Part shown: in pieces, positions 1 through 64,000 of the stretch | Layout: each line of letters begins with the position of its first letter | Position numbering within the stretch: position 1 is the stretch's first letter | Origin: a virus | Strand: one strand, 5' to 3' | Virus record (IMG/VR): IMGVR_UViG_3300006736_003672 | Coordinates: 1 to 64,000 of that record | Length of the DNA stretch: 64,000 nt | Notes under the pieces: generated by a model | What the model was told of the DNA's origin: nothing | Databases searched by the model: none | The model's input: the letters and a program-made list of their open reading frames with translations, nothing else | Position numbers and translations under genes: made by a program

Positions 1-1
1 T

Positions 2-808
2 ATAAATGAACTTAAGCTTAGAAAGTATATTCGTAAAGCTATCCAAATTGTAAAAGAAAGAAGAACAAACAAACAATTTGACGAAGAAAAAAAATTAAGA
101 AATTTAATCCGCAAAGCAGTTCTTCAAGAGAAAGAAAGAGAGCCGCTATATCCTGAAACTGGCAAAAACTTCTTAGATTCTTTATTTTTGGACACAGGAT
201 TTTTAAAAAGACTTAAATTGGGATATAAAGAATTAAAATCAACGGAAGAGCAAAGAGAAACGTTCAGAGAACACATTGTTTATCATGTTTTAAGAACTCT
301 TGAAACTCAAAGCGCGATGCAGGCACCAGGAGACAATACCAAAGAGGTTTCCAAAGTTGATCTTGCTGAACAAGAAGAAGAAATTACCATTTCAGTTGAT
401 AAAGATGATCGTTTAATGGGGACAGAGCCTGAAAAAGAAACACCCGAGGAAAAAGAAGACAAGGAATTAGAATCATTTAAAGTTCCCGGAGTAGAATATG
501 GGGATGTTACAGGTATAAAACAAGCTTTTGACACTTTTAATTTAACCGAAGTGAAAGCTTCTTTATTGCGTTATTGGAATAGAATGGGGAACACTACAGA
601 TGAAGAAGTTTTTTATGATAACATGAAAGAACAATTAAATTTATATTTTGATACATGGGAAGAAGAAGTCCAAGCAGAGATTTCAGCTACTAGGGAAGAA
701 GAAACTGTAGAATTAGCGCCAGAAGAGGCCCCATTAGAAGAACCGGAAGCTCTAGAACTCGAGCCAGAAGTCCCGGGAGAAGAACTAGAATTGGAACCCA
801 TGGAATAA
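2..808 (+). CDS. Acidic hypothetical phage protein, 5'-truncated (possible head-internal/scaffold-type protein)
   Basis: The frame of ORF 188..808 is open back to base 2 (INELKLRKYIRKAI...EEKKLRNLIRKAVLQE...). The C-terminus is Glu/Pro-rich (LELEP twice). Confidence 0.6.
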   Translation: MNELKLRKYIRKAIQIVKERRTNKQFDEEKKLRNLIRKAVLQEKEREPLYPETGKNFLDSLFLDTGFLKRLKLGYKELKSTEEQRETFREHIVYHVLRTLETQSAMQAPGDNTKEVSKVDLAEQEEEITISVDKDDRLMGTEPEKETPEEKEDKELESFKVPGVEYGDVTGIKQAFDTFNLTEVKASLLRYWNRMGNTTDEEVFYDNMKEQLNLYFDTWEEEVQAEISATREEETVELAPEEAPLEEPEALELEPEVPGEELELEPME

Positions 809-838
809 ATTTATAAAATAGAAACTAATTAAGTTATT

Positions 839-2422
839 ATGCCAACTACTTTAGGAAATAGCGAAACTTTTTATGATGATGTTGCGGCGCCAACTCACAC
901 TAAATATGTATCAAAAACCGGTCACGATACAAGCAACAATGGTGATTCATCGTCTGCGCCTTATCTTACAATAGCCAAGGCAATCGATGTATTAGATGCT
1001 GTTGATGACACTAATAATGAAACCGTAGGAACCGGTGTAAGGGTACTCATTCTTGTTGAGTCTGGTTCATACGAAGAACGTATAGCATGTGATAATATAA
1101 GAAACTTAACAGTAAGAGGTTGCGGCCCGAGCTTTGCAGATCCGTCTCCATACCGCCCAAGTATTGTTGGCGATGGATCTTCAAATTTGCAAAATACTTC
1201 AAACGGTGCTGATGGGTATGCAGCAGTCAACACAAACAATTACGCAGCCGGTGATGGCGGTGGATTAATAATTGAAAATTTACATTTTTCAAATTGGATC
1301 AAAACCAACGGACATTGTTATAAAACCAATACTCCCGGGTCAGCTAGATTTCTTAATTGCGAATTCAGTCAAAGCCATGGCGGATTATCACATGTAATAT
1401 TCAACCTGACCCCGGGTGAGAGCGCCGCTTGGCCAAGTAGAATAGATTGCTGTACGTTTCGCGGAGGGAGCCCGCAAGCGTCCGACGCCGGCGGTAAGGC
1501 CATCGCTGTTGGATCGGTCTCTCCAGCGCCAGCAGCAGACACCATATATATTACAAATAATGTAATATATGGCCATGCCACCGGCATCTCCGCCGGCGCC
1601 CAAAGAGTAAACATATACAACAATACAGTTGTAAGCTGCAGTTATGGAGGAATCTACGCGGTTGGACCGGCAAAAGTAGTAAATAATATTGTCGCAAGAT
1701 GTGGAGCAAATGCTACTTATGGTTATGGTCTGCAGATTAATGTTGACTCGGTGATCGTACGCTTAAATAACATACTAACTGGAAACATGCGTCATGAAGA
1801 TGGTAACGGCGAATTCTTCGACGCGGACAAAGCGTATGATGTGTTAGACTTTGGAGAAGCCGACCCTGCGTCATTAGCTGCAACTGAATTAAGGGTAAAT
1901 CCAGGCTTGAAACAAACTGGGACTATTGGCACCAATACTGAATTCAATCCAGTAACGTTTCCAAACGACGGAGGACCTTTTATGAACGAGACTCCAGATT
2001 TCCGTATTTCACAGTCTTCATCTCCAGCAGTTTCCAATGGATCTGATACCGTTCGGGATGATATTCGTAATAGTGGTTTTCGTAACTTCAAGCGCGGCCC
2101 CAATCGAGTGGAAGTCGGTGCATACGGATTTCATTATTGGCGATATCCTGTGGAAACTACAAATCCTCATATTAGCTCTGATTTTACGTTTAATAGTGCT
2201 TTCAATCATCCATCAGATGACAGAACTTTATTAGATATAGATGGCGCGGAACAGTCTGGGCAGGGCACGGCTGTAGCAGCCGGGGCAGAGTCTACACCTC
2301 CACCTTTTTCAGCTGGGGTCAAAGGAGTTTCGAGTTTACGCGGGCAACCGCGCGCATATAAACTAACTCCTGCCGGAGCTGGCGCAAGAGGGTCAGATAA
2401 AATAACGAAAGATGATAGTTAA
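839..2422 (+). CDS. Right-handed parallel beta-helix (pectin lyase-like) protein, possible virion-associated glycan-binding protein or depolymerase
   Basis: N-terminal YVSKTGHD..GDSSSAPYLTIAKAI motif, ILVESGSYEE, repeated IxNNxI/V rungs and C-terminal EVGAYGF. Confidence 0.75.
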   Translation: MPTTLGNSETFYDDVAAPTHTKYVSKTGHDTSNNGDSSSAPYLTIAKAIDVLDAVDDTNNETVGTGVRVLILVESGSYEERIACDNIRNLTVRGCGPSFADPSPYRPSIVGDGSSNLQNTSNGADGYAAVNTNNYAAGDGGGLIIENLHFSNWIKTNGHCYKTNTPGSARFLNCEFSQSHGGLSHVIFNLTPGESAAWPSRIDCCTFRGGSPQASDAGGKAIAVGSVSPAPAADTIYITNNVIYGHATGISAGAQRVNIYNNTVVSCSYGGIYAVGPAKVVNNIVARCGANATYGYGLQINVDSVIVRLNNILTGNMRHEDGNGEFFDADKAYDVLDFGEADPASLAATELRVNPGLKQTGTIGTNTEFNPVTFPNDGGPFMNETPDFRISQSSSPAVSNGSDTVRDDIRNSGFRNFKRGPNRVEVGAYGFHYWRYPVETTNPHISSDFTFNSAFNHPSDDRTLLDIDGAEQSGQGTAVAAGAESTPPPFSAGVKGVSSLRGQPRAYKLTPAGAGARGSDKITKDDS

Positions 2423-2447
2423 CAATTGCTAAAATCTGTGCTATAAT
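2419..2447 (+). promoter_or_regulatory. Sigma70-type promoter with extended -10 upstream of the Fis-like gene
   Basis: TTAACA (2419-2424), 17 bp spacer, TG at 2439-2440, TATAAT (2442-2447). Confidence 0.65.
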
Positions 2448-2479
2448 ATTTTTTAGATCTTTCTGAAGTAAATAATCAT

Positions 2480-2845
2480 ATGAATTGGAACAAAAAGAAG
2501 AAAATTCAAGGAAAAAATAGATATTATTCTATTTGTAATAAATTAAGAAAAGAAAATAAATCTCATGATGAATTTGAAGTTATGTTAAATAATTTAACTT
2601 TAGAAGAGATAATTGCTTTAAAATTAGAGTTAGCAGCTAAATCTGTAGGAGGTTATCTATATGGTATACCTATATTCTCAGCAATTCCTTATTTAGTTAG
2701 AGACGCTATATTAAAATATTCTCTTTCAGCCACTAGATCTAAGAAAGAAGCAGCCAGATTTTTAGGTATTAAGCTAGATCACTTCAAAAAATTAATAAAA
2801 AAGTACAATACAGAGAATTATTTTGAAGATCTTGACAATAAATAA
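2480..2845 (+). CDS. Fis-family helix-turn-helix DNA-binding protein
   Basis: C-terminal DAILKYSLSATRSKKEAARFLGIKLDHFKKLIKKY matches the Fis/NtrC HTH_8 pattern; small basic protein. Confidence 0.65.
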   Translation: MNWNKKKKIQGKNRYYSICNKLRKENKSHDEFEVMLNNLTLEEIIALKLELAAKSVGGYLYGIPIFSAIPYLVRDAILKYSLSATRSKKEAARFLGIKLDHFKKLIKKYNTENYFEDLDNK

Positions 2846-2860
2846 AAAATAGTGTATACT
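2832..2860 (+). promoter_or_regulatory. Near-consensus sigma70 promoter for tmRNA
   Basis: TTGACA (2832-2837), 17 bp spacer, TATACT (2855-2860), 22 nt upstream of the tmRNA 5' end. Confidence 0.85.
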
Positions 2861-2882
2861 TACTTCAGTTCTTTTAAAATTT

Positions 2883-3199
2883 GGGGGTGTCCTGGTTTCG
2901 ACAGAGATTATGATGATATATCTGGCAAGACTGTGTGAATGTCACAGCATAAACATTCAATTTTTAACTGCCAACGATAATGTTGAAGTTGATTACGCCT
3001 TAGCTGCGTAATCTGAGGCTGCTAGTGGCCTTATTCCCCAAAACTAGCAAAAAGTTTCTTATTTCTTTTAAAAAATAAGTGGTGCGCACGTTTAATTGAG
3101 CTACTGAGCAGTTTGCTGGTTCAAAAACCAGATAATCTTGTGAATGACAGTATATTTGATGATTTTTGGACGTGGGTTCGATTCCCACCGCCTCCACCA
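2883..3199 (+). ncRNA. ssrA: tmRNA (SsrA), tag peptide ANDNVEVDYALAA
   Basis: 5' GGGGGTG..TGGTTTCGAC. The 3' end has T-arm GTGGGTTCGATTCCCAC and CGCCTCC-ACCA, giving an acceptor stem with a G3.U alanine determinant. The tag ORF at 2970-3011 follows TAACT and ends ALAA-stop. Confidence 0.96.
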
Positions 3200-3268
3200 G
3201 ATGAATGACCCTGAGGGTGGAACCGTTGGTTTGAGGGCTGGGCTAATCAACACTTTAAAGAGGTTAAA

Positions 3269-3595
3269 ATGGTAACGAAACGTAAGAAAGTTGAAAGTAT
3301 AACACAACAAGAGGTTAAAATGGCAATAAAACATAAGAAAATTGATCAAACTGATCAAAATGCTAGTAAATCTTGGAAAAATATAGCATATTTCAACGAA
3401 TATCAAGATGCGGACAAGACAAGAGTTAAACTTTTGTCTGAAAACGATAAAATTCAGGTAAAAGTTAAACGTTGTGGCCCCGCAGGCCTAAAATATGTCG
3501 TAAAACTAAGAAAAAACCCAATTTTTGAGGAAAAAACAGAGAAAAAAGGCAAAAAACAGAGAAAAAAGGACAAAAATAAGAAGGTTCAACCATGA
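3269..3595 (+). CDS. Lysine-rich hypothetical protein
   Basis: ORF with GAGG RBS before ATG 3269; the same AAGAGGTTAAAATGG sequence recurs before an alternative start at 3320. Confidence 0.6.
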   Translation: MVTKRKKVESITQQEVKMAIKHKKIDQTDQNASKSWKNIAYFNEYQDADKTRVKLLSENDKIQVKVKRCGPAGLKYVVKLRKNPIFEEKTEKKGKKQRKKDKNKKVQP

Positions 3596-4206
3596 AAGAC
3601 ATATTTTGGGCTGGAAAAGACAACAAAGAAAAAGAAACTGCCCCAATTGTTGCTACTAGTGATAAAAACAACGTTGTTGAGACAACAAACAACAGAATTT
3701 ACTACTATTCAGAGGTTTCTAGGCAGAAAATCCTTGTTTTGAACAAGAGCTTAAGGAATTTGAATGATAATTTGCTTAATCAAGCGCAATTATTGGGTTT
3801 AGATAACCCTGCTAACATATATTTGCACGTAAACAGCTTTGGAGGCAGTGTTTTTGCGGGTTTATCGGCCGTAGATTACATAACATCATGTGAAGTGCCA
3901 GTTGTTACAGTAGTTGAGGGCTGCGCGGCCTCTGCAGCGACTCTTTTTAGCGTTGTTGGTGCCCACAGACAGATAAGAAGCAACTCTTTTATGCTAATTC
4001 ATCAAATTTCTTCCGGAATGTGGGGGAAATACGAAGAATTAAAGGATAGTATAGATAATTGTGACCTTTTTATGCGAATTATCAAGGATATTTACAACGA
4101 ACATACGAAAATACCTAAGAAAAAGCTTAATGAGATACTAAAACACGACCTATGGTTTGATGCTGAGACATGTCTTGAGTATGGGATTGTGGATGAGATA
4201 ATTTAG
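3592..4206 (+). CDS. clpP: ClpP-family serine protease
   Basis: IYLHVNSFGGSV, CAASAA (catalytic Ser), MLIHQ (His) and HDLWFDAE (Asp), ending YGIVDEII. Confidence 0.9.
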   Translation: MKDIFWAGKDNKEKETAPIVATSDKNNVVETTNNRIYYYSEVSRQKILVLNKSLRNLNDNLLNQAQLLGLDNPANIYLHVNSFGGSVFAGLSAVDYITSCEVPVVTVVEGCAASAATLFSVVGAHRQIRSNSFMLIHQISSGMWGKYEELKDSIDNCDLFMRIIKDIYNEHTKIPKKKLNEILKHDLWFDAETCLEYGIVDEII

Positions 4207-4212
4207 TAAATT

Positions 4213-4452
4213 ATGCCAATTTACGAATACAAGTGCCGATTATGCGGCTTTTCCTTCGAAATTATGCAAAAAGTCGAGGAAAGGGCGCCCAAATGCGATA
4301 ATATAGTGATTAGCGGCTCTTTAGAACGAAGATGTGGTGGAAGATGTAAAAAGCTTGTATCTAAAAGCTCGTTTGCATTAAAAGGCGGCGGATGGTACCA
4401 AGATGGGTATGTTAAACCAAATAAAAGCGATAACAATGATAACAAACAGTAA
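4213..4452 (+). CDS. FmdB-family zinc-ribbon protein
   Basis: MPIYEYKCRLCG...PKC...C..KLVSKSSFALKGGGWYQDGY. Confidence 0.85.
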   Translation: MPIYEYKCRLCGFSFEIMQKVEERAPKCDNIVISGSLERRCGGRCKKLVSKSSFALKGGGWYQDGYVKPNKSDNNDNKQ

Positions 4453-4459
4453 CATATCG

Positions 4460-5254
4460 TTAATAAGGCACATTTTCCTGTATATACTCTTTTAACTGTT
4501 TGTGAGTTGGAGAATATGTCAAAAATGGGAATCTTATATTAACTGAATGAATCATTCCGATTATATAGCCGTCTTTATTGAAAAGAGGAGATCCGGAACT
4601 TCCACCAATCGCCGGTACTGAATATATGGCAAATATTTGTTCCTTATCAGATGGATCTCTGGTTAAATATCCAGCGAAATAACCATCTAATTTGGGAATC
4701 ATGTTTTTATGAAACAGACCCATCGGCGCAGCTAAATTATATGTTTTATCACCTGGTTTTGGCGGATAGTGTGATATTAATGCTGGTTTTCGTTGAAGCT
4801 TTTTGACATAAATCAAACATATGTCTAATTTTTTATTATAATTTATGACATTGATATCATATTTTTTCATATCGATATCATAAGCATAAAATTTAATTTT
4901 TTTTATCGGAATTCCTTTGATGACTGACCGCACAAGAAGATCCATGTCGTCTTCACAAAAATGCGCTGCAGTTATTGCATATGAGCCGGCTTTTCCAGTA
5001 CTAACAACAAAAGCTGATGCAGAGGATATTACTCTTTCTATTCTACACTCAGTTTGTTGTTTTTGTTCGTTCTCTATACACTCTCGAGTAGAAAATTTAT
5101 TTTCAACTTTCAAAAATGATTCTCTAAAGCTTTTATTTCCTTCATTAAGGCCACCTGTAGTCAAATAAGATGAATTTAGGCCGCAGGAAAAAATTAATAG
5201 CGCTATTACAACAAAGATAACAGAAAGCAGTACGTATTTAATTATTTTGTTCAT
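4460..5254 (-). CDS. Trypsin-like (S1) serine protease, membrane-anchored or lipoprotein
   Basis: N-terminal hydrophobic stretch ending LIFSC; ITAAHFC (His), LDICLI (Asp) and GGSSGSPLF (Ser). It is the only clear minus-strand gene. Confidence 0.88.
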   Translation of the reverse strand: MNKIIKYVLLSVIFVVIALLIFSCGLNSSYLTTGGLNEGNKSFRESFLKVENKFSTRECIENEQKQQTECRIERVISSASAFVVSTGKAGSYAITAAHFCEDDMDLLVRSVIKGIPIKKIKFYAYDIDMKKYDINVINYNKKLDICLIYVKKLQRKPALISHYPPKPGDKTYNLAAPMGLFHKNMIPKLDGYFAGYLTRDPSDKEQIFAIYSVPAIGGSSGSPLFNKDGYIIGMIHSVNIRFPFLTYSPTHKQLKEYIQENVPY

Positions 5255-5345
5255 TATGTTATGTCCTCTCTAATTATAACTAGGGAATAAATCTTAATTT
5301 CTTGCTATATACTTGTATTATAGAGAAAAAGGAGAAATCCAAGAC

Positions 5346-5582
5346 ATGAAAGACATGAAAAAAATAATTTTTTTATTATTTAGTTTAATATTGTTCGGTT
5401 GCGTCGCCAGCGCCGTAGAAGTGAAAAATACGCCCATCCCATTGCCTGTTGAATTAGCTGAACAAGAATATGATGAAATGTTAGAATTGGCATACGAAAC
5501 GGATCAAGAAAGAGTTCGGGCAATTTATGTTGTTATTATTTCAGAACCGGAAGTAGTAACTGCTAAGCCACCTGAAAAATAG
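5346..5582 (+). CDS. Small putative lipoprotein
   Basis: AGGAGA RBS; MKKIIFLLFSLILFGC lipobox-like signal. Confidence 0.55.
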   Translation: MKDMKKIIFLLFSLILFGCVASAVEVKNTPIPLPVELAEQEYDEMLELAYETDQERVRAIYVVIISEPEVVTAKPPEK

Positions 5583-6911
5583 TTGTTTGATGTGACTGTG
5601 AGAAAAAAAACATATGTTTTAGATACCAATGTTTACTTAACTGATGCAAATTCTATTTTTGCATTTGGAAAAAGTGATATACTGGTACCTTTAAAGGTTT
5701 TAGAAGAAATAGACAAACACAAGAAACGACAAGACAGTGTTGGTTTAAATGCTAGAAATACCATTAGAATTCTTGACTCTTTAAGGGAAAAAGGCAACCT
5801 TAAGAAAGGGGTAAGAATAGGCAAAGGTAAAGGCATAATTTTCATTAAAAACTGCGAAACGTCTTTATTACCAGAAGAATTGTCTTCTAAAGACCCCGAT
5901 AATATGATTATCGGCACAGTTCTTGCAGAAAAGCAAAATTTTCCCAATAAAAAGATAATTGTAGTTTCTCGAGACATTAATATGAGAATTAAGTGTGATT
6001 CTCTAGAACTCCCGGTACAAGACTACACAGTTGGGCAAGTTGTACAAAATAGTTCCTTATTATATACTGGTTTCACAAAACATTTAGTTGATGATGAAAT
6101 TGTTGATCAATTTTATGATGGAGAAGACATATTCCTTGACAAAGATGAAGTGAAGCTGCATCCTAACCAATTGGTTATGCTTGTATCTAATTCTAACGAC
6201 AAAAAGACAGGACTAGCTAGATTTGTTAACTATAATTCTAATCTCAAAAAAATTATCGACAAAGGCGATGTTTGGGGAGTCAGGTCCAGAAATAAAGAAC
6301 AAAAATTTGCTTTAGACTTGTTGCTTGACAAAAATGTGCCAGTTGTTACGCTTGTAGGTAAAGCAGGTAGCGGAAAGACGTTGTGCGCCATCGCTGCAGG
6401 CCTCCATCAGACTGTTGAGGATGGCCAGGAGTCGACTTATCGCCGTTTGATAATAACTAGGCCCATACAGCCTTTAGGGCGCGATATAGGCTATTTACCG
6501 GGCTCAATGGAAGAAAAAATGATACCATGGTTGAGTCCAATCAAGGATAATCTAGAATATTTGATGAGTGATAAAAAAACACTTGACATGTACGTAGATG
6601 ATGGTACAATAGAGATAGAAGCATTAACTTATATTAGAGGTCGATCTATTTCTAACGCATATATTGTTATTGATGAATGTCAACAATTATCACAACATGA
6701 AATAAAAACAATTTTGACAAGAGTGGGAGAAAATACTAAACTTGTTCTGACAGGAGATATTGAACAAATTGATAATGTGTATGTCGATGAGACATCAAAT
6801 GGTCTAACATATATCGTTGAAAAATTTAAAGAGCATGAAGTTGCTGGTCATATTACATTGACCAGAGGAGAGCGTTCAAAAGTCGCTACATTAGCGGCAA
6901 AAATTTTATAA
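5583..6911 (+). CDS. phoH: PhoH-family ATPase with N-terminal PIN domain (PhoH2/YlaK-like)
   Basis: PIN motifs YVLDTNV, EEIDKHK and VVSRDINMRIK; Walker A GKAGSGKT; IGYLPG, YIRGRS, IIDECQ and LTGDIEQID. Confidence 0.93.
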   Translation: MFDVTVRKKTYVLDTNVYLTDANSIFAFGKSDILVPLKVLEEIDKHKKRQDSVGLNARNTIRILDSLREKGNLKKGVRIGKGKGIIFIKNCETSLLPEELSSKDPDNMIIGTVLAEKQNFPNKKIIVVSRDINMRIKCDSLELPVQDYTVGQVVQNSSLLYTGFTKHLVDDEIVDQFYDGEDIFLDKDEVKLHPNQLVMLVSNSNDKKTGLARFVNYNSNLKKIIDKGDVWGVRSRNKEQKFALDLLLDKNVPVVTLVGKAGSGKTLCAIAAGLHQTVEDGQESTYRRLIITRPIQPLGRDIGYLPGSMEEKMIPWLSPIKDNLEYLMSDKKTLDMYVDDGTIEIEALTYIRGRSISNAYIVIDECQQLSQHEIKTILTRVGENTKLVLTGDIEQIDNVYVDETSNGLTYIVEKFKEHEVAGHITLTRGERSKVATLAAKIL

Positions 6912-6921
6912 GGAGTAAAAA

Positions 6922-7206
6922 ATGGAAATTGAATGGAAAAACACAGAAGAAGGAACAAACACAACTCTCGATGAAGTTGTCGGAAAAGACACTGAATTGA
7001 AAAGCTGGCTTGTTGATTATGTTGGAACCCAACATGACCCGGAAGATGGAAACGTTTCTGTTGAAATGATTGTTGAAACAGTTGCAAAAGAATTTCCGGA
7101 ATTTCTTTTAGTGGTTGCTGAAGAAAATTGGGTTAGAGGATATCAGCAGGCATTAGTGGATGTGGATGTTGGTAAGCAAGTGTCAGAAAATGACAACGAG
7201 GAATAA
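6922..7206 (+). CDS. Hypothetical protein
   Basis: AAGGAG RBS; in the packed operon. Confidence 0.7.
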   Translation: MEIEWKNTEEGTNTTLDEVVGKDTELKSWLVDYVGTQHDPEDGNVSVEMIVETVAKEFPEFLLVVAEENWVRGYQQALVDVDVGKQVSENDNEE

Positions 7207-7888
7207 TATAACTGAGTATATCAAAAGTTCTTCTCTTAGAACGCTAAAAGACAGAACTCACTACGAATTTTTCAATAACGTACAGGTTTACATAAAAGAT
7301 TCTTTACCAAAAGATTTTGATGTATTGTTTGTTCTTAAAAAAATTGAAAATTTGATTCCTTCGCATTTTGTATATAATCTAGATTCTATTTTTGTTGGTC
7401 AATTTGATGAACTTATAGAAAGAGAAGTGAACGCCCTGTATAGGGATGGCGCTCTATATATAACAAATGATCAGACGGACGAAAATGACATGATTGATGA
7501 TATTATACATGAAATTGCTCACGTTGTTGAGGAAATGGCAGAAGAAGAGATATATGGTGATAATAAAATTAAAAATGAATTTTTAGGCAAAAGAAAAAGA
7601 CTATATAGTATTCTCAAAAATGAAAATTTTTATATCGAAATGAAGGATTTTTTAAATCCAGAATATTCAGAAAGTTTTGATGACTTTCTTTATAAAGAAG
7701 TTGGATATCCTCTTCTGACTAGCTTAAGCATGGGCCTGCTTGTCTCGCCATATGCTGCTACATCTTTAAAGGAGTATTTTGCTAGCGGCTTTGAAGAGTA
7801 TCATCTTAAAGATAGAGAGTATTTAAAAAAAATAAGCCCTAATCTTTATTTTAAAATTGAAGAACTACTAGAATGGACGAGGTATTAA
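7190..7888 (+). CDS. Putative zincin metallopeptidase-like protein
   Basis: IIHEIAHVVEE (HExxH) plus a downstream KEYFASGF third-ligand motif, as in the anthrax-LF/MtfA-like zincins. Confidence 0.6.
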   Translation: MTTRNNITEYIKSSSLRTLKDRTHYEFFNNVQVYIKDSLPKDFDVLFVLKKIENLIPSHFVYNLDSIFVGQFDELIEREVNALYRDGALYITNDQTDENDMIDDIIHEIAHVVEEMAEEEIYGDNKIKNEFLGKRKRLYSILKNENFYIEMKDFLNPEYSESFDDFLYKEVGYPLLTSLSMGLLVSPYAATSLKEYFASGFEEYHLKDREYLKKISPNLYFKIEELLEWTRY

Positions 7889-8659
7889 GTGAGTCAAAAA
7901 CATGTTTCTTTTTCTGAATTAAAAAATTGGGACAAGTGCCCATATTATCATAATTTAGTTAATCTACAAAAAATTAAAATTTTCCAAGGAAACGAGTATA
8001 CTGCATTTGGAAACGCTGTTCATGATACATGTGAAAATATGTTATTGAATGAAGACGCAGAGTCAGATAAATATTTCGTGTCCAAATATAAGGAAGCCCT
8101 GAAGAAGTTATCAGGCGACAATTATGATTTCAATAAAAAACTAGCCTTGGAGATGAAAGATCAAGGCCTGCAATTATTAGATTATATAAAACCAGCTCTT
8201 AAAAAATATTTTGGAAAATATCAAATCGTTTGTACGGAAGAAGCTCTTTTTGAAGATATAGAGACCCACGATTTCAAATTTAAGGGTTATGTTGATTTGG
8301 TGCTGAAGACAAAAGATGGCAAATATCATGTTATCGACTGGAAAACCTGTTCTTGGGGATGGGACGCGAGAAGAAAGAACGATAAAATGACAACTTATCA
8401 GTTAACTTATTACAAATATTATTTTTCCAAAAAGCACAACGTTGAGCTAGATAATATTGAAACGCATTTTGCTCTTCTTAAAAGAACGGCTAAAAAGAAC
8501 AAGGTTGAATTATTCAAAGTTGCCAGCGGGAATAAAAAAATTAAAAATGCCCTTAAATTTCTTGAGAAAGCACTGTACAATATTAGTAACAAAAATTTTA
8601 TAAAGAATAGACTATCTTGTAGGTATTGCGAATTTTATAAAACAAAACATTGTCCATAA
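7889..8659 (+). CDS. Cas4/RecB-like PD-(D/E)XK exonuclease with Fe-S cysteines
   Basis: SFSEL..WDKCP, GNAVH, KGYVDLV, VIDWKT, QLTYY and C-terminal CRYCEF...C. Confidence 0.88.
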   Translation: MSQKHVSFSELKNWDKCPYYHNLVNLQKIKIFQGNEYTAFGNAVHDTCENMLLNEDAESDKYFVSKYKEALKKLSGDNYDFNKKLALEMKDQGLQLLDYIKPALKKYFGKYQIVCTEEALFEDIETHDFKFKGYVDLVLKTKDGKYHVIDWKTCSWGWDARRKNDKMTTYQLTYYKYYFSKKHNVELDNIETHFALLKRTAKKNKVELFKVASGNKKIKNALKFLEKALYNISNKNFIKNRLSCRYCEFYKTKHCP

Positions 8660-8668
8660 GAGGTTACT

Positions 8669-9934
8669 TTGTCAGAAAAAATTAAGATCTTAACAATAAG
8701 CGATCATCCTTTATCTCAATCAGGGGTTGGATTGCAAACAAAAATGATGATTGAGGGTATGATTAAAACTGGTAAATATAAATTTATTAGTTTGGGTGGA
8801 GCAATCCAACATGCGGATTATACTCCAATTAAAGTTGGCGAATATGATGGCGATTGGATCATACTTCCAGTTGATGGGTATGGAAACCAAGATATGATTC
8901 GTTCAATGATCCATCGCGAGAGACCAGATATTTTATGGTTTATGACAGATCCTAGATTCTTTGACTGGCTATGGATGATAGAACATGAAATTCGACCATT
9001 GGTCCCAATGGTTTACTATCATGTTTGGGATAACTATCCTTATCCCAACTTCAACAAGCCCTTTTATGAATCAAATGATTTAGTTGTAGCAATATCAAAA
9101 GTAACGGACAGCATTGTTAAAGAAGTTGCTCCAAAAGTAGATAGTGTATACTTGCCACACGCCACAGAAACAGATATATTTAAAAAATACTCAGAAAACA
9201 AAGTTAAAGAGTTTAAATATCAAAGCTTTCCTGAAGATAAAAATATTGATAAGTTTATTGTTTTTTGGAATAGTCGAAATGCAAGAAGAAAACAAAGTGG
9301 TAGCTTAATCTATTGGTTTAAAACTTTTCTAGATAAAGTCGGTCATGATAAGGCGTCTCTTATTATGCATACAGATCCTAAAGACCCAAATGGGCAAGAT
9401 TTAGAAATAATCATTAAGGAATTGGAGCTTACAAGTGGTCAAGTGTTAATATCCAAAGAAAAATATCCTTCAGATATTATGGCTATGATGTACAATATGG
9501 CAGATTGCACAATTAGTGTATCAGATGCCGAAGGCTTTGGGTTATCTACATTTGAATCATTAGCATGTGAAACTCCAATAATTGTAACGATGACAGGGGG
9601 ACTACAAGAACAAGTTACCGATGGAAAAGAGTGGTTTGGCATCGGACTAGAACCAACATCAAAAGCTATTATTGGTTCTCAAATGGTGCCATATATTTAT
9701 GAAGATCGACTTTCCGAGAAGGTCGTTGTTGATGCGTTGGTAAAAATGTATAATTTGACAAAGGAAGAAAGAGAGGAATTAGGAAGAAAAGGCCGCGAGC
9801 ATGTTATGAAAAACTATAACTACGAAGAGTTTGTTAAGAAATGGGATGAAATTTTTACACAAATTTACAATGAGAAAGGATCTTGGAAAAATAGAAAAGA
9901 CCACCATGGTTGGCAATTAATAGAGGTAGCATGA
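8669..9934 (+). CDS. GT-B glycosyltransferase (GT4-like)
   Basis: NSRNARRK and AEGFGLSTFESLACETPII..TGGLQEQV. Confidence 0.9.
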   Translation: MSEKIKILTISDHPLSQSGVGLQTKMMIEGMIKTGKYKFISLGGAIQHADYTPIKVGEYDGDWIILPVDGYGNQDMIRSMIHRERPDILWFMTDPRFFDWLWMIEHEIRPLVPMVYYHVWDNYPYPNFNKPFYESNDLVVAISKVTDSIVKEVAPKVDSVYLPHATETDIFKKYSENKVKEFKYQSFPEDKNIDKFIVFWNSRNARRKQSGSLIYWFKTFLDKVGHDKASLIMHTDPKDPNGQDLEIIIKELELTSGQVLISKEKYPSDIMAMMYNMADCTISVSDAEGFGLSTFESLACETPIIVTMTGGLQEQVTDGKEWFGIGLEPTSKAIIGSQMVPYIYEDRLSEKVVVDALVKMYNLTKEEREELGRKGREHVMKNYNYEEFVKKWDEIFTQIYNEKGSWKNRKDHHGWQLIEVA

Positions 9935-11202
9935 AAAAGATAATAGTCAGAGGCCCGGCCCTCACAAGATCGGGATACGGAGAACAAACAAGATTTGCTT
10001 TAAGATCATTAAGAGCACATCAAGATAGGTTTGATATCTATCTTTTTCCTGTTGGGTGGGGACAAACAGGTTGGCTTTCAGATGACGATGAAGAGCGTCG
10101 TTGGATCGATTCAATTATAACAAAAACTGTTCATCATCAAAATAACGGAGGTGTATATGATATATCTTTGCAGGTGACGATACCTAATGAATGGGAGCGT
10201 ATGGCTCCAGTTAATATTGGGTATACTGCTGGAATTGAAACAACCAAAGTTTCTCCCGAGTGGATTCAGAAGTCAATGCTTATGGATAAAATTATTGTAG
10301 TATCAAATCACTCAAAAGACGTTTATCTCAACACTTCATACAGTGGCGTGGATCAAAATACTGGTCAAGAACTTAAAGATGTTAAATGTGTTACTCCCAT
10401 CGAGGTGGTTAACTATTCCGTTAGAAATATTGAACCCGAAAAGATTGATTTAAAATTAGATTATGATTTTAATTTTATATCAGTGGCACAGTGGAGTCCA
10501 AGAAAAAATTTAGAAGACACGATTAAGTGGTTTATACAAGAATTTATGGATGATGAAGTTGGACTAATTATCAAAGCTAGTATAAAAAATAATTCAATCA
10601 TTGACAAATATCAAACAGTTAAAGTGGTACACGAGCTTGTTACTGCCTGCTCTGCTGGTAAAGACAGAAAGTGTAAGATTTATTTATTGCACGGAGACAT
10701 GAGTGACGGCGAAATGACGTCTTTGTATCAAAACCCAAAAATTAAAGCTTTTATAAGTCTTTCTCATGGAGAAGGCTTCGGGCTTCCAATATTTGAAGCT
10801 TCTTACAACAGCCTTCCTGTGATCGCTCCTAATTGGAGCGGCCAGAATGATTTTCTTTATGCTCCCAAGAAAGATAAAAAGGGTAAAACAAAAATGAGGC
10901 CGCTTTTTGCTAATGTTGACTATGTTTTGAAACAAGTTCAACCAGAAGCAGTTTGGCCTGGTGTTATACAACAGGATTCCTTCTGGTGTTATCCACACCC
11001 GGGAGACTACAGAAAGAATCTCCGAGATGTTTATAAAAACTATGGTCAATATAAAAAGCAGGCCAAAGATCTTAAAAAATATATAATTGAAAATTTCACC
11101 GAAGAAACACAATACAAAAAGTTTGCTGATTTCATTTGCCCAGAAGAAGAATTTGAAATTGAAGATTGGTTAAGCAATTTAGATGTCAAAGAAATTGCTT
11201 AA
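9931..11202 (+). CDS. GT-B glycosyltransferase (GT4-like)
   Basis: RSGYG, QWSPRKN and SHGEGFGLPIFEA; GAGG RBS before ATG 9931. Confidence 0.9.
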   Translation: MKKIIVRGPALTRSGYGEQTRFALRSLRAHQDRFDIYLFPVGWGQTGWLSDDDEERRWIDSIITKTVHHQNNGGVYDISLQVTIPNEWERMAPVNIGYTAGIETTKVSPEWIQKSMLMDKIIVVSNHSKDVYLNTSYSGVDQNTGQELKDVKCVTPIEVVNYSVRNIEPEKIDLKLDYDFNFISVAQWSPRKNLEDTIKWFIQEFMDDEVGLIIKASIKNNSIIDKYQTVKVVHELVTACSAGKDRKCKIYLLHGDMSDGEMTSLYQNPKIKAFISLSHGEGFGLPIFEASYNSLPVIAPNWSGQNDFLYAPKKDKKGKTKMRPLFANVDYVLKQVQPEAVWPGVIQQDSFWCYPHPGDYRKNLRDVYKNYGQYKKQAKDLKKYIIENFTEETQYKKFADFICPEEEFEIEDWLSNLDVKEIA

Positions 11203-12044
11203 TGAAAATAGTCTTAATAGCAGATTTTTTTGTTGAAGACGGAATGCTCGGCGGCGGGGAATTAAATAACGATGAATTCGTTAAAATATTAACTTCACAA
11301 GATATAGAAGTTAAAAAAATAAATTCCAACATTGTTACACCAACGTTTATAAATGAAAATATTAAATCAAAATTTGTAATTGCTAATTTTGTAAGATTAC
11401 ATCAAGATTGTATAAACCTGTTGGTAGAAAAAGCAGATTATGTAATTTACGAACATGATCACAAGTACTTGACCACGAGAAATCCTTCAGATTTTGAGAA
11501 CTTTAAAGCCCCGAAAGATAAAATTATAAATTATGAATTTTATAAACACGCAAAGGCTGTTTTTGGTCAATCAAAATTTCATTGTGACATTATAAAGAAA
11601 AACCTAGGTTTACAAAATATACACAACTTAAGTGGCAATCTTTGGTCATTAGATAGTCTAGAAAAAATAAAGGAATTTTCGAAAAAAGAAAAAAAGAATC
11701 TTTATTCTATAATGCAATCAAATATACCTCATAAGAACACAACAGATGCTTTAAGATTTTGTAAATATAAACAATATCCTTATGAATTGATCCAAAGCGA
11801 CGTTTATTATAAGTTTCTAGAAAAACTGGGTACGAACAAATACCTAGTTTTTCTTCCAAAAACTCCAGAAACTCTTTCTAGAATAGTCGTAGAAGCAAGA
11901 ATGATGAACGTTTCAGTAATAACAAATAGTCTGGTTGGAGCGTCCTTTGAGCCATGGTTTGAATTAAAAGGCAAAGAATTAATTGATATAATGCTATTGA
12001 AGCGTGACAAAATTGTTAATAACATTATTAAGATTTTAAAATGA
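11202..12044 (+). CDS. Glycosyltransferase-like protein (GT-B)
   Basis: GGGELN N-terminal motif and PETLSRIVVEARMM (E-x7-E). Confidence 0.7.
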   Translation: MKIVLIADFFVEDGMLGGGELNNDEFVKILTSQDIEVKKINSNIVTPTFINENIKSKFVIANFVRLHQDCINLLVEKADYVIYEHDHKYLTTRNPSDFENFKAPKDKIINYEFYKHAKAVFGQSKFHCDIIKKNLGLQNIHNLSGNLWSLDSLEKIKEFSKKEKKNLYSIMQSNIPHKNTTDALRFCKYKQYPYELIQSDVYYKFLEKLGTNKYLVFLPKTPETLSRIVVEARMMNVSVITNSLVGASFEPWFELKGKELIDIMLLKRDKIVNNIIKILK

Positions 12045-12967
12045 AGATTTATATAGAAAAATCTAAAATTAATGGCGCCTGGATATGGATTAACAAAGGT
12101 TATAAATCTGCTTGGAACAACGAAGGTTTCGATGTTAAAGAATATACCAATATAGAAGAAATTAACGAACCAAATGGTTCGTATGATATCATGTCTTCTG
12201 ACTGGCATATAAAGACACAGAATGCAGTAGATGTTCTTGCTAAATCTAGACGTGCTTATTTGTTTGCACAGCCGAATAATTTTCCGGGGCCATGGAACCG
12301 ACACCCAAATTTCACGAGTGTCATATCAGGTGAACACACTGCGCAGATTAATGAATCTGAAAACATATATTTGTGGTCATGGGCAGAAGTTGACAATGAG
12401 TTAGGAAGAGATGTTTTTTCTAAATGGAAAGAGATTAATGTAGTCCCATTGGCGTTTGATTCAGTTAATTATTCTGAAATGTCAGACAAAAGATATGAAT
12501 ATGATGTTTGTTTTATTGGAGGATGGGCAAATAACGGATTTGACGAAAAACGTAAACTTATGTTAGAATATTTTCGCCCTTTTATGAAGTCTGGTTTAAA
12601 GTGTGGAATATTTGTTGGTAAAAACTTAACACACGAACAAGAGAATTTAGTGTTATGTAACAGTAAAGTTTCTATCAATGTACATGACGCGCACCATCAT
12701 CATACGCACTTTGACACTAATGAAAGGACATTCAAGTCGCTAGCATTAACTGGTCTTCTTGTTAGTGATGCCGGCGGCCAAAGGCAAATGAAGAAATATT
12801 TTGCAAATGTTCCCTTGTGTAAAAACCCAGAAGAAATGTTTGACGTTGTAGAAAGATATGTTAATATGCCAGAAGAAGAATTAAAACCAATGAAAGAAAA
12901 AAATAGAAAAGAAATAAAACAAAATCACACATACATTAATCGTGTTAGGCAGATGGCAAAACTATGA
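12041..12967 (+). CDS. CgeB-like glycosyltransferase (Glyco_trans_1_2)
   Basis: YDVCFIGG, SKVSINVH, NERTFKSL and C-terminal HTYINRVRQM. Confidence 0.8.
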   Translation: MKIYIEKSKINGAWIWINKGYKSAWNNEGFDVKEYTNIEEINEPNGSYDIMSSDWHIKTQNAVDVLAKSRRAYLFAQPNNFPGPWNRHPNFTSVISGEHTAQINESENIYLWSWAEVDNELGRDVFSKWKEINVVPLAFDSVNYSEMSDKRYEYDVCFIGGWANNGFDEKRKLMLEYFRPFMKSGLKCGIFVGKNLTHEQENLVLCNSKVSINVHDAHHHHTHFDTNERTFKSLALTGLLVSDAGGQRQMKKYFANVPLCKNPEEMFDVVERYVNMPEEELKPMKEKNRKEIKQNHTYINRVRQMAKL

Positions 12968-13698
12968 AAATTAGTGTAATAATACCGTGTTATAATGCCG
13001 AAAGGTGGATTGAAAAATGTGTTTTATCTGCAATAAATCAAGATTATGAAAATAAAGAAATTATAGTTGTTGACAACGAAAGTACAGATAATAGTTTAAA
13101 TCTTATTAAAAATTTAAAAGAGAAACATAATGATTTAATTGTAAGTTCCGCAGAAAATATTTATAAGTACTCATGGACAGAGCCAGTAGACGAAGGTCTT
13201 AGATTATCTTCTGGCGATTATATAACAATTGTTGGAGCAGACGATTTCTTAGACGCAACATATTTGTCTAATGTTATGAAATGTATAATGCTAGATCCGA
13301 AAAAAATATTAGCATTTCAAAGCCCAATTAGATCTGTCAACGGGGCAGAAGAAACATATGCTGGCGATATAGGTCACAGCTATAAGAGTTTGGATGACTT
13401 TAAAAATCAACTTTTCGAAAAATGCCCCGTTACAACTCCGAGTGTTTTTTATAGTAAAAAAATACATGAAAATGGGTTGTTAACGTGGAACTCTGAAAAA
13501 TATTTAGGAGCGTCAGATTATGATCTATATTTTAGATTAGCAGACAACAATATATTTATATATCCAGCTCCTAAGTGGCTTGGATATTATTATAGATGGC
13601 ACGACAAACAAGCTACTTGGGGGATGCACTCTGAAAAAGTCAGTTATGACAATATTATAAAAAAACACTGGAAAGAAAAATGGGACAAGTCAGAGTAG
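12964..13698 (+). CDS. GT2 glycosyltransferase
   Basis: ISVIIPCYNAE, VVDNESTD, GADD and SDYDLY. Confidence 0.92.
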   Translation: MKISVIIPCYNAERWIEKCVLSAINQDYENKEIIVVDNESTDNSLNLIKNLKEKHNDLIVSSAENIYKYSWTEPVDEGLRLSSGDYITIVGADDFLDATYLSNVMKCIMLDPKKILAFQSPIRSVNGAEETYAGDIGHSYKSLDDFKNQLFEKCPVTTPSVFYSKKIHENGLLTWNSEKYLGASDYDLYFRLADNNIFIYPAPKWLGYYYRWHDKQATWGMHSEKVSYDNIIKKHWKEKWDKSE

Positions 13699-15479
13699 CA
13701 GATTATATAGTTGATAGAATTAGTCAACTAGGAGTAAAAGATATTTTCACCCTTACTGGTGGAGGAGCCATGTTTTTAAATGATGCTGTAGGAAAACATC
13801 CAAATATTCGTGCTGTATTTAACCATCACGAACAAGCGTGTGCCATGGCAGCAGTTGGATATGCTAAATACAATAATGATTTTGCCGTTGTGATGCCTAC
13901 AACGGGATGTGGGTGCACTAATACTATTACTGGATTATTAGAGGCGTGGCAAGACAATGTAAAGTGCTTGTTTATTTCAGGCCAAGTTAATAAATCTCAA
14001 ACAACGTATAATTGTGATTTACCACTCAGGCAGATAGGAGTGCAAGAAGCAAATGTTATTGAGATGGTTAAATCTATAACAAAATATTCTGTCATGATTA
14101 ATGATCCAGAACAAATAGCTTATCACCTTGATAAGGCAATATATTTAGCAGAGTCTGGTAGACCAGGGCCAGTTTGGCTAGACATTCCATTGGATGTACA
14201 GGGTGCCTATATAGACCCTCTAGAGGTTAGAAGGTTCGAACCTGAAGAAGAAAATACTTTCAAAGAAACCCCACTGAAAGAAGAATATGAAATTTTAGAA
14301 GATTACTTCAACGAGGCAAAAAGACCGGTGTTGCTGGTTGGCAACGGCGTAAGGATGGCTTCTGCTATAAATGAGCTTAAGCATTTTGTTGAAAAATTTA
14401 ATATCCCTACGGTCACAACTTTTCTAGGAATAGATTTGTTGCCTAGTCACCACCCATTAAACATAGGGCGCATTGGAATCAAGGGAAACCGAGCCGCAAA
14501 TTTTGCAGTTCAGAATTCTGATTTATTGTTGACAGTTGGAACCAGATTGGGAGTTCCAGTTGTTGGGTATAAGTATGAATTGTTTGCGAGAGAGGCAAAA
14601 ATAGTTGTTGTTGACATTGATCCTGAAGAGCATAAAAAAGATACCATTAAAATAGATTATTTTATTAATGCAGATGCAAAATTATTTTTAGAGGGATGCA
14701 ATTTCGAAAAACAATTTGATCAAACTTGGGCAAACACGTGTTTGGGATGGAAAAACAAGTGGAGAATTTGTCAGCCTGATTGGGAAGAAGACCGAGAAGG
14801 GATAAATCTTTATTATTTTACTGATAAGCTTTCGAAAAACAATAAAAGAGACTCTGTCGTTGTTTCTGATGCTGGTTCTTCCTATTATGTAACGTCACAA
14901 TTTTTAGACATATCACATGAGCAGAGACATATTACATCTGGTGCCCAAGCAGACATGGGCTTTACTATTCCTGCCGCCATAGGAGTCAGCGTAGCAAAAA
15001 ACAATGGTGATGTAATAGGTATTACAGGAGATGGGTCTTTTCAAACAAACATACAAGAACTACAAACAATTGTACAATACCAATTGCCAATCAAATTATT
15101 TGTTTGGAATAATCATGGTTATTTATCAATTAGAACCACACAAAAGAAATTTTTTAAAAACGATTTTGTAGGAGTTGATAATGAAAGTGGAATTTCTTTT
15201 CCAAATACAGAAAAAATTGCCAATGCTTATGGAATCAAATATTTCAATATTAAAAAATCAAAAGACATAGATAAAATTTTAAAAGAAGTCATTGATTACA
15301 GTGGTCCAGTTATATGTGAGGTTATGTGTCAGAAGTGGCAAGAAATAGTGCCCACTTTAGTTTCAACTAAGACAAAAGATGGTCGTGTTGTATCTAGGCC
15401 TTTTGAAGACATGTATCCTATTTTATCAAGAGAAGAGTTTTATGAGAATATGATTGTTAAACCGATTGAATATGATTAA
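13680..15479 (+). CDS. ThDP-dependent acetolactate-synthase-like carboligase (YerE-like, branched-chain sugar biosynthesis)
   Basis: HHEQACAMAA, SGRPGPVWLDIP and the ThDP motif GDGSFQ...NNHGY; located inside an NDP-sugar cluster. Confidence 0.85.
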   Translation: MGQVRVADYIVDRISQLGVKDIFTLTGGGAMFLNDAVGKHPNIRAVFNHHEQACAMAAVGYAKYNNDFAVVMPTTGCGCTNTITGLLEAWQDNVKCLFISGQVNKSQTTYNCDLPLRQIGVQEANVIEMVKSITKYSVMINDPEQIAYHLDKAIYLAESGRPGPVWLDIPLDVQGAYIDPLEVRRFEPEEENTFKETPLKEEYEILEDYFNEAKRPVLLVGNGVRMASAINELKHFVEKFNIPTVTTFLGIDLLPSHHPLNIGRIGIKGNRAANFAVQNSDLLLTVGTRLGVPVVGYKYELFAREAKIVVVDIDPEEHKKDTIKIDYFINADAKLFLEGCNFEKQFDQTWANTCLGWKNKWRICQPDWEEDREGINLYYFTDKLSKNNKRDSVVVSDAGSSYYVTSQFLDISHEQRHITSGAQADMGFTIPAAIGVSVAKNNGDVIGITGDGSFQTNIQELQTIVQYQLPIKLFVWNNHGYLSIRTTQKKFFKNDFVGVDNESGISFPNTEKIANAYGIKYFNIKKSKDIDKILKEVIDYSGPVICEVMCQKWQEIVPTLVSTKTKDGRVVSRPFEDMYPILSREEFYENMIVKPIEYD

Positions 15480-15487
15480 AAAAAATC

Positions 15488-15516
15488 TTAATAAAAAAAT
15501 AATTTTGTGTTATTAT
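15488..15516 (+). promoter_or_regulatory. Putative extended -10 sigma70 promoter upstream of panB
   Basis: TTAATA, 17 bp spacer, TGtTATTAT in the intergenic gap; GGAGG RBS at 15539-15543. The region is AT-rich, so a chance match is possible. Confidence 0.4.
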
Positions 15517-15548
15517 TAAGATTGAACAACCACAACTCGGAGGAAAAA

Positions 15549-16472
15549 ATGGCTGCTAATGATAAAAATAAAGTTACGATTTTAAAATTAAGAAAACAAA
15601 AAAGGGAAGGGCAAAAAACTGTTTTGGCCACATCGTATGATTACCCGCAAGCGGTAATTACAGATGGCGCAGGAGTTGATGCTATTCTTGTGGGAGATTC
15701 TTTGGGAATGACAACTTTGGGTCACAAAACCACAATTCCTGTAACAATGGATGATATGGTTTTACACTGTGAAGCTGTTTCGAGAGGAGCAAAAAATGCT
15801 TTTCTTATTGGAGATATGCCCTATATGTCTTATCAAGTGTCTAACGAAGAAGCAGTTTACAACGCAGGAAGATTTATAAGGTCTGGCATGGATTGTGTTA
15901 AAGTAGAAGGAGCAATGACAGACAGAATTAAAGCTATTGCGGAGTCTGGGATATTGGTTATGAGCCATCTTGGCCTCACTCCTCATACGAGAGCTAAGCT
16001 TGGTGGTTATAGAGTGCAAGGTAAAACTGCTGAGCAAGCAGATATTATTTTAGAACAAGCTCTTAAATTACAAGAAGCTGGTTGCTCGTTCTTATTATTA
16101 GAAGCGATGCCGAAGGAACCAGCAGAACTAATTGCTAAGGAATTGTCAATACCAGTGTATGGAATCGGCGCCGGCGACAGAGTCGACGGACAGCTTGTTA
16201 TTTTTCATGATTTAATGGGCCTGTTTTGGGAATTTAAATCCAAGTTTGTTAAAAGGTATTGCGAAGCTGGCCAAATTATGCAAAAGGCAATGATAGAATA
16301 CGCGGATGAAGTTAGAAATGGTGTCTTTCCGTCCGAAGAGAATTTTTATGAAATTAAAGATGAAGAACTTGAAAAACTTCTTTCTGATAGCAAATGGAAA
16401 TATGAAACAGATCAAGGATTCCCTACTAATCACTGTTTAACGCCAAACACGGTTACAAGAAAAAATAAATAG
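15549..16472 (+). CDS. panB: 3-methyl-2-oxobutanoate hydroxymethyltransferase (PanB family)
   Basis: TSYDYP, ILVGDSLGM, GDMPYMSY, VKVEG, HLGLTP, GYRVQGK, YGIGAG and DGQLVIFHDLMG. Confidence 0.92.
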   Translation: MAANDKNKVTILKLRKQKREGQKTVLATSYDYPQAVITDGAGVDAILVGDSLGMTTLGHKTTIPVTMDDMVLHCEAVSRGAKNAFLIGDMPYMSYQVSNEEAVYNAGRFIRSGMDCVKVEGAMTDRIKAIAESGILVMSHLGLTPHTRAKLGGYRVQGKTAEQADIILEQALKLQEAGCSFLLLEAMPKEPAELIAKELSIPVYGIGAGDRVDGQLVIFHDLMGLFWEFKSKFVKRYCEAGQIMQKAMIEYADEVRNGVFPSEENFYEIKDEELEKLLSDSKWKYETDQGFPTNHCLTPNTVTRKNK

Positions 16473-17324
16473 GTGAAGATATTAGTAACAGGGTGTAGTG
16501 GCTTTATTAGCCGCGAATTCGTTTCATATTTTAAAAACATAAATCATGCAATATATCTAACAAATAGAAATAATTTAAATGTTCTTAATGAGCAAGAAGT
16601 TGATAATTTCTTTAAAGATAATAAAATTGATGTAGTTGTTCATTCTGCCGCCAAAGGAGGTCGAAGAACATGTAAAGAATCTTATGAAGATTTTTTATGC
16701 AATATGAGAATGTATGATAACCTAAGCAAACATGCAGATGAGTTTAAGATGATGTTTCATTTTGGATCTGGCGCGGAGTTTGATAGACGAACGGACATAG
16801 ATGATGTTAAAGAAGAAGAAATATATGATTCCTTTCCTGTTGATTTTTATGGTTTCTCAAAAAAGATGATCGCGAAAAAAATTAAGAAACATAGTGACAA
16901 TATTATAAATTTGAGATTGTTTGGATGTTTTGGAATTCAGGAAAATGAAGATCGAATGATCAAGTCCAATATAAAAAGATATGTGAACAATGAACCTATC
17001 ATTATACACAAAAATAAAAAGATGGATTTTTTCTTCGCGGAAGATCTGTGTAGAGTAATAGAGTTTTATTTGCAAAATTGGAACCCGGGCACACCGCGAG
17101 ATGTTAATATGGTGTATCCCCAAAAAGAAACTTTAAAGGACATAGCCAACATGATAAATTTTCTATCAGAGAACAAGAGTAAAATTATTGTAGAACAGGA
17201 TGGCCTTGATAACTCATACTGTGGAAACGGAGAAAAGCTAAATAATTTAAATATTGACCTAGTTGGGCTTAGTTATGGACTGCGTAAGTTGTATAGTTCC
17301 TTGTTTAACAAAAAGAGATTCTAG
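16473..17324 (+). CDS. NAD-dependent epimerase/reductase (extended SDR)
   Basis: ILVTGCSGFI, FGSGAEF and YGFSK. Confidence 0.88.
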   Translation: MKILVTGCSGFISREFVSYFKNINHAIYLTNRNNLNVLNEQEVDNFFKDNKIDVVVHSAAKGGRRTCKESYEDFLCNMRMYDNLSKHADEFKMMFHFGSGAEFDRRTDIDDVKEEEIYDSFPVDFYGFSKKMIAKKIKKHSDNIINLRLFGCFGIQENEDRMIKSNIKRYVNNEPIIIHKNKKMDFFFAEDLCRVIEFYLQNWNPGTPRDVNMVYPQKETLKDIANMINFLSENKSKIIVEQDGLDNSYCGNGEKLNNLNIDLVGLSYGLRKLYSSLFNKKRF

Positions 17325-17333
17325 TGTTATGAT
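17305..17333 (+). promoter_or_regulatory. Sigma70-type promoter with extended -10
   Basis: TTAACA (17305-17310), 17 bp spacer, TG at 17325-17326, TATGAT (17328-17333); same architecture as the promoter at 2419. Confidence 0.5.
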
Positions 17334-17341
17334 TGTGGAAC

Positions 17342-18304
17342 ATGCATGATGTTGTAATATTTATTATGAGTTCTGGACCAAATGTTGGTTTGAGCGGTAA
17401 GGCAAATTTGACTGAAACTGTGTATTCCATTTCTAAAAACATTGGAGATGTCGATTACAAATATTATATTGTGACAGATTCTCGTTCACAAGAAAAATTT
17501 GCTCATGAATTGTTTTCTCACGAATCTCTCAAACATGTAGTAAAACCAGAATCTTTATTAGAGGTGAAATATTCAGAAGATTCATGGGCAAGGGAATTTA
17601 ATTTGTTTTTTGATAACCACAAAGACAATACTAAATATGTTTTATTTTCACATGATGATTTGATAGTTAAGACTCCTGATTTTTTTACAAAGACTCTCGA
17701 AGAAATTAAAGATGCTAAAGATCCAATTGGGTGGATATCTTTTACAAATGATAGATATTATAAGTTCGATAAAAATCCAGTAGCTAATTCTTTTAAGGAT
17801 CCTTTTTGCCTAGACAGACACAACGATCCTAGAATTTACGAATGTCATAATTTTGAGCCTGATGAGAAAGTTACAGAACAAAATTATGATAAACTAGATT
17901 TTCCGAATAGAGCAGTTAAATGTCATGGGCCTTATGCTCATTTAAACTTGGTAAGCTCCGAAGCTCTTGAGAAAATAGGACCATGTGTTGAGTGGACAGA
18001 TTATACAATTTTAATTGATAATGACTGGGCTCTAGAATCTCTTAAATCAGGGTTCTTCAATGTTTGGATACCAGATGTTTTATATACACACCCAAATCCA
18101 AAATACCCGAGAACGCCTGGCACTGATTTGAGATTTGAAAGAGAGGCACATGAGAAATTTTATAAAAAATGGGGGTTCCCATTGTGGGAAATGCCCCTTA
18201 GTGACGATGTTATTGTTTACATTAGGCAGAAATTTAAAGATACCAATATACCATTGTCATCTTATAGGAATTCTTATGATTGGGATTATTTAAAAGATGA
18301 ATGA
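17342..18304 (+). CDS. GT-A (GT2-like) glycosyltransferase
   Basis: YVLFSHDDL (DxD-like), IDNDWAL, VLYTH and FYKKWG. Confidence 0.65.
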   Translation: MHDVVIFIMSSGPNVGLSGKANLTETVYSISKNIGDVDYKYYIVTDSRSQEKFAHELFSHESLKHVVKPESLLEVKYSEDSWAREFNLFFDNHKDNTKYVLFSHDDLIVKTPDFFTKTLEEIKDAKDPIGWISFTNDRYYKFDKNPVANSFKDPFCLDRHNDPRIYECHNFEPDEKVTEQNYDKLDFPNRAVKCHGPYAHLNLVSSEALEKIGPCVEWTDYTILIDNDWALESLKSGFFNVWIPDVLYTHPNPKYPRTPGTDLRFEREAHEKFYKKWGFPLWEMPLSDDVIVYIRQKFKDTNIPLSSYRNSYDWDYLKDE

Positions 18305-19646
18305 GTTAGATCAGATACTAAAGCCACTTTCCGAATATATAGAAAATAAAAAAAGAAGAGAAACGGTGTGGCACCCGGGAAAAGATTGGGTTTCATATTC
18401 AGGAGATGTGTTTTCAAAAGACGAATATCTTGCTGCAATTAAGTCTTTGATTGATGGGTGGTTGGTGTTTGGAAAAAAGAGTCGACAATTTGAAATAGAA
18501 TTCGCGCCACACTTAGGAATGGATAAGGGAATATTAACAAATTCTGGATCTTCTGCCAATTTGTTAATGGTGTCCGCGCTCAAATCTAAAAATCTTTATA
18601 ATTTTCCTGTGGGTACAAAAATTATTACTCCAATTGTGTGTTTTCCAACAACGGTAAATCCAATACTTCAGTGTGGCTTTGTTCCTGTTTTTGTTGACTC
18701 CACGTTGCCTGATTTAAATTTAGATCTGGGTCAGGTTGAAAAAATATTAGAAGAAGATACAAATAGAGAGATTAAGGCTATAATGTTCGCTCACGCCCTC
18801 GGAAATCCCCCAAATATGGATAAAGTTATGGAACTGGTACAAAGGTATGATCTGATTCTATTAGAAGACGCATGCGATGCTTTAGGATCAACTTACGATG
18901 GAAAGAAACTGGGCTCTTTTGGAGATATGTCATCTTGTTCTTTTTACCCTGCACATCACATGACGCTTGGTGAAGGAGGTTTCGTAGCCACAAATAAGGC
19001 AAGGAATCATAAAGTTTTATTAAGTTTACGTGACTGGGGAAGAGCTTGTTTTTGCAATACTAAAAAGCCTGGAGATGTGACGGGAGAAACTGCATGCGGT
19101 AATAGATTTAGAAAGTGGCTTCCCAAAAATAAAGATTTAATCTACGATCATCGATATGTGTATAATGAGATAGGTTTTAATTTGAGGCCATTAGAATTGC
19201 AAGCTGCGATTGGTTTAGAACAACTTAAGAAAGTAGAAAGTTTCCACTCTTCTCGTATTAAAAACTTTAATTATCTTTTAGATGTTTTCAAACCATACAA
19301 AAAATACTTTCACCTTCCAAGACCGACAGAAAAATCGAACCCTTCATGGTTTGCTTTTCTGTTAACTATCAGAGATAGCGCTTCTTTTAGCAGAGTTGAC
19401 TTTATAAAACATTTGGAAGATGCTAAAATACAAACTAGAAATTATTTTTCAGGCAACCTGTTATATCATCCTGCTTATTCGGAACTGGCAGAACAATATG
19501 AAGATTTAAAGGAAATGTTTCCTGTGGCGCATAAGGCTGCAACTAATTCTTTTTTCCTAGGAACATATCCTGGACTAACAAAGGAAAAATTAAGATATAT
19601 ACGTAAAGTTGTAAATGGTTTTTTTAAAGGGAGAATTACAAAATGA
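18297..19646 (+). CDS. rfbH: NDP-4-keto-6-deoxyglucose 3-dehydrase (E1/DdhC/RfbH)
   Basis: NSGSSANL, LEDACDALGS, SFYPAHHMTLGEGG (His in place of the PLP Lys) and DWGRACFC...C Fe-S motif. Confidence 0.9.
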   Translation: MNELDQILKPLSEYIENKKRRETVWHPGKDWVSYSGDVFSKDEYLAAIKSLIDGWLVFGKKSRQFEIEFAPHLGMDKGILTNSGSSANLLMVSALKSKNLYNFPVGTKIITPIVCFPTTVNPILQCGFVPVFVDSTLPDLNLDLGQVEKILEEDTNREIKAIMFAHALGNPPNMDKVMELVQRYDLILLEDACDALGSTYDGKKLGSFGDMSSCSFYPAHHMTLGEGGFVATNKARNHKVLLSLRDWGRACFCNTKKPGDVTGETACGNRFRKWLPKNKDLIYDHRYVYNEIGFNLRPLELQAAIGLEQLKKVESFHSSRIKNFNYLLDVFKPYKKYFHLPRPTEKSNPSWFAFLLTIRDSASFSRVDFIKHLEDAKIQTRNYFSGNLLYHPAYSELAEQYEDLKEMFPVAHKAATNSFFLGTYPGLTKEKLRYIRKVVNGFFKGRITK

Positions 19647-20590
19647 AAGTTGTTTATATAACAGGTTGTTTAGGGTTTATGGGTTCTTATGTAACACGCG
19701 CATGTTTAAAGAAAGGGTGGCATGTAAGAGGGGTAGATAAGATAACATACGCATCGAATGAAAATTTATTACAAGAGTTTAAAAAATATGAAAATTTTGT
19801 TTTTGAAAAAAAGGATATTAATGATTTAGATTGGTTATATGATTGCGATTATATTATAAATACGGCAGCCGAAACTCATGTTGATAATTCAATTGTTAAG
19901 AGTGGGGAGTTTGTTCATTCCAATATAAACGGAGTGCATAATTTGTTAGAATTAATTAAAACAAAAAAATATTTTAGAATGCCTATTTTTCTTCATTTTA
20001 GTACGGATGAAGTATATGGAGATATAATTGATGGAGATCACAAAGAAACTGACTTGTTAAAACCAAGTAATCCATATTCGGCCACAAAAGCTGCCGCCGA
20101 TCAACTAGTTTTGGCTTGGAGCAGGACTTATGATGTACCATATGTCATTGTTAGGCCGACTAATAATTATGGCGTAGGCCAATACGTAGAAAAGTTAATA
20201 CCAAAAGCTTGTAAATTTTTATCATTGGGAAAGAAAATTCCTTTGCACGACGGAGGAACGCCTGTTAGAATTTGGCTACATGCTAAAGATACTGCCTCTG
20301 CAATAATGAGAATCATAGAGTCAGGAAAAGTTAATGAAATTTATAATATAGCCGGCGGCTATGAACAAAAAAACCTTGACACTGTAAAGAAAATCTTAGA
20401 TTTATATTTTGAAGGGCAAAATATAGATTATAGTGATTATATAGATTTTGATTTTAAAAGAGTGGGTCAAGATTTAAGGTATTCTGTTGATGATTCTAAA
20501 TTGCAAAATTTAGGCTGGAAAACTGATTGTAATTTCGATCTAGAATTGCCAGAGATTGTAAAATACTATAAAAATAATTTTATTTGGTAA
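19643..20590 (+). CDS. rfbB: dTDP-glucose 4,6-dehydratase-like
   Basis: GCLGFMG, AAETHVDNS, STDEVYG, PYSATKAAAD, RPTNNYG and EKLIP. Confidence 0.88.
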   Translation: MKVVYITGCLGFMGSYVTRACLKKGWHVRGVDKITYASNENLLQEFKKYENFVFEKKDINDLDWLYDCDYIINTAAETHVDNSIVKSGEFVHSNINGVHNLLELIKTKKYFRMPIFLHFSTDEVYGDIIDGDHKETDLLKPSNPYSATKAAADQLVLAWSRTYDVPYVIVRPTNNYGVGQYVEKLIPKACKFLSLGKKIPLHDGGTPVRIWLHAKDTASAIMRIIESGKVNEIYNIAGGYEQKNLDTVKKILDLYFEGQNIDYSDYIDFDFKRVGQDLRYSVDDSKLQNLGWKTDCNFDLELPEIVKYYKNNFIW

Positions 20591-20593
20591 AAA

Positions 20594-21529
20594 ATGCAAA
20601 TAGATTTTGAACAAATAATCGATAAACATAAAGGCACCGCCGCCGTCGTGACTGTCCATGGGCCAAGTTTAAACGAGAATAAAGAAAAGATTAAAGATTT
20701 ACAAAAGCAAAAAAAAATTATTAGAATTGACTGTAGTGATTGGCTTAATTTTTTTGAAGAACCTCCGGACTATTGGATAATCGCCAACGGAGAATTGGCC
20801 ATACAAGATTTGATAAATGATACCGGGATATGGAAACTAAGAAATTACTCAATTGACGTTAACAAATACGAAGATGCCACGATATTTTTTGCCGGGTCAG
20901 TAGATTTTTCAGATAGAGATTTTGTATCTGAAAACTTAAAACCTGATTATTTAATTTATGATCAGCGACATTTCAAGCATCACAAATGCCTAGATATTTT
21001 AAAAAATTTCCAGCGGCATTACAAAGAAAAACAAGAATTTAATTTTACTGAATATGGAAACAACTCTTCAATGTGGATGCCGCCAAGATATAAAGGTGGA
21101 GCCGGATTTTCAGGAGCGCTTCCACACGGCCCCACTGGGGGAGGGAAATGTTGTAACTGGATTAATCCAAATGTAGCAACGGTGCAGGAAAAGCTTCAAG
21201 AAGTTTCTGGATATTCAGAACATTATAGTACCGGTGACACTGTTGCAGTTCATATGATAGCGTTTGCCATAATTATGGGCTGCAATCCAGTTTACATTTC
21301 TGGATTAGATTTAGATTATAAATTAGGATTTGCTAATAAAAATGTATATTTGCCACAAGACAATGATGATTGGCAGAAATTAAGTAATAATTTAAAAAAT
21401 GATTTAAAAGTCCTTAATGAGAGTGCAAAAATTCGTGGCATACAAATTGTTAACTTACATAAAGATCCGTGGTATAATGAGTTTGAAAAAGGCGCCTTAA
21501 AAATACATCTAGGAGAGGATAATGAATAA
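20594..21529 (+). CDS. Maf/DUF115-like putative nonulosonate transferase
   Basis: KHKG.AAVV..HGPSL and TVAVHMIAFAIIMGCNPVYISGLDL motifs; immediately upstream of neuB/neuA. Confidence 0.65.
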   Translation: MQIDFEQIIDKHKGTAAVVTVHGPSLNENKEKIKDLQKQKKIIRIDCSDWLNFFEEPPDYWIIANGELAIQDLINDTGIWKLRNYSIDVNKYEDATIFFAGSVDFSDRDFVSENLKPDYLIYDQRHFKHHKCLDILKNFQRHYKEKQEFNFTEYGNNSSMWMPPRYKGGAGFSGALPHGPTGGGKCCNWINPNVATVQEKLQEVSGYSEHYSTGDTVAVHMIAFAIIMGCNPVYISGLDLDYKLGFANKNVYLPQDNDDWQKLSNNLKNDLKVLNESAKIRGIQIVNLHKDPWYNEFEKGALKIHLGEDNE

Positions 21530-22361
21530 GACTTTTATAATTGCTGAAATAGGAATTAATCACAATGGGGATTTAAAAATAGCTAAAAAACTAATTAATG
21601 GAGCAGCCAAAGCCGGCTGCGATGCTGTAAAGTTTCAAAAAAGAACGATTGATTTAGTATATGCTACAGAAGATTTAGATAGACCTCGTGAAAGTCCATG
21701 GGGAACCACGAATAGAGAACAAAAACAAGGCCTGGAATTCAATAAGAGACAATATGATTCTATCGACGCGCATTGTAAAAAGAAGGGAATTGAATGGCTT
21801 GCGTCTGCTTGGGATGTAGAAAGTCAAATATTTTTAAGACAGTATGATTTAAAATACAACAAAGTAGCATCAGCCATGCTTACACATCGCCAATTATTAG
21901 AGATGATAGCAGAAGAGGGAAAGCATACGTTTATATCCACTGGCATGAGCACTGTTGAACAAATTGGGAAAGCGGTGCAAATATTTGAAGATGCAGATTG
22001 CCCTTATGAATTAATGCATTGCAACAGCACGTATCCTATGCAAATTGAAAATGCTAATCTTAGAGCGATGGGAACTTTGAAAAATACATTTCAATGCGAC
22101 GTTGGCTATAGCGGCCACGAGTCTGGAATTATTGTTAGTTGTGCTGCAGCCGCTATTGGCGCCACATCAATTGAAAGACACATTACATTAGATCGGGCGA
22201 TGTACGGATCGGATCAGGCTGCATCGTTGGAATTAACAGGACTAAATAGGCTTGTTGAATACGTTAGAGACATTGAAACATCGTTGGGGAGTCCTGAAAA
22301 GCATGTGTATGAAAGTGAGAAATCGATTGCTAAAAAGCTGAGAACAGTTGACACGTTATAG
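21522..22361 (+). CDS. neuB: NeuB-family nonulosonate synthase (short form lacking the C-terminal SAF domain)
   Basis: FIIAEIGINHNG, DAVKFQKR, ISTGMS, MHCNSTYP, GYSGHE and IERHITLDR. Confidence 0.92.
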   Translation: MNKTFIIAEIGINHNGDLKIAKKLINGAAKAGCDAVKFQKRTIDLVYATEDLDRPRESPWGTTNREQKQGLEFNKRQYDSIDAHCKKKGIEWLASAWDVESQIFLRQYDLKYNKVASAMLTHRQLLEMIAEEGKHTFISTGMSTVEQIGKAVQIFEDADCPYELMHCNSTYPMQIENANLRAMGTLKNTFQCDVGYSGHESGIIVSCAAAAIGATSIERHITLDRAMYGSDQAASLELTGLNRLVEYVRDIETSLGSPEKHVYESEKSIAKKLRTVDTL

Positions 22362-23085
22362 AATAGCAGCGCTTATACCAGCTCGCGGAGGAAGCAAAGG
22401 AATACCACGTAAAAATATAAAACAATTACATGGATTTCCCTTAATCGCTTATTCTATAGCAGTGTGCAAATTATCAAAATATATTGATGATATTTTTGTG
22501 TCTACTGAAGATTTGGAAATTGCACAAGTTGCTGAGAAATATGGAGCAACAATTCCTTTCATTAGACCATCTGAATATGCAACTGATAATTCAACAGATC
22601 ACGATGTTTTAAAACACTTTTTTAAAAACATAGATGTTGAAGATTTAATTTTTATTAGACCGACAACTCCTCTCAGGTGTCCAAATAGTTTGGATGAAAT
22701 TGTTGAAAAATATTATGAAAACAAAAAAGAGACAACCTCCATTCGTTCTGTGCATGAAATACCTGAATCGCCACATAAACTTTTTAAAATAGAAAATGGA
22801 TACTGTAAAGGGTTTTTTAAAGATTTTAAAGGAGATGAGAATTATACTAATTTGCCTAGACAAGTCTTTCCAAAAGCTTATCAGCCTAATGGATATGCGG
22901 ATATTTTAAAAAGAAGCATTGTTGAATCTGGGACTTCTTTTGGGGATAAAATAGTTCCGTATATAACTGATTTTGTAACGGAGATAGATGTTTCATATCA
23001 GTTTGAGATGTTAGAGAGAGAAATAAAATTTAACGGGCATAAATTATTAGATTTTTTAAATGAAAACTATACAAACAAAACATAG
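22348..23085 (+). CDS. neuA: CMP-nonulosonate synthetase (cytidylyltransferase)
   Basis: LIPARGGSKGIPRKNI, RPTTPLR and PRQVFP. Confidence 0.92.
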   Translation: MTRYRIAALIPARGGSKGIPRKNIKQLHGFPLIAYSIAVCKLSKYIDDIFVSTEDLEIAQVAEKYGATIPFIRPSEYATDNSTDHDVLKHFFKNIDVEDLIFIRPTTPLRCPNSLDEIVEKYYENKKETTSIRSVHEIPESPHKLFKIENGYCKGFFKDFKGDENYTNLPRQVFPKAYQPNGYADILKRSIVESGTSFGDKIVPYITDFVTEIDVSYQFEMLEREIKFNGHKLLDFLNENYTNKT

Positions 23086-24334
23086 AACAATCAAGTCTGA
23101 TTTCGTATTAAATGAAACTTCTTTAACACGCAAAAAACAAAAATATGAATCAATTGCTCTAAGTGATCAATTGCCTATAACTTGGAGCAGGGCAAAAAAC
23201 TTTAACATTTTTGATGACAGAGGAAACAAGTGGATTGACATGACGGCAGGAATCTTTGTGTGCAATGCGGGCCATTCAAATCCTAAAATAGTTAAAGCGA
23301 TAAAAAAACAATCTGATGAATTAATTTTTTCTTTCCTTTATAACACTGAAATTCGATATAAGTTTATTGAGAAGTTGCTTGAAATATCTCCTAATCATTT
23401 TGAAAAAGCTGTGTTATTGAGTACCGGATCTGAAGTTACTGATATTGCAAATAAGCTTATTAAATTCTGGGCCAAGAAAAATAATAAAAAATATATAATA
23501 TCATTTAGAGGAAGTTACCATGGTAGAGCTTTGGGATCTGATTTTTTGTGTGGAGACGAGAACAGTACAGACTGGTCTAACATAAAAGATGATGATATTC
23601 ATTTTGTTGATTTCCCTCACGCCGAAGACAAATTTGATTCATCTCATCTTCCAGATCCTGAAAAAATAGCAGCCTTTTTTCTAGAAACTTATCAAGGATG
23701 GGGAGCTTGGATGTATCCTGACGAATATATTAGGGACTTATATAGCTTTGCTAAAAAGCATGGAATTCTAGTATGTTTTGACGAGATACAGTCTGGTTTT
23801 TACAGAATGGGAAAATTGTATGGATATATGACATACGGCGATTATATAAAGCCTGATTTAGTATGTTTGGGAAAAGGAATATCATCGTCGCTTCCTATGG
23901 CGGCATTGTTAGGGACCAAAGAATTGATTGATGTGGACAAAAGCGCCATCGTCGGCGGAACTCATTCTGGTAATGCCGTATGTTGTGCCGCTTCGTTGGC
24001 AAATATAAGTTTTTTAACAGATGAAAAGTTTCAAAAGTCTTTACACAGGAAAAATAAAATATTTTATAAGCTGTCAAGAAGTTTGTTGCAATATAATTCT
24101 GTAACACACGTTAATGCGCGAGGGATGGTCACAGGAATAATTTTTGAGAACAAGGAAATAGCAACCAATGTTGTTAAAAAATGTATTTCTAAGGGTGTCC
24201 TTCCGGTGTGTACTTTCAAAAATGCAATAAAGCTTGGCCCTCCTTTGACAATAACAATTGGAGCGATCAAAGAGGCGATGAAGGTCATAGAAGAGTCAAT
24301 TGAGGAGGCTGAAAATGAGTCAATCTGCGCTTAA
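23060..24334 (+). CDS. Class III PLP aminotransferase
   Basis: WIDMTAG, GSYHG, FDEIQSGFYR, PDLVCLGKG and GGTHSGN. Confidence 0.9.
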   Translation: MKTIQTKHRTIKSDFVLNETSLTRKKQKYESIALSDQLPITWSRAKNFNIFDDRGNKWIDMTAGIFVCNAGHSNPKIVKAIKKQSDELIFSFLYNTEIRYKFIEKLLEISPNHFEKAVLLSTGSEVTDIANKLIKFWAKKNNKKYIISFRGSYHGRALGSDFLCGDENSTDWSNIKDDDIHFVDFPHAEDKFDSSHLPDPEKIAAFFLETYQGWGAWMYPDEYIRDLYSFAKKHGILVCFDEIQSGFYRMGKLYGYMTYGDYIKPDLVCLGKGISSSLPMAALLGTKELIDVDKSAIVGGTHSGNAVCCAASLANISFLTDEKFQKSLHRKNKIFYKLSRSLLQYNSVTHVNARGMVTGIIFENKEIATNVVKKCISKGVLPVCTFKNAIKLGPPLTITIGAIKEAMKVIEESIEEAENESICA

Positions 24335-25028
24335 CAAGAAAGAATATTTGAAAATAACTTATTCCGAAGAACGCGCCCCTCGAAGTTCATATCCAGTTCA
24401 GTTGGGAGAGTATATATTTTCTAATTTTTATAAAAGAACTGGGAAAGTTTTAGATATTGGTTGTGGTCGCGGAGATTCTTTAAGAGCACTTTCGTCTCTA
24501 GGATTTGAAGCATGTGGGGTAGACATATCTCCAGAAGCGCCAAGTTATAGCAAAGGATTTAATATAAAAGTTTTAAATCTTGAAAAGGAAGAATTGTCCT
24601 ACGAAAATGAATTTGATTTTGTTTTTAGCAAATCTGTCGTTGAACATATGCACGATCCTATGGCTCTTATACAGGCAGCTCACAAAAGTCTAAAAGAAGG
24701 CGGTGTATCTGTAATTATGACACCAAGTTGGGAGCATAATTATAAGGCTGCTTTTTATATTGACCATACGCATGTCACTCCGTTTACTAGAGCATCACTA
24801 AAAGATATTATGGAGATGTCAGGGTTTAAAGATGTTGAAGTTTATTATTTTTATCAGCTTCCATATTTATGGAAATATCCACATTTGAAGATGTTTTCCA
24901 AATTAGTATCATTATTACCTATTCCGTATGCCCCTTTGAATCAGGTTCCATGGAAGGTGTCCAATAAATTAAATAAATTTGTTAGATTTTCAAAAGAAGT
25001 TATGCTGTTGGCGGTGGCAAAAAAATGA
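24315..25028 (+). CDS. Class I SAM-dependent methyltransferase
   Basis: VLDIGCGRG, FDFVFSKSVVEH and DHTH; GAGGAGG RBS. Confidence 0.88.
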   Translation: MSQSALNKKEYLKITYSEERAPRSSYPVQLGEYIFSNFYKRTGKVLDIGCGRGDSLRALSSLGFEACGVDISPEAPSYSKGFNIKVLNLEKEELSYENEFDFVFSKSVVEHMHDPMALIQAAHKSLKEGGVSVIMTPSWEHNYKAAFYIDHTHVTPFTRASLKDIMEMSGFKDVEVYYFYQLPYLWKYPHLKMFSKLVSLLPIPYAPLNQVPWKVSNKLNKFVRFSKEVMLLAVAKK

Positions 25029-25453
25029 TTAACATAAGGCATGTTGGAATTGTAGTTAGCGATATTGACAAATCTTTGTATTTTTACAAAGATTTGTTAG
25101 GGTTTGAAATTAAAAAAAACAATACTGAATCTGGAGAGTATATTGATACTTTTTTGGGACTGAACGATGTCATTGTGCAAACGGTTAAAATATCACTGAG
25201 TACCGGAGATATGATTGAACTGCTTCATTATAAAACAAACAAAGAAGAGGCGAAAGCAATAAAAATAAATCAAATAGGATGTACTCATATAGCGGTAACT
25301 GTGGATAATCTAGATGAAACTTATAAACGTTTAAAGGAGGAAGGAGTATCATTTATTAATCCTCCTTTTGTTTCTTCGAGTGGGTTCGCCAAAGTTGCGT
25401 TTTGTAAAGATCCGGATGGATTCTTTATTGAGATGGTAGAAGAGTTAAAATGA
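25025..25453 (+). CDS. VOC (glyoxalase/epimerase) family protein
   Basis: RHVGIVVSD, IELL, THIAVTV and DPDGFFIEMVE. Confidence 0.88.
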   Translation: MINIRHVGIVVSDIDKSLYFYKDLLGFEIKKNNTESGEYIDTFLGLNDVIVQTVKISLSTGDMIELLHYKTNKEEAKAIKINQIGCTHIAVTVDNLDETYKRLKEEGVSFINPPFVSSSGFAKVAFCKDPDGFFIEMVEELK

Positions 25454-26214
25454 ATATTGGAATAATACAGGGAAGATTGTCTCCACCAAATGAAGGATTT
25501 CAAGAATGTCCGGACGACTGGGAGAGGGAATTTAGACTGTTAGAAAAGCTAGGGTTGTCTCACGTTGATTGGGTTGTGACTAAAGATTCATTTAAAAATA
25601 ATCCAATTTTTTTTGAAGACTTGAGTGATTATTCGATAAGTTCTATTTGTGCAGATAATTTGGTTGACCAATGTATTTTTGGAGAGCTTGCTAGCAATTT
25701 GGTGCCCATATGTGGCGCAGCCATTAGAAACAACATTAAAAACATAACAATTCCTCTTCTAGAAGACAGCAGTGTACAAGATGAGAAAGACAGAGAAATT
25801 TTTATTAAATTAATGTTGCCAATAGCTGATCTATATAAAAATTTGAATTTTTCTTTTGAAGCTGAACTGGAGGCAGAAAAGCTTTTAGAAATTGTTAGTT
25901 TGCGTGATAATTTTTTTGTCACCTATGACACAGGAAATATAACTTCTTGCGGCTTTGATCATCAAAAATATATTAATTTGGTAAAATATAAAATTGATAA
26001 CGTACATTTGAAAGATAGAACTTTTGATGCGAAAACGGTTGAACCATTAACAGGAGACACAAATTTTGAATTAATATTTAAAATTTTACAAGGGATAGGC
26101 TATAATGGTGTGTACACATTACAAACTATGCGTGGCGAATCTGGAAATGAAGTAAGTGTTATTTCTAGACATAAAAAACTATTCGAGGAGATTATGAATG
26201 AACAATCCATTTGA
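25450..26214 (+). CDS. Sugar-phosphate isomerase/epimerase (xylose-isomerase-like TIM barrel)
   Basis: IGIIQGRLS, YDTGN, VHLKDR and GDTNF. Confidence 0.85.
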   Translation: MNIGIIQGRLSPPNEGFQECPDDWEREFRLLEKLGLSHVDWVVTKDSFKNNPIFFEDLSDYSISSICADNLVDQCIFGELASNLVPICGAAIRNNIKNITIPLLEDSSVQDEKDREIFIKLMLPIADLYKNLNFSFEAELEAEKLLEIVSLRDNFFVTYDTGNITSCGFDHQKYINLVKYKIDNVHLKDRTFDAKTVEPLTGDTNFELIFKILQGIGYNGVYTLQTMRGESGNEVSVISRHKKLFEEIMNEQSI

Positions 26215-27013
26215 TTTAACAGGAAAGACAGTTATGATAACTGGGGCAGGAGGCTTGCTTGGACCTAAGCATGCTGAAGCTGTTATTGAATTCGGCGCCC
26301 GGGCAATCATAACAGATCGTCACGAAGACCGCGCCCACGAAAAGGCAAAAGAACTGAATGATAAATATGGGAACGAATGTGCAATTCCTTTTTATATGGA
26401 CGTAACAAAGAAAGAATCAATTCAAAATGTTGTTAACAAATTGGATAGAATTGACGTTTTAATTAATAATGCAGCCAAAGATCCAAAGGTGAAAAAAGAA
26501 GCTGGTCTAACTCCAGATAGTAGATTCGAAACCATGACAGAGGATTACTGGTTTGAAGGAATTGATGCCGCCTTGAATGGTACTTTTTTCTGCTCACAGG
26601 CTGTTGGAAATAAAATGTTAGAACAAGGGAGCGGAGTTATACTAAACATCTCTTCAGATTTAGGAGTTATAGCACCAGATCAAAGACTTTATAGAAAAGA
26701 CGGTGTCCCGGAAAGTTTACAGAATGTAAAACCGATAACCTATTCAGCAGCAAAATGGGCTATAATTGGAATGACAAAGTATCTTGCTGTTTATTTTGCA
26801 AAAAAGAATATTAGAGTTAACTGTTTAAGTCCAACAGGAGTTTATAATAATCATCCGGAAGATTTTGTAAGTAAACTGTCAAATATTATTCCAATGGGAA
26901 GAATGGCTGATATTGATGAATATAAAGGGGCAATTGTTTTTCTCTGTTCCGATGCTAGTACATACATGACTGGTGAAAATCTTGTTATTGATGGTGGAAA
27001 AAGCGTATGGTAA
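26198..27013 (+). CDS. Classical SDR oxidoreductase (PtmA-like)
   Basis: ITGAGGLLG, LINNAA, YSAAK and GENLVIDGG. Confidence 0.9.
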   Translation: MNNPFDLTGKTVMITGAGGLLGPKHAEAVIEFGARAIITDRHEDRAHEKAKELNDKYGNECAIPFYMDVTKKESIQNVVNKLDRIDVLINNAAKDPKVKKEAGLTPDSRFETMTEDYWFEGIDAALNGTFFCSQAVGNKMLEQGSGVILNISSDLGVIAPDQRLYRKDGVPESLQNVKPITYSAAKWAIIGMTKYLAVYFAKKNIRVNCLSPTGVYNNHPEDFVSKLSNIIPMGRMADIDEYKGAIVFLCSDASTYMTGENLVIDGGKSVW

Positions 27014-27366
27014 ATGAGTTGCCTATAAAGCATGTTGACAAAGGTTGGGGATATGAAAAGTGGATTGTAAATAAGTCTGAATACTGTGGAAAACTTTTAT
27101 TTTTTAACAAGGGAAAAAGATGTTCGTGGCATTTCCACAAATTGAAAGATGAGGTTTTTTATTTACAATCTGGAAAGCTCCTTGTGAAATACTCCGATCA
27201 AAATAACGTTGAAGAGGCGGAAGAGGTGGTTCTTAATGCTGGTGAAAATTTTCATGTATACAGAGGGTTGAGACATCAAATGATCGCACTGGAAAATTCA
27301 GAGTTATTTGAATTCTCTACAGAACATTTTGATAGTGACAGCTATAGGATTCAAAAGGGAGATTAA
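27007..27366 (+). CDS. Cupin (sugar isomerase-like)
   Basis: KGWGYEKW, SWHFHKLKDEVF and LRHQM. Confidence 0.85.
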   Translation: MVNELPIKHVDKGWGYEKWIVNKSEYCGKLLFFNKGKRCSWHFHKLKDEVFYLQSGKLLVKYSDQNNVEEAEEVVLNAGENFHVYRGLRHQMIALENSELFEFSTEHFDSDSYRIQKGD

Positions 27367-27368
27367 AT

Positions 27369-27710
27369 TTGACTATAGAGTCTGATACAATGGTTATATA
27401 TGTCGACGTAGACGAGACAATATGTGATATGCCAGAAGAGTCTTCTGCGACTCGAGATTATAATAAGGCTGTTCCGATGATGGAAAGAATTAACAAAATA
27501 AATAATTTATATGATGAAGGGCATACAATAGTTTATTGGACTGCTCGCGGAAGTTTAACAGGAATAGATTGGCGAAAACTAACAGAAAAACAATTAAAAG
27601 AATGGGGCGCCAAATATCATGATCTTAAATTAGACAAGCCTTATTACGATCTTTTTATCGATGACAAAAATATAAATTCTAATAACTATTTTAATGGATT
27701 TATAGCATGA
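27369..27710 (+). CDS. Small HAD-family phosphatase
   Basis: YVDVDETI, WTARG and KPYYDLFIDDK. Confidence 0.85.
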   Translation: MTIESDTMVIYVDVDETICDMPEESSATRDYNKAVPMMERINKINNLYDEGHTIVYWTARGSLTGIDWRKLTEKQLKEWGAKYHDLKLDKPYYDLFIDDKNINSNNYFNGFIA

Positions 27711-28786
27711 CGATAGTCCGCAACAATGGTCAATCAGATGGTCACAACCGCGATGCAAATGGCCGCATTCTTACTCATTCCAAGAACGAACCAATATACC
27801 TATTAGCCTACCCACGTTCAGGGAGTAATTGGTTTCGTTATTGTTTTGAGTTTATCACAAAAAGAACCGCCCACTCGAGACGAGCTGAATGGCCAACGGG
27901 CGCCTCGAATCCGATGCTCTTGTTCCATACACACGATCCAAACGATCATGGGTTATACGCAGCTGCTAATTTAATAGAGCCAGATCTCGGAGGTGCTGCA
28001 GAATTGTCGGCTGATTATGATCCCGCTAGGCCTATAAAAAATATTTTGTTGGTGAGGAACTACAATGAAGCAATCGCAAGTCAATTGTATAATTATAGGG
28101 CCGAGCTAGCTTCCACAATAGCAGTAGGAAAGCAGTCCTTTGGGTTAACTCCCGACAAACCTGTTCCCTTTGAAAACCAAGCCCCTCTAAATCCCAGTGA
28201 AATCGCAGGCCACGACCATGGCCCGATGCACAAAGAACCATCGGAGTTAATAAGCTACATTAGGCTAATAGAAACTCACGACAAGTTTTCAAAGCGAGAT
28301 CAAAAAACTAGTCTTTTAGTTTATTATGAAGACTTTATTACAGATCCGCGTCCTGTGTTGACAAAAGTTATAGATTATTTAGAGAAAAACTTCCCCGAAG
28401 GCAGTTCCATCCGAATGCACGATTCCGCATGTTCATCTACATATGAGATCTTTGGCAAACATACATGCGCAACTTCTGACTCCTTGGCACTTCTGGGCTT
28501 TCCGACGTATTCCGCTGAATGTTACGATAAAATTATTATTCCTTCCCCAAAAGATATGAAAAACAACTTAGATAAATTGTTGGAAAACCTTGATCATCAT
28601 AAAAACACTTGCCTAAGGGCTTACAAAGCAGAATCTGGATTGGGGTTGTCTACAACAGAAAAATCTTCAAATCTATCTTTCTATTCGTCATTGGTGAGTA
28701 AAGAGTTTTTATTAGAAATGGATAAGTGCATTAAAGAATACTCAGAACTTTTTAACAAGTATTTGTCACACTATGAGGGGGCTTAA
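27707..28786 (+). CDS. Sulfotransferase-fold protein (paralogue 1)
   Basis: 5'-PSB-like YPRSGSNW, LLVRNY and VYYEDF. Confidence 0.7.
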   Translation: MTIVRNNGQSDGHNRDANGRILTHSKNEPIYLLAYPRSGSNWFRYCFEFITKRTAHSRRAEWPTGASNPMLLFHTHDPNDHGLYAAANLIEPDLGGAAELSADYDPARPIKNILLVRNYNEAIASQLYNYRAELASTIAVGKQSFGLTPDKPVPFENQAPLNPSEIAGHDHGPMHKEPSELISYIRLIETHDKFSKRDQKTSLLVYYEDFITDPRPVLTKVIDYLEKNFPEGSSIRMHDSACSSTYEIFGKHTCATSDSLALLGFPTYSAECYDKIIIPSPKDMKNNLDKLLENLDHHKNTCLRAYKAESGLGLSTTEKSSNLSFYSSLVSKEFLLEMDKCIKEYSELFNKYLSHYEGA

Positions 28787-29646
28787 TGAACCATCCATCA
28801 AAAGATGTAATATATTTATTGGCTTATCCACGCTCCGGAGCAAATTGGTTTCGCTACTGTTTTGAGTTTGTTACAAAGAAAGCAACCGGCCAAATGCCGA
28901 AATTCACCAGAAAGAAGGAAACAACAACTTCCACAAAATCTCCGTATTTGCTGTGGGAAACTTTAGCAACTGGTCCTCAATTTTTGTACCATACACATCG
29001 CCCTTTCGATGCCTCATGGGAACAAGCGCTCGATTCCGGAACACCGATAAAAAATATTTTATTGCTAAGAAACTATAAGGAGGCGGTCATAAGTAATCTT
29101 GTAAATTTAGGACCAGACAATCCTGCATCAGAACTTGCATTTGCTTTTGAGCATGGTGCTGTGATGAATGAACTCAGCGCGCACTATTTTGTTACAAGCC
29201 TGTATGACAAATTTTTAGAACATGATCACGAAGGCGGTCTTTTAATTTATTATGAAGATTTTATTGAAGATCCAGCTTCTACATTAATGAAAGTTATAGA
29301 TTATTTGGAGAAGAATTTTGACAAAACTATTATTCTTTCCTCAGATGAAATGAAAATTAATTTAAACACATTACTAGAAAACTTTGATCATCATAGAAAC
29401 ATATCTTTAAACAGTTACAGGGCAGACAAAACACAAATTAACTTGGCACTAACTTCGTATGACCTAAATAAAAAGAAAGAAAAATCTTCAGATTTGCTTT
29501 ATTATTCTTCGCGCCTTCATAAATACAATTTATTAGATATGGACAAAACTATAAAAGAACTTGATATCGTCCTGTTTTACAAGTATTTATCACGTTATGA
29601 CTCTAAAGATGGTCTTGCGGATGTTTTAGGAGATCTGCATGAATAA
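28786..29646 (+). CDS. Sulfotransferase-fold protein (paralogue 2)
   Basis: YPRSGANW, LLLRNY and IYYEDF; shares several blocks with the upstream gene. Confidence 0.7.
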   Translation: MNHPSKDVIYLLAYPRSGANWFRYCFEFVTKKATGQMPKFTRKKETTTSTKSPYLLWETLATGPQFLYHTHRPFDASWEQALDSGTPIKNILLLRNYKEAVISNLVNLGPDNPASELAFAFEHGAVMNELSAHYFVTSLYDKFLEHDHEGGLLIYYEDFIEDPASTLMKVIDYLEKNFDKTIILSSDEMKINLNTLLENFDHHRNISLNSYRADKTQINLALTSYDLNKKKEKSSDLLYYSSRLHKYNLLDMDKTIKELDIVLFYKYLSRYDSKDGLADVLGDLHE

Positions 29647-30565
29647 CGTTCTTGTTACAGGTGGCAGTGGAATGGTCGGCAAAGCAATCGAAAAGATATT
29701 GCCAGAAGCCATGTATATCTCTTCCAAAGAATACGATTTAAGATCGCAGAATAAGTGTGAAGCATTATTTGAAACATATCAGCCAGAATATGTTGTTCAT
29801 GCAGCCGCGAAAGTTGGAGGAATAAAAGGCAACATGGATAACTTGGGCACCTATTTTTATGATAATATTGCTATGAATATTAATGTTTTAGAAATGTCCA
29901 GAAAATTTAAAGTTAAGAAAGTAATATCTCTTTTGAGCACCTGCATATATCCAGTCGATATAGATTATCCTTTGGTCGAAGAACAAATTCATTCCGGCCC
30001 TCCTCATTTTTCAAACTATTCATATGCATATGCGAAAAGAATGCTTGATGTTCAATCAAAAGCATACCGCCAACAATATGGTTGTAATTTCATTACAGTT
30101 ACACCAAATAATCTATTTGGAGAAAATGATAATTTTGATTTAGAGAATTCTCATGTTATTCCAGCAATCATTAGAAAGATCTATGAAGCAGGGCAAAATA
30201 ATAAAGACGTCACTTTGTGGGGAGATGGTTCTCCCTTAAGAGAATTTACTTATTCTGATGACGCAGCCAAAATATTATTATTTTTACTTGAAAAATATGA
30301 TAAACCTTCAACAATCAATATTGGGAACACGGAAGAATATTCTATTGAGTATGTTGCGAATACAATAGCAGATATTTTCGATTTTAACGGAAGGATAATA
30401 TGGGACACAACAAAGCCAAAGGGTCAGTTTAGAAAGCCTTCTGATAATTCTAAGTTACTTTCTTTAGGATGGGACAAAGCCAATTATTCAGACTTTAAGA
30501 ATTCTCTGGTTAAAACTTGTAATTGGTTCATAGAAAATTATCCAAACGTTAGAGGTGTAAATTGA
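29639..30565 (+). CDS. fcl: GDP-L-fucose synthase (GDP-4-keto-6-deoxymannose epimerase/reductase)
   Basis: [34 protein letters not shown] and [10 protein letters not shown]. Confidence 0.92.
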
Positions 30566-31539
30566 CAAAAACAGCGTTAATAACAGGAATAACAGGGCAA
30601 GACGGTTCATATTTAGCAGAATTGTTATTGAGCAAGGGGTATTATGTTGTTGGTGTGAAGAGACGTACTTCGTTGTTATGCACTGACAGAATTGATCATT
30701 TTTTCTCTCACCCTAACTTGAAGTTAGAATATGGGAACATGCATGACGCCGGCTGTTTTTGGAGATTGCTGAATAAATATAAGCCAGATGAAATTTATAA
30801 TATTGCAGCTCAATCTCATGTAAGAGTGTCTTTTGAGGTTCCAGAAGAAACAGTGGATACAATTGTTATGGGAACTCTTAGATTATTGAACGCTTATAAA
30901 GAGCTTTGTCCAGAATCTAAATTTTATCAAGCATCATCATCAGAAATGTTTGGTGATAATCCAGAGCCTCCTTTTAATGAAGAGTCAAATTTTATGCCTG
31001 CTTCACCATACGCATGCGCAAAAGTATTTGCTCACAATTTAGTCAGAAATTACAGGGAATCATATGGATTGTTTGCCTGCAGTGGCATTTTATTTAATCA
31101 TGAATCACCTAGAAGAGGAGAGACATTTGTAACACGAAAAATAACAATGGCCGCCGCCAATATACTTGCGGGGAACCAAGACAAACTTTATCTAGGAAAC
31201 TTAGACGCTTATAGAGATTGGGGTCATGCGGAGGATTATGTGGAAGCAATATGGATGATGTTGCAGCAGGATGAGCCAGATGATTATGTGATAGCTACTG
31301 GAGAGGCTCATACAGTAAAAGAATTTTTGTATCATGTATTTGAATATTCTGGCTTAGGAGACCCTATGAAATATGTTGAAATTAATCCTAATCTGTACAG
31401 ACCTCATGAAGTGCCGGTACTTATGGGAGATGTTACAAAAGCTAAAACAAAATTGGGATGGCAACCGAAAGTTACTTTTAAAAAATTAGCAGAAATGATG
31501 TTTGATGCTGACTATCAATTAACAATAAAGGAGAAATAA
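30562..31539 (+). CDS. gmd: GDP-mannose 4,6-dehydratase
   Basis: [51 protein letters not shown] and RDWGHA. Confidence 0.96.
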
Positions 31540-31540
31540 T

Positions 31541-31750
31541 ATGAAATTATCAAACCAAGCAATGGGAGCATTAATGATGGCTTTACAAAAGTCGCTTATG
31601 GATCAAAGCGACATTGTTGAGACATTAAGAGAATTTGATTTTGTGGTGAATACAGATGAACAACTAGTTGTAGAAAATCCACCAGTTCTTAGATTTGTCG
31701 AAGAAGAAGACAAAGAAGAGAAAATCATGCCTCGAGAAGAAGATTTTTAA
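31541..31750 (+). CDS. Hypothetical protein
   Basis: AAGGAG RBS; in the packed operon. Confidence 0.7.
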   Translation: MKLSNQAMGALMMALQKSLMDQSDIVETLREFDFVVNTDEQLVVENPPVLRFVEEEDKEEKIMPREEDF

Positions 31751-31752
31751 CA

Positions 31753-32010
31753 ATGCCTAAATATCTTTACAAATGTGGGTCTTGCGAAGAGATGTACTTA
31801 GTACGTCATCTAATGAAAGAGGTCGTGAATGTGTGTGAAAAATGTGGAGAAAAAGATTGTTTAAGGAAATTGCCTTTTTTCCCTGTGAACTTGAAGAAGG
31901 GCAAAAGGGAAAAAAAAGTTGGCGAAGTTGTAAAATCCCATATTGAAGAAACGAGAGAGGAAGTTGAAAAAGAGAAAGAAAAAATGAGACAAAAAGAATA
32001 TAAGCCATGA
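31753..32010 (+). CDS. FmdB-like zinc-ribbon protein
   Basis: MPKYLYKCGSC...CEKCG..LRKL. Confidence 0.75.
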   Translation: MPKYLYKCGSCEEMYLVRHLMKEVVNVCEKCGEKDCLRKLPFFPVNLKKGKREKKVGEVVKSHIEETREEVEKEKEKMRQKEYKP

Positions 32011-32363
32011 TTTATTTTTTTCTAACATTATCTGTGGTAATTAATTTATTATTGTTGTGGTACATCAAAGGTATATTAACAAAATTACTTTTTATTTCTG
32101 AAAATAGCGATGATTTGTTGTATGCTCTCGAGAATTTTTCGAATCATCTTGAAGCCATTCATGAAATGGAAACATTTTATGGTGAACCGGTTTTGCAAAA
32201 TTTAATTCAACATTCACGACATATTGTAGACGAAGTTAAAAATTATGGTGAAATATATATTTTAACTGACGAACCAGAAGAACCAGAAGAACAAGACGAG
32301 CCAGAAGAACAAGATGTTCTGGAATACGAGAAGAGAGAAGATAGCGAGGATATGTTCCTGTGA
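32007..32363 (+). CDS. Small membrane-anchored hypothetical protein
   Basis: N-terminal TM segment; acidic (D)EPEE(Q) micro-repeats near 32268-32315. Confidence 0.65.
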   Translation: MIYFFLTLSVVINLLLLWYIKGILTKLLFISENSDDLLYALENFSNHLEAIHEMETFYGEPVLQNLIQHSRHIVDEVKNYGEIYILTDEPEEPEEQDEPEEQDVLEYEKREDSEDMFL

Positions 32364-33043
32364 GAAAAAGTAAAACAAAAAAGTATTATTTTACAAAAGT
32401 ACATGAGGATGCAATAATTCGCTATGCTCTGTCTAACAATTTAAACGAAAGAACAGAATTATATGTAGTATATATACAGCCGGCCTTTAATGAAATGGTA
32501 GATAAAATTGTTTATACATATAAATTTTCCACTCTTCCAAATATAGATATTCTTCGCGAAGAGTGCAAAATATGGTTAACAACAATTTTGGATAAATACG
32601 ATTCCACCAAAGGTTCAAAAGCTTTTTCATATTTTAGTGTTATAACGAAAAATTGGTTTATTCATAAAGTTAAGAAGAACCAACAAAAACACAAAAGAGA
32701 AATCCAATTTGATGATTTGTCAAAAAATCTAGAACATACCTATGTTACTACTGAAGAAAAGTATATCAGGGATCGGGAGGAAAAAGAATTTTGGTTTCAT
32801 CTTTTACAACACATCGATTCTTGGAATCAAGAAAATCTAAGAGTAAATGAAAGAAAAGTATTAGATGCAATAAAGATTCTTTTAGAAAATTCTAATGATA
32901 TCGAAATTTTCAATAAAAAGGCAATTTATCTCTATTTAAGAGAGTTGACTGGGTTAAATACAAAGCAAGTTGTTAACAACTTAAATAAGATGAGAGTTCG
33001 CTATCGTAAATTTAAGCTAAACTGGAATAAAGGAAAAATATAA
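32360..33043 (+). CDS. Phage late-transcription sigma factor (T4 gp55-like)
   Basis: N-terminal KYYFT and region 2-like LDKYD..KGSKAFSYFSVITKNWFI, comparable to the gp55 NPFAYFT motif; lies at the head of the structural block. Confidence 0.7.
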   Translation: MRKSKTKKYYFTKVHEDAIIRYALSNNLNERTELYVVYIQPAFNEMVDKIVYTYKFSTLPNIDILREECKIWLTTILDKYDSTKGSKAFSYFSVITKNWFIHKVKKNQQKHKREIQFDDLSKNLEHTYVTTEEKYIRDREEKEFWFHLLQHIDSWNQENLRVNERKVLDAIKILLENSNDIEIFNKKAIYLYLRELTGLNTKQVVNNLNKMRVRYRKFKLNWNKGKI

Positions 33044-33075
33044 AATAATTCTATTTATATGTAAAGGAGAATATC

Positions 33076-34176
33076 ATGTCCGAAGAAGAAATTGATCAAC
33101 AGCCAGCAACGGAAGACGACCTTGCAGATGATTTTGCAGATGATTTTGATTTTGTAGAACACTATGGAGAATCAGCTGAAGTAAAACACGAAGAGCAGCT
33201 GCCTGATAATACTGCAAAATCATCTTTAAACTGTGCTTTTGTTGGTGTCGGCGGAGGTGGAGGTAAAATGGCAAAAGCCTTTTTAGATTTAGGATTTAAT
33301 AAAACTATTTTAGTTAACACGACTGAAAAGGACCAACCGGCCGGAATTGATTCTAAGCATTTGGTGCTTATTCCTGATGCAGACGGCGTTGCGAAAGATG
33401 TTTCTTATGGTAAAACTGTTTTTGAAAATAATGGAGCAGTTGTTGAAGATGCATTAAGAACTAAGCTTGGTAAAGTTGATTGGTTATTTGTGTTGGCTGG
33501 CGGTGGCGGAGGAACTGGAAGCGCATGCGCTTCCATGCATGAAGTTTTCGAAAGATACTTGGCTTCTGTTCAAGCGGAAGGGAGAGTTGTATATGTTGTT
33601 TCCTGGCCATCTGCACAAGAATTGCTAAATCCAACAATTGCGAAAAACGCTCTATCTTTGTTAAATGATGTATGTTCTTATCCTCACATTGTTTTGGACA
33701 ACGAAAGGCAAGTCGAATTGCTTCGCGGAAAAGTTGGAATGTTAAACATGTTCCCAGTCGCAAATAAAACTTTTGCTAAATTATTTAATCAAGTTTTGAA
33801 GTTGTCTTCTGAAAATTCTCCCATTCAGACTTTTGATTCGAAAGATCTTGAAAGGACTTTAAAACAAAATGGAAGAATTTTTATTGGTTCTACAATTGTT
33901 AGAGATCCAAAGGATCCAAATCTTGGAGCACAAATTTTTCAAAATTGCCTTCAACGATCCCCGTGTGCTCCCCCAAAGGGAAAGCCGAAAACAGGTACAA
34001 TGTTGTTAATTATGACCGAAGAGCTTGCATCAGATCCTGAGATTAGTAAACACTTGGATGCTGCAATGTCTTATGTTGGAGGAAGAACAGAGACGTTGTT
34101 CACAGGAGTATACATTAAAAGGAATGTTCCTGGCCTGGTAACAATATTGACCATGACAGGAATGGAAGAAGAGTGA
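33076..34176 (+). CDS. Tubulin/FtsZ-family GTPase (PhuZ/TubZ-like)
   Basis: FVGVGGGGGK, VNT, DGVAKD, signature GGGGGTGS, VLDNE and T7-like FDSKDL. Confidence 0.9.
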   Translation: MSEEEIDQQPATEDDLADDFADDFDFVEHYGESAEVKHEEQLPDNTAKSSLNCAFVGVGGGGGKMAKAFLDLGFNKTILVNTTEKDQPAGIDSKHLVLIPDADGVAKDVSYGKTVFENNGAVVEDALRTKLGKVDWLFVLAGGGGGTGSACASMHEVFERYLASVQAEGRVVYVVSWPSAQELLNPTIAKNALSLLNDVCSYPHIVLDNERQVELLRGKVGMLNMFPVANKTFAKLFNQVLKLSSENSPIQTFDSKDLERTLKQNGRIFIGSTIVRDPKDPNLGAQIFQNCLQRSPCAPPKGKPKTGTMLLIMTEELASDPEISKHLDAAMSYVGGRTETLFTGVYIKRNVPGLVTILTMTGMEEE

Positions 34177-34457
34177 AAGAAGTTGATAAATATTTGCAAG
34201 AGTCGATTGAAAACATTAGAAGTGATCGCGACGTAACAAATAGTCTTTTAAAAGATGTGATGATTTATCTTTCTGGAGATGAAACAAGGCATGAGAAAGT
34301 AGGACAAGTTGCAGCTAAATATCTTGAAACTTTACAGCGTTCGAACGAACAATTGGTTAAGGTAGTTGGTCTGCTCCACAAAAGACAGACAAGTACAGGT
34401 GAATTAACCGATGAGGATAAAAACGAGCTATTTGAGCTAATAAAGGAAAGTTCTTAG
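34173..34457 (+). CDS. Hypothetical helical protein
   Basis: Overlaps the tubulin stop (GTGA coupling); coiled-coil-like. Confidence 0.7.
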   Translation: MKEVDKYLQESIENIRSDRDVTNSLLKDVMIYLSGDETRHEKVGQVAAKYLETLQRSNEQLVKVVGLLHKRQTSTGELTDEDKNELFELIKESS

Positions 34458-34458
34458 T

Positions 34459-35952
34459 GTGGCAGAGCGAATACAGCATGGAATAAATGGACCCGAGCCA
34501 CCATTATTTTCTAGAAACGTACACCCAACTACAACGCCTTTTAAATATATTCGTGACTTTGCCACTAGTCATAACAAAACAAGTATTTTAAAAGAGGCCG
34601 GCCCTTATATAGCGGAAGTTATAAGAGTATATGATAAATATACTTTAGGACAATCGACTGGAAAAGTTCCTTTGGATTACTGGAATCATTTTGAAGGCGA
34701 CGAATCGGGAGAGATAGTTATTATAAGGGCGAGAATACCAGAAATCGATACTTTTGGCATCCCGCAGAAGCTTCCAGTAAATGATGAGGATTTTGTAAAT
34801 TTAAGCTCAGAAGACAAACATCGTGTTGAACGCTACCCAAAATGCATTGCAAAGTGGTTAAACATGCCTAGACCAGCCGTTGGGCAGGCAGTTTGGGTAG
34901 ATTTCAGAGATCCAAAAAATAGATCAGGTAGGATGTATTTGGGAATTGTCAACAGTACTCAACCTAATGCTTATTCTAGTGGTGCAGGATCTAAAGATGG
35001 TTTCGACAACCCTTTAACTCCAAATTATTTCCCGCCGACAGAGCCTCCAAAGCCATATACTGGGCCAGTTGTTTTTGCAGATGGATACAATTGGGCCTTC
35101 CCGGAAGGCGAAGTGGCGTTAACAATTGGGCCTGGGGAAATTGCAACTTTGGCCATGGTCGGCGGCAACCCGCGTATAAGAGCCTTTATGAGAATGATTA
35201 CGCTTCATGAAGGCGGGGCGCGCCACCAAGGTCCGGACAATGGCGTGATAGCTAGTCCATATCAATTGCTTGTAGGGGGGAAGGTAACTACCGACCCACA
35301 AAAACGCGCAGGCCGCATTACAAAGGGTCATATAGTATCTTCTGGAAATTTTTTTGGAGGAGGTTATGTGGGCCATCCGGGCATTGTGGTCAAGTGGAAC
35401 CCGGATGCATATGGGTCTTCTGCTTGTGGCAGATTTCAATTCTTGGGAAGTACCTGGAAGAACTGGGCCGCCCGCACTCGAAAACGCCCGGGCCACCCTG
35501 ATCGATCAATGGAAGAAGCTCGAGCCGATTTTTCCCCGGCGAATCAGGATTATGCGACTTATCAATTTATGATGAAACACAAAGGCGCCCCCGAGTTCGG
35601 TGGAGTTAAGGCAAGTCTACTTGAATTATTAGTTAAAATGGGCGACACTCCTGTTGAAGCTACTCCCGACAATAAAAAGATATGGAAATTAATTATGAAA
35701 ACTGCCGGCCCAGGAGCTGGGCCAAAAGGGCCTAGGCATCACACTCCGGGCCCTGGAAAAGGAATTGGTGGAACATGGGCTAGTTTACCTTACGCGTGCT
35801 ATAAGAATCAAAGTTGTATAAAACTGCTCGCCGACGGCGGCCTTCTCCGCGACCAAAAAAGATATAACGAAGGGATAGAATTATATTCAGCTTTGTTAGA
35901 CGAAGAAAATATCATAGCGGAATATAACGCGGATCTGACACCTGTGGGATAA
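34459..35952 (+). CDS. gp5-like OB-fold hub protein fused to a lambda-R-type lytic transglycosylase
   Basis: N-terminal IRARIPE...P.VGQAVWVDF.D...MYLG (gp5/VgrG OB-like). C-terminal RIRAFMRMITLHEG, SSACGRFQFLGSTW, DFSPANQD and TWASLP. Confidence 0.8.
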   Translation: MAERIQHGINGPEPPLFSRNVHPTTTPFKYIRDFATSHNKTSILKEAGPYIAEVIRVYDKYTLGQSTGKVPLDYWNHFEGDESGEIVIIRARIPEIDTFGIPQKLPVNDEDFVNLSSEDKHRVERYPKCIAKWLNMPRPAVGQAVWVDFRDPKNRSGRMYLGIVNSTQPNAYSSGAGSKDGFDNPLTPNYFPPTEPPKPYTGPVVFADGYNWAFPEGEVALTIGPGEIATLAMVGGNPRIRAFMRMITLHEGGARHQGPDNGVIASPYQLLVGGKVTTDPQKRAGRITKGHIVSSGNFFGGGYVGHPGIVVKWNPDAYGSSACGRFQFLGSTWKNWAARTRKRPGHPDRSMEEARADFSPANQDYATYQFMMKHKGAPEFGGVKASLLELLVKMGDTPVEATPDNKKIWKLIMKTAGPGAGPKGPRHHTPGPGKGIGGTWASLPYACYKNQSCIKLLADGGLLRDQKRYNEGIELYSALLDEENIIAEYNADLTPVG

Positions 35953-36464
35953 GGAGTAAAATTTAAATGGCTAACGAACGAATACAACATGGAATAAATG
36001 GGCCCGAACCACCATTATTTTCTAGAAATGTACACTCAGCCACAACGCCCTTTAAGTATGTAAGAGACGCCGCCACTAGTCATAACAAAACAAGTATTTT
36101 AAAAGAGGCCGGCCCTTATATAGCGGAAGTTATAAGGGTATTCGAGACTTACACTTTAGGACAATCGACTGGAAAAGTTCCTTTGGACTATTGGAACCAC
36201 TTTGAAGGTGAGGAATCAGGCGATATAGTTGTTATGAGAGTCCGCATACCAGAAATTGACACTTTTGGAATACCACAGCAGCTTCCAGTAAATGATGAGG
36301 ATTTTGCAAATTTAAGCCCGGGAGACAAGCACCTTGTTGAGCGTTATCCAAAGTGCATTGCAAAGTGGTTAAACATGCCTCGCCCTGCAGTTGGGCAGGC
36401 AGTTTGGGTAGATTTCAGAGATCCGAAAAATAGATCAGGTAGGATGTATTTGGGAATTGTTAAT
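34459..36464 (+). repeat. ~495 bp diverged direct repeat (34459-34953 and 35967-36464) encoding the shared N-terminal module
   Basis: Long identical stretches such as GCCACTAGTCATAACAAAACAAGTATTTTAAAAGAGGCCGGCCCTTATATAGCGGAAGTTATAAG and AAAAATAGATCAGGTAGGATGTATTTGGGAATTGT. Confidence 0.95.
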
Positions 36465-37820
36465 ACTGCGCAAGCATCACTTGATTCTGGTGACTCCGGC
36501 TCCGGCGATGGTGACTCATCCACAAAAGATGATTTTGATCAAGGGACCGATGCTGACAAGGCTCTCGCCACCCAGCGCAGCAGAAATGCGCTCAAGAGGG
36601 GCATCAAAATTCCTGAAGCTGATAAAGGCGATATTGCATTATTGGTCGGTGATAGCCAGATGAAGGGGAGGCTTGGAGAGGCTCTGGCCAAGCGACTTAC
36701 AACTTTAGGATGGCAACTACTCCCAAAGGGGGCCGTCAAGGGGCAAACCCAAAGAGCTGCAACAGCTCGTACAGGCTCGTCCATTAAACCATGGCTTTTA
36801 CAAGTTTGTGCGATACAAGACGGTAAGCCAGAATGGGGAAAAGCTGGTTTTAAATGTATAAATAAATATTTGACAAGAACACAACCACCAAAGGTTGTAT
36901 ATATATGTCTATCAGGAAATGGTGGCACTGGAAAACAAGCCGTAAAATTTATTAATATGATTAGAGATGCCACAGGAGAGGCAACACAGATTGTGTGGTT
37001 TTTAGCGCCAAAATCACATGATGCCCCCGGTGGCAAACAAAGGGCCTACATGAACCAAGGTACCGCTAATGGCACGTGCCAGGCGCCTAAAACAGGAAGT
37101 AATTGCGGCCGCCTCGCGAGAAATTTAGAGATCCAGATGGCTATAGCAGAATTAGACAAAGTAATGATTATTGATCCGCAAATAGAACTGCCAGATTACA
37201 AACCAGATGAGACAAATGCCCACGACGGGCTTCATCTAGGTAAAAAAGCTGCAGAAAGGCTTATTAATAATATATCTAGAGGGTTACTTACAGCTGAACA
37301 AAGACAAAAACAGCTCCAGGAAAACCTCCTCGTCGGCGGCTGTTTCGTTGCAGGAACTAAGATTGCTGTCGTCGATGAACTTGGCAACAAACATGAAAAG
37401 AACATTCAAGATGTGCATGTTGGAGATACTGTGTTGAGTTATAACTTTGCACTTGGTGCGCTTGAGAATAAGCGTGTCACGTCAACTTTCAATCCAATAC
37501 ACAATGATCTTACAAAGTTCACGTTCGACAATAACACGTCGACAATTCACACTTATGATCACCCATATTATGTAATAAATAAGGGCTGGGCATCATTAAG
37601 TCCGGATTTTACAAAACATCGCTATGCTGAACATTCGTCAGAATTATTGGATACAAAACTTATTAATGTCGGTGATCAATGTTTGCTTGATGATGGAATA
37701 ACTTATACAACACTAATTGATGTACAGGTTGTTCATGGCAATAATGTTATGACGTATAATATAAGAGTTGAGGACAATAACAATTATTTTGCTGACGGAA
37801 TTCTGGTACACAATAAGTAA
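35967..37820 (+). CDS. gp5-like OB-fold hub protein fused to an SGNH hydrolase and a C-terminal Hint domain
   Basis: Same N-terminal ~165 aa as the upstream gene. SGNH blocks LVGDSQ, RTGSS, LSGNG and DGLHL. Hint motifs CFVAGT, TYDHP and YNIRV..NNYFADGILVHNK-stop. Confidence 0.8.
   Translation: MANERIQHGINGPEPPLFSRNVHSATTPFKYVRDAATSHNKTSILKEAGPYIAEVIRVFETYTLGQSTGKVPLDYWNHFEGEESGDIVVMRVRIPEIDTFGIPQQLPVNDEDFANLSPGDKHLVERYPKCIAKWLNMPRPAVGQAVWVDFRDPKNRSGRMYLGIVNTAQASLDSGDSGSGDGDSSTKDDFDQGTDADKALATQRSRNALKRGIKIPEADKGDIALLVGDSQMKGRLGEALAKRLTTLGWQLLPKGAVKGQTQRAATARTGSSIKPWLLQVCAIQDGKPEWGKAGFKCINKYLTRTQPPKVVYICLSGNGGTGKQAVKFINMIRDATGEATQIVWFLAPKSHDAPGGKQRAYMNQGTANGTCQAPKTGSNCGRLARNLEIQMAIAELDKVMIIDPQIELPDYKPDETNAHDGLHLGKKAAERLINNISRGLLTAEQRQKQLQENLLVGGCFVAGTKIAVVDELGNKHEKNIQDVHVGDTVLSYNFALGALENKRVTSTFNPIHNDLTKFTFDNNTSTIHTYDHPYYVINKGWASLSPDFTKHRYAEHSSELLDTKLINVGDQCLLDDGITYTTLIDVQVVHGNNVMTYNIRVEDNNNYFADGILVHNK
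37341..37820 (+). other. Hint (intein-like, BIL/PT-HINT-type) autoprocessing domain at the protein C-terminus
   Basis: Cys1 in GG|CFVAGT, block B TxxH (TYDH) and terminal HN followed by Lys-stop; no endonuclease and no C-extein. Confidence 0.88.
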
Positions 37821-37911
37821 GCGAAAAAGTATTTTTTATTAAACTATTTACTCTTGTTATAAAAATACATAATACGTTGCCCTATGTAAGCATAAAGGAA
37901 GTAGTGTGTAA

Positions 37912-39018
37912 ATGTCGAATAAAAAATTAATAGAATATCCTAAATGTATTAGCGCGGAGAGAGCTAAAAAATTAAGCACACTTTCAGATAAAGATAGAGA
38001 AAGAGCGCTCTCTGGAGTGGGACAAGGGATAAAGTTTGAGTGCGCACCAGCATATGAAGCTGGGGACTGTGAAACCTGGTTTAGAAGTAAAGGAGGAAAT
38101 GCTTTTCTAATCTTGGGAAGAGATCGTCCAAATGGTTTACATAGTGGATACGGTGGGTCTGATGGGGAAAAGGGTGATCATCCAGCAGCATCAGCTGTAA
38201 GGCTTACAGCAGGAATGGGAGGACGTTCACCGAAAGAAATAGTTAACGTGCACGGTGTCGAACTTGTTAATACTTTAGATCCTAACAATCAAGAAGATGC
38301 TGCAACAATTTATTTAAGCCAAAAAACAGATATTGATGATAAGCAACGAGGCTTTAATTTAGCTAAAGGCACAATTGGTAGAGTAGAAGCGCGCTCCGCT
38401 GCCGCCATAAAAGCAGATTCTGTAAGAATTATAAGTAGAGATGGTGGCATAAAATTAATTGCCGGCGGCTCCACGAAGAATTCGCAAGGAGGAAAAATAG
38501 ACACTTATCCTGATATTAATTTTATTGCGGGAAACGACGACTCTGGTCGACTCTTGCAACCATTAGTTAAGGGCGATAATATGAAAAAAGCTATTATCAA
38601 ACTTTACAAATATTTAGATGAGATTCTTATAACCGTTAATAGTATTTTAATTGAACAGGATCTTTTAAATAAAATTTTATCGACTCACCAACATCTGTTA
38701 CCCCCAATCACCTTGCCGCCGATGAAGATTCAAGGCTACGGCGTTGGCGGAAACTCCGGCGGCATCGTCAAATCAACGCTCCTTGCTAGTACAGTTCCGC
38801 CGTCTCCCTTCCCCATGGGGTTGGGAACTCCTTCCCCGGGGTGGACACTGTTTAGCCCGGAGGTGATGACTCAGGCGAACGTATGTTCTATGAATCAAAT
38901 GAGCATTAGTATGGACAAGATTGTGAAATTAAAAGCTAATATGCTTGGATCAAAAGCCAATGCAATTTACCCAACTTCACCTAATTATATAATGAGCAAA
39001 AATGTTTTTACAACTTAA
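37912..39018 (+). CDS. Putative baseplate central spike (gp5 C-terminal-like beta-helix)
   Basis: Beta-strand repeats (AIKADSVRIISRDGGIKLIAG), then a helical stretch and HxH (STHQH) as in metal-binding spike tips; adjacent to the OB-fold genes. Confidence 0.55.
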   Translation: MSNKKLIEYPKCISAERAKKLSTLSDKDRERALSGVGQGIKFECAPAYEAGDCETWFRSKGGNAFLILGRDRPNGLHSGYGGSDGEKGDHPAASAVRLTAGMGGRSPKEIVNVHGVELVNTLDPNNQEDAATIYLSQKTDIDDKQRGFNLAKGTIGRVEARSAAAIKADSVRIISRDGGIKLIAGGSTKNSQGGKIDTYPDINFIAGNDDSGRLLQPLVKGDNMKKAIIKLYKYLDEILITVNSILIEQDLLNKILSTHQHLLPPITLPPMKIQGYGVGGNSGGIVKSTLLASTVPPSPFPMGLGTPSPGWTLFSPEVMTQANVCSMNQMSISMDKIVKLKANMLGSKANAIYPTSPNYIMSKNVFTT

Positions 39019-39037
39019 GGGCCATAGGTAGGGATAT

Positions 39038-42000
39038 ATGCCAAAAGTACTAATAGAAAATCTTGAGCTTGAGTCACTAATAGAGCCGCCTTTTACTAGA
39101 GATGAAGACACGTATGAGGTCGTCGTGTCAATTTGGGGAGTTCCCGGCACTGGCGACTTGGACACCCAATACAAAATAGGGTCGAGTGCTGATAATTGGG
39201 TGTTCGAGACTTCGGACGCAATAGGAGATTGCACCGCCACGGCAAATCAGCAACAGCTCATCGAATTCGCAGACGAGCACACCGATTGTGTTGTCGATAA
39301 ACTCATGCTCCATGTACAAAATCGTGGAGTGTATGTTATATTAAAAAAGCTTCTTGGTACCGGTATGGACAAGTTTGCCGCCGAAACCCCGGATGACGAA
39401 AACTACTCAATGGATGAGAACGGTTATCAAGTGCACGAAGGCTTCGGTACGAAAACCCGCGATCTTATAGCTATGAAAAATTACATGACTCACCTGCTAG
39501 AGGTAGTCGAAAACGATATCATAATTGGCACGTTTGTGGGCTATGAAGGCGATCCTGATGCCGATCCTCCCATCCCTCCGGTAGAAATTTGGAGATCCCC
39601 TCGTCCTTCAGATCCTCATCCACGCCGAGTAGTCGTCGGGCTTAGTATTGGCAAGGAAAATATAGAGAAGTTAAGAGGTCTAAATCCCGCCGAAGCAGTA
39701 GGGGAGATCTCAGAATTCGATGAAAAAGCCGGCGCCCCGGTGGTGACTCGCTCGGAGCCTAAATTTCGTCAAACGTTTCAGAATGTTTTTGAATTTAGAG
39801 ACTTAATCGACAAAGTGTCTAAAGGATTAAAAAACTATCATGGCAAGTTATCAGATTCATATTTTGCTTATCATGTTCCTCCGCCCGGCTTACCTCAGGG
39901 TCTTTTGGGTCCGATTTATGACTCGGACGATGTAGAGGATTGGCCTGAGCTTGATTTTAAACAACAGGCTGCATATTTGAAGGAGGCTGGTGACAAGATT
40001 ATAGATTTTTTGAAAAGTTCTGGACATAATATGGGCGCACCTTTTGAAATTGGCTTTCGTAATTATCATAAAATAGATGAGGAAGGACTGACTACAGCTG
40101 AGTTAAGAGACGAAGTAAAAACAGGAACGGTTCCCGGGATAACGTATGTTGGATACCCGATAGAGTACGAAAAAGTGCGTTTATATACTTTATATGTCTT
40201 GAAAACTCCAAAGCCGCCCCCGGCCAGCGCGCCGGCACTTGATTATGGTTTAAATAAACCCCCGGTCCCATGGCCAACTTTATATCCCGACACAAGTCCA
40301 GACGGTGATCCTAGAATATTGTATGGGGATCCTGCTGCCTATGAAGTTGATTCACCATTTGACAAAGAACCGTTTACGTTTGGTACTGTTAGATGGTTTT
40401 TGGCCAACTTGAGAGATATTGGTTATAAACACATCGGCGGCAAACCAACTCCAGAAGAACTCAAGGCGCAAACAGAAGCAGCTGCAGTTGTTGCAACGTC
40501 AGAAGCAATGGAAAATCCTTGTGCCATGTCTGCTCCTGCTATGGCTAGTAAAGAATCCATGCCGGTCGACGACTTTATTGAATTGTATGTTTACCCAAAC
40601 CCCGAGACAATTTTTAAAACCAGTTCTATTTTGGATTTAGCTAAAAAATTAGCTGGATGGCACTCTGGAGAAGAGTCTGCTGAAAATAAAGCACTTGAAC
40701 GTAAGTTAACCAAAGAAGACGTATTACAATCTGTAGTTAATAATAGCCATGTTAACGCTTCCGATTATGTTGGAGACTTAGTATATAAAAACTTACCAGT
40801 ATCTCCGAATAAAATTCGATCAATTCATGATGCATATGCATATATTTTAAGAAGACTTGATATCCCAACTATAATAGTAAAACTATTAGAATGTCTTGGG
40901 TTGAGAGTAAGTTTAGACGACTTAATTGAGTGGATTTGTGATGACATTATTAAAGCTGTTGACGAAAAAACCGATGGAGGTATTACAAAACTTGTTGAAT
41001 TTTTGGAGAGTGGAGAATTTCAGATCCCGGGCGAATTCCTGGCACAGGATCCTCCCATTCAAGTGACCGACATTATAGGAGTTATACATGCCCACTCGGA
41101 CATTGATACTGGTTCTGCAGCGGTAGATCAGATGCTCAACACTTGGGATCGCAACCAAAAATTATTTATTTGCGCTGCAATTGCTGCCGGCCCATTCGCC
41201 GCAGTAGCCGGCTTGATTTGGCTAATTAACTATCTTCTTACTAGAGACGGGTCGTTGGACAAGCAGCCGGGAAAGAAGAAGTGTGATATTGAATTTTCAT
41301 TTCCAGATGAGTGGCCAATCTTAGATGCTCTTTGGGATTGGATATTAAGAGAAGCTTTAAAAAGACTTGAAGAAGAAGCTATGAGATTACTAGAGGAAGA
41401 AATTATCAAGCCTCTAAATCTGCTATTACAACAACTGTTAGACTTTTGCGATAAAGAAGAAGAAAGTTTTGGAGAAATTTCGTCCGAAGATTTAGACCCA
41501 GATCTTGCTTCAAAAGCTGCTCCGCTATTTGTAGGGCCAAAATCAAACAAATTTTTAAAAAAGTTGTTGTCTGCTTTAACTCCTAGTGAACTATGCGGGC
41601 TTCTAAGAGGGACCCTTTTATTTGAGGCCCCTGAAACCAAAAAAATTACAAGTTTTATTTACGAGTTTGCTTTAGACGAATACAATGGAGCACCTGCAGG
41701 AACAGTAGAACATGGAGGAAAACCCGGGCCTCTTGGTAACGGAAAAAATATACTTCAATTTTTTAAAAATCTTGGCAAGAAAGTAAATATGAGCGTGTGC
41801 GATGAACGAGAATTGCCAGAAAAGCCTATATCAGACTTTTGTGATGATCTTGGTGTAGATTATGAAAGTAATTTAAGAACCGCTTTAACTAACCAGGGAC
41901 TCTCTGATGAACAAATTGAAGGTCAAGTTATAGCAAAGCGAAACGCCAAGAAAGAAATAGTTAGCTCCGCTATACAAAATCTACTTAGAGGTAGCAATTT

Positions 42001-45000
42001 AACTGAAAAAGTAAAGGAAGACACAAAAAAAACAGTACAAAAGATTATAGTTGAAGCACTGCAAGGGACGAGCGCCGGCGCTATTAAGCACGTCATTAAT
42101 AGTGCGGCAATTCCGATGACAGCTGATATGGCAAACTTTTCTTTAGCTTTTTCAAATACTTCATTTGTAAAAAGACTTATTGCGGGAGTTGAGCTTGTAA
42201 AGACAGAGCCAATTTTTGATTGGCTTCCCACTGCGGAACTCAGTCAGTTCCATCGTTTTAGATTTAATATTTTTGATGGTAAATATTTAGAAAAAAAAGC
42301 TTTACAGGCCGAATTCGGATCGTCTGCTCCTGATGTTAATATGTGTGATGAGATCACTCGCCATATTGCTCTTATGGAAGATCTCAAACAGGAGATGGCA
42401 ATGGATCTTCATGAAGCCCGATGGAAATATTGGGATGGAGATCTTTATGAGGACCTTGAAACAGGCCCGGGCCCTGCTTTTATCACTCTCGCCGACGCAT
42501 CGATCGAGAGTTTCGCTGAATACAATAAAGCCCGAGCTGAAGAGGTTGGAGGAGACCCGACAGGAAAAGATTTGTCTGCATATGATTTATATCAATTGGG
42601 CTATGATCAATTCTCCGGGATGAGCAGATTCCACGCTAAGGAAGTACAAAGAAAAGTAGTGGAAGCATCTTGGTTTAATTTGCCACATAAAAATCTTATT
42701 AAAAGATACGAGAGGTTAACACCTTTAGAGTTTGATGACTTAGCAGTAATTGCATTTAGGTATTATAGTAGACATGTGCATGATTACACCAACACCTCGG
42801 CCGGCGATGAAGCTGAACTCAAGTTATTCTCCGAGGCGAATCATTATGGATCATTTTATTACGATCCGTTGACAGAAGAGGGTGGTCATTATGCCTGGGG
42901 CCCTCTTCTCAGTTCGGTTAATTTTAGAATGGGCTCCTCCCGGCCTTGGGCCGAATCTCCGCCAGGTCCTGATCAATATCCTTCAAAAAAACCTGATTGG
43001 GTGGATGTAGGATTTTACGATTTGGTGAGTAGGCTAGATCGTGCTTCTGGGACTGATCAAAACAATTATAAACTTTTTACGAACGAACCTCGTGTCACGG
43101 CAGTCATTCACCCCCACACTAAGGAGGTGAGAACTCATCTCGTTGCTACAGAAGACTTTCTTCAACGTGCTGGAAATTGGACACCACGGAATCCAATTTG
43201 GTCAGGTACTGATGTTAAAACAGCGCTAGTTCAGCTTCTTTTATTTGTTTGGGATTTCGGCGCTGACGAGTTGTCAGATTTTCCATATGAAGCCGGCGTC
43301 GGAGCATCTATTAATACCCATCAAGGAACCGAAGATGGTTGGAAAGCAAATTTTTGGGGAGGACACTTATTAAGAGCTTTGAAGTATTATCAACATGGCT
43401 TGAACACAGTTCCCTCTTTTGCTATAGATTTTGACAAATCCAGCTTTGCGACGGTGGAGAAATCCGTCTACACCCACCCAGTAGGCGAGCCTTACCCCAC
43501 GTATGAGAAAGTCGTCGAGGTCGAGAAGAGCCTGAAAGAAGCAGATTTAGTTGATTCCGGGGATACAATAACTTTAATAGAGGCTGTCTGGGGACAGGGC
43601 GAGTGCGGCGAGGTCTACCGTTACTATGATTATGCAGGATGGACCCCGGCCTGCCCATCCCAAGATCCTGAAACGTTTGAAGTGATTCCGTCTAAAACAA
43701 TGGTTGTGAACAAAGAAGCGTGGCTAGCGGGAAATGCTGAGTCTAAACTATTGAGAGCAGATCCCATTGATGATTCTGCAGAATTAATGGTAATCGATCC
43801 CGAGACCGGCCTTCGTGCACCATTTATTCCCGCTATGAAACCAACTCCTTTAAGTCTATTTTGCGCCCCGGGCTTAAAGAGAAGACCTCCGCCTCCGGAT
43901 CCAGAAAAAACTTGGGAAGCTGTTTATACATTAGTTCCTCCTGGCAAAGGCAAAGACAAAGAAGGAAAATTAAAATTATTGGATGAAATCTCGAGGTGTA
44001 TAACAGATGACTACACAATTTCAGTTAAGGAGCCCGGGTACGGCGTCGCCATCTTCGGCACGGCGCCTGCAGTGATATTAGACTATCGTAGTAAAGAAAT
44101 ATTAAAATTATGGGATGACATAGGCGATGACACTACAAACAATGAGCCTGGTTTTTCTATGAATAAAACAATCGATGTACTTGCCGCTTCTATGGGTACT
44201 GGACTTGGATGGAATACATACGATGTAGATGAACCAATAGCTCCACAATTTCTCGAAAAAATGATTCTGAGACACATTGATGATAAGTTTCCACATTTTG
44301 ATGATCAAATCATCCAAGATATGGTCGCCACCGGCGTCGGGGACTTTAATTCAGACTTCTCGATACACTATGCTCTTACTAAGGTGCTCAGAACCCACAA
44401 ACAAGGAAGACTAAACCTATATGGAACTATTTTTCGGGACTGTATAAGAAACATGGCTAACTTATCATTGAAATATGGAGTCGCTCAAAAAGCATCCGGA
44501 GACTATGATAGTTTGCAAGAAAAAATAATTGCTGCTGTTGGAGTACTGATGAATGATCTTGCTAGATCTAATGCTCTGACTGATTTGACTGATTTAGCAA
44601 CCGATGCTGCAAACAAACACACAGACGCAATGGAAAATGCTGATTTGGCGGATATAAATTCTATTCCTTCAATTGGAAAAACATTAATATCTTATCCACC
44701 AAATCCCCCTTTTCAGCTGGATCATAGTTACGATCCGCCGATGAAGGTATTTGAAAAGGTTGATTGGAAGAAGGGGCCTGCTTTATTTAGGCTATTAATT
44801 AGAGTAGTAATTATGGAAAAAGTGTTTAAGACGCTCATGACATCTTCCACTTATTCAACTTCTGGTATTTTTTCTAGCATTCCAATGAAAATGATAATTG
44901 CGAGTTCCATCCGATCCCAGCTCTCGACCAACATTCGGGATAAAATTAAAATATTGGCATCGGATCTGGGAATTATTGGGGAAGGCGCGTCATTTTCTTC

Positions 45001-48000
45001 ATGTGTCTTGCCCATAATAGAAGAAGAAATTGAAGCAACATCTGGCAAAGTCAGCGACCTGTTGGGTAACACAATACCGCAATTGACAGAGTTCTTAAAA
45101 GACAATGTCTATGATCTGGCTACGTCTCATCCAGAGTGTAATATATATTCTACGTGGACGGATATGGATCGTTACGTTCCCACGCAAACCGAAGCTGCCC
45201 TCGTCGCGCATCACGGCGAGCAGGATCCCGAAGGCTACGGAGGAGGACTCCAACTCCCGGACGAGTCTGCAGATCCCACGGCAGGTGAGAAGTATTGGGA
45301 CGCGGTTATCGCTTTGAATGAAAACAAATTAGGCCTTAACGAGATTGTCGAACACCAAGAAGGTCCCAAGATAGCCAGCGATAATATATTTAGTTTGACA
45401 AATAATTTTCATTCAACATTAAGATTTATTGATGAAGATGGAATCCAAAAATACTCTGGCTTTATTTTAGAAAAATATATAAAAGTTAAGTTCAAAAATA
45501 ATTTAATAAAAAAAATAGAAGATAAAGATCAAGGAGAACAGTTTTTAGAGGCATGGCAAGCTCTTCCAATTGAATGGCGAGGCAGCGCGCAAGATAAAAT
45601 GAAGCCAGATGGATTCAAATATGCAACTTGTTTAAGCCCCGGAGAGTTTACATCTGCGATTGGTGACTTTTTTACTTATTTTGGCAACATGACTCCTGAA
45701 GGTTGGGGTCAATCAGTGTTTGATTGGGCTCAACTTTTTGATCCTTATCAATTTAGTGAAAAGCTACAAGAACTCTCTGACAAAGTGTATGAGGAAGGAA
45801 AGCAAAACCCAGGAGACAAACACGGGCACGACAGCGTTCTGAATATTGATCGAAGCGAGAGAGATTTATGGTCTAACGGGCCCGCCGGCCAGGCTATCTT
45901 CAGTGCAAATCCCCTGACCGCAGGCGCTAGCGCCCAATACAGTGATCATAATGTGGTTTCTAGATCTGCCGAAGTGCAGAGACATATTGCTCTCATGGAA
46001 AGGATTCTTGCATACCAGCTGAAAAATAACAGCGGCGGCCCCTCCGAAGGGTATGTTCATCCAGGTTCTGATCCCAGTTCGTACTACGAAGGCGATGAGG
46101 ATAGTGCTAGACCTTTTAATTCTCCAGCCGGCTCGAGGATCCCATTCGGATCCACCGGTGTTAATGCCGGCTGGAACGACAACACTGGATTGGGAATAGA
46201 AGGTACCGCTGAGAACATACAATCTTTATGGCATAGCCTTACTAATCAAGATAAACGTGATTTAGAGACAATTGCTTTTAGATTTTATTCTAGATATTAT
46301 TTTGGAGACTTGAGATCATTTTACTTCGATCCTCATGATTCTGTATATCCCAAACACGCCGGCGGCTCTAACGTTGGACTTAAAGATTTTGTGGGAAGAA
46401 AAGGGTTTCTTGATTCGACTATGGATTTTCGTACTGGTCTCCGACGACCAGGAATGATGTTCATGAACGCCGTTAACCAGAAAGAGTGCACCGAGGAACC
46501 ACCTTTCTGGAAAAAAGCCGCCGTCGCCATCGGTGGTGCCCTCCTCTCCGGCCTTGTTTCTCTCATTCCCGGCGGGCTTATTATTGATCTAGTTGGATCA
46601 TTCGCGGGACAGGGATTCAAGGCCGCCGGAGAATACTACCTCCACAAAGACGACAAATGCTGGTATGTCTCGGGCAGGTACGTTGTACCTCAACCAAACG
46701 ATCCAACGTTGTGTCTTCATATGCCAACGTCGCTTATGGATATGATAAAAATGATACAAATGCAAACTTATGAAACTGACAGCGGTTGGTGGAGCGAAAA
46801 TGTTGGTAGTGCCGCCGCCGTCCATTACACCAATGGCGCAGATGGACCTGGCACATCGCAAGATGATCATTTAGACGCAAAAATAAGTTATAGGACACCC
46901 CTTATACAAAGAGGCGCCAGAACGTCACAGCCGTCATATAGGATTCCCGATATCGTGGAGGAACCTGGCCACGCGGGCTACGGCGCGCGACTGGGCATGA
47001 GTTTGCAAGACAGAGACCCTGATGAAAATGAGATCTTGGGCGCCATGGCCAAGCTTCTTCTTTTTCCATATGAAATTGGAGATTTTCAAACAAATTCATA
47101 CAGCGATGAAGGATTAGATGAGTTTTGTGGTGATGATGACCAATGTGACGAAACAGTTATCAGAAGGTATTCAATCCCCGGCTCTCAGCAATGGGGAGGT
47201 GCACTCGAAGACGACTTTGACGTTGATTTTTCCTCTGGTGGTCTTTATACATCTGCAAAGATAGGAGAAGAGTGGACCGCGATATTTGGCGGGCACTTAT
47301 ACTGGGCCTTGCAATATTACAAAAAGGGATTATGGGAAACACACGCTGAATTTATAAGTGGCGAGACTGGAACAGTTATAACGTCACCCTCACCTTTGGG
47401 TATTTTTACTAAAGACTCTGAAGGAACCAGCAATGTTATAAAAATTAAGGGATCAATACCTGAAGATTTGAAATCTATAAGTGATATGGATTTGACAGGA
47501 GATGATGGATTTGCTGATGTGTCTTATGGTTTACGTTTGTCGTATCTTGTTCCTCCTAATGTTGCGTCCGAAGATCCAAGAGATTATCCACTTTCACCGG
47601 GAAAAGACCAGCTACAGACCAGCGATGAGCGGTCCGCGACATTCTGGCCAGCCGTCGAAAAAGCGACCACCCCGATGTTTTCGAGTAAACCATTTTTCCA
47701 TGACACGGGAGAATACCGCACCAAATCCACGGAGTTGATATCTCACGTAATGGACGGGTGGGATTCGATGAAACGTGAAAAATCGATTTTTATAAGCGAA
47801 GTTCCTGAGGCTGTCCCATCAATTAATTTATCCGATCAGGACGAACGCCCACAATCAGCTGGCTTCGACCCCTTCGGCAACCTCCTCGTCGAGCACTCGC
47901 GGTCGAAATACAATATTGGCAAACCAATTGTTATATTACCAATAATGGAATATGAAGATCCTGTAGGTCCCGGGAAAAAATGGAATGATATCATATATAC

Positions 48001-48331
48001 TGAGGAAATATTCACTAGCCTTTACGAAGGATTAAAGGTAATGCCTGATTTTAAACTTTTCTTTGAGTATGTTATTCCACTTAAAAGAGTCGTGATGATG
48101 TTGGCGATCCGTGACATGTTAAATTTTGAATCATCTCTTTCCGAGCTTCCATATAAGACGGCGTTATTTGAGGCTAGTAGGGGAGATATATTTAATTTGG
48201 TTAGATATGCCTTTGACGCAAGTAAAGATCCAAGAATTGTCTCGCCCCCCGCCCAATCCATTATCGCGCTTCAAGGATTCAAAGACCAGTTTGATAGCCT
48301 GAACCTCATCGATACATCCGGCGATAGCTAG
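39038..48331 (+). CDS. Giant 3097-aa virion-associated protein with an internal duplication and hydrophobic segments
   Basis: Uninterrupted ORF between the spike and gp25 genes; no recognisable catalytic motif. Confidence 0.75.
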   Translation: MPKVLIENLELESLIEPPFTRDEDTYEVVVSIWGVPGTGDLDTQYKIGSSADNWVFETSDAIGDCTATANQQQLIEFADEHTDCVVDKLMLHVQNRGVYVILKKLLGTGMDKFAAETPDDENYSMDENGYQVHEGFGTKTRDLIAMKNYMTHLLEVVENDIIIGTFVGYEGDPDADPPIPPVEIWRSPRPSDPHPRRVVVGLSIGKENIEKLRGLNPAEAVGEISEFDEKAGAPVVTRSEPKFRQTFQNVFEFRDLIDKVSKGLKNYHGKLSDSYFAYHVPPPGLPQGLLGPIYDSDDVEDWPELDFKQQAAYLKEAGDKIIDFLKSSGHNMGAPFEIGFRNYHKIDEEGLTTAELRDEVKTGTVPGITYVGYPIEYEKVRLYTLYVLKTPKPPPASAPALDYGLNKPPVPWPTLYPDTSPDGDPRILYGDPAAYEVDSPFDKEPFTFGTVRWFLANLRDIGYKHIGGKPTPEELKAQTEAAAVVATSEAMENPCAMSAPAMASKESMPVDDFIELYVYPNPETIFKTSSILDLAKKLAGWHSGEESAENKALERKLTKEDVLQSVVNNSHVNASDYVGDLVYKNLPVSPNKIRSIHDAYAYILRRLDIPTIIVKLLECLGLRVSLDDLIEWICDDIIKAVDEKTDGGITKLVEFLESGEFQIPGEFLAQDPPIQVTDIIGVIHAHSDIDTGSAAVDQMLNTWDRNQKLFICAAIAAGPFAAVAGLIWLINYLLTRDGSLDKQPGKKKCDIEFSFPDEWPILDALWDWILREALKRLEEEAMRLLEEEIIKPLNLLLQQLLDFCDKEEESFGEISSEDLDPDLASKAAPLFVGPKSNKFLKKLLSALTPSELCGLLRGTLLFEAPETKKITSFIYEFALDEYNGAPAGTVEHGGKPGPLGNGKNILQFFKNLGKKVNMSVCDERELPEKPISDFCDDLGVDYESNLRTALTNQGLSDEQIEGQVIAKRNAKKEIVSSAIQNLLRGSNLTEKVKEDTKKTVQKIIVEALQGTSAGAIKHVINSAAIPMTADMANFSLAFSNTSFVKRLIAGVELVKTEPIFDWLPTAELSQFHRFRFNIFDGKYLEKKALQAEFGSSAPDVNMCDEITRHIALMEDLKQEMAMDLHEARWKYWDGDLYEDLETGPGPAFITLADASIESFAEYNKARAEEVGGDPTGKDLSAYDLYQLGYDQFSGMSRFHAKEVQRKVVEASWFNLPHKNLIKRYERLTPLEFDDLAVIAFRYYSRHVHDYTNTSAGDEAELKLFSEANHYGSFYYDPLTEEGGHYAWGPLLSSVNFRMGSSRPWAESPPGPDQYPSKKPDWVDVGFYDLVSRLDRASGTDQNNYKLFTNEPRVTAVIHPHTKEVRTHLVATEDFLQRAGNWTPRNPIWSGTDVKTALVQLLLFVWDFGADELSDFPYEAGVGASINTHQGTEDGWKANFWGGHLLRALKYYQHGLNTVPSFAIDFDKSSFATVEKSVYTHPVGEPYPTYEKVVEVEKSLKEADLVDSGDTITLIEAVWGQGECGEVYRYYDYAGWTPACPSQDPETFEVIPSKTMVVNKEAWLAGNAESKLLRADPIDDSAELMVIDPETGLRAPFIPAMKPTPLSLFCAPGLKRRPPPPDPEKTWEAVYTLVPPGKGKDKEGKLKLLDEISRCITDDYTISVKEPGYGVAIFGTAPAVILDYRSKEILKLWDDIGDDTTNNEPGFSMNKTIDVLAASMGTGLGWNTYDVDEPIAPQFLEKMILRHIDDKFPHFDDQIIQDMVATGVGDFNSDFSIHYALTKVLRTHKQGRLNLYGTIFRDCIRNMANLSLKYGVAQKASGDYDSLQEKIIAAVGVLMNDLARSNALTDLTDLATDAANKHTDAMENADLADINSIPSIGKTLISYPPNPPFQLDHSYDPPMKVFEKVDWKKGPALFRLLIRVVIMEKVFKTLMTSSTYSTSGIFSSIPMKMIIASSIRSQLSTNIRDKIKILASDLGIIGEGASFSSCVLPIIEEEIEATSGKVSDLLGNTIPQLTEFLKDNVYDLATSHPECNIYSTWTDMDRYVPTQTEAALVAHHGEQDPEGYGGGLQLPDESADPTAGEKYWDAVIALNENKLGLNEIVEHQEGPKIASDNIFSLTNNFHSTLRFIDEDGIQKYSGFILEKYIKVKFKNNLIKKIEDKDQGEQFLEAWQALPIEWRGSAQDKMKPDGFKYATCLSPGEFTSAIGDFFTYFGNMTPEGWGQSVFDWAQLFDPYQFSEKLQELSDKVYEEGKQNPGDKHGHDSVLNIDRSERDLWSNGPAGQAIFSANPLTAGASAQYSDHNVVSRSAEVQRHIALMERILAYQLKNNSGGPSEGYVHPGSDPSSYYEGDEDSARPFNSPAGSRIPFGSTGVNAGWNDNTGLGIEGTAENIQSLWHSLTNQDKRDLETIAFRFYSRYYFGDLRSFYFDPHDSVYPKHAGGSNVGLKDFVGRKGFLDSTMDFRTGLRRPGMMFMNAVNQKECTEEPPFWKKAAVAIGGALLSGLVSLIPGGLIIDLVGSFAGQGFKAAGEYYLHKDDKCWYVSGRYVVPQPNDPTLCLHMPTSLMDMIKMIQMQTYETDSGWWSENVGSAAAVHYTNGADGPGTSQDDHLDAKISYRTPLIQRGARTSQPSYRIPDIVEEPGHAGYGARLGMSLQDRDPDENEILGAMAKLLLFPYEIGDFQTNSYSDEGLDEFCGDDDQCDETVIRRYSIPGSQQWGGALEDDFDVDFSSGGLYTSAKIGEEWTAIFGGHLYWALQYYKKGLWETHAEFISGETGTVITSPSPLGIFTKDSEGTSNVIKIKGSIPEDLKSISDMDLTGDDGFADVSYGLRLSYLVPPNVASEDPRDYPLSPGKDQLQTSDERSATFWPAVEKATTPMFSSKPFFHDTGEYRTKSTELISHVMDGWDSMKREKSIFISEVPEAVPSINLSDQDERPQSAGFDPFGNLLVEHSRSKYNIGKPIVILPIMEYEDPVGPGKKWNDIIYTEEIFTSLYEGLKVMPDFKLFFEYVIPLKRVVMMLAIRDMLNFESSLSELPYKTALFEASRGDIFNLVRYAFDASKDPRIVSPPAQSIIALQGFKDQFDSLNLIDTSGDS

Positions 48332-48404
48332 AAATAACAAAGTTAATTTATGATCATTTTCGAATTTTAAAGACATAAAAACTATATAATAATAGAGGTT
48401 TAAG

Positions 48405-48791
48405 ATGGCCGGATTATCACCAAAATTACCACTACTTTTAGATAGTGAATATGGAACATATAAAGTTAATAAGACTTATATTGACATGATTAAGCAGAAT
48501 TTTAAACATCTGCTATTAACTATACCTGGTGAAAAAGTTATGGACCCGTACTTTGGAGTCGGACTAATAAAATATTTGTTTGAGCAAGATACTGTTGCTG
48601 TAAGAGGAGGCATTTCTGATAGAATTGAAAAACAACTAGATGTATACATGCCTTTTATAGAATTGCTTGAAATTAATTTTATTGGCTTTGAAGACCACGT
48701 AGAGGCTGAACCTGGCATTTTAAGTATGGAGATAAAATATAGAGTACCAGATCTTAATGTTGTAGATCTTCTAGAAATATCTGTTGTTTGA
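48405..48791 (+). CDS. Baseplate wedge protein, gp25-like
   Basis: IKQNFKHLLLTIPGEKVMDPYFGVGLIKYLFE and YMPFI. Confidence 0.9.
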   Translation: MAGLSPKLPLLLDSEYGTYKVNKTYIDMIKQNFKHLLLTIPGEKVMDPYFGVGLIKYLFEQDTVAVRGGISDRIEKQLDVYMPFIELLEINFIGFEDHVEAEPGILSMEIKYRVPDLNVVDLLEISVV

Positions 48792-48792
48792 T

Positions 48793-48800
48793 ACTAATTA
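48793..48800 (+). promoter_or_regulatory. Putative late promoter ACTAATTA (CTAWWTA family)
   Basis: The same motif lies in intergenic gaps before structural genes at 824, 33051, 37843 and 48381. Confidence 0.5.
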
Positions 48801-48821
48801 TTTCAAAAAGGATCGGTATAA

Positions 48822-50639
48822 ATGGCTAAAAAAATATCAAGAGCTGACAAGTCCAGACAATTAACTTCAATTAAATATACTAGTAGAGATTATACAAGCA
48901 TTAAAAACGATCTAGTGGAGTACGCTAAAAGGTATTATTCAGATAGTTTTAAGGATTTTAATGATGCCTCATTTGGCGCGCTGATGCTTGATACTGTGGC
49001 TTATGTTGGAGATATCTTATCGTTTTATTTAGATTATCAAACAAACGAATCTTTTATTGATACATCGCTTGAATATAATAACATCATAAGACATGGTAAA
49101 AATTTGGGCTATAAATTTCAAAGAAATTTTTCAGCCACTGGTATTGTAAGTTTTTATTTGATGGTCCCGGCGACTTCCGTTGGTCTTAGCCCCGATATTG
49201 ATTATATGCCAATATTAAAAAGGGGCGCCGAGTTAGCTTCAAAAGAAGGTACAATATTCACGTTAACCGGAGACATTGATTTTAGTAACCCAAACAATGA
49301 AATAGTCGTGGCAAGAGTTAATGCCACAACCGGTGCTCCAACATTTTACGCTATTAAAGCTCAGGGACAAGTAGTTTCTGGAAGGCTGCAGCAAGAAATA
49401 GTAACCGTTGGACAATATCAGAAATTTTTAAGACTTAAACTATCAGATGCAAATATAACCGAAGTTGTTTCTATATTTGATTCAGAAGGGCACTCGTATT
49501 ATGAAGTTGATTATTTATCTCAAAATATGATCTATGTTCCAGTTGTTAATCGCGGCGATCGAGAACAAGCGGACAACATTCTTAAACCAGTTCCAGTTCC
49601 AAGAAGATTTATAGTTGAACATGAACTAGATGGATCTTATGTGCAATTTGGTTATGGTTCAGACTCAGAAATATTTAATGATTCTGTCGCAGATCCAAGC
49701 GAGTTAATATTAAAAGTACATGGCAGAAATCATATCACAGATAATTCTCTCGATCCTAGTAATTTAATAGCAACGGATAAATTTGGAATTGCCCCTTCTA
49801 ATACTGTGTTGACTGTCGTGTACAGAACCAACACCAACGACACTGTTAACACTTCAGTAAATTCATTAAACTCTGTGGTAACTAAAGAGCTAAATTTCGA
49901 AAACAGAGCATCTTTAGATTCTGGTAAAGTTTTTGAGGTCATTGATAGTTTAGAGGTGACAAATGAGGAAAGAGTGATCGGCGCAGTTACGTTGCCAGAT
50001 GTAGAGGATTTGAGACAAAGGGTTAAAGATTCCTTTTCAGCGCAAAGCCGCGCTGTGACAAAGCAAGACTACATAACCGCCGCCTATTCAATGCCTTCTT
50101 CGTTTGGGGCAGTTAAAAGATGTTCAATTGTTAAAGACCATGATTCTTTCAAAAGAAATTTGAACATGTACGTTGTATCTCAAAACATAAAAAACAAGTT
50201 AGTTCAAACAAACTCTGTAGTAAAAGAAAATTTAAAAACTTGGTTAAATGGGTATAAAATGATAAATGACACGATTGACATTCTAGATGCAAAAATTGTT
50301 AATTTTGGAGTTGAATTTAGAATATTGGGAGATCCAAACACTAACAAGTTTGATATTCTCTCTGTTGCCTCTGAGAGGTTAAGAAGCGTTCTAGATGCAG
50401 AATATGATATCGGAGAGCCTATAAACATTATAAATCTATTTCAAGCGTTAAACAGCACGGTAGGAGTTATAGACACTTTGGATGTTAAAATAGTAAATAA
50501 AAGCGGAGGTTTATATTCTGGCTTTGGGTATAACATTGAAAAGAACACAACTGCAGACGGAAGATTATTGCAAGCCGATGAAGACATAATATTTGAAATG
50601 AAATATCCCAACAATGATATTAGAGGAACTGTAAAATAA
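48822..50639 (+). CDS. Baseplate wedge protein, T4 gp6-like
   Basis: YTSRDYTSIKNDL, FNDAS.G, AYVGDILSFYLD, NESF, VQFG and AQSRAVTKQDY. Confidence 0.9.
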   Translation: MAKKISRADKSRQLTSIKYTSRDYTSIKNDLVEYAKRYYSDSFKDFNDASFGALMLDTVAYVGDILSFYLDYQTNESFIDTSLEYNNIIRHGKNLGYKFQRNFSATGIVSFYLMVPATSVGLSPDIDYMPILKRGAELASKEGTIFTLTGDIDFSNPNNEIVVARVNATTGAPTFYAIKAQGQVVSGRLQQEIVTVGQYQKFLRLKLSDANITEVVSIFDSEGHSYYEVDYLSQNMIYVPVVNRGDREQADNILKPVPVPRRFIVEHELDGSYVQFGYGSDSEIFNDSVADPSELILKVHGRNHITDNSLDPSNLIATDKFGIAPSNTVLTVVYRTNTNDTVNTSVNSLNSVVTKELNFENRASLDSGKVFEVIDSLEVTNEERVIGAVTLPDVEDLRQRVKDSFSAQSRAVTKQDYITAAYSMPSSFGAVKRCSIVKDHDSFKRNLNMYVVSQNIKNKLVQTNSVVKENLKTWLNGYKMINDTIDILDAKIVNFGVEFRILGDPNTNKFDILSVASERLRSVLDAEYDIGEPINIINLFQALNSTVGVIDTLDVKIVNKSGGLYSGFGYNIEKNTTADGRLLQADEDIIFEMKYPNNDIRGTVK

Positions 50640-52678
50640 TGGGAATTAAAAGATTCACAGCAGATGCAGATACTACAATTACAAATGCCTTTGGCTCGGC
50701 TCTCACAGAAGCCACTAGAGGAACCGGCTCAAACATGGGAGCCTCTGACGTCTTAGAAACGTTTTCAATTTATGGCCAGGGATCTTCAGGTCAATATTCA
50801 CATGCGTCATCTGCCTCTGTCGAACTATCAAGAACTCTAATTAAATTTCCAGTTTCTGATATTTCTTCTTCTCGTGCAAGTGGCGAACTTCCAGTTAGCG
50901 GAAGTGTGAGTTTTTATATGAGAATGTTTAATGCAAAACATGCTTTTACATTGCCGCAAAGTTCAATATTAACGATACTGTCTGTTTCGAAATCGTGGCA
51001 AGAGGGCACCGGTCTTGATATGGAGGGCTATACTGATATAACTAGAGACTTTGAAGGTGCTAATTGGGTAAACGCTTCAAGTGCATCTTCTGGTATTACT
51101 ACGTGGGCTGCAGCGGCCACAGCAACAATAACTGTTCTCAATGAAGGATTCATCGAAACCGGCGATACAATCACTTTGACAGCTACTGACGGAACAGAGG
51201 TCGTAGCTACTGCTCATGCATCTGACAACACCGCTGCTGCCGCAACCACTGCGGTGACATTTTCTCATAATGGCGCTAATACTACCGCTCAAGCGACATT
51301 AATTGCGACGGCTATAAATTATAGCTCGTATTTTTCGGCAGAATCCGATGGAGCTGTGGTAACCATAACACAGGCTACCGCCGGATCCGCCGGAAACACC
51401 ACTGTTACGTGTGTTGATGGAGGCGGTGCTGGACCATGGTTTTCAAACACAAACTTCACCGGCGGCCATAGTCAAGGCGGAGCCCATCACTTGTCTCCTG
51501 CTTATACCGGTAGTTTTTCTAACGGTGACGAAGATTTAGAAGTAGATATAACTGGACTAGTAGAACATTGGCTGATTGGAGGGGCAAATCATAACAATGA
51601 TGGAAAACATAATTATGGAATATCAGTACATTTCACATCTAGTCAGGAGGGATACTCTTCCATTTCGTTGGGTTCATCCGCACCGGCTTCAATATTAAGA
51701 AATCTTAATGGTGCTAAAAAATCTTATTATACCAAAAAATTCTTTTCTAGAACATCAGAATATTTCTTTAAAAGACCATGTATCGAAGCAAGGTGGGACT
51801 CTACAGTTAAAGATGAAAGAGGAAGTTGTTATGTAAGCAGCTCTCTTGTTAATGCATCTGGAAATTTGAATACAATATATTTGTATAATTATATTCGCGG
51901 ACAACTTAGAAATATACCAGATGTAGGCCAGGCCGGCCCTATTATATTTGTACAATTTTATACGTCAGCTTCTCATGGAGAATTGATGAATACGGATGCT
52001 CCGTATAATTTAAGACAACACAGCACTCTCACTGACAACCCTCCAGGGACTTCACAAGCGGTTACAGGAGGGTACGTATCAACTGGAATATATTCAGCAA
52101 GTTTTGCCCTCAACTCAAGTGCTAGTGTTGTTTATGATCGATGGTTTAGTAGTTCTATTGACGGCGCCGCCATTGACGCTTCAGAACATGCTAACGGCGC
52201 GAACACTAAAATATATCATACTGGATCTATAAAGATGAAACAGTTTTCTTCATCTGCTGAAACTTTTAATCCAAACCCTTCATATGTTACTAAGATCACC
52301 AACCTTAAAACAACATATTTTAGAGATGAAACTGCCCGTTTCAGAGTGTTTGTCCGCGAAAAAAATTGGAATCCAAATGTTTATAAAACTGTTGTAACAA
52401 CTGTGGATCCTTCTATTGTTGAAAAAGCATATTATAAAATTTTTAGAGTGACAGATGATCTTAATATAATCACATATGGAACCGGAAGTAGCACTGGAAG
52501 TTTTCCACCTCCCAGTAATTTACCTTATACTCAGCTTTCATATGATTCAAATGGAAATTATTTTGACTTAAGTATGAAAATACTAGAACCTGATTATGCA
52601 TATGGAATAAAATTTGCATATTATACGAACGGCGCCTACCATGAACAACCAGAAATATTTAAATTTAGAGTTGAGTAA
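50639..52678 (+). CDS. Structural (baseplate-associated) protein with an inserted Ala/Thr-rich module
   Basis: Coupled to gp6; ADTTI, SRTLIKF, LEVDIT, KKFFSR and C-terminal FKFRVE; insert at 51107-51466. Confidence 0.7.
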   Translation: MGIKRFTADADTTITNAFGSALTEATRGTGSNMGASDVLETFSIYGQGSSGQYSHASSASVELSRTLIKFPVSDISSSRASGELPVSGSVSFYMRMFNAKHAFTLPQSSILTILSVSKSWQEGTGLDMEGYTDITRDFEGANWVNASSASSGITTWAAAATATITVLNEGFIETGDTITLTATDGTEVVATAHASDNTAAAATTAVTFSHNGANTTAQATLIATAINYSSYFSAESDGAVVTITQATAGSAGNTTVTCVDGGGAGPWFSNTNFTGGHSQGGAHHLSPAYTGSFSNGDEDLEVDITGLVEHWLIGGANHNNDGKHNYGISVHFTSSQEGYSSISLGSSAPASILRNLNGAKKSYYTKKFFSRTSEYFFKRPCIEARWDSTVKDERGSCYVSSSLVNASGNLNTIYLYNYIRGQLRNIPDVGQAGPIIFVQFYTSASHGELMNTDAPYNLRQHSTLTDNPPGTSQAVTGGYVSTGIYSASFALNSSASVVYDRWFSSSIDGAAIDASEHANGANTKIYHTGSIKMKQFSSSAETFNPNPSYVTKITNLKTTYFRDETARFRVFVREKNWNPNVYKTVVTTVDPSIVEKAYYKIFRVTDDLNIITYGTGSSTGSFPPPSNLPYTQLSYDSNGNYFDLSMKILEPDYAYGIKFAYYTNGAYHEQPEIFKFRVE

Positions 52679-52681
52679 ACT

Positions 52682-55600
52682 ATGAGTACCAAAGACTATT
52701 TCAATAAAGACCAATCTATTATTAGGGTCGCCGCATCTGCTTCCATGGGCGATCTTGGAAATGAAGTAGAATCGGCTGAATTTATACAAGAGAAAATAAA
52801 AGATACAGATCGTTTTGTACCTTTTGTAGATTTTTCGAAACCAGAAAATTTTGTTAGATTTGGATCCGCTGAAGAATACTATGCTGAATCTATTAAAAGA
52901 GTATATAGAACATATCCATATGACGGATCTTTAAAAGAAAAGACCCAGTGGCACAATAGTTCTTCCTTTTTGGATCGATATATTTTTGATAAGGTTTATC
53001 CTCGTTCAACAGGGTACGCTATTTTTTCTTCCAATGGTTGGGGGTCTGTTTCAGCGACCAAAGGCGCCATGGCGACCGAAAATGAATATGGTCTTTCAGC
53101 AACGCCAGAGTATATTTTAATCAAGGGGGGCCCGCATAAAGATCCTAGCTATTCGTCAATGTCAAAACTGTTCCCATCGGCTGATGGGAAATCTAATATT
53201 TATGACTATGATAAAAATAGAGAATCAAATTTAAAATTTGGAGGCAATGATGGAAATACAGTTGAATTCTGGTTGTGGAAACATGATTTTGATCCATCTA
53301 AGACAAAAAAAGAAGTTATTTTCGATGCAACTACGACAGATTATGTGTCTTCTAGTACATTCTATGGTCGCTTAAGAATTGAATTATCTGCTACAACAAG
53401 ACAAGATGAATCTCCGTTTTACGTAACATATTTATCTGGCAATGCCGGCGATGTTGACTCTCGTTCAACTGCCGCTTACAATGGCGGCGGGTTTTATAGC
53501 GCTTCAATAGGAGATAATTTAACTACCGCTTCTATTGCTGATAGAAGCTGGCATCATTATGCATTTACGTTTAGCACTTCGGGCAGCGGCACCGGCCCGG
53601 GCGGAACTCGCGTCAGATTATATGTAGATGGAGACCTGAACACAGAAACAATTGTTGGAACTAGTGCCAGTTATGTAAGTGGGAATATTAATGCAGCTAT
53701 TGGTGCGTTAATCACCGAGCAGTCTGGTGCTGAAAATATAGATTGGTCTGATGCCACAGGCTATGGTAAAATGTCTGCTTCAGTAGATGAATTTAGGTTC
53801 TGGAAGGTGGAAAGAACTCCAAAAGAAATCGGGCGCAATTGGTTTACTCAAGTTTATGGTGGGACAAATACGGACGACGCAAATACTCAACTAGGAGTAT
53901 ATTATAAATTTAATGAGGGGGTCTCCGCGACATCCAGTTATGATTCGAAAGTCTTGGATTACTCCGGAAGAATCTCTTCAGGATCTTGGGAAGGATATCT
54001 ATCGACTTCTCGTAATACAGGATCGGCAATATTATCTGCCAGTGCCGCAGTATATGAATTTGAGGATCCCATTCTTTATTCATTCCACACCAACGTCACT
54101 AGCGCTTTAGATAGTTACTCAAAATTAGGAAAGAACTTTGATTATCAAAATAATGCTTCGATTTATAATAGTATCCCAGAATGGATAATATCAGAAGATA
54201 GATATGTTGGCTCTAATTTATTAAAATTGACACAAATTATGTCAAGCTATTTTGACACACTGGCCTATCAAATTAAAGCACTACCATCAATAAAGAATAT
54301 ATCTTATACACCATTTACATCTTCTTTTATTAGTACGGGTTCGGGCCCCACAGGCAGTGGTGAGTACAAGCCTCTTCCTTTTGCCAATAGACTTCTAGAA
54401 TCCGCCGGATTAACTACGCCAGAAATATTTCTTGATGCTGATGTAATTTCTAAATTTACCTCGAGAGATGAAAAAATTCTCTTTAAAGATAATCTTTATG
54501 ATACAAAAAATTTAATTTACCAAAATATATATAATAATTTAATCTACATTTATAAGTCAAAAGGGACCGAAAAGGCTTTTAGAAACGCCATTAGGTGTTT
54601 TGGCATAGATGATGAATTAATTAAGATAAATGTATACGCCAATAATATAACTTACGAACTTAAAGATAGTTACAATTATACAGTCCAAAAAAAGAATTTT
54701 GTAGACTTTCATATTCCAGATCACAACACCGCTGTAATATACCAAGCGACTAGTAGCAACTCAAATACAGTGTCTTTTATTTCCGGCAGCGAGGAATTTT
54801 ACAGCGGTTCGGCAAGAACACTAGAGGCTGAAATTATATTCCCTCGCAGAGAAACTTATGAAAAACCAGGACAATATATAATAGCTCCCGGGCTCACTTC
54901 TTCTTTGTTTGGCACCAAGGGCGCCTATTCTATCAATACTGAATTACAATCGGATCTAAATGATCATAGATATACAACATGGCAGCAACAAGATCATGGT
55001 GACTTAAGAGTTATGGCTGTAAAAGATACGCATGATATTTTATCGACAAACGCATACTTTAAGTTAACATCCAGCACAATGGCCATCAATTTAACTTCCG
55101 CTGTCTTTTATGATGTTTATGAAGGCGAAAAGTGGAATTTTGCAGTTAGAATTCGACCTTCGACATACCCAATGGCCAATAAGGTTTCTGGTTCTCGCGA
55201 TGCTTATGCTCATGGTTCCGGAACTGTTGAGTTTTGCGGGGTAAATGCTTCAAACAACGCCATAAGAAATGAATTTTATTTGACTGCCTCTTCTCCTTTT
55301 CCTGGTTCCGATATTGGCGCGTCTCGTGTCAACCACTGGATAGGGTCACCTAAAAGAGTATACGCTGGTGCCTTGAGAGCAAACTTTACAGGAACATTGC
55401 AGGTTTATTCAGATGTTAAAGTATCATCTGTAAGATATTGGTTTGATTATTTGCCAGATGAGGCTATCAAAGCCCATGCTAAGGATTCTGGCAACGCCGG
55501 CGTCGTTCACCCATATGATTATGCTTATTTATTTAATGCTCCTACTGCCAGCCTTTGTTATATTCCCAAGATTGAAACGTTGGCGCTTAATTGGGACTTC

Positions 55601-58600
55601 GACAGGGTTACTGGCTCAGACTCAACAGGAGGGTTCGTTGTAGAAGATATTTCTTCTGGGTCAGCAGCACTTACAGGAAAATACGGACCACTTGGAAACA
55701 TTCTAAATGCACAACATACTGGTGTTGGTTATGGCTTTAAAGCTAGTAGCGCAAAAGTTGTTGATAAAAATTATTTACCAGTAGCCAGGCAAAGATTACC
55801 AGAATCAGTAGCTAGCAGCGACATGATCGAGATCAGAAATAGAGATGATATAAACTTTACAAGAGAAACGAGACCAATAACACATTTTATTGCTGTTGAA
55901 AAAAGCATGTACCAAACAATATCAGAAGAAATGATGAAAATGTTTGCGACAATTAAAGATTTTAATTCTCTTATTGGAGAACCGGTTAATAGATATCGTC
56001 AATCATATAAGAGAATGGAAAAATTAAGACAACTATTCTTTGAAAGAGTTGAAAATGTTTCCGATCTAGACAGATATATAGAATTTTATAAATGGTTAGA
56101 TTCTTCAATTGATAAGATAATTGAACAGTTTTTTCCAATTTCGTCTGATGCTTCTGACTCTATTAGAAATATGGTCGAGAGCCATGTACTAGAGAGAAAT
56201 AAATATTGGACTAAGTTCCCAACACTTGAAATGAAGCACGATCCTCCAACAGGGCAAATTCTTGCTATTAATGAATTGTTATATCCATGGAAACAGGGTC
56301 ATGCTCCTCTTCCTGATAATGCCGCAACTGCAGTAGACTGTATTGATACAACTGATTACATAGCCAGCAGCGCGGACGCTTCGTTTACAATAGCGATTCC
56401 TACGTCGGCCAACGGCTTAGGCGGCACAGCTGTTACATTTTTACTTGATCAAGACAAAGATGACGTTAGCCAAGCAACGGCTGCAGCTAACACAATCACA
56501 ATCGGGACCAAAGACGGTACCGACGCGCTAGTGGCATCATTTCTTATCAATGCTATTAATGGAGTAACAGCTGGTCGCTTTATATATGCATCAGAAGGAA
56601 ATGGTCAGGCAGGTCATGACTTGGGCATTACTGCGGAACAAGGCTCAAGTGATACCCAGATTACACTTACGATGGATACAATTGGCAACGTTGGTAATAT
56701 TATTAATGCGCTAGCTAGCGCCTCTGGTGTTAATATAATTGACGTGACAGGCTTTACTGGCGGTACTCTTCTTCCGGAAAACTGCCTTTGGTGGAAAGAT
56801 CGTCTCGGAAGAGATGGGACAACGCCTCTTGGCTCTCAAGATGGTGCCACCGATAGAAGCAAAGAAGCAATTAGAAGAATTGCCACAACAATTGTTTCAA
56901 GTTCTGGTCCCACATACCAATCTAACCCATACGTATATAGAAAATTAACTAGACCATATAAGTTTTCAACCGATGTGAGCGTTGAACTTCATGGTGGGAT
57001 CAATTTTGCTCCCAGCAAAAGATTAGATTTTTACAAAAACTTATTAACTTTTGGAAGAAACAATCATATTCAAATAGATTTGAATGATTTTGAAAATCCT
57101 GCATGCACAGACTTGCTCGATCTTAAGAAAAAATCAAGACAGCCGTTTAAGGTTACTTTTTCTACCGATGCGCAGAGCAAAGGAGAGATTTATGCTCCAT
57201 TTAGTATTTTCAGTTCTTCGGAGGGGGCATCAGATGTTACAGCTGGAATAACAAGTATTCATACTGATGCATACGGATATTGCAAAGAAGTTCCTATGCA
57301 AGGGCCGTTTACAGAACAATATGTTGGAGGTATGCCTCATAGGCATGCCGCTATTTTTACTTCCGCCAAAAATGGACCAAAAAGTATTGCATTTAATGGC
57401 GTGGATAATCAGTCTCAACTAGACGTGCCACATGCTGATAATCTCAGCTTTGGCGATGCATCTGAGGATTCGCCTCTTTCGTTCGCTGCTTGGGTAAAAG
57501 TAGATAGCGATTGGCCAGAAATATTTAGGATTGTTGCGAAAACAAAGTCCTCCGCGAGCACTGTTGAGTATTACTGGAGTATTCTAAATGACCGAAGTAA
57601 TTCTGATTTTGATTATAGAATGATTGCTGTGCTCGTAGACGAAAACACGAGCAATGCCTACATAGGTCAAAAATCAAACGCTACAGATGCAATGAAAGCC
57701 TATGAAGACACATGGATTCATGTTTGTGTTACATATGCCGCCACAGAAGCTTCTAGCGGTATTATAATGTATGTTAATGGTGAAGTGCATGCAACTGCTG
57801 CATATGAGGCTGGTTCCTATACTGCAATGCACAATTACGGAGCCGGTAGCGATCTCGCCATCGGCAGGGGCCAATCTTATAATGGGATTGATGTTGCTAA
57901 AGGGGCCATCGATGAGCTAGTAATATTTAATAAAGCATTGTCCCCTGCAGAAATCACAACTCTTTACAACAACGGTGGGACTTGGATGTTAACTGATTCC
58001 TGGTCTGCCCAAAGTAATATAGTTTCTTGGTGGAGAATGGGCGATGGACAGAGCATAACGTTCGACAACGCCGGCGTTCGCAACGACGCCACCTTCGCAG
58101 TCAAAAATTTTACTATTTTAGATCAAGTTTCCTCCAACGATGCTACGATGTCCAGTTTCCAAGGCACTGCAACTAGCGGCATTACTCCATACGCAGTTGA
58201 CCGCCAATCGCTTGTATCCAATAGACCGGAAGCCTGGAGCGTAGTATTGCCTGCTTATAGCAACGGAAAACCAACTCAGATTAGACTTGTCGAAGTCGAT
58301 TCAGATGAGCCAAGATCCTGGGTCGCCCGGGAGGGATATGCTAAAAGGCCAGTTAATATTAAAAATATTCAGCAGCTTACTGGAAATGAAATAACTGAGC
58401 GCACGATTATTGGAAATTATACCAAAAATTATCAAGTTGTACAAACATCCGGTCGCTATACCAATCCTAGATATTTTGCCGAAACAAAAGGAGCTATATC
58501 AGAATCAGTTGCATCAACAACTGTTTCAGGCGTATATGACTTCGCATTGCCAGATAGAGGAAGACACGCTTCTGTATTTGTAGAAAAGTTTTCTTCTCCT

Positions 58601-61600
58601 GGTGGTCCAGAAGTTATGTCTAGAGGCTTCTTAGATATCGTCGCAGAAGAATTTTCAGTATATAATAGTTTAAACAATAGAAATCTTAGTGTAAGACAAC
58701 CATTACAGACGTTGTTAACAAGGCACGCTAACTCTGGCGGATATGCTAGCTTCACTCCAGATTATCTTTTAACTCACCCGCCAAGCGCTTCGTATCATAA
58801 GACTTATAGAAATCGCAGGGGCAAAATAATGTTTAGCTCAAGCGCGGGCACTAGTGAAACTAATATCCTCCCCGTCGGCGGAAATGTTTTCGCAAACGCC
58901 CCCGGATCATTCCACGCCGTTACGGGGTCTTCTTTTGATAACTGGTATGTCATGCGCACGATACCAAGAAGCGATGTGCAATATGCATGGATTGCACACT
59001 CTGTTCATCATGTTACAGGAGTCGCGGCCGAGCCTGCTAATTTATACGCCCGAGAATATAAAGCTGTCGGAGGATCAACACGTTCTGATTTTACAATTCT
59101 TGGATATCAAAAGCCCGCTTACATGAGAAGTGGCTCAGAAGAGCATGATGCATATAACGCCTGGAACGCTTCAACAGACATTGTATTTGTGTCTTCTAGT
59201 GATTTTGTTTCTTTTTTCGCGACAGGATATGCCACTCCTCAACGAGCTTTTGGAATGTCTGTATTGTCTAATTACCACGCATCGGCGGGACAGTATGGCT
59301 TTATTCATACGGATTTTGTAGGCATGAACACTATTATTCAAGAACCTATTTCGTCGTCTTTTAATACTTTAGGTCACGATCTTAATATAGGAGTCACGCA
59401 CACAACAGCAGCGGATGAACGGTTGTATCTTAATTATGGTTCGGCAGCTCGGCTTCCAGACCATCCCGGAGGCATTATTACAGCTACGAATACGAATTCC
59501 ACCACTGGTACCCCCGGGATCAAGAAGGGAATATGGGCAGATGCAGCTTTATTGAATAGCCTCCTCCTTAATCGTAATGGCCCATATCATTACCCATCTT
59601 GGAAACAAGTTAGAACAGGAGAACACCCTGTCGCGCGACATCAGAGAAGAAACAATATACTTGACTTTACAATTGGTCCGATTGCTTCTTTACGGATTCC
59701 AACCACAGTTAAGCAGCTCTCTGCCGATCTCAAACATGCCGGCCGGTATACTGAATTACGATACGGAAGAGAAATATTTACAGCCGATATAATTAAAGAA
59801 TTAGATGCAAAAGGTGTAAAATTTCCAGTAAGAAAAGAAACTATCACACCTGTTACTAGTAAGTATAAGCCATTAGAGCATACTATAGTCGACTCAGATA
59901 CAGAAATTAAAGTTGTTGGCGTTCACAACATCTTTACTTTAAGAAATACGCTTGGCAATAACATGAATTATTTTCCAATTGGACAGGGCGTACTGGACCA
60001 ACAATTAGGAATTACTCCTGATTTTAATAATGTCGTATATGATGAAATAACAAATGAACTTAATTCTCCTGTTACGCTCATGCTAGAAGGAGAGAGAAAA
60101 TCATACGATTTGGTAAACTTATCTTATAGAGAAATTATTTTTCCGAAAGAAGAAAATACTTACTTGGCTAAAATTCGCGGGAGGCAACATTACTCAGAAT
60201 CTGCAGGATTGACTCATGAAGGTTATGATCGTAGAGATTATCGAACATTTTGGAGAAATCGGGCAGAAGATAGGTTAAGAACAGATAGTGTTGCTTTAAA
60301 CTCAATGGGGATTCCAATTAAAGAAAGCATGTGGAACGGGGACACAACCGGATATGCGGTTAAGCTAAGGCAGTTTGATCGTTTGGTGGATACAAACGAC
60401 GGCGTAGCGGATTTTAGCGATGGCTTGGAAATGATTCCAACGTGTTTAAGTGTTTGGCCACTGGATTCAACTTCAGCTTCCGGCTCTGTGTGCGGCGAAC
60501 TGTTTTCGAATCCATACATGTCAATGACAGCTAGTTATATCACAGCTTCGGCAACATTATATGACACTGCCGGCCCTGAAGTGATGGTTGTTCCGACTGC
60601 ATCGCAAACATACTTATTTCAAAATCTATATCATGCTCTTTCCCCTAATTCACACTACATTACTAATGTTCCTCCAAAATATGTTTCTGTATGCGGCGAC
60701 GACGTCGTCGGCGGCAGGGGTTTTTCTGGCTCTCATTTCAAACCTCAATGGAGTTCTAGTTTTTTGTCAGGTAAATCTCCTTTTTATGATTCATATGAAG
60801 ACTGGGCCTTAGATGTGAGAACGATGGGTCAAGGATATTCAATTGTTCCCGAATTTAAGATCTCTGATCACATGGATTATTATATCGATAATGGATACGA
60901 AGAAACAAATAAAAAATTCTTGTCTCTTATAGGCGCGCTACACACAGCTAGTTCAGACACACCGACCTCTACTGGAAATCAAACATTTTATAAACTGTAT
61001 TCTCATTCTGACTTTATGAAATTTTCTCAGCTTATTAATTCAGATTATTTGGGCACATCGCTTTATGATTATGATGCGAAAGGAAGAACAAAAGACTTTA
61101 CTTTAAGGTGTAAGGCAATTAAGAAGTTGTTGCCGTATAATGGTTTTTATCCGGTGAATCGATGTATACAATTAGGAACTATGTTTTCACAAAGTTACGG
61201 ACCATATTTGACGGCTTCAACTTTTGTACACCCTTATGAACAATTGCAATCAGTGTTACAGCCGTTTTTCGCCCCAGGTATTATGTACAATACAATTAAG
61301 TCAGGTGTCGCTGTAGATTGGGCAGCATATACAGGATCGGCTCCATCTGCAGGTGGCCATAATTCTTTAAGCGCGCTCTCTCAAACCGCCAGCGCCGGCG
61401 CCATGTCGGTAACGCCCGTCGCGGTAGATGGCGGATCCACTGATAATTATCACAATTTTAGATATCCATTTGAGTCTCTTATTGAGCCTCACGCATATAT
61501 GCCAAGTGAAAATCAAGGGAAGAGACCTGAACAATACATGATGTTACCCGCCGGAACTCCACAGCAAGGTGGTTCAAATACCATTGGGGTCGATGACGGC

Positions 61601-63556
61601 GCCGCCAATAAACATGCAATATGGACTGGAGAATATGAACAAAATTACAGTATGGCAATGCATAATTTTTTGGGGGAGATACCAAGATTTTTCTTAGATG
61701 ACGGTAAATTTCAAAGTTTTAAATCTAGGCCCGGAACCTTCCATTTAATATCTGGGACAACATATTTTATGGACGTTCTGATGTATAAATCGGGTTATAA
61801 TTATAGCAAGAGCGGCAGCGCGGTAGACGATCCAGCTCGCCAAGAAAGATCCCAAAATGATATGATTATGTTTGAAGGACCTGATTATCCGTTCGAATCT
61901 AATGACGCGTCGGTATGGTATGCAGATATGTATAGACAAAATATGCAGTCAGGTTCAGCTAGAGGTATTCATTACGGACCAGCCTGTCAAACTTCAAACA
62001 ACTGGTGGGGTCACGAAAATGTCGGAAGTTCCGATGTACATTCTGGAACGATTGCTCATCATATGCAAGATCCGGCATTTGCTCCATATACACCACCATA
62101 TTTTTACGGCAAATCAGTAGCCAGACTAGCGTTTTCACCACACAAATCCAAACTGTTGCTTTCAGCAGTCGACCTTAATGCTTCTTATGGAGAAGTGGGA
62201 GAGTTTACAGTAGAAGAAATTCTAAAAGGCGCCCAATTAGAAACACAATATGATCCTGATCCTGAAGAAACATGGAATAGACTTTCAGATTATGGATCTG
62301 GATCATACAAGATATGGACTATAGATAATGACAACCAGAACGGAGCTACTGACGGCTCTGGCGGCAGCGACAGTCTTGCTTTGAAATCTAAAATGACAAT
62401 TGGGTCGTCATTAAATCTATTTGGCAAGACAATTGTACCAGAGATTACATATAATCCAATTACTGGCCAGGCAGTAGAAGCAAAGGCGTCGTTGAGTGAT
62501 GAATCTCTTCAATCTTGGGTCATTTCGCCAAAATTCGAAACACCAATATTAAACTTTTCTGGCAACATTGATGCAAATTTGGGCTATTCTACACGTGGAA
62601 TGTGGTATGGTTATGGAGTTGAGCCAACTGGTTCTCAAGGAATTTATATGGGTTTGAGAGAATCACACCCAACAACTATATTAAAAGCAATGCTCGGAGG
62701 TGCAGGTGAAAACGCGCTACATGGAATAGGAACTCAGCCTGCAGACGAAACCAGGCTAGGTCATCGTCAAACTGGTTCGCTATATCAAGTATTAGGCTTT
62801 CCGCAAAGTACTAGTCTTGTTGGCCCGACAAGAAAATTAGGTCAAATAGCACAAAACAAAACAATATCAGAAGCTGTCATCGCTGTGCCTATAAAAGCAA
62901 ATTTTGATCAAGGTAAAAGTCCATTTTTCCCAATTTCTCGAGATAAAATTCACGCTGCCAAGCTTCGTATAGAAGAAGGTAAGGGCGCCGAAGATATCTT
63001 TTTGGAACGAAAAGGAGTTGCCGCTCCAAGTCAAACAGTATATGATATGGTTACAAAGTTGAGAAAATATTATTTACCACCTCACATGGATTTTGTTGCA
63101 AATCCGACTATAGAACCATTTGCTGCAATTGTTTTTGAGTTTCATCATTGTTTACAAAAGCAAGATCTTATCGATATTTGGCAAAATCTTATGCCAAAAA
63201 TTGCCATGGAAGCAGAAAAAGATGAATCAGTTGTTACAATTACCGCCGCCGGCGCGAGAGACTTTTTAGATATTGAGAATTTGCCTAAAGATACTAGATG
63301 GATGGTCTTCAAAGTTAAGCAGAAGGCAGAGAAAAGCTATTACAGCGTGACAGAGGATGTTAGAGATGATCATAGATTTAGGTTTGATATTGGGGAAGAT
63401 AAATATAAAAATCCAAAGTATAATTACAACTGGCCTTATGATTTCTTCTCTTTAATTGAGTTGGTACAATTAGAGTCGGAGCTTCAAATTTATGGACGAG
63501 GTCAAGCGGCTGTTGATGCTGCTGAAGAAGAGGGGCCACCGGAGGGCTTTTTCTAA
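52682..63556 (+). CDS. Giant 3624-aa baseplate/fibre protein with LamG (concanavalin A-like) domains
   Basis: LamG motifs TVEFWLW/WHHYAFT/LYVDG/DEFRFW and SFAAWVK/WIHVCVTY/MYVNG/IDELVIFNKALS; the wedge-like YKSKGTEKAF motif. Confidence 0.8.
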   Translation: MSTKDYFNKDQSIIRVAASASMGDLGNEVESAEFIQEKIKDTDRFVPFVDFSKPENFVRFGSAEEYYAESIKRVYRTYPYDGSLKEKTQWHNSSSFLDRYIFDKVYPRSTGYAIFSSNGWGSVSATKGAMATENEYGLSATPEYILIKGGPHKDPSYSSMSKLFPSADGKSNIYDYDKNRESNLKFGGNDGNTVEFWLWKHDFDPSKTKKEVIFDATTTDYVSSSTFYGRLRIELSATTRQDESPFYVTYLSGNAGDVDSRSTAAYNGGGFYSASIGDNLTTASIADRSWHHYAFTFSTSGSGTGPGGTRVRLYVDGDLNTETIVGTSASYVSGNINAAIGALITEQSGAENIDWSDATGYGKMSASVDEFRFWKVERTPKEIGRNWFTQVYGGTNTDDANTQLGVYYKFNEGVSATSSYDSKVLDYSGRISSGSWEGYLSTSRNTGSAILSASAAVYEFEDPILYSFHTNVTSALDSYSKLGKNFDYQNNASIYNSIPEWIISEDRYVGSNLLKLTQIMSSYFDTLAYQIKALPSIKNISYTPFTSSFISTGSGPTGSGEYKPLPFANRLLESAGLTTPEIFLDADVISKFTSRDEKILFKDNLYDTKNLIYQNIYNNLIYIYKSKGTEKAFRNAIRCFGIDDELIKINVYANNITYELKDSYNYTVQKKNFVDFHIPDHNTAVIYQATSSNSNTVSFISGSEEFYSGSARTLEAEIIFPRRETYEKPGQYIIAPGLTSSLFGTKGAYSINTELQSDLNDHRYTTWQQQDHGDLRVMAVKDTHDILSTNAYFKLTSSTMAINLTSAVFYDVYEGEKWNFAVRIRPSTYPMANKVSGSRDAYAHGSGTVEFCGVNASNNAIRNEFYLTASSPFPGSDIGASRVNHWIGSPKRVYAGALRANFTGTLQVYSDVKVSSVRYWFDYLPDEAIKAHAKDSGNAGVVHPYDYAYLFNAPTASLCYIPKIETLALNWDFDRVTGSDSTGGFVVEDISSGSAALTGKYGPLGNILNAQHTGVGYGFKASSAKVVDKNYLPVARQRLPESVASSDMIEIRNRDDINFTRETRPITHFIAVEKSMYQTISEEMMKMFATIKDFNSLIGEPVNRYRQSYKRMEKLRQLFFERVENVSDLDRYIEFYKWLDSSIDKIIEQFFPISSDASDSIRNMVESHVLERNKYWTKFPTLEMKHDPPTGQILAINELLYPWKQGHAPLPDNAATAVDCIDTTDYIASSADASFTIAIPTSANGLGGTAVTFLLDQDKDDVSQATAAANTITIGTKDGTDALVASFLINAINGVTAGRFIYASEGNGQAGHDLGITAEQGSSDTQITLTMDTIGNVGNIINALASASGVNIIDVTGFTGGTLLPENCLWWKDRLGRDGTTPLGSQDGATDRSKEAIRRIATTIVSSSGPTYQSNPYVYRKLTRPYKFSTDVSVELHGGINFAPSKRLDFYKNLLTFGRNNHIQIDLNDFENPACTDLLDLKKKSRQPFKVTFSTDAQSKGEIYAPFSIFSSSEGASDVTAGITSIHTDAYGYCKEVPMQGPFTEQYVGGMPHRHAAIFTSAKNGPKSIAFNGVDNQSQLDVPHADNLSFGDASEDSPLSFAAWVKVDSDWPEIFRIVAKTKSSASTVEYYWSILNDRSNSDFDYRMIAVLVDENTSNAYIGQKSNATDAMKAYEDTWIHVCVTYAATEASSGIIMYVNGEVHATAAYEAGSYTAMHNYGAGSDLAIGRGQSYNGIDVAKGAIDELVIFNKALSPAEITTLYNNGGTWMLTDSWSAQSNIVSWWRMGDGQSITFDNAGVRNDATFAVKNFTILDQVSSNDATMSSFQGTATSGITPYAVDRQSLVSNRPEAWSVVLPAYSNGKPTQIRLVEVDSDEPRSWVAREGYAKRPVNIKNIQQLTGNEITERTIIGNYTKNYQVVQTSGRYTNPRYFAETKGAISESVASTTVSGVYDFALPDRGRHASVFVEKFSSPGGPEVMSRGFLDIVAEEFSVYNSLNNRNLSVRQPLQTLLTRHANSGGYASFTPDYLLTHPPSASYHKTYRNRRGKIMFSSSAGTSETNILPVGGNVFANAPGSFHAVTGSSFDNWYVMRTIPRSDVQYAWIAHSVHHVTGVAAEPANLYAREYKAVGGSTRSDFTILGYQKPAYMRSGSEEHDAYNAWNASTDIVFVSSSDFVSFFATGYATPQRAFGMSVLSNYHASAGQYGFIHTDFVGMNTIIQEPISSSFNTLGHDLNIGVTHTTAADERLYLNYGSAARLPDHPGGIITATNTNSTTGTPGIKKGIWADAALLNSLLLNRNGPYHYPSWKQVRTGEHPVARHQRRNNILDFTIGPIASLRIPTTVKQLSADLKHAGRYTELRYGREIFTADIIKELDAKGVKFPVRKETITPVTSKYKPLEHTIVDSDTEIKVVGVHNIFTLRNTLGNNMNYFPIGQGVLDQQLGITPDFNNVVYDEITNELNSPVTLMLEGERKSYDLVNLSYREIIFPKEENTYLAKIRGRQHYSESAGLTHEGYDRRDYRTFWRNRAEDRLRTDSVALNSMGIPIKESMWNGDTTGYAVKLRQFDRLVDTNDGVADFSDGLEMIPTCLSVWPLDSTSASGSVCGELFSNPYMSMTASYITASATLYDTAGPEVMVVPTASQTYLFQNLYHALSPNSHYITNVPPKYVSVCGDDVVGGRGFSGSHFKPQWSSSFLSGKSPFYDSYEDWALDVRTMGQGYSIVPEFKISDHMDYYIDNGYEETNKKFLSLIGALHTASSDTPTSTGNQTFYKLYSHSDFMKFSQLINSDYLGTSLYDYDAKGRTKDFTLRCKAIKKLLPYNGFYPVNRCIQLGTMFSQSYGPYLTASTFVHPYEQLQSVLQPFFAPGIMYNTIKSGVAVDWAAYTGSAPSAGGHNSLSALSQTASAGAMSVTPVAVDGGSTDNYHNFRYPFESLIEPHAYMPSENQGKRPEQYMMLPAGTPQQGGSNTIGVDDGAANKHAIWTGEYEQNYSMAMHNFLGEIPRFFLDDGKFQSFKSRPGTFHLISGTTYFMDVLMYKSGYNYSKSGSAVDDPARQERSQNDMIMFEGPDYPFESNDASVWYADMYRQNMQSGSARGIHYGPACQTSNNWWGHENVGSSDVHSGTIAHHMQDPAFAPYTPPYFYGKSVARLAFSPHKSKLLLSAVDLNASYGEVGEFTVEEILKGAQLETQYDPDPEETWNRLSDYGSGSYKIWTIDNDNQNGATDGSGGSDSLALKSKMTIGSSLNLFGKTIVPEITYNPITGQAVEAKASLSDESLQSWVISPKFETPILNFSGNIDANLGYSTRGMWYGYGVEPTGSQGIYMGLRESHPTTILKAMLGGAGENALHGIGTQPADETRLGHRQTGSLYQVLGFPQSTSLVGPTRKLGQIAQNKTISEAVIAVPIKANFDQGKSPFFPISRDKIHAAKLRIEEGKGAEDIFLERKGVAAPSQTVYDMVTKLRKYYLPPHMDFVANPTIEPFAAIVFEFHHCLQKQDLIDIWQNLMPKIAMEAEKDESVVTITAAGARDFLDIENLPKDTRWMVFKVKQKAEKSYYSVTEDVRDDHRFRFDIGEDKYKNPKYNYNWPYDFFSLIELVQLESELQIYGRGQAAVDAAEEEGPPEGFF

Positions 63557-63618
63557 AGTTGAAATGAAGTTTATTTATTTAAGATGAGTAATTACTATGA
63601 GGACAAAAATTATATAAA

Positions 63619-64000
63619 ATGACATTTTTTAATAAAAAAGAAGACGTAATTGAAATTCAACTTACTCAATATGGCAAACATTTGTTATCATTGGGGAAGT
63701 TTAAACCGTCTCAATATGCTTTTTTTGATGCCGATATTTTATATGATTCTTTATATGCTGATATTTCCGAAGCACAAAGTGACACAGAATTAAGAATTAA
63801 GAATACGGTAAGGTCTAAAACTCAATATGTTTTTAGTCCCGGCCCCGAAACGGAAGTAACTACAGCAAACAAACATATACTTGAAAATAAGCAAAAACTC
63901 GCACAAGAAGCTCTAAATATGGGTCCAGAATTTGATGATACCGAAGTAGAGGTTGGGCAAAATCCGGTATTGACGGAAGAAGATATGATTAGGTTTCAAA
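63619..64000 (+). CDS. Structural protein, 3'-truncated
   Basis: MTFFNKKEDVIEIQLTQYGKHLLSLGKFKPSQYAFFDADILYD...; the frame stays open to the window end. Confidence 0.7.
   Translation, partial: MTFFNKKEDVIEIQLTQYGKHLLSLGKFKPSQYAFFDADILYDSLYADISEAQSDTELRIKNTVRSKTQYVFSPGPETEVTTANKHILENKQKLAQEALNMGPEFDDTEVEVGQNPVLTEEDMIRFQ

Follow-up and report, generated by a model that had tools for sequence, protein, structure and literature searches.

The locus described here raises the question why an uncultured marine phage should keep a panB gene in a row of sugar genes. According to the original prediction, PanB was recruited there to a yersiniose-like pathway and does not serve as a pantothenate auxiliary. 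We addressed this question in a stretch of 64,000 nucleotides (the window), which belongs to a 75.9-kb viral record, and in related viral and cellular loci.

The six-gene block and its glycan island

Pfam and NCBIfam searches found the predicted row of six genes at 13680-20590 and in the same order, namely ThDP enzyme, PanB, SDR, GT-A-like protein, E1 and 4,6-dehydratase, the GT-A-like gene having no Pfam match. They form a compact plus-strand operon, which lies in a glycan island spanning 23 kb of a myovirus fragment. The features are as follows:

8669-31539, + strand: glycan-biosynthesis island (Pfam scans; all genes on the + strand, densely packed)
12964-13698, + strand: GT2 glycosyltransferase (PF00535, 85 bits), running 19 nt into the ThDP gene
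13680-15479, + strand: YerE/JanthE-like ThDP-dependent carboligase, predicted sugar C-branching enzyme (three TPP domains, GDG...NN)
15549-16472, + strand: PanB-family hydroxymethyltransferase of the viral/PanB2 clade (PF02548, TIGR00222, RBS, clade, ThDP linkage)
16473-17324, + strand: extended SDR, candidate YerF/ErwF-like branch-ketone reductase (PF01370, 86 bits)
17333-18304, + strand: probable GT-A-fold (GT2-like) glycosyltransferase (ESM Atlas features, structure)
18297-19646, + strand: E1-type PMP/[2Fe-2S] NDP-4-keto-6-deoxyhexose 3-dehydrase, RfbH (NF011936, 462 bits; cut-off 423)
19643-20590, + strand: RmlB-like NDP-glucose 4,6-dehydratase (TIGR01181, 301 bits, under its cut-off of 365)

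Neighbouring genes of the block abut or overlap by 4-19 nt with two exceptions, a gap of 8 nt between the SDR and GT-A-like genes and one of 69 nt before PanB, counted from its ATG. Pfam placed two GT4 genes, a GT1_2-like gene and a GT2 gene ahead of this branched-sugar block, which is followed by Maf-like, NeuB, CMP-transferase, class III aminotransferase, methyltransferase and VOC genes; the remaining island genes encode a TIM-barrel protein, an SDR, a cupin, two sulfotransferases, fcl and gmd. In related phage loci, the GT2 gene at 12964-13698 is conserved on the 5′ side of the ThDP gene where the latter is of type A. A widespread marine myovirus group spends about 23 kb on glycan synthesis.

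The ThDP enzyme combines the domains PF02776, PF00205 and PF02775 with the cofactor motif GDGSFQ...NN in its translation, and it scores far under the cut-offs of all NCBIfam ALS models (e.g. 376 versus 738). Among solved structures it matched JanthE (8rph) over the full length with 428 bits, plant AHAS with 268 bits and PpYerE (5ahk) with 242 bits. The two ThDP types found in viral loci are both YerE-like and score higher with JanthE and PpYerE than with AHAS, except that for the window enzyme, which is of type A, 5ahk ranks under plant AHAS. Its nearest cellular homologues (39-57% identity) were found beside RfbH-like and 4,6-dehydratase-like genes, and of the 80 most similar cellular proteins many showed this association. 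In the window, too, the genes for a 4-keto-deoxysugar acceptor (E1 and 4,6-dehydratase) share an operon with the ThDP gene.

The PanB frame opens with a GTG at 15507; its likely start is the ATG at 15549, which has GGAGG ahead of it and agrees with the 307-aa gene call P0002. The protein exceeds the curated cut-offs of PF02548 (328 bits; cut-off 28.7), TIGR00222 (282; 207.55) and NF001452 (318; 272). It is about 45% identical to E. coli PanB (1m3u) and keeps D45, S46, D84, K112, E114, H136 and E181, the metal-binding and catalytic residues. All seven residues were 100% conserved in an alignment of 51 viral rows and 51 rows of PanB2, as we name a cellular PanB paralogue of about 315 aa. The retained Mg ligands together with S46, K112 and E181 point to a free 2-oxo acid as the putative substrate. 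Relative to canonical PanB, the clade has derived residues in common (V/I212 to L, V214 to I, I200 to Y and V183 to M, with I202 the same), located at or near sites engineered for 2-oxo-acid scope, for which I202 and I212 variants were described (PMC7611260). The phage PanB furthermore ends in a conserved tail of about 40 aa.

The SDR gave only weak matches to solved structures. For the GT-A-like protein, a score of 0.98 with GT2-like clusters in the ESM Atlas features and TM values of 0.64-0.72 in structural comparison provide a lead, and a lead only, to a GT-A/GT2-like glycosyltransferase. The label GT of the original prediction is a structural lead; Pfam, NCBIfam and PHROG returned no match, and tblastn across the other loci matched L001 alone, which is the window's own stretch. 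The E1 protein matched Yersinia E1 (3bcx) with 334 bits, and its SFYPAHH motif retains the histidine that replaces the Schiff-base lysine. Four of its cysteines, at the D-A-C-D, C-x-C and later C positions, align with cysteines of 3bcx and are presumably the ligands of the [2Fe-2S] cluster. The 4,6-dehydratase reached just 64 bits with the CDP-glucose dehydratase model compared to 301 with TIGR01181, and its top solved relatives were all dTDP-glucose 4,6-dehydratases; judged by sequence, a dTDP- or UDP-linked sugar nucleotide is more likely than a CDP-linked one.

A Pfam scan of all window ORFs of at least 100 aa outside the six-gene block yielded no PanC, PanD, PanE, IlvC or IlvD, in line with what had been predicted. 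The same holds for E3: domain searches of the 75.9-kb record found neither E3 nor Fer2, NAD_binding_1 or a nucleotidyltransferase, and E3 was also missing from two near-complete relatives. Five large records of related viruses, of which two are 90-100% complete, yielded no panC, Fer2 or nucleotidyltransferase. No pyruvate aldolase of the BphI-like or HpcH/citrate-lyase-like kind was detected by Pfam in the glycan island.

Genomic linkage and phylogeny of PanB

The original prediction had called for a neighbourhood survey and a phylogeny of PanB. The survey revealed a YerE-like ThDP gene adjoining PanB, at a distance of at most 102 nt, in 61 of 61 related viral loci, and because of this recurrence the adjacency cannot be attributed to chance. 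The order is ThDP-PanB in 41 loci (24 with type A, 17 with type B), 35 of which have an SDR homologue directly 3′ of PanB, and PanB-ThDP in 20. Of the 61 loci, 27 also hold an E1-type dehydrase and 20 a DegT aminotransferase-like gene; as the latter have an ordinary aminotransferase instead of E1, another acceptor sugar is expected there. The pairing persists whichever of the two gene orders, two ThDP lineages or two sugar scaffolds a locus has, and the two genes together behave like a mobile cassette joined to varied sugar scaffolds. Viral locus L222, ordered RfbH(E1-like)-4,6-dehydratase-ThDP(57%)-PanB-SDR, holds a PanB that is merely 45% identical to that of the window and yet occupies the same slot.

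The tree (FastTree, local supports, arbitrary root) placed the window PanB outside the housekeeping PanBs. The viral PanB clade with five representatives (support 0.987) was sister to PanB2 (0.965), and the joint clade (0.956) was separate from canonical PanBs. The commonest neighbour of PanB2 is likewise a YerE-like ThDP enzyme, found in 17 of 56 cellular loci and always at position +1 or -1. Such ThDP-linked loci lie within SDR/GT2/DegT clusters. Among the cellular loci with homologues of the window's ThDP enzyme, an SDR homologue adjoins the ThDP gene in e.g. L060, L062, L065 and L073. Since about two thirds of the cellular PanB2 genes are not adjacent to a ThDP gene, the PanB2 clade may have other roles as well. 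Canonical PanB was also present in 7 of the 10 PanB2 genomes checked, and panC was not found in four of five genomes with ThDP-linked PanB2.

The recruitment of PanB to a yersiniose-like pathway is thus supported in part: comparative evidence backs its core idea, namely the invariant linkage to a YerE-like gene, the separate paralogue clade, the phages devoid of panC and a published precedent of aldolase, ThDP enzyme and reductase. The pathway set out below builds on gene identities and linkage, from which its chemistry is inferred.

Proposed pathway and alternative readings

The precedent is the "unifying scheme" for acyl-branched sugars of Steitz et al. 2022 (PMC9306805), which comprises the erwiniose, caryophyllose and gastriose clusters (ErwI/ErwJ, ErwE and ErwF; MMAR_2331/2332; MygI/MyGE/MygF). 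In the erwiniose system, an aldolase encoded beside ErwE yields 4-hydroxy-2-oxopentanoate and was shown to work ahead of the ThDP step; ErwE refuses pyruvate and takes 4-hydroxy-2-oxo acids, and ErwF reduces the product (PMC9306805). In the phage, PanB probably replaces the aldolase and supplies a 4-hydroxy-2-oxo acid donor, which the ThDP enzyme would transfer to a 3,6-dideoxy-4-keto sugar before the SDR reduces the branch. The block at 13680-20590 would then specify a C4-acyl-branched 3,6-dideoxyhexose of the yersiniose/erwiniose kind.

The pathway would start from host-made NDP-glucose, probably dTDP- or UDP-glucose, which the RmlB-like 4,6-dehydratase would convert to NDP-4-keto-6-deoxyglucose. 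The E1-type dehydrase would then remove the C3 hydroxyl; as no E3 is encoded, the electrons may come from a ferredoxin or flavodoxin system of the host. In parallel, the PanB paralogue would use 5,10-methylene-THF to convert a host 2-oxo acid into a 4-hydroxy-2-oxo acid; continued use of 2-oxoisovalerate would give ketopantoate, and use of 2-oxobutanoate or pyruvate an analogue with fewer substituents. This acid would be decarboxylated by the ThDP enzyme and the resulting acyl anion equivalent joined to the C4 ketone of the sugar, and the adjacent SDR would reduce the branch ketone. The predicted product is an NDP-3,6-dideoxy-4-C-(1,3-dihydroxypropyl-type) hexose with possibly one or two branch methyl groups, which nearby glycosyltransferases would put on a protein of the virion or on an envelope glycan of the host. 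The predicted branch is not known from any glycan; the scheme, if true, implies a new type of sugar, for which one can search by MS and NMR.

A counterpoint concerns the donor: ketopantoate, if it is the donor, is bulky for a ThDP enzyme, with a quaternary C3 beside the keto group, and no YerE-like enzyme is known to accept such a donor. The donors tested with ErwE, MyGE and JanthE were unbranched or gamma-branched acids (PMC9306805, PMC12188165, PMC12247030).

One alternative, which we regard as unlikely, is that the joint product of PanB and the ThDP enzyme is a hydroxy-acyl group (hydroxypivaloyl- or pantoyl-like), free or bound to a carrier, that is ester- or amide-linked to an (amino)sugar and forms no carbon branch. 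N-acylated amino-deoxysugars are common in bacterial glycans, and the 20 phage loci in which the cassette stands with a DegT-type aminotransferase instead of E1 would suit such a product. However, neither the window block nor the scanned ORFs of L002 and L030 contain an acyl-CoA ligase, an acyl carrier protein or an N-acyltransferase. YerE-like enzymes are carboligases, and both viral ThDP types are nearest to JanthE/PpYerE; moreover, the partner in the window is a true E1, which leads to the 3,6-dideoxy-4-keto acceptor of YerE-type enzymes.

It also appears improbable that PanB acts after branching, i.e. that the ThDP enzyme adds acetyl from pyruvate as YerE does, PanB hydroxymethylates the sugar-bound methyl ketone and the SDR reduces it. 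The gene order ThDP-PanB-SDR fits such a sequence of steps, pyruvate is accepted by JanthE, the best solved relative, and metal chelation by the alpha-hydroxy ketone of the branch is conceivable. The 20 loci with the reverse order PanB-ThDP do not fit it, and in the erwiniose system the aldolase precedes the ThDP step (PMC9306805). In addition, one highly conserved PanB (72-92% identity) serves two sugar scaffolds, which is easier to explain if PanB never meets the sugar, and neither the viral nor the PanB2 clade shows any change in the residues for carboxylate and Mg binding (S46, K112, D45, D84), which points to a free 2-oxo acid. As all Mg- and carboxylate-binding residues of PanB are kept, its sequence favours a role in making a hydroxymethylated 2-oxo-acid donor over hydroxymethylation of a sugar-bound branch.

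A marine virome study found "pantoate transferase" to be the most abundant vitamin/cofactor AMG and read it as boosting host CoA (PMC8940887). That PanB is an ordinary AMG raising host pantothenate/CoA, with its position in the glycan island being incidental, agrees with this viromics reading, with a score over the TIGR00222 equivalog cut-off and with the retention of all catalytic residues, but is very improbable here given the YerE-like neighbour kept in all 61 loci despite rearrangements, the five related large phage records in which panC was not found, the membership of PanB in a paralogue clade that co-occurs with canonical PanB in cellular genomes, and the different context of real housekeeping genes, as panC adjoins panB in E. 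coli and follows it one gene downstream in the MaAM05 record, whose panB is the best match (48%) among the isolated phages.

Formation of the donor by PanB remains the preferred reading, and one can speculate beyond it. The viral/PanB2 clade might represent a functionally new PanB branch that acts on e.g. pyruvate or 2-oxobutanoate and supplies the donor for chemically undescribed hydroxymethyl-bearing C-branched sugars of abundant marine phages, giant algal viruses, CPR bacteria and DPANN archaea; what ocean viromes count as "PanB/pantoate transferase AMG" would then be a glycan and not a vitamin gene. We consider this extension possible but tentative. If the gene is half of a sugar-branching cassette, the host-CoA inference (PMC8940887) is wrong for this large gene family. 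Natural KPHMT/YerE pairs of this kind may be of use in tertiary alcohol biocatalysis.

Comparison with known systems

Phage PanB belongs to the same fold family as canonical PanB (E. coli 1M3U, M. tuberculosis 1OY0) and shares its metal and catalytic residues at about 45% identity. In contrast to these enzymes, it falls into a separate clade with a cellular paralogue, carries the derived residues and the tail of about 40 aa, and is not linked to panC.

The ThDP enzyme has its best solved relative in the likewise YerE-like JanthE of Janthinobacterium sp. HH01 (8RPH), a ketone-accepting carboligase with a broad donor range including a 4-hydroxy-2-oxo acid (PMC12188165, PMC12247030). JanthE has the unusual ThDP motif CDG, whereas the phage enzyme has the canonical GDG.

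With the yersiniose A system of Yersinia pseudotuberculosis (E1/E3, YerE, YerF), the phage locus has in common an E1 with histidine for lysine and aligned cysteines, a YerE-like enzyme and a reductase. However, YerE takes pyruvate without an additional enzyme for donor formation, Yersinia has CDP-sugars and E3, and the phage ThDP enzyme is nearer to JanthE than to PpYerE.

In gene content, the locus resembles the aldolase-based scheme (PMC9306805): a YerE-like carboligase gene stands beside genes for a predicted former of 4-hydroxy-2-oxo acids and for an NAD(P)H reductase, a slot in which the window has the SDR at 16473-17324, with glycosyltransferase genes and those for a 3,6-dideoxy-4-keto sugar alongside. 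The present cluster differs in being carried by a phage, in its RmlB-like and not CDP-glucose-type dehydratase, and in having neither E3 nor a nucleotidyltransferase. The slot of the aldolase (BphI or HpcH/citrate-lyase kind) is held by a folate-dependent enzyme of the PanB family, and therefore the unit added would be a C1 hydroxymethyl group instead of an aldehyde. If true, this means that the logic of aldolase, ThDP enzyme and reductase in acyl-branched sugars also covers a folate-dependent C1 donor.

The sugar block and its genomic setting

The window covers the initial 64 kb of a 75.9 kb IMG/VR virus record, 42% complete according to CheckV, and its source is an uncultured myovirus without a close isolate. 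Among its genes are those for PhoH, ClpP, a tmRNA, a tubulin-like protein and baseplate wedge proteins resembling gp25 and gp6; two giant ORFs are also present. The baseplate protein shares about 32% identity with its counterparts in Flavobacterium phage immuto and Microcystis phage Mel-JY01. The features considered here are:

8669-31539, + strand, glycan island with all genes on the + strand
13680-15479, + strand, ThDP enzyme of three domains
15549-16472 (ATG preceded by GGAGG; open frame from 15507), + strand, PanB; a 307-aa gene call agrees with this start
16473-17324, + strand, extended SDR
17333-18304, + strand, protein without family match, GT2-like GT-A according to ESM Atlas
18297-19646, + strand, RfbH/E1 dehydrase, exceeding its equivalog cut-off
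19643-20590, + strand, RmlB-like 4,6-dehydratase
39038-48331, giant ORF of 3097 aa, on one side of the baseplate genes
52682-63556, giant ORF of 3624 aa, on their other side

The six genes from the ThDP enzyme to the 4,6-dehydratase are present in the order originally predicted. The glycosyltransferase named in that prediction found no family match, but its placement by ESM Atlas among GT2-like GT-A proteins provides a lead. The originally noted absence of an E3 reductase and of panC, panD, panE, ilvC and ilvD extends to the whole record, in which no further pan gene, no ilv gene and neither a ferredoxin nor a nucleotidyltransferase were found. Alignment of the window E1 with wild-type Yersinia E1 (3bcx) revealed that the histidine in the position of the Schiff-base lysine is retained within the motif SFYPAHH, as are the cysteine residues at the aligned positions.

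By its sequence relationships, the window ThDP enzyme is YerE-like and not an acetolactate synthase. Its closest solved relative is JanthE (8rph; 428 bits, compared to 268 bits for plant AHAS), a characterised YerE-like carboligase accepting ketones (PMC12247030, PMC12188165), and all acetolactate synthase equivalog models scored far under their cut-offs. Its cofactor motif, GDG, is the canonical one. Most of the 80 closest cellular homologues (39-57% identity) are encoded alongside RfbH-like and 4,6-dehydratase-like genes.

Outside the glycan island, the tmRNA (2883-3199) encodes the tag peptide ANDNVEVDYALAA and is followed about 400 nt downstream by the ClpP homologue (3592-4206); neither smpB nor clpX was found among the scanned window ORFs. 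Both giant ORFs, the second of which contains Laminin_G_3 (concanavalin-like) domains, could encode fibre or decoration proteins, which may in turn be targets of glycosylation.

PanB and ThDP genes as neighbours in viral loci

A scan of IMG/VR identified 57 loci whose PanB shares 72-92% identity with that of the window, and P0122, a more distant representative protein used as query, added four viral loci (59-61% identity, order PanB-ThDP). The gene-neighbourhood survey proposed along with the original prediction gave a uniform result: a YerE-like ThDP gene lies directly beside PanB in all 61 viral loci, and the gap between the aligned parts never exceeds 102 nt. The order is ThDP-PanB in 41 loci, 35 of which have an SDR gene directly after PanB, and PanB-ThDP in 20. 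Two lineages of the ThDP enzyme occur, type A (24 loci, 53-68% identical to the window enzyme) and type B (37 loci, 32-39%), both of which are closer to JanthE and PpYerE than to AHAS, although the window enzyme, of type A, scored lower with PpYerE (5ahk, 242 bits) than with plant AHAS. As sugar-modifying partner, 27 loci encode an E1-type dehydrase and 20 have an ordinary DegT-type aminotransferase-like gene. Even a PanB just 45% identical to the window protein (viral locus L222) occupies the same slot beside a 57%-identical ThDP gene. As the partner remains constant while gene order, ThDP lineage and sugar scaffold vary, the neighbourhoods argue for a cassette of two enzymes directly coupled in function, and against recognition of the sugar by PanB itself. 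The reverse search, for viral ThDP genes regardless of a PanB beside them, used a pattern method of limited reach and yielded 11 loci, most of them already known.

Apparent ThDP-PanB fusions were rejected, because in the 905-937-aa ORFs of L010 and L015-L019 one stop separates two genes, and the 924-aa ORF of L161 crosses a stretch of masked N. One phage locus (L002:6457-8001) and one cellular locus from Elusimicrobia that holds the paralogue PanB2 (L158:4928-6745) encode a B12-binding radical SAM enzyme immediately upstream of PanB, which suggests C-methylation in the same pathway. In L050 and L056, the ORF directly before PanB resembles, by eye, the pyrimidine-binding module of transketolase/E1-beta proteins, and a type-B ThDP gene follows PanB. 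Phage-type PanBs (70-77% identical to that of the window) were also found on contigs binned with Prochlorococcus and Marinimicrobia single-cell genomes and a Pelagibacter MAG (L139-L142); these are probably phage contigs and therefore indicate no clear host.

Lineage and active site of PanB

Clustering at 50% identity reduced the whole phage PanB group to a single representative with 59% identity to the query; all other PanBs were at most 53% identical, except two short fragments (74-82%). A DNA-level search of the six-gene block against isolated phages returned nothing useful, and no carrier of the viral PanB clade was found among them. The best match in that collection, from Microcystis phage MaAM05 (48% identity; MW495066.1, 256-271 kb, L152), lies in a row of panB, panC, sufB, sufC and sufD, with panC one gene downstream of panB and sufBCD further on; this context is of housekeeping type and the stretch looks like cellular housekeeping DNA.

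A cellular contig (L059) carries the order ThDP-PanB-SDR-DegT with a PanB 48% identical to that of the window. Using this PanB as query, we obtained 56 further loci from Elusimicrobia, Acidobacteriota, Bacteroidota, Spirochaetota, CPR bacteria and archaea, encoding a paralogue of about 315 aa designated PanB2. Clustering of neighbouring ORFs showed the ThDP enzyme to be the commonest neighbour (17 of the 56 loci, only at +1 or -1), in surroundings with SDR, GT2, DegT and methyltransferase genes. Of ten PanB2 genomes, seven also contain a canonical PanB matching the whole Pfam model. Where PanB2 is ThDP-linked, no panC was found in four of five genomes, whose assemblies may be incomplete. About two thirds of the PanB2 genes stand in mixed contexts without ThDP linkage, so the paralogue may have additional roles. 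In eight cellular loci with no adjacent ThDP gene (L170:1367-2635 and seven others), PanB2 has as its neighbour a recurring protein of some 420 aa without Pfam match, which may be an alternative partner.

In a FastTree phylogeny (LG+gamma, 206 rows), 51 viral rows together with P0122 and P0125 formed a clade (support 0.86); the representatives closest to the viral clade were P0125, P0160, P0169, P0148, P0185 and P0171. Five further representatives join it in a larger clade (0.987), whose sister is the PanB2 clade (0.965), and canonical copies fall outside the joint clade (0.956). The phylogeny suggested with the original prediction thus sets the window PanB apart from canonical enzymes, and we classify it, on this evidence, as not a housekeeping copy.

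The viral and PanB2 clades keep, without variation, every residue of E. coli KPHMT that binds the metal or the carboxylate or takes part in catalysis, so the enzymes should still enolise a free 2-oxo acid and transfer a C1 unit. The two clades also have derived residues in common, namely 212 L (canonical mostly V, E. coli I), 214 I (canonical V), 200 Y (canonical I) and 183 M (canonical V), with I202 retained; mutation of I202 and I212 altered the range of 2-oxo acids used by E. coli KPHMT (PMC7611260). The bulkier derived side chains hint at a substrate smaller than 2-oxoisovalerate. Q142H, G135S, F87Y and P227S are confined to the viral clade. A C-terminal tail of about 40 aa is likewise conserved in this clade (window 16350-16472; L002-L058); it ends around KWKYETDQGFPTNHS-TPNT and is absent from the solved canonical PanBs 1m3u, 1o66 and 1oy0.

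Proposed donor supply for an acyl-branched sugar

The products of PanB are exactly 4-hydroxy-2-oxo acids. In their work on longer acyl-branched sugars, Steitz et al. found that the ThDP enzyme ErwE rejects pyruvate and accepts 4-hydroxy-2-oxobutanoate, -pentanoate and -hexanoate; an aldolase encoded next to the YerE-like enzyme was proposed to make the 4-hydroxy-2-oxo acid, and a neighbouring reductase to complete the branch (PMC9306805). The most economical reading is that PanB substitutes for the aldolase. From the genes and their linkage we infer the following chemistry: PanB would yield a 4-hydroxy-2-oxo acid, the RmlB-like dehydratase and E1 would make an NDP-3,6-dideoxy-4-keto sugar, the ThDP enzyme would decarboxylate the PanB product and add the remainder to C4 of this sugar, and the SDR would reduce the branch. 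NDP-glucose and electrons for E1 would be provided by the host, because genes for neither function were found in this record or in those of related phages, which include two that are 90-100% complete. SpnQ is a precedent for an E1 homologue using general cellular reductases.

For the aminotransferase-type loci, the hydroxyacyl group may instead be joined by an ester or amide bond, although genes for acyl activation or acyl transfer were not seen in the window block or among the ORFs scanned in L002 and L030. The repurposing of PanB for a C4-branched sugar, as originally predicted, gains from the ThDP linkage, the clade and the lack of panC; its variant in which PanB acts on the sugar-bound branch is disfavoured by the conserved carboxylate-binding residues, the order PanB-ThDP in 20 loci and the service of one conserved PanB to two scaffolds. 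A pantothenate auxiliary role, assumed for a viral gene in PMC8940887, does not fit the invariant ThDP linkage, the clade of PanB or the absence of panC.

NeuB-type enzymes form 3-deoxy-2-ulosonic acids, which are likewise 4-hydroxy-2-oxo acids. In cellular loci, a NeuB-family gene (product 23-32% identical to the window NeuB) often directly adjoins the YerE-like ThDP gene (L063, L064, L066, L070-L072, L075, L079, L081-L083, L088, L090, L106, L110), and such enzymes may represent a third way of supplying donors for long-branched sugars.

Our literature searches found no published description of PanB tied to sugar branching or O-antigen clusters, and a PanB-type donor enzyme is absent both from the paper proposing the unifying scheme (PMC9306805) and from a 2025 review on tertiary-alcohol-forming ThDP enzymes. 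The acyl-branched-sugar scheme with an aldolase is already known, and the PanB-type enzyme as putative donor supplier is new here: whereas an aldolase is the proposed source of the donor in the systems of Steitz et al. (PMC9306805), PanB occupies that slot in the phage block.

Follow-up and report, generated by a model that had tools for sequence, protein, structure and literature searches.

A C-terminal Hint domain with a conserved +1 lysine on a phage baseplate-region SGNH-type esterase: a candidate self-removing cap

The last 159 codons of a 617-amino acid open reading frame (ORF) in the window (the whole 64,000-nucleotide stretch of viral DNA analyzed here) encode a Hint domain and a single lysine. 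By analogy with characterized relatives, we lean toward the view that this segment is a type-A BIL/BUBL-like Hint autoprocessing module that would remove itself from a virion-associated esterase. Hint domains are best known as inteins, which are selfish splicing elements, and as the lipidation machine of Hedgehog. The domain described here is of a known kind (type-A BIL/BUBL-like), and its variant and setting are undescribed, as it is terminal, has Lys at the +1 position, and resides on an SGNH esterase encoded in a phage baseplate region. The ORF and its upstream paralogue have the following features.

35967..37820, + strand: whole gene (from the ORF list), 617 amino acids, with an N-terminal shared module, SGNH-type esterase, terminal Hint, Lys, and TAA.
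35967..36476, + strand: N-terminal module (residues ~1–170), common to the upstream paralogue and other relatives.
36549..37340, + strand: putative SGNH/GDSL-type hydrolase and helical linker ending Leu-Leu-Val-Gly-Gly (from motifs, AlphaFold2, and Foldseek).
36654–36656, + strand: Ser230 of the GDSQ motif, read from the sequence.
37224–37235, + strand: Asp420-x-x-His423, read from the sequence.
37335–37340, + strand: Gly457-Gly458, read from the DNA.
37338..37343, + strand: predicted scissile or activated bond Gly458–Cys459, the site of the putative N–S acyl shift (from family conservation of Cys1).
37341..37814, + strand: Hint domain, Cys459–Asn616, 158 amino acids (from profiles, phmmer, alignment, AlphaFold2, and Foldseek).
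37341–37343, + strand: Cys459 (Cys1), read from the DNA.
37551–37553, + strand: block B Thr529, read from the DNA.
37560–37562, + strand: block B His532, read from the DNA.
37809–37814, + strand: His615-Asn616, read from the DNA.
37815–37817, + strand: +1 Lys617, read from the DNA.
37818–37820, + strand: stop codon TAA, read from the DNA.
34459..35952, + strand: Hint-less paralogue, with the same N-terminal module and a lysozyme/transglycosylase-like domain.

The Gly-Gly pair directly before Cys459, the block B His532, the terminal His615-Asn616, and Lys617 followed by TAA are all present in the DNA, just as an earlier note on this DNA had claimed. Past the stop, the frame runs for 13 further codons to another TAA, and the next gene begins at 37912 with its own ATG. 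The Hint domain (Cys459–Asn616) contains no homing endonuclease insert. The protein collection contains an identical protein (P0001). The source of the DNA is an uncultured marine phage (IMG/VR virus record of 75.9 kb), and the Hint domain occurs as a single copy in the whole virus record.

Residues 459–616 belong to the Hint superfamily by sequence and predicted fold, as the fold, the N-terminal Cys, and the block B Thr-x-x-His are all present. The Pfam model PT-HINT (PF07591) matched the domain alone with 34.0 bits and the whole protein with 28.5 bits, both above the cut-off of 27.7. The domain alone also scored 41.2 bits with Pfam AXH and 33.0 bits with Pfam Intein_splicing, slightly below the cut-off of 35.8 for the latter, and NCBIfam intein_Cterm gave 25.5 bits on the Hint (cut-off 15.6). 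In a 57-sequence alignment (A2), no sequence departs from Cys459, Thr529, or His532, and conservation is at least 90% at His615 and Asn616. The AlphaFold2 model has pLDDT values of 92–98 across residues 460–617. The top PDB match of this model in Foldseek was BIL2 of Tetrahymena BUBL1 (6Y75/6TMM; TM 0.89–0.90; rmsd 2.1–2.3 Å; E 4.9e-13 to 6Y75), followed by a Clostridium thermocellum BIL domain (2LWY, TM 0.88) and then by mini-inteins, with Hedgehog far lower (1AT0, TM 0.67). The 50 PDB matches listed were all BIL domains, inteins, or Hedgehog autoprocessing domains, and 64 PDB matches had E ≤ 0.001. By the profile scores, the phmmer search described below, the AlphaFold2 confidence, and the Foldseek E-value, the match is well past chance. 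By sequence, too, BIL2 ranked first among PDB matches (E 1.1e-7), the order being the same as that by fold. Pfam PT-HINT, AlphaFold2, and Foldseek agree that this is a genuine Hint domain, as had been proposed from the sequence. Of the Hedgehog and BIL-type domains invoked at the same time, the BIL type is nearest by both sequence and fold, and Hedgehog is not. BIL domains are reportedly treated by Amitai et al. 2003 and Dassa et al. 2004, and the BIL2 structures (6TMM/6Y75) are said to be those of Chiarini et al. 2021.

Several established classes were compared with the window Hint. Canonical splicing is excluded, as the earlier note had argued, since Lys occupies the +1 position and there is no C-extein; the domain also departs from a class 1 intein in that Lys617 and TAA, not Cys, Ser, or Thr, occupy the +1 position, and in being terminal rather than inside a conserved host protein. 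It is not a split intein either, being complete from Cys1 to His-Asn within one ORF. As type-A BIL domains are defined (PMC4031507, PMC7664689, PMC7765530), the window Hint is type-A BIL-like by its sequence: it has a C-terminal His-Asn without a +1 nucleophile (PMC4031507, PMC7765530), and the domain sits in variable, non-conserved proteins with unrelated N-flanks. With type-A BILs it shares the Hint fold, N-terminal Cys, TxxH, His-Asn, and the lack of a +1 nucleophile and of an endonuclease, as well as hosts that are variable and mostly extracellular rather than conserved housekeeping genes. It differs from them in ending the protein one residue past Asn, in its membership of a clade that conserves Lys at +1, and in residing on a phage baseplate-region enzyme; its sequence similarity to 2LWY is weak (E 0.26).

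The window Hint is 26% identical to BIL2 and has in common with it an insert after block B (HP-aromatic ... W-x-S-x-x-P) and the Gly-Gly before Cys1. However, BIL2 lies between two ubiquitin-like domains, whereas the window Hint follows a predicted SGNH hydrolase, has no C-flank, and is without flanking ubiquitin-like domains, so that the protein is not a BUBL protein; its likeness to BUBL is confined to the Gly-Gly before Cys1, which resembles a ubiquitin tail. The Hog domain of Hedgehog (1AT0) is likewise a C-terminal Hint, through which the last Gly of the upstream domain becomes an activated thioester open to attack by an external nucleophile. In Hog, the Hint is followed by a region for sterol recognition and His-Asn is not conserved, whereas the window Hint keeps His-Asn and its protein stops one residue later with no such region; Hog was rejected as a class on these grounds and on its low TM score. 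Although the match to the PT-HINT model is above the gathering score, PT-HINT is defined by the downstream C-terminal toxin that it releases, and nothing lies downstream here. Peptidase_S74-type chaperones of phage tailspikes and fibers provide a functional analogy only, as self-removing C-terminal domains of tail proteins; their fold and chemistry are unrelated (Ser-Lys dyad, no thioester), and Pfam gave no Peptidase_S74-type match to the ORF 35967..37820 protein.

A phmmer search against 1.84 billion representatives (clusters at 50% identity) yielded 3,664 relatives at E ≤ 1e-3, of which 709 reached E ≤ 1e-10, with the best foreign match at 6.9e-76. Copies of the domain were located in the best 150 of the 3,664 relatives, giving 219 full copies. 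Every one of these has Cys1, and 205 have the terminal His-Asn. At +1, 151 copies have Lys, 22 have Arg, 15 have Glu, and 14 have Cys, Ser, or Thr. Among 262 copies with an intact His-Asn, Lys occupies the +1 position in 73%, Arg in 11%, Cys, Ser, or Thr in ~6%, and Glu in 3%. By these sequences, Lys617 is no peculiarity of one gene; the +1 Lys is a conserved signature of a whole clade of Hint domains ending in His-Asn-Lys (the HN-K clade). In a tree of 275 copies, the window Hint nests in a clade of 137–143 copies (+1 Lys 86%, Glu 13%), and Lys is the ancestral +1 state of the clade as read from this tree.

Twenty-four of 147 representative proteins end one residue past Asn, almost always with Lys, and 32 more end within 2–6 residues; the tails beyond Lys, when present, are short, low in complexity, and mutually unrelated. 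Numerous other relatives are tandem arrays of 2–8 copies with 1–5 linking residues (e.g., HN-K-CF and HN-K-G-G-CF). The pattern is repeated at 68 viral-contig loci (16 terminal copies) and at 79 cellular-genome loci (30 terminal copies), the latter chiefly in Flavobacteriia, DPANN archaea, CPR bacteria, and Thermoplasmatales, and the Hints are found preferentially on extracellular or virion proteins. Lys is the +1 residue in 77–83% of terminal copies. Arg is frequent at the junctions between tandem copies (14/57 and 6/14), whereas of the terminal copies in the representative and viral sets only 1/73 has it; it occurs in 5/30 terminal copies from cellular genomes. None of the nine copies that have lost Asn has Lys at +1 (Glu in eight, Val in one), and these nine are spread over at least four separate clades. 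Because Lys co-varies with the terminal Asn, the +1 Lys seems, from sequence comparison, to be linked to the C-terminal reaction rather than to be a decoration. Some family copies have degenerate C-terminal motifs (SD, HS, YD, and FE), and others are without the Cys1 segment. The Gly-Gly before Cys1, which had been given weight by the earlier note, is not a family feature: of 122 first-copy junctions, 22% have Ser and 20% have Gly at −1, and Gly-Gly at −2/−1 occurs in 8%. Two or more Gly are found within the last five residues before Cys1 at 45 of the 122.

The closest relative of the Hint, a 1,875-amino acid protein (P0013), is 67% identical from Cys1 through the final Lys and has no similarity to the window protein upstream of Cys1, the match starting exactly at Cys1; the domain therefore moves as a module. 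The N-flanks of the Hint relatives are mutually unrelated. In one related phage contig (L057), the Hint ends a protein encoded beside a gp6-like wedge homologue, and in another (L024), it is on a 1,068-amino acid protein near a homologue of the window's 3,624-amino acid protein. The G+C content of the Hint DNA is 0.34–0.42, as compared to 0.41–0.52 in the rest of the gene, a difference within the normal range of the window. The best explanation is that the Hint was fused as a unit, from Cys1 through Asn-Lys-stop, onto the 3′ end of the esterase gene.

The genes downstream of the ORF include gp25-like and gp6-like baseplate wedge proteins (PHROGs), and the region is therefore a contractile-tail baseplate module. 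The paralogue (34459..35952) is 71% identical across the shared part, diverges after the ~170-residue module, and matches phrog_90 'endolysin' (E 7.9e-9). In an alignment of the N-terminal module (A1), 60 columns within residues 45–190 are invariant. Four other relatives of this module bear Amidase_2, VanY, or unassigned domains in place of the esterase, and because these cell-wall enzyme domains differ, the module appears to dock cell-wall enzymes that can be exchanged for one another, presumably at the baseplate or hub. The Hint is absent from the paralogue, as had been noted from the sequence, and from all four of these relatives. The AlphaFold2 model of the N-terminal module has pLDDT values of 53–79, and the full-length model is poor outside the Hint.

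The upstream domain was also correctly recognized from the outset as having the fold of an SGNH esterase, according to AlphaFold2 and Foldseek. It contains the motifs GDSQ (228–231), Gly317-Asn318, and DGLH (420–423). The AlphaFold2 model of this domain (pTM 0.69, core pLDDT 70–84) was built from an input alignment of only two sequences. Its top PDB matches in Foldseek are all SGNH hydrolases (E 6e-6 to 3e-5), led by the Campylobacter jejuni GDSL esterase Cj0610c (8GR2) and by PatB (7TLV/7TJB/8TLB), a peptidoglycan O-acetyltransferase; a match in the ESM Atlas (score 0.82) is a lead only. Searches of Pfam (to E ≤ 10), PHROGs, and PDB profiles gave no match for the esterase, the N-terminal module, or the downstream 368-amino acid protein. 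Because Pfam was negative, the label 'esterase' rests on motifs and a fold of moderate confidence, by which the domain would be an SGNH/GDSL hydrolase resembling peptidoglycan O-acetyl enzymes. A search with this region found no complete esterase orthologue and one partial TARA protein (P0166), which ends before block V; likewise, none was found among shorter proteins, viral contigs, or metagenome contigs.

In the scheme that we favor, by analogy with the systems above, only one of the two paralogous cell-wall enzymes of the baseplate would carry a C-terminal cap, the Hint, that can be removed. In the folded domain, Cys459, helped by Thr529 and His532, would turn the Gly458–Cys459 peptide bond into a thioester, and His615-Asn616 would cyclize, cutting the Asn616–Lys617 bond. 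As there is no +1 Cys, Ser, or Thr and no C-extein, the thioester would be resolved chiefly by water, or else by the amine of Lys617, whether released or adjacent. Shedding of the 158-residue Hint would leave a mature enzyme (residues 1–458) that ends in ...Leu-Val-Gly-Gly or ...Gly-Gly-Lys. Catalytic activity, the nucleophile that resolves the thioester, and the phage's reason for keeping the Hint are what we infer in this scheme. BILs, which lack a +1 nucleophile, yield mainly cleavage products, and type A BILs, which keep His-Asn and both form the N-terminal thioester and cyclize the C-terminal Asn, can have their flanks joined when the amine freed by Asn cyclization attacks the thioester (PMC4031507, PMC7664689). 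Against simple trimming alone, the strong conservation of Asn and of the +1 Lys is left unexplained, even with Lys as the last residue, and cleavers of the Hedgehog type, which act at the N-terminus only, do not keep His-Asn. Nor is it obvious why a cap should be needed, as the other enzymes on the same N-terminal module work without a Hint.

Instead of being hydrolyzed, the Gly458 thioester could be passed to an amine, leaving the esterase covalently attached to its acceptor through a peptide or isopeptide bond. Acceptors envisaged are the conserved +1 Lys, a Lys of a baseplate neighbor (the 37912–39018 product or the paralogue), or a small amine. By analogy, conjugation would then proceed without ATP, as described for BIL2 of the Tetrahymena BUBL locus, which is both the closest solved structure and the top PDB match by sequence. 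According to section 2.4 of PMC8616854, in which the depositors of BIL2 describe its chemistry, the ε-amine of Lys forms an isopeptide bond, and the N-terminal flank, a ubiquitin-like domain, is conjugated without ATP to several substrates. As the solved homologue nearest to the window Hint forms Lys isopeptide bonds by this account, ligation is somewhat more plausible, and self-removal is weakened to the extent that BIL2 is described in that section as ligase-like and not a mere self-cleaver. The conservation of the +1 Lys, its co-variation with the terminal Asn, and the preference of Arg for tandem junctions over terminal copies in the representative and viral sets speak for ligation. However, Arg and Glu substitute for Lys in copies with His-Asn intact, Arg even in cellular terminal copies, and Lys is therefore not an obligatory nucleophile. 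In addition, the +1 residue of BUBL proteins is Ser or Ala, not Lys (P0098), and the zinc ligands of BIL2, a zinc-activated domain, are His48 and His125, which are not conserved here but align with Pro510 and Asn598 of the window Hint. The joining of its own single Lys would add merely one residue, which could be encoded directly. With these points on both sides, we regard ligation as unlikely for this protein, and the broader proposition that the HN-K clade consists of ATP-independent, Lys-directed protein ligases, which transfer the Gly458 carbonyl to their own +1 Lys or to a neighboring baseplate Lys, as quite unlikely.

With the chemistry of self-removal unchanged, a different account of its purpose is that the Hint is a tolerated passenger, a mobile element on the 3′ end of the esterase gene whose excision is harmless and of no benefit to the phage; this account is not exclusive of self-removal, and we give it a low probability. 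The Hint is sporadic, being missing from the paralogue and the N-terminal-module relatives and present on other tail proteins in related contigs, and this distribution, together with the module-like transfer evident from P0013, fits a tolerated passenger as well as a selected cap. The somewhat low G+C content of the Hint DNA points the same way, although it is not unusual for the window. A homing endonuclease or other mobility gene is absent, however, and the tandem arrays and the preference for extracellular and virion proteins suggest a selected role. Alternatively, the Hint might be retained uncleaved in the virion as a structural or binding module. The degenerate and Cys1-less copies of the family indicate that Hint folds persist without full chemistry, but the window copy has all of the catalytic residues and lies within a clade that conserves them, making retention improbable. 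Finally, the absence of anything beyond the Hint might reflect an intein that lost its C-extein through a recent stop or an assembly error. The earlier note had named relatives with a C-terminal extension as the sign of such a loss; the search for them was negative, and the HN-K-stop ending was found to recur in dozens of unrelated proteins, across clusters that are ≤50% identical to each other. This recurrence effectively refutes truncation or sequencing error, to which we assign a negligible probability, and the ancestral Lys (not Cys, Ser, or Thr) at +1 and the lack of a downstream open frame also argue against it. True inteins in the same searches, in contrast, have His-Asn followed by Cys and lie within helicase-like genes.

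The window gene exemplifies a very large and essentially unstudied branch of Hint domains (3,664 or more clusters at 50% identity), in which the Hint is terminal or in tandem, there is no C-extein, and Lys is kept directly after the cleavage site. Members of the branch frequently occur on phage tail proteins, as well as on large surface proteins from several groups of bacteria and archaea, and the nearest characterized relative of the branch makes Lys isopeptide bonds in an ATP-free reaction. Should the domains do no more than trim themselves, they would be a new class of removable cap for proteins of virions and of the extracellular space. Ligation would instead make them a natural, energy-free conjugation system acting outside the cell, with clear uses in protein engineering; a covalent peptide or isopeptide link would then be used to build or arm the tail tip, and the same chemistry would also explain the tandem arrays and terminal Hints on surface proteins of Flavobacteriia, DPANN, and CPR. 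The chemistry of the family may be unusual. This instance contributes a clean contrast between paralogues rather than new mechanistic evidence, and with two paralogues that have the same docking module and only one of which bears a Hint, the locus is a convenient test case.

A tblastn search of deposited phage genomes, with the ORF 35967..37820 protein and two family members from viral contigs as queries, yielded no HN-K member. It matched inteins in helicase and terminase genes, which are presumably canonical, and a 'large intein domain protein' of Phage NCTB, in which a terminal Hint follows a poly-Gly run and the tail differs. Hypothetical proteins of Ruminococcus phage were also matched in this search.

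The terminal Hint domain of the 617-amino acid esterase protein is matched above the gathering score by the Pfam AXH model (PF08517, the Ataxin-1/HBP1 module) at 37341–37700 (amino acids 460–573). The same model covers, again above that score, the initial two thirds of the Hint domain in all 57 proteins of the family alignment, with a best E-value of 2.4e-36. Residues 522–573 are also matched by the AXH domains of HBP1 in the PDB (1V06 and 3QVE, E ~0.01). Either a portion of the Hint fold is akin to AXH, or Hint sequences have been taken up into the AXH model. Whichever of these two origins holds, AXH matches are liable to mislead the annotation of phage proteins.

Relatives of this Hint domain recur in two families of phage proteins encoded by viral contigs. 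In one (L026, L028, L030, L034, L041, L059, L067, and L073), an N-terminal part of ~470 amino acids has its own ending, His-Asn-Ala-Pro; after it come between one and three intact Hint copies, and the protein closes with His-Asn-Lys-stop. In the other (L029, L031, L032, L035, and L036), the first domain is a Hint copy without the Cys1 segment. Two further relatives, one in a deposited phage of 258 kb and one in a cellular genome, are as follows.

L092:1–3462, Phage NCTB (LT598654.1, SBV38301.1): protein annotated 'large intein domain protein', with a terminal Hint domain.
L095:1555–3459, Flavobacterium sp. LMO8: RHS repeat-associated core domain, ~220 residues, and a terminal Hint domain.

The Hint domain of SBV38301.1 is preceded by six glycines and followed by a seven-residue tail, with alanine at +1; the next gene in Phage NCTB is annotated as encoding an aggregation-factor-like protein. 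The Flavobacterium protein has the RHS repeat-associated core domain TIGR03696 (E 2e-15), and its Hint domain forms the protein end (HN-K-N-stop). This Hint domain lies downstream of the presumed toxin region, whereas PT-HINT domains normally lie upstream of the toxin.

The SGNH domain of the esterase (36549–37340) has PatB, a peptidoglycan O-acetyl enzyme, among its top structural matches. Taken with the transglycosylase-like paralogue, this match points to a possible de-O-acetylation of peptidoglycan, which would make way for the transglycosylase. A short motif occurs both in the esterase and in the product of the next gene downstream.

36342–36359: Tyr-Pro-Lys-Cys-Ile, residues 127–131 of the N-terminal module common to both paralogues.
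37936–37950: Tyr-Pro-Lys-Cys-Ile, residues 9–13 of the downstream 368-amino acid protein.

Pairwise comparison of the two regions gave a match at 8 of 13 residues (E 0.024). The motif may be a docking peptide in common or a coincidence.

Three other genes of the window are as follows.

33076–34176: tubulin/FtsZ-like GTPase, directly upstream of the genes for both hub-type enzymes.
39038–48331: giant ORF (3,097 amino acids), baseplate and tail module.
52682–63556: giant ORF (3,624 amino acids), baseplate and tail module.

The GTPase assignment comes from Pfam Tubulin (30.5 bits, under the cut-off of 33) and a match to phrog_17961. A PHROG search returned zero matches for the 3,097-amino acid ORF. 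The C-terminus of the 3,624-amino acid ORF is homologous to a protein in a related contig (L024).
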